23,454 nucleotides of DNA from Planctomycetota bacterium (GTDB taxonomy: Bacteria > Planctomycetota > UBA11346): contig JBBQSO010000083.1 of NCBI GenBank assembly GCA_038213805.1, positions 1 through 23,454 of the forward strand, in the 5' to 3' direction. Positions 1 to 23,454 of this stretch are shown here, in pieces. Position numbers and translations under genes: made by a program. Numbering within the stretch: the first letter of the stretch is position 1; every line of letters begins with the position of its first letter. The notes below the pieces were generated by a model that searched no databases, had not been told where the DNA came from, and saw only the letters and a program-made list of their open reading frames with translations.

Positions 1-125
1 AGCGCCGCGCCGGGATCACCCGGCACCGGCCGCCACTCCGGCACGTGGCTGGCGGCGCGCGCGTGCAGCTCGGCGACAAGGTCATCGAAGCGGCGGTCAT
101 CGAGGCTGGGGATCGGCAGGGGCAT
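1..125 (-). CDS. Baseplate J-like (Afp11/gp6-type) baseplate assembly protein, N-terminal fragment; continues beyond the left edge
   Basis: Not in the ORF track. Manual translation from ATG at 125 gives MPLPIPSLDDRRFDDLVAELHARAASHVPEWRPVPGDPGAA, matching the typical eCIS baseplate-J start (PxLDDRxFxDLV...PEW...DPG). It lies directly after the gp25 gene. Confidence 0.85.
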   Translation of the reverse strand, partial: MPLPIPSLDDRRFDDLVAELHARAASHVPEWRPVPGDPGAA

Positions 126-146
126 GGCGGAGTCCGTACCGGGGCG

Positions 147-533
147 TCAGGGTGCGAGGTCGAGGGTCAGATCGAGAGAGCCGACGCTGGCGTCGGCGAG
201 CAGGCGGTAGCGCACCGCCACGCCGACGGTGGCCGGCGCGTCGGGCACCGCGCTGACCACCACGTCGTCGATGGCGATGCGCGGCTCGCCACGCGCCAGG
301 GCGCGGCGCACCTCGCCGGCGAGCAGCCCGCGCGTGGTCTCGTTGTTGGGCTGGTGGACGAAGCGCGTGATGCCGGCGCCGATCTCCGGGCGCATCAGGC
401 GCTCGCCCGGACGGGTCAGCAGCAGGTTGAGCAGCGCCGCGCGGATCGACGCGTCGCCGCTGGTCCAGGCGAGCGCCCCCGTGTCGTCCGGCCCGGCGAG
501 CGGCCAGCCTCTGGTGGGATCGGCGGCGCTCAT
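147..533 (-). CDS. GPW/gp25-family baseplate wedge / sheath-initiator protein (Afp9-like), 128 aa
   Basis: Contains GWP...SIRAALLNLLLTRPGERLMRPEIGAG...EPRI, the gp25 signature (LxTxPGERxxRPxFG...EPRI). ATG at 533 overlaps the upstream stop (ATGA). Confidence 0.92.
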   Translation of the reverse strand: MSAADPTRGWPLAGPDDTGALAWTSGDASIRAALLNLLLTRPGERLMRPEIGAGITRFVHQPNNETTRGLLAGEVRRALARGEPRIAIDDVVVSAVPDAPATVGVAVRYRLLADASVGSLDLTLDLAP

Positions 534-2176
534 GGCTTGCGCAGGCAGAACGACGGCAGTTTGAGGAACACCCACGGCAGCCAGAAGAAGATGATGTTGA
601 GCAGGCCGATGATGATGCTCAGCACGATCATCGCGCAGATGGTGATCGCGGGCAGGCTAAAGCTGAAGCTCCAGCACAGGCCCAGCCCGGCTCCGCCCTG
701 CTTGGAGACCTTGAGCCCGTCGGAAGAGACCGAGAGCAGCTTCTCCGCAAGGTCCTTGGGCGCGAGGAAGTGTGCGCCAAACAAGCCGCGCTTGAGGTCC
801 TTGAGCGACGGCAGCGCGACCACACGCGGTCGCCCAGCCTCGGGATCGTAGGGTGACGCGACGCGGAACGGCGCGCTCGGTCGCCCCCACGCGACGTGGG
901 TGCACGCCGCTCCTGCCCAGCGCACGAACGGCACCACGACGAAGCGCTCGTCGTCAGCGTGGCTGAAGCGCGGCAGCGGCGCGCCCCCGATGGTGGCGTC
1001 GATGGCGGACAGGTCGCGCACCAACAGCGCGCCGCGCAGCGCCGCGGCCTGGGCCTCGCCCACCGTGAGGGTCCAGTCGCGGATGCCGCCGCCGAGCTCC
1101 AGCCCCGGCAACACGCCAGGCGTGGCTTGGCCGAGCAGCACGTCCTGGCGGCCGAGCAGATCGTGCAACGCGCTTGCGCCGTCGCTGGCGAGCGGTGCGA
1201 GCTGGGCGCGCAGCCAATCCAGGACGCTCAGGACGCTGGTCTGGAGCATCGGGCGCAGCCACTCGTCCAGTCCGATCAGGTGGGTGGATACCAGCTGCCA
1301 GTCGGCGAGCGCGGACTCCAGTCCCGCGTTATCGCCGCCGGGGATGATCCCGACGCGGTGGCGATGCACGAGATCGGCGATCAGCTTGAAGAAATCCAGG
1401 GTCGGCACGCCGCTGGCGATCAGCGCACCGTCACCCTCAGCCCAGGTGCGCGCCGGCGTGCCGAACGGCCAGGCGCGGCTGCCGGACAGCTGCTGGCTGA
1501 GCCCGGCGAGCTGGTCCGCCGGGATGCTGCCGCCCGCACCGGGCCGCAGCACCGGCTTGGCCGCGCCCCCACCCACCGGCAGGTAGCCTGAAAGGATGGT
1601 GTGGGTGCGGCCGGCGGTCTCGGCGACCACCTGCGCCAGCAGCGGATGGGTCTGCTCGCCGGTGTAGGGTGGCGCGGGGGATGGCGGCACGCCGGTCGCG
1701 CGACGGTCGTGGTCGGGATCGAGATCGCCCCCCTCGCTCGGCTGCCAGCCCAGCGCCGCGCCCCGCACCGTCAGCCACTGGCTGGTCGTGCCATCGCGCT
1801 CGCAGCGCCGCACCACGAAGCCGGCCGAGCGGATGCGCTTCGGATCGAGCGCCGGCCGACCCGCGATGCCGCACACCGCCGCAACGCTGACCAGATAAAA
1901 TGTACCGCTGATGGGATGGCGCAGGCAGGTCGCGGCGATGCCCGCGAAGCGGTCCTCATGCTGCCAGGCGAAGTGCGCTCCGGGAGCAAGGTGACCCGTC
2001 GCGAATGCCTGGAGGTCGGCGTTGAAGGCGTCGACGAAGCCCGCATCGAGATAACGGTGCAGCGCGACCGCGGCGCTGCCGTCCTGGTAGAACGGCGCCT
2101 GCAGTTCCGCCGCGTGGCTGTGCGTGGCGCCGCGCGGCGCCGGCGTCAGCACCCGTGCGTCGGCCGCTGCCATCAT
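530..2176 (-). CDS. Uncharacterised eCIS-associated protein (~548 aa) with a hydrophobic C-terminal segment
   Basis: Long in-operon ORF with a normal protein-like composition, ATGA-coupled to gp25. The start is placed at MMAAADARV (2176/2173) to avoid overlapping the spike gene; the RBS is weak. The C-terminus LCWSFSFSLPAITICAMIVLSIIIGLLNIIFFWLPWVFL is strongly hydrophobic. Confidence 0.85.
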   Translation of the reverse strand: MMAAADARVLTPAPRGATHSHAAELQAPFYQDGSAAVALHRYLDAGFVDAFNADLQAFATGHLAPGAHFAWQHEDRFAGIAATCLRHPISGTFYLVSVAAVCGIAGRPALDPKRIRSAGFVVRRCERDGTTSQWLTVRGAALGWQPSEGGDLDPDHDRRATGVPPSPAPPYTGEQTHPLLAQVVAETAGRTHTILSGYLPVGGGAAKPVLRPGAGGSIPADQLAGLSQQLSGSRAWPFGTPARTWAEGDGALIASGVPTLDFFKLIADLVHRHRVGIIPGGDNAGLESALADWQLVSTHLIGLDEWLRPMLQTSVLSVLDWLRAQLAPLASDGASALHDLLGRQDVLLGQATPGVLPGLELGGGIRDWTLTVGEAQAAALRGALLVRDLSAIDATIGGAPLPRFSHADDERFVVVPFVRWAGAACTHVAWGRPSAPFRVASPYDPEAGRPRVVALPSLKDLKRGLFGAHFLAPKDLAEKLLSVSSDGLKVSKQGGAGLGLCWSFSFSLPAITICAMIVLSIIIGLLNIIFFWLPWVFLKLPSFCLRKP

Positions 2177-2217
2177 GCGCCGGCTGACCGGCCGACCCGG
2201 ACGCGTGGTATGCGGGA

Positions 2218-2859
2218 TCACCAGATGTTCCCGGCGCCGGGCGTGTACGATGACGAGATCACCGCATCGGCCATCAACGTGGTGCATTTCACCACGCCCG
2301 AGCAGTTCACCATCCCGGCGTCAATGGTGACCTGTCCGGCGCTGATCTTGACCTGCCCGGCCGTGACCTCGACGGAGGCGGAGGCCTGGACCTCGACCTT
2401 GGAGCTGGTCACCGTCACGGTGGTGCCCTGGACGTCGATCTTCACCATGCCGCCGCTGCCGTCGGTGACCTGCACCTGATTGCCCTGCGGCGTGGTGATC
2501 TTCAGCTGCGGACCGTCATCGTCGTCAAACAGCATGACCGTGCCCTTGGGCGTGGTGATGCAGTAGCGTGACTGCACCGGCGACTGGTCGCCGCCGGTCT
2601 TGGCCTTGCCCGTCCACAGCGCCCCCATCACCACCGGGAACTCCGGCGAGACGAAGCCCACCACCACCACCTCGTCCTTGCGCGGCAGCAGCTGCACGCC
2701 GTAGTCCGCGCCCGCGGAATGCGTGGCGCACGGCGCCCACAAGGTGATGCCGAGCGCCGGCACCTCGACCTGGACACGCCCGCGGTTCTCGCTGTCGGCG
2801 TTGTCGCGCACCAGGCCGACATGCAGGCCGGCGAAGGGGCTGGGTGGGGGCGCGGTCAT
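2218..2859 (-). CDS. Phage baseplate assembly protein V / Gp5-like central spike (OB-fold plus beta-helix), 213 aa
   Basis: GLVRDNADSENRGRVQVEVP...WAPCAT...AGADYGVQLLPRKDEVVVVGF...PVVMGALW is the Gp5/VgrG OB-fold motif. It is followed by beta-helical repeats (ITTPKG, ITTPQGN, VEVQAS). ATG at 2859 overlaps the hub gene stop (ATGA). Confidence 0.9.
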   Translation of the reverse strand: MTAPPPSPFAGLHVGLVRDNADSENRGRVQVEVPALGITLWAPCATHSAGADYGVQLLPRKDEVVVVGFVSPEFPVVMGALWTGKAKTGGDQSPVQSRYCITTPKGTVMLFDDDDGPQLKITTPQGNQVQVTDGSGGMVKIDVQGTTVTVTSSKVEVQASASVEVTAGQVKISAGQVTIDAGMVNCSGVVKCTTLMADAVISSSYTPGAGNIW

Positions 2860-3899
2860 GGCGTCCAGTCCGGGCGGGCCACGGCCAGCCAGCATTCGTA
2901 GCCGTGGTCGCGGTCGAAGCGGTGCACCGCCGCGACCACGCCGTAGGTGCCGGCCAGGCGCGGGCTGACGCCATCGAGGCGCACGCTCGCGCCCGGCGCC
3001 AGGCGCGGGTCGCCCTCGCACACCACGTCGCCGCGCAGGAAGGCGCCGGCCTGGCGCGCCAGTCCGCCGCGTGCGAGATCGCGCGCATGGCCGCTGGACA
3101 GCCCGACCGGCCAGGGCAGGCGGGCGCTCGCGCCCCAGCCGAGATCCTGCAGGTGGTCCGCCGCGCTGCGCCCGGCGGGCGCGGGCTGGAGCTGGTCGCA
3201 GTTCTCCTCGACGGCCTCGCCGCCGGGCAGGTTGTAGCCGGCGACGGTGACGTCGCGCTGCTGCCGTGCGAGATCGGCGGTGATGCGCACACGGTGACCG
3301 TTGTCGCGCGCGTCGATCACCACCGGCGTGTCCGCCTCGGCCGGCTTGGCGCGCAGGGTCGTGCCGCCAACCAGGCGCAGTGGGATGCCGAAGGGCCGCA
3401 CCAGGCGGCGCAGCAGGGCGAGATCGCTTTCGTCGAGCTGGTGCACCGTCAGCGCCGCGCTTGAGACCTGGACGTCGGCCTGCAGCCCGCCCGCCTGCGC
3501 GACGCTGCTGATGATGTCGTCGATGCTGGTCTCGGTGAAGACCTTGCTGCGCTGGTTGCGCGCCAAGCGGTGCAGCTTGTCCTCGGCCAGCAGCACCAGC
3601 TTGGGCGCGCCCTCGCCGTAGCGTTCCTCGATGGCGGTGACCTCGCCCCGGAACACCGTCACCGGCGTGGCGCCGAAGGCGACCTCGAGCGCGTCGCCCA
3701 GGGCGATGTCGAGCAAGGCGTAGGTGGAATCGCCGCCATCGCCGCTGCCCCAGTTGGCGAACTCGAGCTCGACGTGGTCGAGTCCTTCCGCGGGCTGGGT
3801 GATGGTCGCGGCGAGCAGCGCCGCGGTGAGACGCTGCTCCGCCTGGCCCTGACGCTTCAGGGTCGGCGCGGTCGCCACCAGGGCCTGGTCGGCGGGCAT
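2856..3899 (-). CDS. Phage late control D / gp27-like baseplate hub (N-terminal half of a split VgrG/Afp8), 347 aa
   Basis: Motifs VFRGEVTAIEERY, AEDKLHRL, QLDESDLALLRRL, GDPRLAPG, RLAGTYGVVAAVHRFD..GY are typical of GpD/VgrG hub domains. ATG at 3899 overlaps the upstream TGA (TGATG). Confidence 0.9.
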   Translation of the reverse strand: MPADQALVATAPTLKRQGQAEQRLTAALLAATITQPAEGLDHVELEFANWGSGDGGDSTYALLDIALGDALEVAFGATPVTVFRGEVTAIEERYGEGAPKLVLLAEDKLHRLARNQRSKVFTETSIDDIISSVAQAGGLQADVQVSSAALTVHQLDESDLALLRRLVRPFGIPLRLVGGTTLRAKPAEADTPVVIDARDNGHRVRITADLARQQRDVTVAGYNLPGGEAVEENCDQLQPAPAGRSAADHLQDLGWGASARLPWPVGLSSGHARDLARGGLARQAGAFLRGDVVCEGDPRLAPGASVRLDGVSPRLAGTYGVVAAVHRFDRDHGYECWLAVARPDWTP

Positions 3900-4066
3900 C
3901 AGTCCACCACCAGCCGCTCGCGGCGATCGCGGGCGCGCCATTCGTGAGCGAGGCGCACGCAAAACGACTCGGGTTCGCCGCCACCCGCGGGTGGCGCGTT
4001 CGCCGCGGTGGTCTCGGCCGCGTCGGCCTCGACCTCGATCTGGATGTCCTGGATGTGCACGGGCAT
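3899..4066 (-). CDS. Small eCIS protein, 55 aa (DUF5908/Afp6-like by size and N-terminus)
   Basis: MPVHIQDIQIEVEA...RDRRERLVVD. AGGA RBS upstream, stop coupled to the hub gene start, and it fills the gap between two operon genes. The family call is tentative. Confidence 0.7.
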   Translation of the reverse strand: MPVHIQDIQIEVEADAAETTAANAPPAGGGEPESFCVRLAHEWRARDRRERLVVD

Positions 4067-4077
4067 GGCTGGTCCTG

Positions 4078-4875
4078 TCAGATTCCGAATGAGACGCCGA
4101 TGGCGATCCCTGCGCCCGCTGACGGCGGCGCGAAGGCACCAGGGATAGCGGTGCCGAGCGACGCCGAGGCGCCGACGCTGAAGCCGCCCGCTGAGACCTC
4201 GAGGCCGACATGGGCCACGCTCACGCCGAAGCCGCCGGGCGCGCGCGGGTTCTCGATGCCGCTCGCCAGCGCGCTGTCGCGCCAGTCCCGGGCCGAGGCG
4301 CGCGCGCGCTCCACCGACTTGGCGACCGGCTCGTCGGGTGCGCCAACGAAGGTCGGCGGCTGGCGCTGCGACGGCGGCGTGGCCGGCTTGGCGAAGGCGA
4401 ACTGGTACTGGTCCTCCTTGATCGAGAGCGCCACCGTCGAGCGCAGGGGCACGCCCTCCGGCGAGAAGAAGTCGAGAGTCTCCTGGTACGAGGCGATGAT
4501 GCCGTCGAACGCGAACGTGCCCCACTGGAAGCACAACCGCTTCGGAGTCTTCTCGTCCTTGCCCGCCTTCATGAAGGTGTCGGCGATCCTGGCGGTGCGC
4601 TTGCGCACGTCCTCGACCGCGCCCTCCTGCTCGGGCAGCGAGGTGTCGAAGATGAGCTCGACCGCGAGCGTCGAGGCGCGCTTCTCGATGTGCTGCGCAG
4701 CCGTGCTCTTCTTCTTCGATCCGGCGTCGGCCTTGATCTCGTTCTCGAGGCCGACCTTGAGCGTGGTCGGATTGAACTGCACGGTGATGCTGCTGCCGGT
4801 GTCGAGGTCGAGCGAGCCGTCCTGGTACGGGACCAGACGCGCCTTGACCAGATCGGGTGCGGTGGCGTCAGCCAT
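4078..4875 (-). CDS. CIS tube-initiator protein (Afp7/Pvc7-like) with a degenerate LysM-like C-terminal motif, 265 aa
   Basis: ITVQFNPTTL...LAVELIFDTS...DVRKRT...PKRLCFQWGTFAFDGIIASYQETLDFFSPEGVPLRSTVALSIKE is the CIS tube-initiator signature. WRDSALASGIENPR resembles the LysM end motif WRxIAxxNxIxNP. GGAG RBS. Confidence 0.9.
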   Translation of the reverse strand: MADATAPDLVKARLVPYQDGSLDLDTGSSITVQFNPTTLKVGLENEIKADAGSKKKSTAAQHIEKRASTLAVELIFDTSLPEQEGAVEDVRKRTARIADTFMKAGKDEKTPKRLCFQWGTFAFDGIIASYQETLDFFSPEGVPLRSTVALSIKEDQYQFAFAKPATPPSQRQPPTFVGAPDEPVAKSVERARASARDWRDSALASGIENPRAPGGFGVSVAHVGLEVSAGGFSVGASASLGTAIPGAFAPPSAGAGIAIGVSFGI

Positions 4876-4877
4876 GG

Positions 4878-5369
4878 TCAGGCTCCCTGCGCCGCGGCGC
4901 TGCGCGCGCCGCGCGCCAGGGTCAGGCCCTCGTGGGCGAGGTGCAGCTCCTCGACCGCCACCTGGGCGGCGGTGGCGTTCAGGTCGGCGCCCTTGAACTT
5001 GACCGGCAGGCAGCGGGTCAGGTTCCAGGTCAGCAGCACCTGCGCCTCGGGCGTGGTCAGTGCATCCATGACCTCGATACGGCCATCGAGACGGCTGCCG
5101 AAATTGGCCAGGCGCGCCACCGTATCGAACCACGTCCAGGCGTCGTTCAGTTCGGTCACGCCACGCTTCAGCACCACCGTCGCAAACGTCACCGGCCCTG
5201 CGCGCATGACCTCGCCCCAGGCGCGGCCGCCCTCGGCGATCTTCTTCGGTGCCATCGTCGCCTCCAGGCCGGTGACCTCGCTGAAGGCGCCGCCGCACAG
5301 CGTGGTGCCGCCCTGGATGAGGCTGACGCGGAAGCGGAAGGGGATGAAGAGCGTGGATTCAGCGGCCAT
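4878..5369 (-). CDS. T4 gp19-like tail tube protein, second paralog (Afp5-like), 163 aa
   Basis: FRFRV...GAFSEVTGLE...EGG...VVLKRGV...AWTWF...W...PVKFKGADLNA...VAVEELHLAHEGL is the Phage_T4_gp19 pattern. Confidence 0.95.
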   Translation of the reverse strand: MAAESTLFIPFRFRVSLIQGGTTLCGGAFSEVTGLEATMAPKKIAEGGRAWGEVMRAGPVTFATVVLKRGVTELNDAWTWFDTVARLANFGSRLDGRIEVMDALTTPEAQVLLTWNLTRCLPVKFKGADLNATAAQVAVEELHLAHEGLTLARGARSAAAQGA

Positions 5370-6882
5370 TGCGCTGCTCCAGGGCGAAGCGGCCGTCGCG
5401 GCCGATCAAGGCCAGGCGCACGAGATCGATGGGCAGGGCAGGACGCAGTTCGAGCTCGATGATAAGCTGACCGTCGCCGGCCGGGATGACCTGCACGCGG
5501 AAGGCCGGCGCGTCCGGGCCGCCGCTGGTCAGCGCACCGCGCTGCAGCAGGCGCTCGAGCTCCTCCTCGACCACCAGGCCCACCGCCGGATCGCGCGGAT
5601 CGGCGGTGAAGACCAGGCGTTCGCCGAGGCGCTCCAAGCGCCGGCGCAGCCAGCCGAGGAAACGTGCGACCTCAGAGGAGTACGCCAGCTCCGCGCTCGG
5701 CGAGCGCTCATCATCCAGCTCCAACCGCCCACCGGTCACCACCAGCACGCCGACGTGGTCGCCCTCGCGCAGCTCGGCGGCGGCGAGCACGTCGACGACT
5801 GGGAAGGGTCGCGCCAGGGTGGGCAGGGCGATGCCGGCGATCGAACGCCACGGCCCGAGCGCGCGCGCGCTGGCCGCGATCATCCCGGCGAGCAGCCCCG
5901 CGGAACTGACCAGGGCGCCCGCGGGATCGCGCAGGTAGGGCCACAACGGCTGCAGCACGCGCGCGGCGCGTGCGTCGGCGGCGAGCTGCGCGAGCGCGGC
6001 GCGCCCGACCGCGTCGAGGCCGGGCATGCCGCCATCGGCACCGGGCAGCGTCGCACCGGCAGCCGAGCGTTTGCGCGAGGCCAACGGCAGCGTGTAGAGC
6101 CACTGCACATCGGGACGGAACACGGCGAGGAAGCCGGCGATGCCGCGCAGCGCCGCGGCGGCTCCCGGTCCCGGCAGCGGCGGCATTGCCGAAGCGGCGC
6201 GCGCGAGCGGCGCGGGGGCGCCGCGGCACGGCAGGAACTCCGGCGCGGGCGGGGGCGGATCGTCGACATAGGGATCGGCGAGATCCGCCGGGATCAGTAG
6301 GCGTTCAAGATCGGGCGTGGCAAAGAGGCCGGCCTCCGGGATGACGACCAGCAGCTCGACGCCGCGCAGGCGCTCCGGCTCGCTCAACCGGCCTTGCACC
6401 ACCGCCGGATCCGCAGGCAGGAAGCCTTCCGTGCCTGCGTCCTCGCCGACCGCGATCACCCAGCACTGCTCGCCACCGGCCTGGAAGAAGTCGGCCACTG
6501 CGCGCGCCAGCCACGAGCCCGCACCGCACAGCGGCCGACCGTCCAACGGCGCCGCGCTGGCCGCCTGCGGAAACGCCGCGGTGAAGGCGGCGAGGCTGGT
6601 GAAGGCCAGTGGCAGATGCGTGAGGTCACCGTCACCGGCGAGCCGCGCGGCGAGCGCCTCGTCGGCCACCGGCAGCGCCGCCTCGCCACCCATCAGCCGG
6701 CGCAGCAACGCGGCGAACGCGGTGAAGCCGGCCGCGCCAAGGGCGTCGACAGCGGCTGCACCCAGTGCGCCCGCCACCTGCGGCCCCGGGCAGTGCCCGA
6801 CGAAGGCCGCCTCGAGCGCGGGCGCACTGCGCCGCACCGGGACGGGCGCAAGGTCGACGCGACGGTTGGCGAGAAGGATCAC
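5359..6882 (-). CDS. Divergent second contractile sheath paralog, ~507 aa
   Basis: GTG start at 6882 with GGGAG RBS. Recognisable but degenerate sheath motifs: LARAVADFFQAGGEQCWVIAV, LFATPDL, LWPYLRD, SAGLLAGMIA, RLVF, LLQRGAL, AFRVQV, GQLIIELELRPALP. Confidence 0.8.
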   Translation of the reverse strand: MILLANRRVDLAPVPVRRSAPALEAAFVGHCPGPQVAGALGAAAVDALGAAGFTAFAALLRRLMGGEAALPVADEALAARLAGDGDLTHLPLAFTSLAAFTAAFPQAASAAPLDGRPLCGAGSWLARAVADFFQAGGEQCWVIAVGEDAGTEGFLPADPAVVQGRLSEPERLRGVELLVVIPEAGLFATPDLERLLIPADLADPYVDDPPPPAPEFLPCRGAPAPLARAASAMPPLPGPGAAAALRGIAGFLAVFRPDVQWLYTLPLASRKRSAAGATLPGADGGMPGLDAVGRAALAQLAADARAARVLQPLWPYLRDPAGALVSSAGLLAGMIAASARALGPWRSIAGIALPTLARPFPVVDVLAAAELREGDHVGVLVVTGGRLELDDERSPSAELAYSSEVARFLGWLRRRLERLGERLVFTADPRDPAVGLVVEEELERLLQRGALTSGGPDAPAFRVQVIPAGDGQLIIELELRPALPIDLVRLALIGRDGRFALEQRNGR

Positions 6883-6904
6883 GGTGGGCTCCCGCTGCAG
6901 CCGC

Positions 6905-7366
6905 TCAGGCCTGCTCGACGGCTTCGACGGACAGCACCAGTTCCTCCATCGCCACGTCGCCACCACCCTTGGCGGTCAGCGTCGGGCCCGTCCACTTGAT
7001 CGGCATGGCGCGGCGCAGCGTCCACGACACCACGGTGGCGTCGCGCTTCTCGTTGCGCAGCTTGATCACGACGTCGCGCTTGGCGTTGGCGAGGTCGCCG
7101 GTGCGCAGCGTGTCGATCCATTCGTAGAGATTTTGCGCGCCGATCACTCCGCGCTTGAGGGTCACGTCGCCGGTCTTGAAGACCCCGGGGATCTTGCGCA
7201 CGTGGTTGACGTTGTCGTTGCCGTTGCGGTACTCGGCGACGGTGACCTCGGTATTGAGTCCCGAGACCTCGCTGAAGCCGGCCTGGAAGTCGCTGCCGGA
7301 CGGGCCGTCGCCGAGTTCGACGAGGAAGTTGAACGATGAGTACGGGGTGTCGCGCAGGGTGGGCAT
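6905..7366 (-). CDS. T4 gp19-like major tail tube protein (Afp1-like), 153 aa
   Basis: PYSSFNFLVE...AGFSEVSGL..EVTVAEYRNG...RKIPG...DVTLKRGVIG...LYEW...W.L.RAMPIKWTGPTLTA...VAMEELVL. AGGAG RBS. Confidence 0.97.
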   Translation of the reverse strand: MPTLRDTPYSSFNFLVELGDGPSGSDFQAGFSEVSGLNTEVTVAEYRNGNDNVNHVRKIPGVFKTGDVTLKRGVIGAQNLYEWIDTLRTGDLANAKRDVVIKLRNEKRDATVVSWTLRRAMPIKWTGPTLTAKGGGDVAMEELVLSVEAVEQA

Positions 7367-7415
7367 GGGGAACTCCTGAAGATGACTGGGTTATGAAGGA
7401 TGGGATGTGTGCGCC

Positions 7416-7462
7416 GCGAGTCTCGAGTCGTGAGCCTTCGCAGCTCGCGACTCGCGACTCGC
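7416..7462. repeat. Inverted repeat (20-bp arms, 2 mismatches, 7-nt loop) built from GACTCGC/GCGAGTC heptamers, between the sheath and tube genes
   Basis: gcgagtctcgagtcgtgagc (7416-7435), loop cttcgca, gctcgcgactcgcgactcgc (7443-7462). It lies 3 nt past the sheath stop codon. Confidence 0.85.
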
Positions 7463-7465
7463 AAA

Positions 7466-9679
7466 TCACGCATCGGCGGTGTACTGCCCGATGCGGAAGA
7501 CCACGAACTCCGCCGGCGTGAGCGGCGCCACGCCGACCAGGCAGACCAGGCGACCGTTGTCGATGTCGTTCTGGGTCATGGTGGTGCGGTCGCAGCGCAC
7601 GAAGTAGGCCGACTTGGGGTCAGCTCCAAGCAGGTGACCATTGCGCCACTCGCTGAACAGGAAGCCGTCGACGGCGGCGGCGACGTTGGCCCACAGGCCT
7701 TCGCCATTGGGCTCGAAAACCGCCCACTGCGTGCTCTTGTCGATCGACCGCTCAAGGAACAGGAAGTAGCGCCGCACGTTGAGGTACTTCCACTCGGGAT
7801 CGCCCGACAGGGTGCGCGCGCCCCACACCAGCCGGCCGCGCCCGGGGAAGCTGCGCAGGCAGTTGATGCCGTCGGGGTTGAGCAGTTCCTGCTGGAAGCG
7901 GTTGACCTCGACCTCGAAACCGAGCGCGCCGAAGACCACATCGTTGGCCGGCGCCTTGTGCACGCCACGCTGCACGTCGGTGCGCGCGTAGAGCCCGGCG
8001 ATGAAGCCGGACGGCGGCACGGTGATCTCCTCGCGCACGCCACTGGGATCGGCGATGCGCACCCACGGGTAGTAGAGGGCGAGCCGCGAGTCGCTGAAGT
8101 TCGAACGCCACGCCCGCACGTCGCCGATGGTCTGGCCGTGGCGGCTGTCGACGATGCCGACGCGGTAGCGCATCTTGTTGACGTGCTTCTGCACCTCGAG
8201 CACCACGCCCTGGTGGCCGACCAGGTCGAGCATCGCCGCCGCCGGGGTGAGCACGATCGCGATATCCTCGATGCTCTCAAAGGCGGTCAGGCCGGTGTCG
8301 CCCTTGGCCGAGTCGCTTTCGCCGGCGTAGTCGACGGGTACCGCCGGCGCACCGTCGGTGCCGCCGCTCAGGGCGATCAGGTAGCGCGGCCCGGCGACCG
8401 GGTCGATGGCGGTGGTCAGGGCCGGCGCGTCGAACAGCGTGCGCAGCGCCTCCAGCACCTGCGCGGTGGTCGGCGCCGCGAGATCGGCGCGCCGGACCAG
8501 TGCCGCGAGCGGGCTGGTCAGCGCGGCAGCGTGGCTGCCCGGGTGTTCCAGCAGGCGCGCCGCGAGCGCGTCGTCAGCGCCCGGATCGAGGGTGAGATTG
8601 GCGTAGGTCCACACCACCTCGCCGTCACGGTCGTCGACGTCGACCGCCGTGCCGGTGCCCAGGCGCCGGCGCACGTCCAGATCGAAGCTGCGTTGCACCA
8701 CCAGCGAGCCCACCTGCGCGCGCGCCGCAGCCAGCGCCGCGAGCGGCAGGGTGAGGTCGGCCGGCAGCAGCGGATTGAGCGCCTTGGGCACGGTCAGCAC
8801 ACTGCCCAAGGCATCGATCGTGCCGACCAGGCGGGTGAGACCACCGAGATCGCCGAGCACCGCGGTCAACCCCTGTGGCGCACCGCTCCCGGACAGGCGC
8901 AGTTCGGCCGGAGTCCCGTCGGTCAGCGCGCCACTGGTCGGCGGCTTGGCGTAGCCGCGGATGAAGCGGACCCCTGCGGGCAGGTTCGCCGCCGCGATGG
9001 TGGTGTTGGCGGCGAGGGCAACCGGCGCACCGGTATCGACGCGCGTCACCGCGACCCGCGCGGCATCGGGCGTATAGGTGGCCGCATCGGTGCGCACCGC
9101 GACCATCTGCAGGTTGAGCATATCGGTAGCCACCACACCGTTCGGCAGCGCGGACAGCGCAGACGCCGGCGCGATGCCGCTGATCAGCGTGGTGTCGCCG
9201 ATCTTCGGAGTGACGCTCTCGAAGCGCGCCAGGTTCTCGCTGTCGCGCCACACCAGCTCAAGCAGGTAGTTCCCGGCGCGCCCCGGGAAGCGCGCGCGGA
9301 AGGTCACGGTGGCGCCACCGGCGCCGGTGCCGCTGCGCGCTGCCAGGGCCGCGCTGGCGCCGGTGCCGTCGGCCGCGGCCTGGTTCACGCCGGCGAGGAC
9401 GCGCGAGACGAACAGCTGCTTGCCACCATTATCAAAAAAGGCGCGCGCGGCGATCGCGGTCTGGTTGGCGACCGGGCCGTCGCCGAAGTCAAGATCGGCG
9501 GCGTCGCCGTAGGTACGCTCGAACTCGGTGACGCTGGTCATCGGCTCGGGCGTGCCGCGCAGCGGGCCGGTGCGCGTCGTTCCGACGATGCCGGCGACGC
9601 TGGTGCCGACGCCTTCGATGGACTTGGCGCGGAAACTGGTCTCCTCGACGAAGACACCGGGGGCTAGGTATTCGGGCAT
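7466..9679 (-). CDS. Contractile tail sheath protein (Afp2/3-like; phage tail sheath family), 737 aa
   Basis: N-terminus MPEYLAPGVFVEE...IEGVGTSVAGIVG...AFFDNGGK. C-terminus ALYYPW...VPPSGFIAGLYARTDVQRGVHKAPAN...QELLNPDGINCLR.FPGRG..VWGARTLS.DPEWKYLNVRR...WAVFEPN...PAEFVVFRIGQ. GGAGG RBS before ATG 9679. Confidence 0.98.
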   Translation of the reverse strand: MPEYLAPGVFVEETSFRAKSIEGVGTSVAGIVGTTRTGPLRGTPEPMTSVTEFERTYGDAADLDFGDGPVANQTAIAARAFFDNGGKQLFVSRVLAGVNQAAADGTGASAALAARSGTGAGGATVTFRARFPGRAGNYLLELVWRDSENLARFESVTPKIGDTTLISGIAPASALSALPNGVVATDMLNLQMVAVRTDAATYTPDAARVAVTRVDTGAPVALAANTTIAAANLPAGVRFIRGYAKPPTSGALTDGTPAELRLSGSGAPQGLTAVLGDLGGLTRLVGTIDALGSVLTVPKALNPLLPADLTLPLAALAAARAQVGSLVVQRSFDLDVRRRLGTGTAVDVDDRDGEVVWTYANLTLDPGADDALAARLLEHPGSHAAALTSPLAALVRRADLAAPTTAQVLEALRTLFDAPALTTAIDPVAGPRYLIALSGGTDGAPAVPVDYAGESDSAKGDTGLTAFESIEDIAIVLTPAAAMLDLVGHQGVVLEVQKHVNKMRYRVGIVDSRHGQTIGDVRAWRSNFSDSRLALYYPWVRIADPSGVREEITVPPSGFIAGLYARTDVQRGVHKAPANDVVFGALGFEVEVNRFQQELLNPDGINCLRSFPGRGRLVWGARTLSGDPEWKYLNVRRYFLFLERSIDKSTQWAVFEPNGEGLWANVAAAVDGFLFSEWRNGHLLGADPKSAYFVRCDRTTMTQNDIDNGRLVCLVGVAPLTPAEFVVFRIGQYTADA

Positions 9680-9701
9680 GGATCCTCCGTGGACGCGGCG
9701 T

Positions 9702-10619
9702 TCAGGGTTGCTGGACGAGCAGGGTGGTGATGAGGGCGGTGTCGAGGCGCTGGCGGCGCCCCGGCGCGAAAGTGAATGGCAGGGTGCCGAGCCAGTGCAC
9801 AGCGCCGCCCGGCTGGCGACCGACCGGATCGCCGAGCATGCGCGCAGGCAGCGCATCGGGGTCAGGCGGCGCCGGTGGCGACCCACCAGACGGCTGCGCG
9901 CGTACGCTCAGGCGCGCCGCGTAGCCGGCCAGGCCGGACGGCGTGGGCGGGATGCGCCCCGGCGCGATGACCAGGTCGCCGTGCGCGTCAGCCATGGCGC
10001 GGAAGGTGCGCGTCAACCCGGGCGCGAGGTCGATATCAAGCTGCGCCAGCGCGTAGGCCGCGGGCGTCAAGGCCAGGCCCTGATCGTCGCCGAACCACAG
10101 ACGGGCGCTGAACGTACCGGCGGTGCCCCCCGGGGTCGCGGCCGGCGCGGGCCACACCGGCAGGGTGGTGAGCGCGCCGCGCATCAGGGTGCGCGCAAAG
10201 CGCCGCGGCAACCAACGCCCAGCGGGGTCGGCGATGATCCCGGCGATGATCAGCTGCGGCCGCGCGGGCAGTGCGCGCAGGCCATCGTCGGCCGCGCCCA
10301 TGACGCTCACCTGGTCGCCGCAATCGATCGGCGCGTCGGCGGCGCGCGCCACGATGGCCAACGTCCCCGCCGGCGCCGCCAGGTCGATGAGGTCGGCGCC
10401 GTCCCGGGCGTGCGGCAGGAAGGTGGTCGACGGCGCGCTCGACAGGAAGGCCAGCCGCCCCGCGCCGATCTGCACGCGCAGTCCACGCGGCACCGCGTCG
10501 AGCGCCAGGGTGAAGGCGCCGTCGGCGCGCAGCACCGGCGAGTCCGCAGCGGCACTGCCATCGACCAGGTCGAGGGCGCCCCACGCGTGCAGCACCTGGG
10601 TGGACAGGACTTGGCTCAT
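9702..10619 (-). CDS. Hypothetical eCIS protein, 305 aa, between the Pvc16-like gene and the sheath
   Basis: ATG at 10619 overlaps the upstream stop (ATGA) and the ORF fills the operon gap. The sequence looks beta-strand/Pro-rich. No family recognised. Confidence 0.8.
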   Translation of the reverse strand: MSQVLSTQVLHAWGALDLVDGSAAADSPVLRADGAFTLALDAVPRGLRVQIGAGRLAFLSSAPSTTFLPHARDGADLIDLAAPAGTLAIVARAADAPIDCGDQVSVMGAADDGLRALPARPQLIIAGIIADPAGRWLPRRFARTLMRGALTTLPVWPAPAATPGGTAGTFSARLWFGDDQGLALTPAAYALAQLDIDLAPGLTRTFRAMADAHGDLVIAPGRIPPTPSGLAGYAARLSVRAQPSGGSPPAPPDPDALPARMLGDPVGRQPGGAVHWLGTLPFTFAPGRRQRLDTALITTLLVQQP

Positions 10620-11212
10620 CGCGCCGCCACCGGAAAGACCCGCGTGCGCGCCAACCCGCCACCGTCGTCGCGGTCCATGACCACGCGCGCGGTGCGCACC
10701 ACCCAACAGGTGGTGAGCGTGTACTTCACCGGCAGCGCATCCCAGATGCGCATCAGGTCCTCGGTCGGTATCTCCTCCGGCGCGATCTGCACCTCCTCGT
10801 CATCGCCCCAGTCCGGATCGCTGGCGCCGACCAGGCTGCCGTCGAGCACCGGCGTGGTCGCGAGCTGCTGCATGGCCCAGGTATGCAGGCCGATCTCCGC
10901 GCCGACGCTGTTGCCCCACGACATCATCATCAGGTGCAGATTGAGCGGCAATACCGGGCGCGCGGCCTGCAAACTGCCGGGCGGCGGCCGCTGCGAGGCG
11001 TTGCGGCAGGTGGGATCGACCGAAATGCGGTGCAACCACAGCCCGAGCAGCGAGCCGGTGCCCGGATCCTTGATCGCCTTGAGGTCGGCGCTGGACAGCA
11101 GCTGCACCGCGCCCATCACCGGCGAAGCGAGGCCAAGCTCCGCCGGCAGGCGCGCCTTGAGCAGGCTCTCGATCGCGAGCAGAAGGCCGGGAACGCTGCG
11201 GTAACTGCCCAA
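10616..11212 (-). CDS. Pvc16/Afp16-like (DUF4255) cap / tail-terminator protein, 198 aa
   Basis: TTG start at 11212 with a perfect AAGGAGGT Shine-Dalgarno. Motifs LGLWLHRISVDPTCRN, PVLPLNLHLMM, AMQQLATTPVL, EDLMRIWDAL match DUF4255 (LxLYxVxxxxxxRN...PLxLxLxYL...lW.al). Confidence 0.9.
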   Translation of the reverse strand: MGSYRSVPGLLLAIESLLKARLPAELGLASPVMGAVQLLSSADLKAIKDPGTGSLLGLWLHRISVDPTCRNASQRPPPGSLQAARPVLPLNLHLMMMSWGNSVGAEIGLHTWAMQQLATTPVLDGSLVGASDPDWGDDEEVQIAPEEIPTEDLMRIWDALPVKYTLTTCWVVRTARVVMDRDDGGGLARTRVFPVAAR

Positions 11213-11216
11213 GCCG

Positions 11217-11224
11217 ACCTCCTT
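11217..11224 (-). promoter_or_regulatory. Shine-Dalgarno sequence (AAGGAGGT) of the first eCIS gene
   Basis: The minus strand reads gggggAAGGAGGTcggcTTG. Confidence 0.8.
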
Positions 11225-11540
11225 CCCCCGCCGTCTGGGCGTGCATGGGCCAGGTGTCGTCGCGATGGCATCCTGCCGTGCGAGCGCCGTCCTTGGCCTG
11301 CGCCGCCCGCAGATGCGCACTGCACTTGGTGGCGCAGTACGCCCCCCGCGAGGCGAGCGACAAGAATACACCGGTGCGGAGGCGGAACCGGAAGCGGCAC
11401 CGATGTCTTCCCGGTGCGCGTCCCCGGGCGGGGCCGCGGCGGCCGGAACGAGACTCACCGTGCGCCGTACGGTTCAGCAACGAGGAAGGTCGCGCGAAGG
11501 AATCGTTTCGCCGGCTAAGCAGCGCCTCGCGATCCATCTC

Positions 11541-11594
11541 CTGCGTGACCTCGCGTGGCCCCCAAATGCGAAAGGGCCGCGCGGTATCGCGCAG
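11541..11594. terminator. GC-rich hairpin downstream of the large surface-protein gene; possible terminator or insulator
   Basis: ctgcgtga-cct-cgcgtggccc / 12-nt loop / gggccgcgcg-gta-tcgcgcag, about 33 nt after the stop at 11628. There is no U-tract, so the function is uncertain. Confidence 0.4.
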
Positions 11595-11627
11595 CCCTCG
11601 CACCGCCACCTGACGGATGCCGGGACC

Positions 11628-14600
11628 TCAGTCGCGACGGGCGCCGGGGCGCGCGACCATCAGCCGCGCGTAGGCCATCAGCAGCAACCCGAACATCAGC
11701 ACCGCCGCAAATGCTGTGCCGTGCCCACAACCACCGCCCCCACCGCCGCCGCCGCCAGTGCCACTGCTCACGACGCCGCCACCGCCACCGCCACCGCCAC
11801 CCGAGGCGTCAGGGGCGAGGACGACGCTGCCCGCCTCAGCGGTCAAAGCGTAGTTATCGGCATGCACGCCCGAAAGGCTGACGGTCAGCGGATAGGTTCC
11901 TGCTGGACTTGCAGATGTCGCGGTGGTGGTGAGCGCAGGCGTGCCGAGCAGCACGGCCGAGCCGTCCCCATCGACCGGCATCAGTCCAACGAAGTGGAAG
12001 CCCAACGGCGGAACAATGGCTCCGACCGTCGCGGTGACGGCGTCACCGGCAATGACCAGCGGTGCCTTGGCAATCACCAGCGTATCGCTCACCGAGCCGG
12101 TCACATCATTGGTGTCGACCGTTGCGACCACCGAATAGCTGCCGGCTGCCGTCGGAACCTGCGTCGCGCCATTGTAGGTGATGACCGGCGTCAGGCCGGG
12201 CTGCGCCACACTGGCGGTCGCAGCCTTGGGCGTGCCATCATAAGCCGCCGTCAGGGACCCGAGCGTCACCGTCACGACCGCCCTGGCGATCACCAGGGTC
12301 CCCGAGGCGGAGCCGGGATGGGCGGGATCGTTCACCGTCGCGTTGACGGCATAGGAACCTGCTTCGGTAGGTGCCGTTGCTGAGCCACTGTAGGTGATGT
12401 CCACCGCCAAACCGGATGGCGACGTCGTCGCCGACACGCTCTTGGGCGATCCGTCGTAGGTCGCAGCCAGTCCGGACAGGGTGATGGTCGATGGCGAGGT
12501 GGCGATGGTTTGTGTCGCATTGCCGCTGCCGATGTAGTTCGGATCCGTGACGGTGGCCACGACCGCGTGGTTGCCGATCGCCGAGGGCGGGCTGGCTGAT
12601 CCGTCATATGTGGTCGTGGTGGTCAGTCCGCTCGGTGCGGTGACGACGGTGACCTCATGCGGCTGCCCATCGAACGTCGCATTCAGGTCGGTGAAGCTCA
12701 CCGCAGCTGCGGCCCGGGCGATGGTCAGCGTGCCCGTCGCCGCGCTGCCGGTGAAATTCGGATCGGCAATCTGCACCGACACGGCGTAGGTGGCAGCATC
12801 CACAGGTACCGCGGAATCACCATTGTAGGTGACGGTGGTGGCGACGTTGGCCGGCGTGGTCGAGACCACCGCGGCATGACCATTTCCATCATAGGTAGTG
12901 CTCAGGCCCGAAAGGGCGATGGTTGCCGGCGCCGGAGCGATGGTCAGGGTGCCGGTGGCGCTGCCTGCGTAGTTGGGGCCGATCACTGTCGCCACCACGG
13001 CATAGGAGCCCACCGTCAGCGGCACCGTTGGCGACCCGCGGTAGGTCACCGTGGTCGCGAGGCCAGCCGGCGAGGTGGTGACCACCGCCGCGCGGGGTCC
13101 GCCATTGTAGGTCACCGAGAGTCCGGACAGGGACACCGTCGCTGGAGCGGGATTGATGACCAGGTTGGCCGTCCCGCTGCCCGTGTAATTGGCATCACTG
13201 ATGGTGACAATCACGGGATAGGTGGCGGCGTTGACCGGCAGTGGAGTTGAGCCGCTGTAGGTCACCGTCGTAGCAAGCCCGGTCGGCGAGGTGGTGAAGG
13301 ACGCCGCATGGCCGGAGCCATCGAAGGTCACGCTCTGGTTGAAGATCGTCACGCTCGCGGTCGCCTGGGCGATGACCAGCGTGCCGCTGACACTGCCGCT
13401 GTGGCTCGGATCAGTAACGGTCGCCACCACTGCGTGCGCACCCGCTGCCGTCGGCGCGGTCGCGGATCCGTCATACGTAATCGACGTACTCAAGCCAGGC
13501 GGGTTGGTGGTGGCGGTCACCGCGTGCGGCGAGCCATTGAACACCGCACTCAACCCCGACAGAGTGACCGTGGCGGTGGCGGTGGCTATGGTAAGCGTGC
13601 CGCTGGCTGACCCCTGATAATGAGTGTCGGTGATGGTCGACGCGACGGCGTAGGTTCCAGCCGCGCTCGGCGCGGTCGCGCTCCCCGCGTAGGTGGTGGT
13701 CAGTGCGAGGCTGGCCGGAATCGTGGTCGGGGAGATGGGCTTTGGGCTGCCATCGAAGGTGAAGGAGAGTTGGCCGAGTGCCACCGAACCCGTCGCCTTG
13801 GCGATGGTCAAGGTGGCTGATGCAGAACCCGTATAATTCGGATCGTTCGACGTCGCGGATACCGCATAAGAACCCGGCTCCACGGGCACACTGCCGCCGG
13901 CATAGGCGACTGACACCGCCACGCCCGCGGGATTGGTGGCGACACCCACCGGCTTGGCCGAACCGTCCCAGGTCGCGGAGAGGTTGGACAGCGTGATGCC
14001 GAGTGCGGCTGGCGCGATAGTCATGGTGCCGCTCGCGCTGCCGGAAAAGACCGGATCGTTCACGGTCGCAACCACTACATGAGGACCAGCATTGATCGGC
14101 AGCGTCGCTAACCCGTCATAGGTCACATCCACGGCCAAGCCGCTGGGCGAGGTCGTCACCGAAACCGCGTGCGCGGAGCCGGTGTAGGTCGTAGCGAGTC
14201 CACTCAGGGTCACTGTCGCCGGCGAGGTGTTCGGCGCGCGGGTGAACAGCCAGTCCCAGACCTTGCCGTTCTTCCAGGTGTTGACCCAGCCGGCCGTGTG
14301 GTCGGACTGCCAGAACATGGTGAAGACGCGGTTGTCATACGCGCCCGCGGCGGGCGGATCCTGCTCGGGCGGGGCCGCGCTGGGAACGGTGGTCGGGGCC
14401 GGCCAGGTCCAGGTTCCGGACCCTGGCTGATAATAGGCGGTCTCGACCAGGCCGACCGGGGTCCAGACGCTGGCATTTGCGGTCGAATCTGCGCCTGCGT
14501 AGGCTCCGGTCAGGGTCATCGACAGGCCGTTACCGGTGAGGCCACTGATGTTGTAGATGGCGTTGGTGGAATCCGAACTGAAGACGACGTTGGCGAAGGG

Positions 14601-15536
14601 CGCCGCGTCGCTGCCGGATCCCCACAACGAGGTGAAAAACGAACCCGCATTCGCCACCATGTTGTTGGCCGGCAGCGTGACGGTCGCACTGCCGTTCGTC
14701 ACCGTGGTCCCGGAGACCGTGTTGTGCAGCCCGAACGTATTGTTCGGTTTGCCATCAGCTGCCATGCGGCAGGCGTAGTGGTTGACGGTCCCGCCATAGC
14801 CGGGATACGTGGCCATCAAATCGCTGGCGCGGCCGGTGTCGGCCAGGGTCACCCGGTTCATCCAATTGATGGACGTTCGACGATTGAATTCCTGGTCAGA
14901 GAAGCAGTGCACCATCCACATGGGCAGGTGCTTAACCGCATCGAGTTCAGCTTGCGTCGACTGTTCATATGTAGAGGTAATAGGGATGATGCCAGCCAAG
15001 ACTCCCGGGTAGGTGGCGGCGAAGCGCAATGTGCCCGAGCAGCCATCGCAGAGCCCGGTCATGTAGATGCGGGTGGTATCGACGCGGTAGTTCGCCTTCA
15101 CATAGTCGATCATCGCGCGCAGCTGGGTGACGTTGTTCCAGCCCGCCGGATGCGGCGCCTGGGGGGTGATGACGATGCACGGGAAGTCGTAGTGCAGAGT
15201 CTCGATGTCGAAGAGCGGACCATGGGTGGTCATCTTGTTGTAGAGCTGATTACCGGTGTTGGTGCCATCGCCCTCCTCACCGACGCCCAGCAGCGCGAAT
15301 ACCACCGGCCAACGCTTGGTATGGTCATTCGCGTCGTAGCCCAGGGGGAGGTAATCCACATAGCCCAGCGACGGACGGGGCGTCGTCGTGTCGATGGCAT
15401 GGATGGTGACCGTGCCCTCCTTCACCCCCGGGGTGTTGGTCCAGCCATTGAAGGACACCGTCGGCTCGACTGCCCACCCCTGAGCGCAAACGCCAAAGAC
15501 GATGGCAACCACAAGGAGGAGATGACCAAGACGCAT
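11628..15536 (-). CDS. Secreted, C-terminally anchored surface protein (1302 aa): alpha/beta-hydrolase domain, 11 MBG-like Ig-fold repeats, Gly-rich/Cys CTERM-type sorting signal
   Basis: ATG 15536 with GAGGT RBS and a signal peptide (MRLGHLLLVVAIVFGVCAQGWA-VEP). Hydrolase motifs YLPLGYD...WPVVFALLGVGE...FPCIVITPQ...VDTTRIYMTGLCDG...PMWMVH. Tandem ~72-aa repeats, then GGGGCGHG, a hydrophobic helix and a basic tail. Confidence 0.9.
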   Translation of the reverse strand: MRLGHLLLVVAIVFGVCAQGWAVEPTVSFNGWTNTPGVKEGTVTIHAIDTTTPRPSLGYVDYLPLGYDANDHTKRWPVVFALLGVGEEGDGTNTGNQLYNKMTTHGPLFDIETLHYDFPCIVITPQAPHPAGWNNVTQLRAMIDYVKANYRVDTTRIYMTGLCDGCSGTLRFAATYPGVLAGIIPITSTYEQSTQAELDAVKHLPMWMVHCFSDQEFNRRTSINWMNRVTLADTGRASDLMATYPGYGGTVNHYACRMAADGKPNNTFGLHNTVSGTTVTNGSATVTLPANNMVANAGSFFTSLWGSGSDAAPFANVVFSSDSTNAIYNISGLTGNGLSMTLTGAYAGADSTANASVWTPVGLVETAYYQPGSGTWTWPAPTTVPSAAPPEQDPPAAGAYDNRVFTMFWQSDHTAGWVNTWKNGKVWDWLFTRAPNTSPATVTLSGLATTYTGSAHAVSVTTSPSGLAVDVTYDGLATLPINAGPHVVVATVNDPVFSGSASGTMTIAPAALGITLSNLSATWDGSAKPVGVATNPAGVAVSVAYAGGSVPVEPGSYAVSATSNDPNYTGSASATLTIAKATGSVALGQLSFTFDGSPKPISPTTIPASLALTTTYAGSATAPSAAGTYAVASTITDTHYQGSASGTLTIATATATVTLSGLSAVFNGSPHAVTATTNPPGLSTSITYDGSATAPTAAGAHAVVATVTDPSHSGSVSGTLVIAQATASVTIFNQSVTFDGSGHAASFTTSPTGLATTVTYSGSTPLPVNAATYPVIVTISDANYTGSGTANLVINPAPATVSLSGLSVTYNGGPRAAVVTTSPAGLATTVTYRGSPTVPLTVGSYAVVATVIGPNYAGSATGTLTIAPAPATIALSGLSTTYDGNGHAAVVSTTPANVATTVTYNGDSAVPVDAATYAVSVQIADPNFTGSAATGTLTIARAAAAVSFTDLNATFDGQPHEVTVVTAPSGLTTTTTYDGSASPPSAIGNHAVVATVTDPNYIGSGNATQTIATSPSTITLSGLAATYDGSPKSVSATTSPSGLAVDITYSGSATAPTEAGSYAVNATVNDPAHPGSASGTLVIARAVVTVTLGSLTAAYDGTPKAATASVAQPGLTPVITYNGATQVPTAAGSYSVVATVDTNDVTGSVSDTLVIAKAPLVIAGDAVTATVGAIVPPLGFHFVGLMPVDGDGSAVLLGTPALTTTATSASPAGTYPLTVSLSGVHADNYALTAEAGSVVLAPDASGGGGGGGGGVVSSGTGGGGGGGGGCGHGTAFAAVLMFGLLLMAYARLMVARPGARRD
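11817..14225 (-). repeat. Tandem array of ten ~72-aa MBG/YDG-type repeats plus one longer MBG_2-like unit
   Basis: Consensus A.ATVTLSGL..TYDG.P.....TT.P.GL...VTY.GS...P..AG.YAVVATV.D.NY.GS.SGTL.I recurs ten times. The final unit begins AKAPLVIAGD...SPAGTYPLT...NY. Confidence 0.85.
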
Positions 15537-15876
15537 GCGAACCTCGTGCTGGTGATGGCGTTGAGTTATCAGATGGTCTTCGATGCCGGCGCAAACATCC
15601 TGGGAAACAAGCCCTTGGCTCAATGGGCGTTTACCGAACCTTCCTTGGATCATCATGATGCCGGGAGAGACTATCTTCGTTTTTAGGTAGGCTACGAGGA
15701 CCCTAAGCGTCGATTGTGCCACTCATACAGCACTTGGTACCTGGAAAGGAGGCGAATTGCCCGCGAGATCATCCATTCCGTGCACGATTTCGACCGTGAC
15801 GGTCATGCATCCTGCACGGTGAGGACGAATGCACCTCGGGCCAGCCGGACGGATTGCCACTTTTACCAATGACGGC

Positions 15877-16392
15877 TCAGGGCGCTGGGACCTCGCTGGC
15901 GACGCTGCCGCCACCATCCAGCGGCATCCCGCCGAGCGCGTGACCGCGCAGCGCTGCGACCTGGGCCACGACCCTGCGATTCATGGTCCGGCCTTCCGCA
16001 GTCGCTGGATCGACGAGCGGTTTGCTGCCGCCGAATCCCACCGCGATCAAGCGCTCGCGCGCGACGCCGCGCGCGACCAGGGCCGCGACCACCGCCAAGG
16101 CTCGGCTCCTGGTCAAGGCGAGGGCCGCCGCAGCCTCGCCCAGGTCATCGCTGTGCACCTCGATGCGCAGCATGGTGATGCCCGGCTTGGCGGCGAGGAA
16201 GGCCGCGATGTGCGTCAGAGCCGGCGCACTCGCCTCTGTGATCGTTGCGGCGTCCGTGGCGAAGCCGATCGGCACTGGCAGCGCGAGCTGATTGGCAGTG
16301 ATCACAAAGGCAGGCTCCTCAGCACCCACGCCCCAATGAAATCCGCCGCAGATGAGCAGGGCGGTCGTGAGGAGCAGGGTGGGGAAGCGCAT
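15877..16392 (-). CDS. OmpA/MotB-family peptidoglycan-binding domain protein with signal peptide, 171 aa
   Basis: IGFATDAATI...LRIEVHSD...LALTRSRALAVVAALVARGVARERLIAVGFGGSKPL...GRTMNRRV is the OmpA-C signature. Hydrophobic N-terminus MRFPTLLLTTALLICGG. Confidence 0.92.
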   Translation of the reverse strand: MRFPTLLLTTALLICGGFHWGVGAEEPAFVITANQLALPVPIGFATDAATITEASAPALTHIAAFLAAKPGITMLRIEVHSDDLGEAAAALALTRSRALAVVAALVARGVARERLIAVGFGGSKPLVDPATAEGRTMNRRVVAQVAALRGHALGGMPLDGGGSVASEVPAP

Positions 16393-16469
16393 GCGCCTGA
16401 AGATAGCCCCGCCCTTCCGGATCGGCAAGCGCAAGCCACCATCCGGGCACGCAGATCGCGAACCGCTGC

Positions 16470-17651
16470 TCAGGGCGCGGTCCACCCAAATGGCTGGGGC
16501 GTCACGAGCGGAAATGGGAGCTGGTCGAAGCGCCGCGCGCAGGGCTTGGCGCGGAACTGCAGGTCGGCGAAATCAAGCAGCGCCTGCCAGTCCTCAGGTC
16601 CATGCGCATGCCCCCCAGCACGATAGGCGAGACCGCAGCGCGGCTCCACCCCCAGCCAGCCATAGACCACCCGCGCGGCGGCCCACGACACCTGCACCCC
16701 GGCGGGATTTGCCCAGTCGTCGCCCAGGCCATCGGTCGTCAGGAGCGCGCGCGGCGCGACCAACGCCTTCAGGCTGTGCGCATCCAGCGGCAGGTGCTCG
16801 ACCGCGCCGACGAAGCCGGCGAAGCGCTTGCTGAACCAGAACGGGAAGACCGTGGCGATGCGGTCAAGGCCTTCGCACTTGCCGATCAGCACGCGCAGGC
16901 AGCCACCCCCGCCGCAGCCGGAACCATTCGGCGCGACCAGGGCGATGCGCTCGTCGAGCGCCCCGGCCAGCAGCACCGCCTTGCCGCAGCGCGAATGCCC
17001 GGTGATGGCCAGATGCGCGCGATCGACCGCCGGATGCGCCTGCAGGGCATCGATCACCCGCTGGTAGCCCCACGCCCACGCCGCCAGGCAGCCCCCATCG
17101 CTGTCCGGGCAGGCCGCATAGAGCCCGACGCCGCGCTCCGCGCTGTCCGGGCAGATCTCGGTGCGGTCGAACTCGGCAAGCACATAGCGGCGCCCGACCA
17201 CCGCGGCCACGATCTCCGGCGCGACCCGCCCCCAGCAAACGTCGCCGACCGCGATCGCCGGGAACGGCCCCGCCCCGTCGGGGATGGTCAGGTGCACATG
17301 GATGGGCACGCGCCCATCCGGCCCGGTCGCCAGCAGCAGCTCCTGGCGGGTGGCGCCGAGCGCCTCGTCGTGGCTGGTCGAGACGGTGGTGGTGGTCACC
17401 GTGCCCGCGGGCGGCAGGTGCCCATAGACGTACTCCTGGGCAAGCTCCGCGAGGTGCGTGCGCTGCGCTGGCCAGGCCGCCGGCGTGGCGACGCGCGTGC
17501 CGTCGGCCTGCAGGAAGGGATCGGGCAGGCCGGGGATCGCCGGCAGCTGCTGGACCCAGGCCGGCGGCTCGACCGCCAGCAGCGGACGGGCGAGGGCGAA
17601 CAGGGCGAGGAGCAGGGCCAGGCCCTGGTAGGGATCGTGGAGGAGGGTCAT
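16470..17651 (-). CDS. Carbohydrate esterase family 15 (glucuronoyl-esterase-like) alpha/beta-hydrolase, secreted, 393 aa
   Basis: LPDPF N-terminal motif, AAWAWGYQRVIDAL, catalytic GHSRCGKAVLLAGALDERI (16980-17000 for GHSRCGK), SGCGG, LPLDAHSLKALVAPR, DDWANP, GGH. Signal peptide LALLLALFALARPLLA. Confidence 0.9.
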   Translation of the reverse strand: MTLLHDPYQGLALLLALFALARPLLAVEPPAWVQQLPAIPGLPDPFLQADGTRVATPAAWPAQRTHLAELAQEYVYGHLPPAGTVTTTTVSTSHDEALGATRQELLLATGPDGRVPIHVHLTIPDGAGPFPAIAVGDVCWGRVAPEIVAAVVGRRYVLAEFDRTEICPDSAERGVGLYAACPDSDGGCLAAWAWGYQRVIDALQAHPAVDRAHLAITGHSRCGKAVLLAGALDERIALVAPNGSGCGGGGCLRVLIGKCEGLDRIATVFPFWFSKRFAGFVGAVEHLPLDAHSLKALVAPRALLTTDGLGDDWANPAGVQVSWAAARVVYGWLGVEPRCGLAYRAGGHAHGPEDWQALLDFADLQFRAKPCARRFDQLPFPLVTPQPFGWTAP

Positions 17652-17844
17652 GGGGGCTTGGCGTATGGGGTGGCGATAGGCGCGCCAATGGCGAACTGCC
17701 CGTGTCGACGACAGCGCGGGGAACAGTCCCGCGGGGTGGCGGGAAAGTGACCGTGATGCCATGGTCGGAACACGCATGGGTGGGCGGGTGGCGACGACCA
17801 TCACGGCGGCGGTGGCCAGGGGGAAGAGCGGGAAGTGGAAGTAG

Positions 17845-17867
17845 GAGACGCGAGATGTGAGATGCGA
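17845..17867. repeat. Short degenerate heptamer tandem repeat, GAGA(C/T)G(C/T) x3
   Basis: gagacgc-gagatgt-gagatgc-ga in the intergenic region. Confidence 0.45.
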
Positions 17868-18281
17868 AGCCGCGTGCGCCTGAACCGTGGGTCGTCTCCA
17901 GGAAAAGGGATCGCGGTCAGGGCCGCGTGGGGTCGTGGATGGTGGGCATGCCGAAGGCTGCCTGCGGCAGGGTGGCCTTGCGAGCCGACACGGGTGGACT
18001 GGACTCTCGATGGCGCATGGCGCAGGTGCCTGGGGGCAGGAACACCCTCAGCGAAAGCGGTTTCCGTGTGAAGGAGGGCGCTACGCAACCCCCTCGCAGT
18101 GCCATCGCATGTGATGGTGCGCATCATCCGGCAACCACCTACGAGCGCCGGAACAGGCAGTTGGCAAGGGACCTCTCGCCAATAGCTTTCCAGTAGGACC
18201 CAGCCTGGAACCCTCCCTCCGTGAAATCCGCGCCTGCGGTCCCGCCGTCACACCGCTAGCACCCGAGACCAAGGACGAATC

Positions 18282-18776
18282 ATGTCAATCCGTGCCGCCA
18301 TCAAGCTCCATGCCGCGCTTGTACCGATCTTGATTTTGCAAGGGTATGGGCAAGAAGTCCTGGGCGCACAAGAAGTCACGGTGGTGATCGTCGAGAACCC
18401 GGCAATCGCCTGGGGCCCGGCTGAAATCAACGCGCTGGAAGCGAAGTGCAAGGAAATGGAGGAACAACTTCGCAAGATGTCGCCACAGGACATCAAGAAA
18501 TGGCTGACCACGGATAAACATGGACGACATGATTATCAGCAATTGAAAATGCTGGCGTATTCGGAAAAGGATTTCACGAAAAAGGAATGGGACAGCATTT
18601 TTGGACAAAGTATTCGTGACGGCGCAATGGGCCTAATAGGATGGACTGGCCATCAAGCCCTGCCGGGAATTGCTCTCGTCGAGTATATTCATCCCGGGAC
18701 AGGTAAGATTAATAACCTTGAAGCGATTCCGGGGCAACAACAACCCGATCTCTATTCATTGGTAGTTAGCTGGTAA
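18282..18776 (+). CDS. Hypothetical, probably exported or membrane-tethered protein, 164 aa
   Basis: AAGGA RBS before the ATG, N-terminal hydrophobic stretch (AALVPILILQG), protein-like composition, and lower GC than the region to its left. Confidence 0.7.
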   Translation: MSIRAAIKLHAALVPILILQGYGQEVLGAQEVTVVIVENPAIAWGPAEINALEAKCKEMEEQLRKMSPQDIKKWLTTDKHGRHDYQQLKMLAYSEKDFTKKEWDSIFGQSIRDGAMGLIGWTGHQALPGIALVEYIHPGTGKINNLEAIPGQQQPDLYSLVVSW

Positions 18777-18798
18777 TTCGATTAATAACTTTACCAGC
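18769..18798. terminator. Inverted repeat at the stop codon of the 164-aa gene; possible terminator
   Basis: gctggtaa-(14 nt)-ttaccagc, perfect 8-bp arms, in the gap between two convergent genes. Confidence 0.35.
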
Positions 18799-19159
18799 AC
18801 AAGATAGTTTGATGACTGCTTTAAACAACTTCGCCTCATGCAATTATCCATTTCGATAATAGCAAGAAAATCGGACTCATGGGGTAAGTAACGATGATGC
18901 CTTTTGTGCCCAGTTCCAAATTCATACCGCAGTTCATCTTGGATCAGATAGCAGCCCTTTGGTTTAGTCCTTCCTCGGGAAAATTCGCACCTTGGCGATT
19001 TCACGAAAATCTCCTTCGGCCCCAGTCATTACAATTGAGGGACAACGGCTTAAAATGCACCAATGAGTTAATTGGCTGATTTCCTGGAGTCGGCAACACC
19101 AAAAGCATTATCCAGTAAACCAACGATGCCAGAGCGCCGGCCCTTCGAGATCCAAATAT

Positions 19160-22100
19160 TTATGTATCAGATGTTATTTTCCATTTATTATTTAAATTTA
19201 ATATTTCCTGAGAAATATCTTGCGGGCTCAAGGCTTGCCCGCTTACACCTTCCGTTGCCCGAGTCATTAATTCACCTAGCGCAGCCGTGCCTCCGCCAAT
19301 GGAACCGAGTTTATCGGCGTTCTGCAGATGTTGCGCCACCATTTCATTATCGCCCATCGAAGCGCCTTTCATGGCGAACAGGATCTCTCTCGTTGAAGGA
19401 CTCGCTTGTTCAGCGACTTTCCGCATCGGATTATTTGGATCGTCCGCCTCTCCGCAATCATTGCGGTTTCCGCCCAACTCTTGCAATGCGCCTTCGACTT
19501 CCAGCGCCCCAGCAGCCCCGGCCAGCAGCGAGCGGAAGCCGAGACCGTTGCCGCCCGCGTCCTGCTGAGCAAAACCCTGAAGACTCTGGTACGATTTCGC
19601 AAGCGTTCCCCTGAGGTTTGAACTCGCATCATCGACCACGCGTTGGCCAGCGCGGATCTCCCCATCCTGCTTGTTCACCGCACGATCACGCTCCATGCCC
19701 AATTGCTCAAGCTCTTTGCCATCTGTGACACCCGCAGATTTGCGCGCGTATTCCTCTTGGGCGAAGGCCTTCTCACCCTTGGCGAGGCCTACGCGCGCGG
19801 CACCGGCCTTGGCGCCAAGGATATCCCGCATGCGACCCAAATTTTCCCGCTCGGGCTGCGACAGCGAAAATTCGTCACGACGCAGCACCTCATCTGCCAG
19901 CCTGCTACCCTGTGAATAAAACTGCTGGGCCACGCGCATTGAATCCGGATCACCCTTGCTGGCGACGTGGGACATCGCATCACCCGCATGTCTGAAATCC
20001 TGAACCGCCTCGAGCGGCTTTTTCGCTATCAGATCTTCACGCGCCGCGTCCTGGGATGTGGATGCGATCGCATTCGCCTCCAATCCGGCCTGTCCGTCAT
20101 TACCCGCCGCCCGCGCGCGCTGAAAACGCGAAACCCGGTTGCGGTAGCCCTCCGCGTCACCAGCAGATCCAGGCGAGGCTTCTGGCGATCTCCCGTCTCG
20201 GGAAGGAAGTATATCATTGATCGCCGACATCCTCCTGGCATCCGCGGGTGCCACTGCAATACCATTCGCAAATCCTGGCTGACCCGTGGAGGGTGCCGCG
20301 TCTGCTGGGCTATCATTTTCCGGAGCAAACGAACGGCTGGCCGCGGCCAGACTGGGGGCAGAGCTCTTGCCGCTGATGGAAGAAGACGATCGTTCGCCAG
20401 CGCTCGCTGCAGGCCCACCCTGAGCCCCCGCCTGCTCCGATATGAAACCAGGATTTCGGACAATCGAATGTCGATGCGGCAGAATGGCCGCACCTTGGGC
20501 ATAGTGGCCCGAACCGGTACCGCCACCACCCCCATTGCCTCCCAAGAGCCCCCCTCCCATTGCAGACCCCGCCAACAAACCACCCCCAAATCCGCCAATC
20601 AGGGTTCCGAGCTGGCTTCCAAGCCCAGTCGCGCGGAACCCCTGACCGTAGATCGACGCTCCCAGCCGGGAGAGGCCGTCGATTCCGGGCGATATGACCG
20701 CCTGAGCGACTGCCGGTGCGGCGAAAATCAGGCAGATTCCCACCAGCTGCAGCAGCGAGCTGCCAGGACCATCGTGAGGCGATAGGAATGACGCTGCGTT
20801 GTTGACGAAGGCCCCACCGTTTATGAAAGAGAAGCCGAGCGAGACGATGGGCGCCCACAGCAAGACCCATATCGCCCCACGGATCCAATCGAGCAGCACG
20901 ACCCATTTTCCCGGCCATAAGGCAAGCATACCGAAGATCGGATAAACGACGAGAAATGCGAGGATGGTGAGGCCCATGAAATGCGGCCACAGGAAGCTGA
21001 CGATTTCTACCGCCATCGATGCCACCGATGAAAGGATCCACATGCCCAATTTGGGAATCCCACTTAAAAATCCATAAAGTCCGGTTGGATCATTGGATCC
21101 CTGCACGGTGAAAATATCTCTCGCCATCGAGTGTTGGACACCATTGCCCGGTGCGGCCATGATCAAATCGACGACCGAACGGAGCATTGGCATCTCCCAA
21201 GTCGATGGATCAGTGCCAGCGCCGGGCCCATCACGAAGGCCATCAACATCACTTCGCGGCTTTACCGGTGGGTAGAAGCTGAGCGAAATCGCCTGCGCAA
21301 ATGAAAACCCAGTGGCTGTTCTTTTATTTATGGGAATTATCCCATAAAATGCCTGGGTCACTTCCGCCGAAGACTTGCAGGCCTCGTCACCCGATAAAGC
21401 GATAAATAGTCCGGAAACCATACACCCCCAGTAAAATTTATTGGATGGATTTCCGCAAGCCGAATGACAGACTGCACCGGAAAATGAATTGATTAAATCA
21501 TACCTGATTCTGTCAGACCAATCAAAAGGATAAAATTGAAACGGTCCCGTATTCTTTTTATTCGTAGCAATTGATTCAAGATATGCTGATTTAAAATCGA
21601 GCACAAGTCCACCGTTCATTCCAGGTTCGAGATCGCCAACGGATCCATACCCTGTGACGCTTTTTTCCGTACCTATAGTAACAAACAGGCTCATGGATGC
21701 CGGCGGACTGAGGAATTTTGGGTGTTTTGTTCCACGTGGAATAGAGCAATATGGGATCTCTAAATTGTCTATGTCTTTGGGCTTTATTAATTTCCCCATC
21801 GCGCCCATTACCAAGGATTCCGGATAAGTAAAAATTGTTTTTCCGAAATTATTATACTGAATATACGGAAGTACTAGATGACTTCCTGGATTAAATCCAG
21901 GATTTAAATTGAGAGAGAATACACTAGATTCTCGGCTTCCAGTTGCTATGTTAGGTGTAATCCAAAATGTTTTAGCTGAATTTATTGCGATTTGAGCTGG
22001 AGTCATTCCTTCATTCACTCTACGCATAGCTGCCGTGTATGCCAAATCATCATTTTCGTCATTTACGACATATCCATGCAAGGGAACAAAGGCAAAAATG

Positions 22101-23089
22101 CTATCACCCCAATTTGAAAGCAAATTCAAGGATGATGCCGGAACTCTTCCGAGCCGGCCTTCCGCTAAACGATTTTTAATAAAATTTACTGTGGTTTTAG
22201 CGGTTTCAGGTTCAGCACTCACAAATCCCTTATAAGCCGCGGCGCAATGCACAGCAAAATCTTCATACTCCGTCTCCCAACCGTCTGGAAGTGCCGAGCT
22301 TCGCGCTGCGCGCACCATTTGAGCAACGTACATTGACCCCGGATCTGGGTTGATGACATTCCCGATCGCCTGCGTCATATCTGTTCCCGCAGACAAGATC
22401 AACGCGGGCAACAAGGGGATGGTGAGAAGTTCAGGCGAATCGCTCGATGGCCGGGGAATACCGCTATTTATTCCGATAATCGACTTGATGACATCATCTT
22501 GGGGAACATCGGATTCCGGGGGCGGAACAAATGAAACCGATGGGAAAATGCAAAAAACCGCAACGAGAATGACCGAAATGAAGTATCCAATAACCGATCC
22601 TGCCTGTTGCTTCGTGGTTATCTTCCAATACGTGACCAAGGCACCGACAATAGCTATCAGCACGGGTATACCAAGGGCCAGCGTCGCCATGCTGAGTGCA
22701 TGGCTGATCGTCAGCCCGATGTACGCCCATGACGCCACGAACCCGTAGAAATGCTTGCCCCCAGCGTCAGCGGCTTCGGCCTCTCCATAAACCGGAAATT
22801 TTCCCATGTTCATGGCGAAACCTGCCCCAGAGGACGGATCAAGCCATCCTTTGAGAAGGGCCCTGGCGACACCCAGAAAGAGCAAACCGCCGAGGATGAA
22901 GAAGGCCGCGGATTTATTGCCTCGAGCAAACTGATAGAGGCACGAAAGGATTCCCAGAGCAGCGACGAGAAAGACTACTGGACCAAACACCAAATTGGTG
23001 AACGACCGGGTGCCGTCCCCCGCAGCTCCGAACATAGGCGAAGCGATGATCAAGAGCAGTAAACAGCGGATGACGCCAACCAGCATCAC
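19160..23089 (-). CDS. traG: TraG-like (TraG_N / extended VirB6) conjugative mating-pair protein, ~1309 aa
   Basis: Multiple N-terminal TM helices, then IPLLPALIL...DMTQAI and EYEDFAVHC, resembling TraG_N of F-type/ICE systems. A large soluble domain follows, then a second TM block (LWPHFMGLTILAFLVVYPIFGMLALWP...WIRGAIWVLLWAPIVSL...LIFAAPAVA), a Gly/Ser-rich linker and a long hydrophilic tail. Start is GTG 23089 or ATG 23086, overlapping the upstream stop. Confidence 0.7.
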   Translation of the reverse strand: MMLVGVIRCLLLLIIASPMFGAAGDGTRSFTNLVFGPVVFLVAALGILSCLYQFARGNKSAAFFILGGLLFLGVARALLKGWLDPSSGAGFAMNMGKFPVYGEAEAADAGGKHFYGFVASWAYIGLTISHALSMATLALGIPVLIAIVGALVTYWKITTKQQAGSVIGYFISVILVAVFCIFPSVSFVPPPESDVPQDDVIKSIIGINSGIPRPSSDSPELLTIPLLPALILSAGTDMTQAIGNVINPDPGSMYVAQMVRAARSSALPDGWETEYEDFAVHCAAAYKGFVSAEPETAKTTVNFIKNRLAEGRLGRVPASSLNLLSNWGDSIFAFVPLHGYVVNDENDDLAYTAAMRRVNEGMTPAQIAINSAKTFWITPNIATGSRESSVFSLNLNPGFNPGSHLVLPYIQYNNFGKTIFTYPESLVMGAMGKLIKPKDIDNLEIPYCSIPRGTKHPKFLSPPASMSLFVTIGTEKSVTGYGSVGDLEPGMNGGLVLDFKSAYLESIATNKKNTGPFQFYPFDWSDRIRYDLINSFSGAVCHSACGNPSNKFYWGCMVSGLFIALSGDEACKSSAEVTQAFYGIIPINKRTATGFSFAQAISLSFYPPVKPRSDVDGLRDGPGAGTDPSTWEMPMLRSVVDLIMAAPGNGVQHSMARDIFTVQGSNDPTGLYGFLSGIPKLGMWILSSVASMAVEIVSFLWPHFMGLTILAFLVVYPIFGMLALWPGKWVVLLDWIRGAIWVLLWAPIVSLGFSFINGGAFVNNAASFLSPHDGPGSSLLQLVGICLIFAAPAVAQAVISPGIDGLSRLGASIYGQGFRATGLGSQLGTLIGGFGGGLLAGSAMGGGLLGGNGGGGGTGSGHYAQGAAILPHRHSIVRNPGFISEQAGAQGGPAASAGERSSSSISGKSSAPSLAAASRSFAPENDSPADAAPSTGQPGFANGIAVAPADARRMSAINDILPSRDGRSPEASPGSAGDAEGYRNRVSRFQRARAAGNDGQAGLEANAIASTSQDAAREDLIAKKPLEAVQDFRHAGDAMSHVASKGDPDSMRVAQQFYSQGSRLADEVLRRDEFSLSQPERENLGRMRDILGAKAGAARVGLAKGEKAFAQEEYARKSAGVTDGKELEQLGMERDRAVNKQDGEIRAGQRVVDDASSNLRGTLAKSYQSLQGFAQQDAGGNGLGFRSLLAGAAGALEVEGALQELGGNRNDCGEADDPNNPMRKVAEQASPSTREILFAMKGASMGDNEMVAQHLQNADKLGSIGGGTAALGELMTRATEGVSGQALSPQDISQEILNLNNKWKITSDT

Positions 23090-23454
23090 GGTGTTCCATT
23101 AACGACTGCACGAGCTGGAGCAATGCCACTCCCGGGGTTGTCGTCATATTGGGACGATGGCCTCGGAACCCGGAAATCATTGATCGCCTTGAGATGTACA
23201 AGCACTTCGTTTTCAAGCCGGCTGACGTCATTGTCCATGTCGTGAATGGCCCTGTCGAATTGGGCGATCGCCTTGTCGTTCATCGGAAACGTCTGGCCGT
23301 TGGCTGCGTTCCCATCGATGTATTTAACCATGATCTCCTTCTTTTCGCGCAGCTCCTTGTATGTGTGCAAAAAGCATTCGTACTTTGCCATGGCTATGAC
23401 AAAGGCTTCGATTGTATACGTGTTTTCCTGATCGGCCCAGATGCTCGCATTTCC
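23086..23454 (-). CDS. C-terminal fragment of an upstream gene coupled to traG; coiled-coil-like end, possibly TraH-like
   Basis: The frame of the 23086..23391 ORF stays open to the window edge (GNASIWADQENTYTIEAFVIA-MAKYEC...). Its stop overlaps the traG start. The product identity is inferred from position only. Confidence 0.65.
   Translation of the reverse strand, partial: GNASIWADQENTYTIEAFVIAMAKYECFLHTYKELREKKEIMVKYIDGNAANGQTFPMNDKAIAQFDRAIHDMDNDVSRLENEVLVHLKAINDFRVPRPSSQYDDNPGSGIAPARAVVNGTP

Follow-up and report, generated by a model that had tools for sequence, protein, structure and literature searches.

In a Planctomycetota contractile injection system (CIS), a phage-tail-like machine, the spike and gp25 genes flank a minus-strand gene (530..2221) that encodes a 563-residue core protein without a known family. 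The gene lies in the window, i.e. the whole 23,454-nucleotide stretch of DNA analysed here, and all features described below lie on the same strand. Our best reading makes this protein a core subunit that defines a lineage of PAAR-less CIS. We tentatively propose, with somewhat less than even confidence, that this subunit is C-tail-anchored and docks the centre of the baseplate to the cytoplasmic membrane of the producer.

The gene and its operon

Downstream of the gene, the gp25/TssE-like baseplate wedge protein (147..533; PF04965, E 2.6e-20) is followed by the 5' end of the next gene (1..125), which leaves the window. The N-terminus of the latter matches 79 of 80 related loci; it is baseplate J/gp6-like in relatives, and its counterpart in locus L001 is a 733-aa Baseplate_J protein. 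Upstream, a gp5-like spike of the P2 V type (2218..2859, 213 aa; Phage_base_V, E 1.5e-17), homologous to the C-terminal halves of the VgrG/Cis8 chains 7aef, 7b5h and 9qgm, is encoded separately from the gp27-like hub (2856..3899; Phage_GPD domain match). The rest of the CIS operon spans 4078..11212, with domain matches to CIS_tube (4078-4875), tube (4878-5369 and 6905-7366), sheath (7466-9679) and a Pvc16_N cap (10616-11212), together with two unassigned genes (5359-6966 and 9702-10706). A 535-aa operon neighbour was considered as a second sheath and rejected, as it has no BLASTP similarity to the sheath.

The minus-strand ORF is open throughout 530..2287, and GC3 of the reading frame is 88%, compared with 72% and 53% at the first and second codon positions. 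An ATG at 2176 would yield 548 aa, while in the database cluster of this same protein the start is the GTG at 2221, giving 563 aa and a GTGA overlap with the spike stop. Because of this database entry, and because a homolog that is 89% identical (P0003) has no Met at the position of the ATG, we take the gene as 530-2221, with the stop codon at 530-532. The original prediction of a 548-aa gene between spike and gp25 therefore holds for the location and needs a small correction in length. The predicted ATGA coupling to gp25 is seen as an overlap of the stop with the gp25 start. A signal peptide had been predicted to be lacking, in agreement with the hydropathy profile, which shows no hydrophobic region at the N-terminus and in which the best 19-residue Kyte-Doolittle mean outside the C-terminus is 1.56.

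Distribution and co-inheritance

The protein family comprises 784 clusters at 50% identity (E<=1e-3), and 363 of 390 pattern matches were confirmed as species genomes carrying it. A genome scan built on 23 closer members led to 80 fetched loci, which represent the closest relatives; the gene context of the distant members is known from a Rhodococcus plasmid alone. The spike gene lies directly upstream in 78 of the 80 loci, the other two ending at a contig edge, and a gp25 match adjoins the gene in all 80, beginning 6-168 nt past the end of the target alignment in 77 of them. The same order of spike, target and gp25 is found on the plasmid of Rhodococcus opacus. Wherever a fetched locus reaches far enough (78/80), the homolog thus has spike on one side and gp25 on the other, as had been anticipated. 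An apparent fusion of spike and target in locus L047 is an artefact, the ORF crossing a stretch of N beyond which the frame is wrong. As to whether homologs are common outside CIS loci, tblastn returned none from 50,697 phage records.

Over 70 loci, Mantel r is 0.90 for target and spike, 0.92 for target and gp25, and 0.91 for spike and gp25. Such co-inheritance makes a variable effector unlikely; a spike-loaded effector is one of the two roles raised in the original prediction. The 74 locus proteins placed in a tree represent four phyla, to which Rhodococcus adds Actinomycetota, and the hosts of the family include both diderms and monoderms. Since these share only the cytoplasmic membrane, we count the distribution in favour of docking to that membrane.

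Assignment to eCIS subtype IIb

According to the available text of Chen et al. (2019, PMC6899500), IIb alone among the eCIS subtypes has no PAAR, and it is defined by a VgrG homolog split into gp27-like and gp5-like proteins, no afp10, a single afp11 and an afp12-like gene. The split is present in our window (Phage_GPD at 2856-3899 and Phage_base_V at 2218-2859), and in the relatives L001 and L081 a Tail_P2_I gene comes after the single Baseplate_J gene, a feature seen in these relatives and situated beyond this window. The supplement to that paper lists Azoarcus sp. KH32C and Methylomonas methanica MC09 as IIb (PMC6899500), and target homologs occur in both genera. The CIS lineage of the window thus matches subtype IIb, to which it is tied through genus context and locus anatomy.

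The same text reports IIb-specific conserved genes that have no recognisable domain and are given no function, and we infer that the target is one of them; no gene between spike and gp25, membrane helix or function is named in that text (PMC6899500). The suggestion of an undescribed system now seems too strong, as the lineage is already on record as PAAR-less with unassigned conserved genes (PMC6899500). An imaged or tested IIb system was not found in the literature.

Predicted fold

The AF2 model of the target (pLDDT 82.6, pTM 0.77; pLDDT above 90 for 307 residues) predicts an alpha/beta globular domain of roughly 480 residues, a flexible linker of low confidence (pLDDT below 50) and one helix, ending about 13 residues before the C-terminus. 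A second, independent model (pLDDT 87.1) has the same three parts, with the equivalent helix at 458-483; the helix comprises 25-26 residues in the two models. Whether the hydrophobic segment is buried in a soluble fold was a decisive point for the original prediction. In both models the linker parts the helix from the folded domain, which suggests that the helix is free of it, judging solely from the low pLDDT of the linker. A tape-measure role was ruled out, because the protein is globular (pTM 0.77) and not extended.

Pfam, NCBIfam and PHROG give no match for the target, and Pfam assigns no family to any of 65 family members, PAAR_motif and DotU included. A sequence profile search of the PDB returned nothing at E<=1 for the family, and Foldseek, run with two models against the PDB and one against BFVD, gave best E values of 0.02-0.09 with TM-scores <=0.11 among the top ten, which we take as noise. 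The ESM Atlas holds unnamed clusters only, and a search restricted to named entries yielded no usable match. A homolog search from one distant member gave 711 matches, in which all names given are 'hypothetical' or 'uncharacterized'. No paper on the protein was found in the literature outside subscription-only papers and bioRxiv supplements. The fold is accordingly predicted, on the basis of the models, to have no known relative.

The C-terminal hydrophobic helix

At the C-terminus, a basic tail had been predicted after a Cys- and Trp-containing hydrophobic segment of about 39 aa, and both are found. The segment comprises residues 515-553 (563..679; 39 aa, including Cys and Trp) and is the sole strongly hydrophobic stretch of the protein, with a 19-residue Kyte-Doolittle mean of 2.85. 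It contains the predicted single helix (residues 523-547, 581..655; AF2 DSSP) and precedes the short basic tail KLPSFCLRKP (533..562). With a single hydrophobic helix near the C-terminus and no signal peptide, the protein has the layout expected of the C-tail-anchored architectural class. The segment is common to 13/13 close homologs, and a 19-mer with a Kyte-Doolittle value of at least 2.0 occurs in 137/138 family members of at least 450 aa, ending within 30 residues of the C-terminus in 133 of these 137. The Rhodococcus homolog is an exception to this layout, with about 115-128 residues, acidic in character, beyond the helix.

The hydrophobic segment is also the best-conserved part of the protein, ranking top among 520 windows of 44 aa, with 3.07 bits per column compared with 1.16-2.18 elsewhere (65 members). 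Column counts show P524, A530, L534 and W547 to be invariant and T527, N542 and F545 nearly so; position 542 is polar (Asn/Asp/His), Pro, Cys and Trp are conserved on both flanks, and many helix positions vary only within Ile, Leu, Val, Phe and Met. A single conserved face of the helix is not borne out (p = 0.15 for the conservation moment at 100 degrees). As passive anchors tend to be poorly conserved, 'anchor' alone does not account for this helix.

The C-terminal tail of the family has a mean length of 13 aa and a net charge of +1.9, being positive in 52/65 members, and the 15 residues ahead of the hydrophobic core carry a net charge of -1.0 (65 members). By the positive-inside rule, this bias counts against a plain N-in/C-out anchor. 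Judging from sequence, it would fit a re-entrant insertion, or entry into a target membrane from outside.

Proposed role in membrane docking

Translation of the target is coupled to that of spike and gp25 through overlapping frames, and the protein carries no export signal. According to our proposal, its globular domain would be made in the cytoplasm and attach to the middle of the baseplate, contacting either the spike or the ring of gp25. Post-translationally, the C-terminal helix would enter the cytoplasmic membrane of the producer, as that of TssL does, and the machine would not float free but sit baseplate-first at this membrane, in the manner of T6SS, tCIS and the haloarchaeal CIS. Helices from several copies may pack together or with another conserved partner into an ordered membrane assembly, located where the machine fires, that goes beyond a passive lipid anchor. 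Such packing is suggested by the near-complete conservation of the helix, in which position 542 is polar and Pro, Trp and Cys lie on the flanks.

By analogy, a precedent for the anchor reading may be seen in the unrelated membrane proteins Cis13, CisA, Hbor_38620 and SalCis19, which tether other CIS lineages. The acidic tail of about 115 residues after the Rhodococcus helix is hard to square with delivery into a target membrane. On the other side, divergent homologs of the tail-fibre genes afp12/afp13 are reported in IIb in the available text of Chen et al. (PMC6899500), which hints at a released particle and speaks against docking.

The spike tail, the missing PAAR and alternative roles

The spike closes with 28 residues, ending SYTPGAGNIW (2221..2304), that are kept wherever the target family occurs: in Rhodococcus and in every one of the 76 spikes next to target homologs that could be read. 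No PDB chain shares this tail, solved spikes included, and it is absent from two T6SSiii spikes, both of which are without the target. No PAAR was found among 148 ORFs of 10 related loci, among 13 genes of the Rhodococcus locus or among the CIS genes of the window, outside which the operon downstream of gp25 lies. All 10 surveyed loci are thus PAAR-less, as the original prediction supposed. Its remark that a PAAR gene often sits at the target position is imprecise, since in the Afp gene numbering (Table 1 of PMC6899500) the PAAR gene afp10 comes after the gp25 gene afp9.

Adjacency to the spike, the lineage-invariant spike tail and the missing PAAR fit a role at the spike tip at least as well as an anchor. 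One to three copies of the protein would sit on the spike tail YTPGAGNIW, with the hydrophobic C-terminus shielded within the baseplate until contraction drives it into the target-cell membrane as a pore, conduit or penetration aid; we regard this as possible but doubtful. The target gene directly follows the spike gene and overlaps its stop, the conserved tail accompanies the target and not the solved spikes or the two T6SSiii spikes, and none of the 148 ORFs or the 13 Rhodococcus genes supplies a PAAR in what the available text calls the sole PAAR-less subtype, for which a tail-fibre-like afp13 is also listed (PMC6899500). The positive C-tail and negative N-flank would suit entry from outside into an energised membrane, and conservation all around the helix, together with the conserved Asn, would suit a helix bundle. 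However, a 60-kDa globular protein at the tip would blunt the spike, a chaperone for the hydrophobic helix is not evident, and the approximately 115 acidic residues after the Rhodococcus helix are unlikely to cross a target membrane. Foldseek reveals no similarity to PAAR or any tip protein, and the conserved spike tail could itself be a built-in apex, as phage P2 is described with spike and tip fused in the available text of PMC12407873.

A membrane-resident assembly platform or firing trigger is rather improbable. Like CisA, such a protein would touch the baseplate transiently, for hub nucleation or contraction, and would not be a stable part of the particle; CisA is described as needed for firing yet not resolved in the purified particle (PMC12237407, available text). 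The tail-anchor-like layout and the strict operon linkage to hub and wedge genes are in line with this role, but coupling to two structural genes and the tight distance correlations suggest a stoichiometric structural subunit, and the architecture described for CisA (PMC12237407) differs from that of the target.

We consider it very unlikely that the protein never enters lipid and that its helix is buried in the assembled baseplate, e.g. in a bundle around the spike. Conservation of the whole helix (moment p = 0.15) is what full protein burial would produce, and the conserved Pro, Cys and Trp on both flanks point the same way. Nevertheless, lipid-embedded helices typically show such a hydropathy (2.85 over 19 residues, in a run of about 39 apolar residues), variation confined to Ile, Leu, Val, Phe and Met resembles that of lipid-facing positions, and AF2 leaves the helix unpacked from the globular domain (linker pLDDT below 50).

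Holins are small membrane proteins of phage lysis cassettes. A holin-like lysis or release factor, which would make the producer membrane permeable and let the particles out, is improbable in the extreme: one very hydrophobic helix and a basic tail at the C-terminus would suit it, and eCIS such as MAC are described as freed by cell lysis (PMC6899500, available text), but the protein has 563 aa with a large folded domain, its gene lies in the baseplate module and not in a lysis cassette, it is co-inherited with spike and gp25, and it has neither a PHROG match nor a phage homolog.

Significance

How a CIS contacts a membrane decides its biology, as a released toxin particle, a contact-dependent weapon or an intracellular death device. 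Subtype IIb is common in environmental bacteria, and the target is its most distinctive part: it is always present, at the spike-wedge junction of a PAAR-less system, with a fold that has no solved relative and a helix conserved from Proteobacteria to Actinobacteria. The protein is a testable entry point to how an entire CIS class works, in cultivable, non-pathogenic hosts such as Aromatoleum toluclasticum ATCC 700605, Thauera butanivorans NBRC 103042, Methylomonas methanica MC09 and strains of Marinobacter or Hahella, and a candidate new module for docking to or piercing membranes in engineered injection systems.

A further reading, which we hold to be unlikely, would define a so far undescribed IIb mode in which the new-fold, tail-anchored protein sits on the tip of the PAAR-less spike, and a bundle of its helices in the producer membrane acts as both anchor and firing gate. 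If true, the bundle would replace TssJLM-type complexes, and the IIb 'eCIS' would be contact-dependent, membrane-docked weapons or cell-death devices across Pseudomonadota, Thermodesulfobacteriota, Planctomycetota, Acidobacteriota and Actinomycetota.

Comparison with known systems

TssL of the T6SS has a cytoplasmic domain and a single C-terminal membrane helix; it is C-tail-anchored and links the baseplate to the inner membrane. The likeness to the target lies in the cytoplasmic domain followed by one C-terminal membrane helix. The differences are that the target has no match to the DotU Pfam or TssL NCBIfam families, DotU being absent in 65/65 members, that its soluble domain is three times that of TssL, and that no TssM or TssJ partners are seen in the window.

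The PAAR and gp5.4 spike-tip proteins resemble the target in that their genes lie beside those of the spike and wedge, and the CIS lineage without these tip proteins is precisely the one in which the target is found. In contrast to PAAR, the target bears a membrane helix and has no PAAR_motif (PF05488), and Foldseek matches it to no PDB chain. A PAAR domain is about one fifth of the target in size.

Among CIS anchors, Cis13 of the Anabaena thylakoid-anchored CIS is bound to the baseplate and anchors the CIS through a C-terminal TM helix, the deletion of which frees the particles, according to the available text of PMC8894136. Unlike the target, Cis13 is described there as small, trimeric and tail-fibre-like, with TM at aa 122-154 and a position at the baseplate periphery; its gene follows cis12 and is restricted to filamentous cyanobacteria (PMC8894136). 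The target profile has no match among PDB sequences, the tCIS entry 7b5h included.

CisA (SCO4242) of the Streptomyces cytoplasmic CIS is described as a single-pass membrane protein that is encoded with a lineage II CIS, belongs to subtype IId and is needed for membrane contact as well as firing; its cytoplasmic N-terminus (1-285) is disordered, its TM lies mid-protein and its periplasmic domain is folded (PMC12237407, available text). The target is set apart from this description by its folded N-terminal domain and the mere 13 or so residues past its helix.

Hbor_38620 of the haloarchaeal T6SS and SalCis19 of the Salmonella salamae CIS are, in the available descriptions, lineage-specific and proposed baseplate tethers, like the target. 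Hbor_38620 differs in having six TM helices and a 150-aa cytoplasmic domain, SalCis19 in having a Sec signal, three TM helices and a periplasmic hydrolase, and both genes lie outside the spike-gp25 junction. As far as these descriptions go, the layout of the target is distinct from those of Cis13, CisA, Hbor_38620 and SalCis19, in agreement with the new type of anchor envisaged in the original prediction. Each CIS lineage studied so far has a different, unrelated membrane-contact protein.

Results

A contractile-injection-system (CIS) operon fills the first 11.2 kb of the window on the minus strand, where GC is ~72% across the first 12 kb against 66% for the window overall. Pfam matches give the gene order: a Pvc16_N cap (10616-11212), a 334-aa ORF (9702-10706), sheath (7466-9679), a gp19 tube (6905-7366), a 535-aa ORF (5359-6966), a second gp19 tube (4878-5369), a CIS_tube protein (4078-4875), a gp27-like GPD hub (2856-3899), a gp5-like spike (Phage_base_V; 2218-2859), the target gene (530-2221), which has no Pfam match, gp25 (147-533), and the start of a further gene that runs off the window (1-125). 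The 334-aa ORF matches nothing in Pfam, NCBIfam or PHROG and, as listed, overlaps the 3' end of the cap gene.

Upstream of the operon, three genes occupy 11628-17804 on the same strand. The first encodes a 1364-aa protein with ten MBG_3 repeats and a weak carboxylesterase match, in which a Gly-rich stretch precedes a hydrophobic C-terminus; the others encode an OmpA-family protein (15877-16485) and a glucuronyl-esterase-like protein (16470-17804). GC then drops from ~72% to 45-62% at 18001-23454, a region that may be foreign DNA beside the CIS island. It contains a 1309-aa ORF (19160-23089, minus strand) whose translation is rich in hydrophobic stretches and which neither Pfam nor PHROG matches.

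Third-codon-position GC in the target frame is 88%. The original prediction described a gene of 548 aa; the ATG at 2176 does give that length, but we take the GTG at 2221 (563 aa) as the start because P0002, the 563-aa database copy of the window's own protein, begins there, and the 89%-identical homolog P0003 has no Met at the position of the ATG. The GTG overlaps the stop codon of the spike (GTGA), and the ATGA coupling to gp25 is seen in the window sequence, as had been proposed. In a 19-residue Kyte-Doolittle scan the sole segment above 1.6 is C-terminal (maximum 2.85); the maximum elsewhere is only 1.56, and the protein therefore has no signal peptide. Both this and the hydrophobic segment at nt 563-679 (residues 515-553), followed by the tail KLPSFCLRKP, agree with the original description.

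A word-indexed search with the window protein found 13 relatives. An exhaustive search of 1.84 billion cluster representatives returned 784 at E<=1e-3; 382 of these reach E<=1e-10 and 49 E<=1e-30. Most of the distant relatives align strongly just over query residues ~400-541. A second word search, from the distant member P0079, gave 711 proteins, all named 'hypothetical' or 'uncharacterized' where the source gives a name, and none with a precomputed Pfam domain. Pfam matched neither the window protein nor any of 65 diverse members; NCBIfam had no match for the target, PHROGs none for four family members, and a family profile run against PDB sequences none at E<=1, while the ESM Atlas contained unnamed clusters only and nothing among the named ones. 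The target belongs to a large, unnamed, CIS-specific family.

Searching one-genome-per-species contigs with a pattern taken from the hydrophobic segment gave 390 matches, 363 of which encode a relative. The best 80 of these loci were taken with 6-kb flanks, and their six-frame ORFs were searched with the window's own proteins. The placement after the spike recurs: homologs directly follow it in 78 of the best 80 loci, and gp25 is matched in all 80. Matches were also found for the baseplate J N-terminus in 79 loci, spike in 78, GPD hub in 75, CIS_tube in 69, the tube proteins in 68 each and sheath in 59; the 334-aa ORF and Pvc16_N, whose genes lie outside the 6-kb flank, had none. The two loci lacking a spike match (L022 and L079) begin within the target gene. 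In the other 78, the gap between the end of the spike alignment and the target alignment is -28 to +191 nt, and in 77/80 the gp25 match starts 6-168 nt past its end; in the remaining L004, L012 and L064 the best gp25 match overlaps the 3' part of the target. The full order sheath-tube-tube-unknown-CIS_tube-GPD-spike-target-gp25-J is present in 56 of the best 80; the others are mostly truncated versions of it, and in four of the loci two adjacent matches are swapped. A spike-target fusion ORF in one locus (L047, 5323-7650) was rejected, since it arises artificially from a stretch of N within the spike gene on that MAG contig.

The 535-aa ORF between the two tube genes is kept in 67/80 related loci and is a second lineage-conserved gene of unassigned function. 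It has no match in Pfam or PHROG, and BLASTP similarity to the sheath was not found. As listed, it begins within the upstream tube gene, which makes a start farther downstream probable. Past gp25, the related locus L001 encodes Baseplate_J (733 aa) and Tail_P2_I (824 aa) proteins. A conserved gene of ~300 aa lies 3' of the P2_I-like baseplate gene in 61 loci (e.g. L039, 12588-13493; L063, 12561-13487); it has no Pfam match and is of fixed length, unlike a variable tail fibre.

By tblastn, no homolog was found in 50,697 phage records, and one was found among 72,556 plasmids. This Rhodococcus opacus plasmid (NZ_CP095404.2) carries a 552-aa 'hypothetical protein' between 'baseplate assembly protein V' and 'GPW/gp25', followed by baseplate J, a P2_I-like gene, an unknown and an AAA ATPase. 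Pairwise distances across 70 loci correlate closely for target/spike (r 0.90), target/gp25 (r 0.92) and spike/gp25 (0.91; Mantel p 0.001 each), with the target evolving faster (mean p-distance 0.59 vs 0.45 for spike and 0.48 for gp25). Syntenic position, matching distances and the lack of a homolog in those phage records together mark the target as a vertically co-inherited core gene of its CIS lineage rather than swappable cargo or a phage gene. In a quick maximum-likelihood tree of 75 proteins, which places the window protein among homologs from Pseudomonadota (64), Thermodesulfobacteriota (5), Planctomycetota (3) and Acidobacteriota (2), it clusters on long branches with the three MAG proteins of Planctomycetota (SH-aLRT 98). 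Despite this grouping, Aromatoleum provides its best identity (42%). The window may come from a planctomycete-like bacterium of high GC.

Solved VgrG-like spikes match the 213-aa spike in their C-terminal halves, but only as far as its residue ~180-187. The last ~28 residues of the window's spike (2221-2304, minus strand), which close with SYTPGAGNIW, hardly vary across all 76 spikes that could be read next to target homologs, and Y205, P207, G208, G210, N211 and W213 are invariant in a 42-spike alignment. The Rhodococcus spike ends likewise; no PDB chain matches this tail. Two plasmid-borne Bacteroidota T6SSiii spikes, a small sample, have neither the tail nor the target gene. The tail might dock the target; alternatively, it could itself form the apex, much as in phage P2, whose spike and tip are described as fused (PMC12407873).

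An AlphaFold2 model of the window protein (65 sequences; mean pLDDT 82.6, pTM 0.77) has a confident alpha/beta globular region at residues ~30-500 and one helix at 523-547, with pLDDT <50 at 1-28, 500-524 and 554-563. An independent model of the distant P0079 subfamily (74 sequences; pLDDT 87.1, pTM 0.79) has a matching layout, with a helix at 458-483 after a low-confidence linker. Foldseek found nothing credible in the PDB (best E 0.089 and 0.022 for the two models) or BFVD (best E 0.021), and TM-scores were <=0.11 within the top ten of every search. The PDB copy ran to April 2026 and covers, among other CIS entries, 7aef, 7b5h and 9qgm, which the spike matches in sequence.

A 19-mer with KD>=2.0 is present in 137/138 family members of >=450 aa and ends <=30 residues from the C-terminus in 133 of the 137; the exceptions include P0060, which has no such 19-mer, and the Rhodococcus protein. 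The latter (L081, 13104-14762) keeps the conserved helix, adds ~115-128 mostly acidic residues after it, and is the only member seen with the helix far from the C-terminus. Across 65 members the hydrophobic region (513-556) is the best-conserved part of the protein, at 3.07 bits per column, compared with 2.18 for the preceding C-terminal module, 1.92 for the N-terminal domain and 1.16 for the middle; the top five of 520 44-residue windows all begin at 513-517. P524, A530, L534 and W547 are invariant and F521, T527, F545 and P556 nearly so; at position 542, 51 members have Asn, 9 Asp and 5 His. Cys is kept at 519, 529 and 554 in 54-57/65 members, the window protein having C529 only. Restriction of conservation to one helix face was not supported (p 0.15). 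Past the hydrophobic core, the tail has a mean length of 13 residues and a mean net charge of +1.9 (net positive in 52/65), and the 15 residues ahead of the core average -1.0.

Discussion

According to Chen et al. 2019 (PMC6899500), IIb is the sole eCIS subtype without afp10 (PAAR); its VgrG homolog is divided between gp27 and gp5 genes, it has one afp11, and its afp12/afp13 are divergent. The window has such a split spike. In 10 related loci, none of 148 plus-strand ORFs of 70-220 aa matched PAAR_motif, their Pfam matches being limited to gp19, sheath, base_V, gp25 and a beta-helix domain of the spike; none of the 13 genes of the Rhodococcus locus matched it either. Azoarcus sp. KH32C and Methylomonas methanica MC09 are labelled IIb in the supplement, Methylomonas as the IIb example, and both genera have target homologs. 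From the split spike, the PAAR-less relatives and these labelled genera, we assign the locus to subtype IIb. The target gene is probably one of the unnamed specific genes of IIb.

The IIb lineage, its PAAR-less state and the existence of such unnamed genes are already in print. A literature search, with subscription journals and preprint supplements outside its scope, found neither the target protein, its membrane helix nor any IIb experiment. The locus adds to this record a CIS whose core subunit, probably membrane-associated, is both new and unrelated. Its interest is that the target makes the mode of action of the whole IIb subtype testable.

The target is an operon-coupled core gene without an export signal or phage homologs, in a PAAR-less system, and its product comprises a predicted globular domain, a linker and one very hydrophobic, sequence-specific helix near the C-terminus. 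We tentatively favor a C-tail-anchored subunit, whose cytoplasmic domain would bind the baseplate center and whose helices would embed in the producer's cytoplasmic membrane, so that the machine would be membrane-docked. Since the helix is highly conserved, the helices would presumably pack with each other or with a partner. The tail-anchor architecture, the occurrence of the family in both monoderm and diderm hosts and the acidic extension of the Rhodococcus homolog speak for such an anchor. However, the charge bias, the adjoining spike with its invariant tail, and the afp13-like genes reported in IIb (PMC6899500) speak against it. A spike-tip subunit inserting into a target membrane is conceivable, though we consider it rather unlikely, and a transient assembly platform or firing trigger is doubtful. 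That the helix is buried in protein seems improbable, and a lysis factor highly improbable.

Membrane anchoring also has precedent in four unrelated CIS tethers. Cis13 is described as having a C-terminal TM helix (PMC8894136), and CisA as having a TM between a disordered N-terminus and a periplasmic domain (PMC12237407). Hbor_38620 reportedly has six TM helices, and SalCis19 reportedly combines a hydrolase with a Sec signal and three TM helices.
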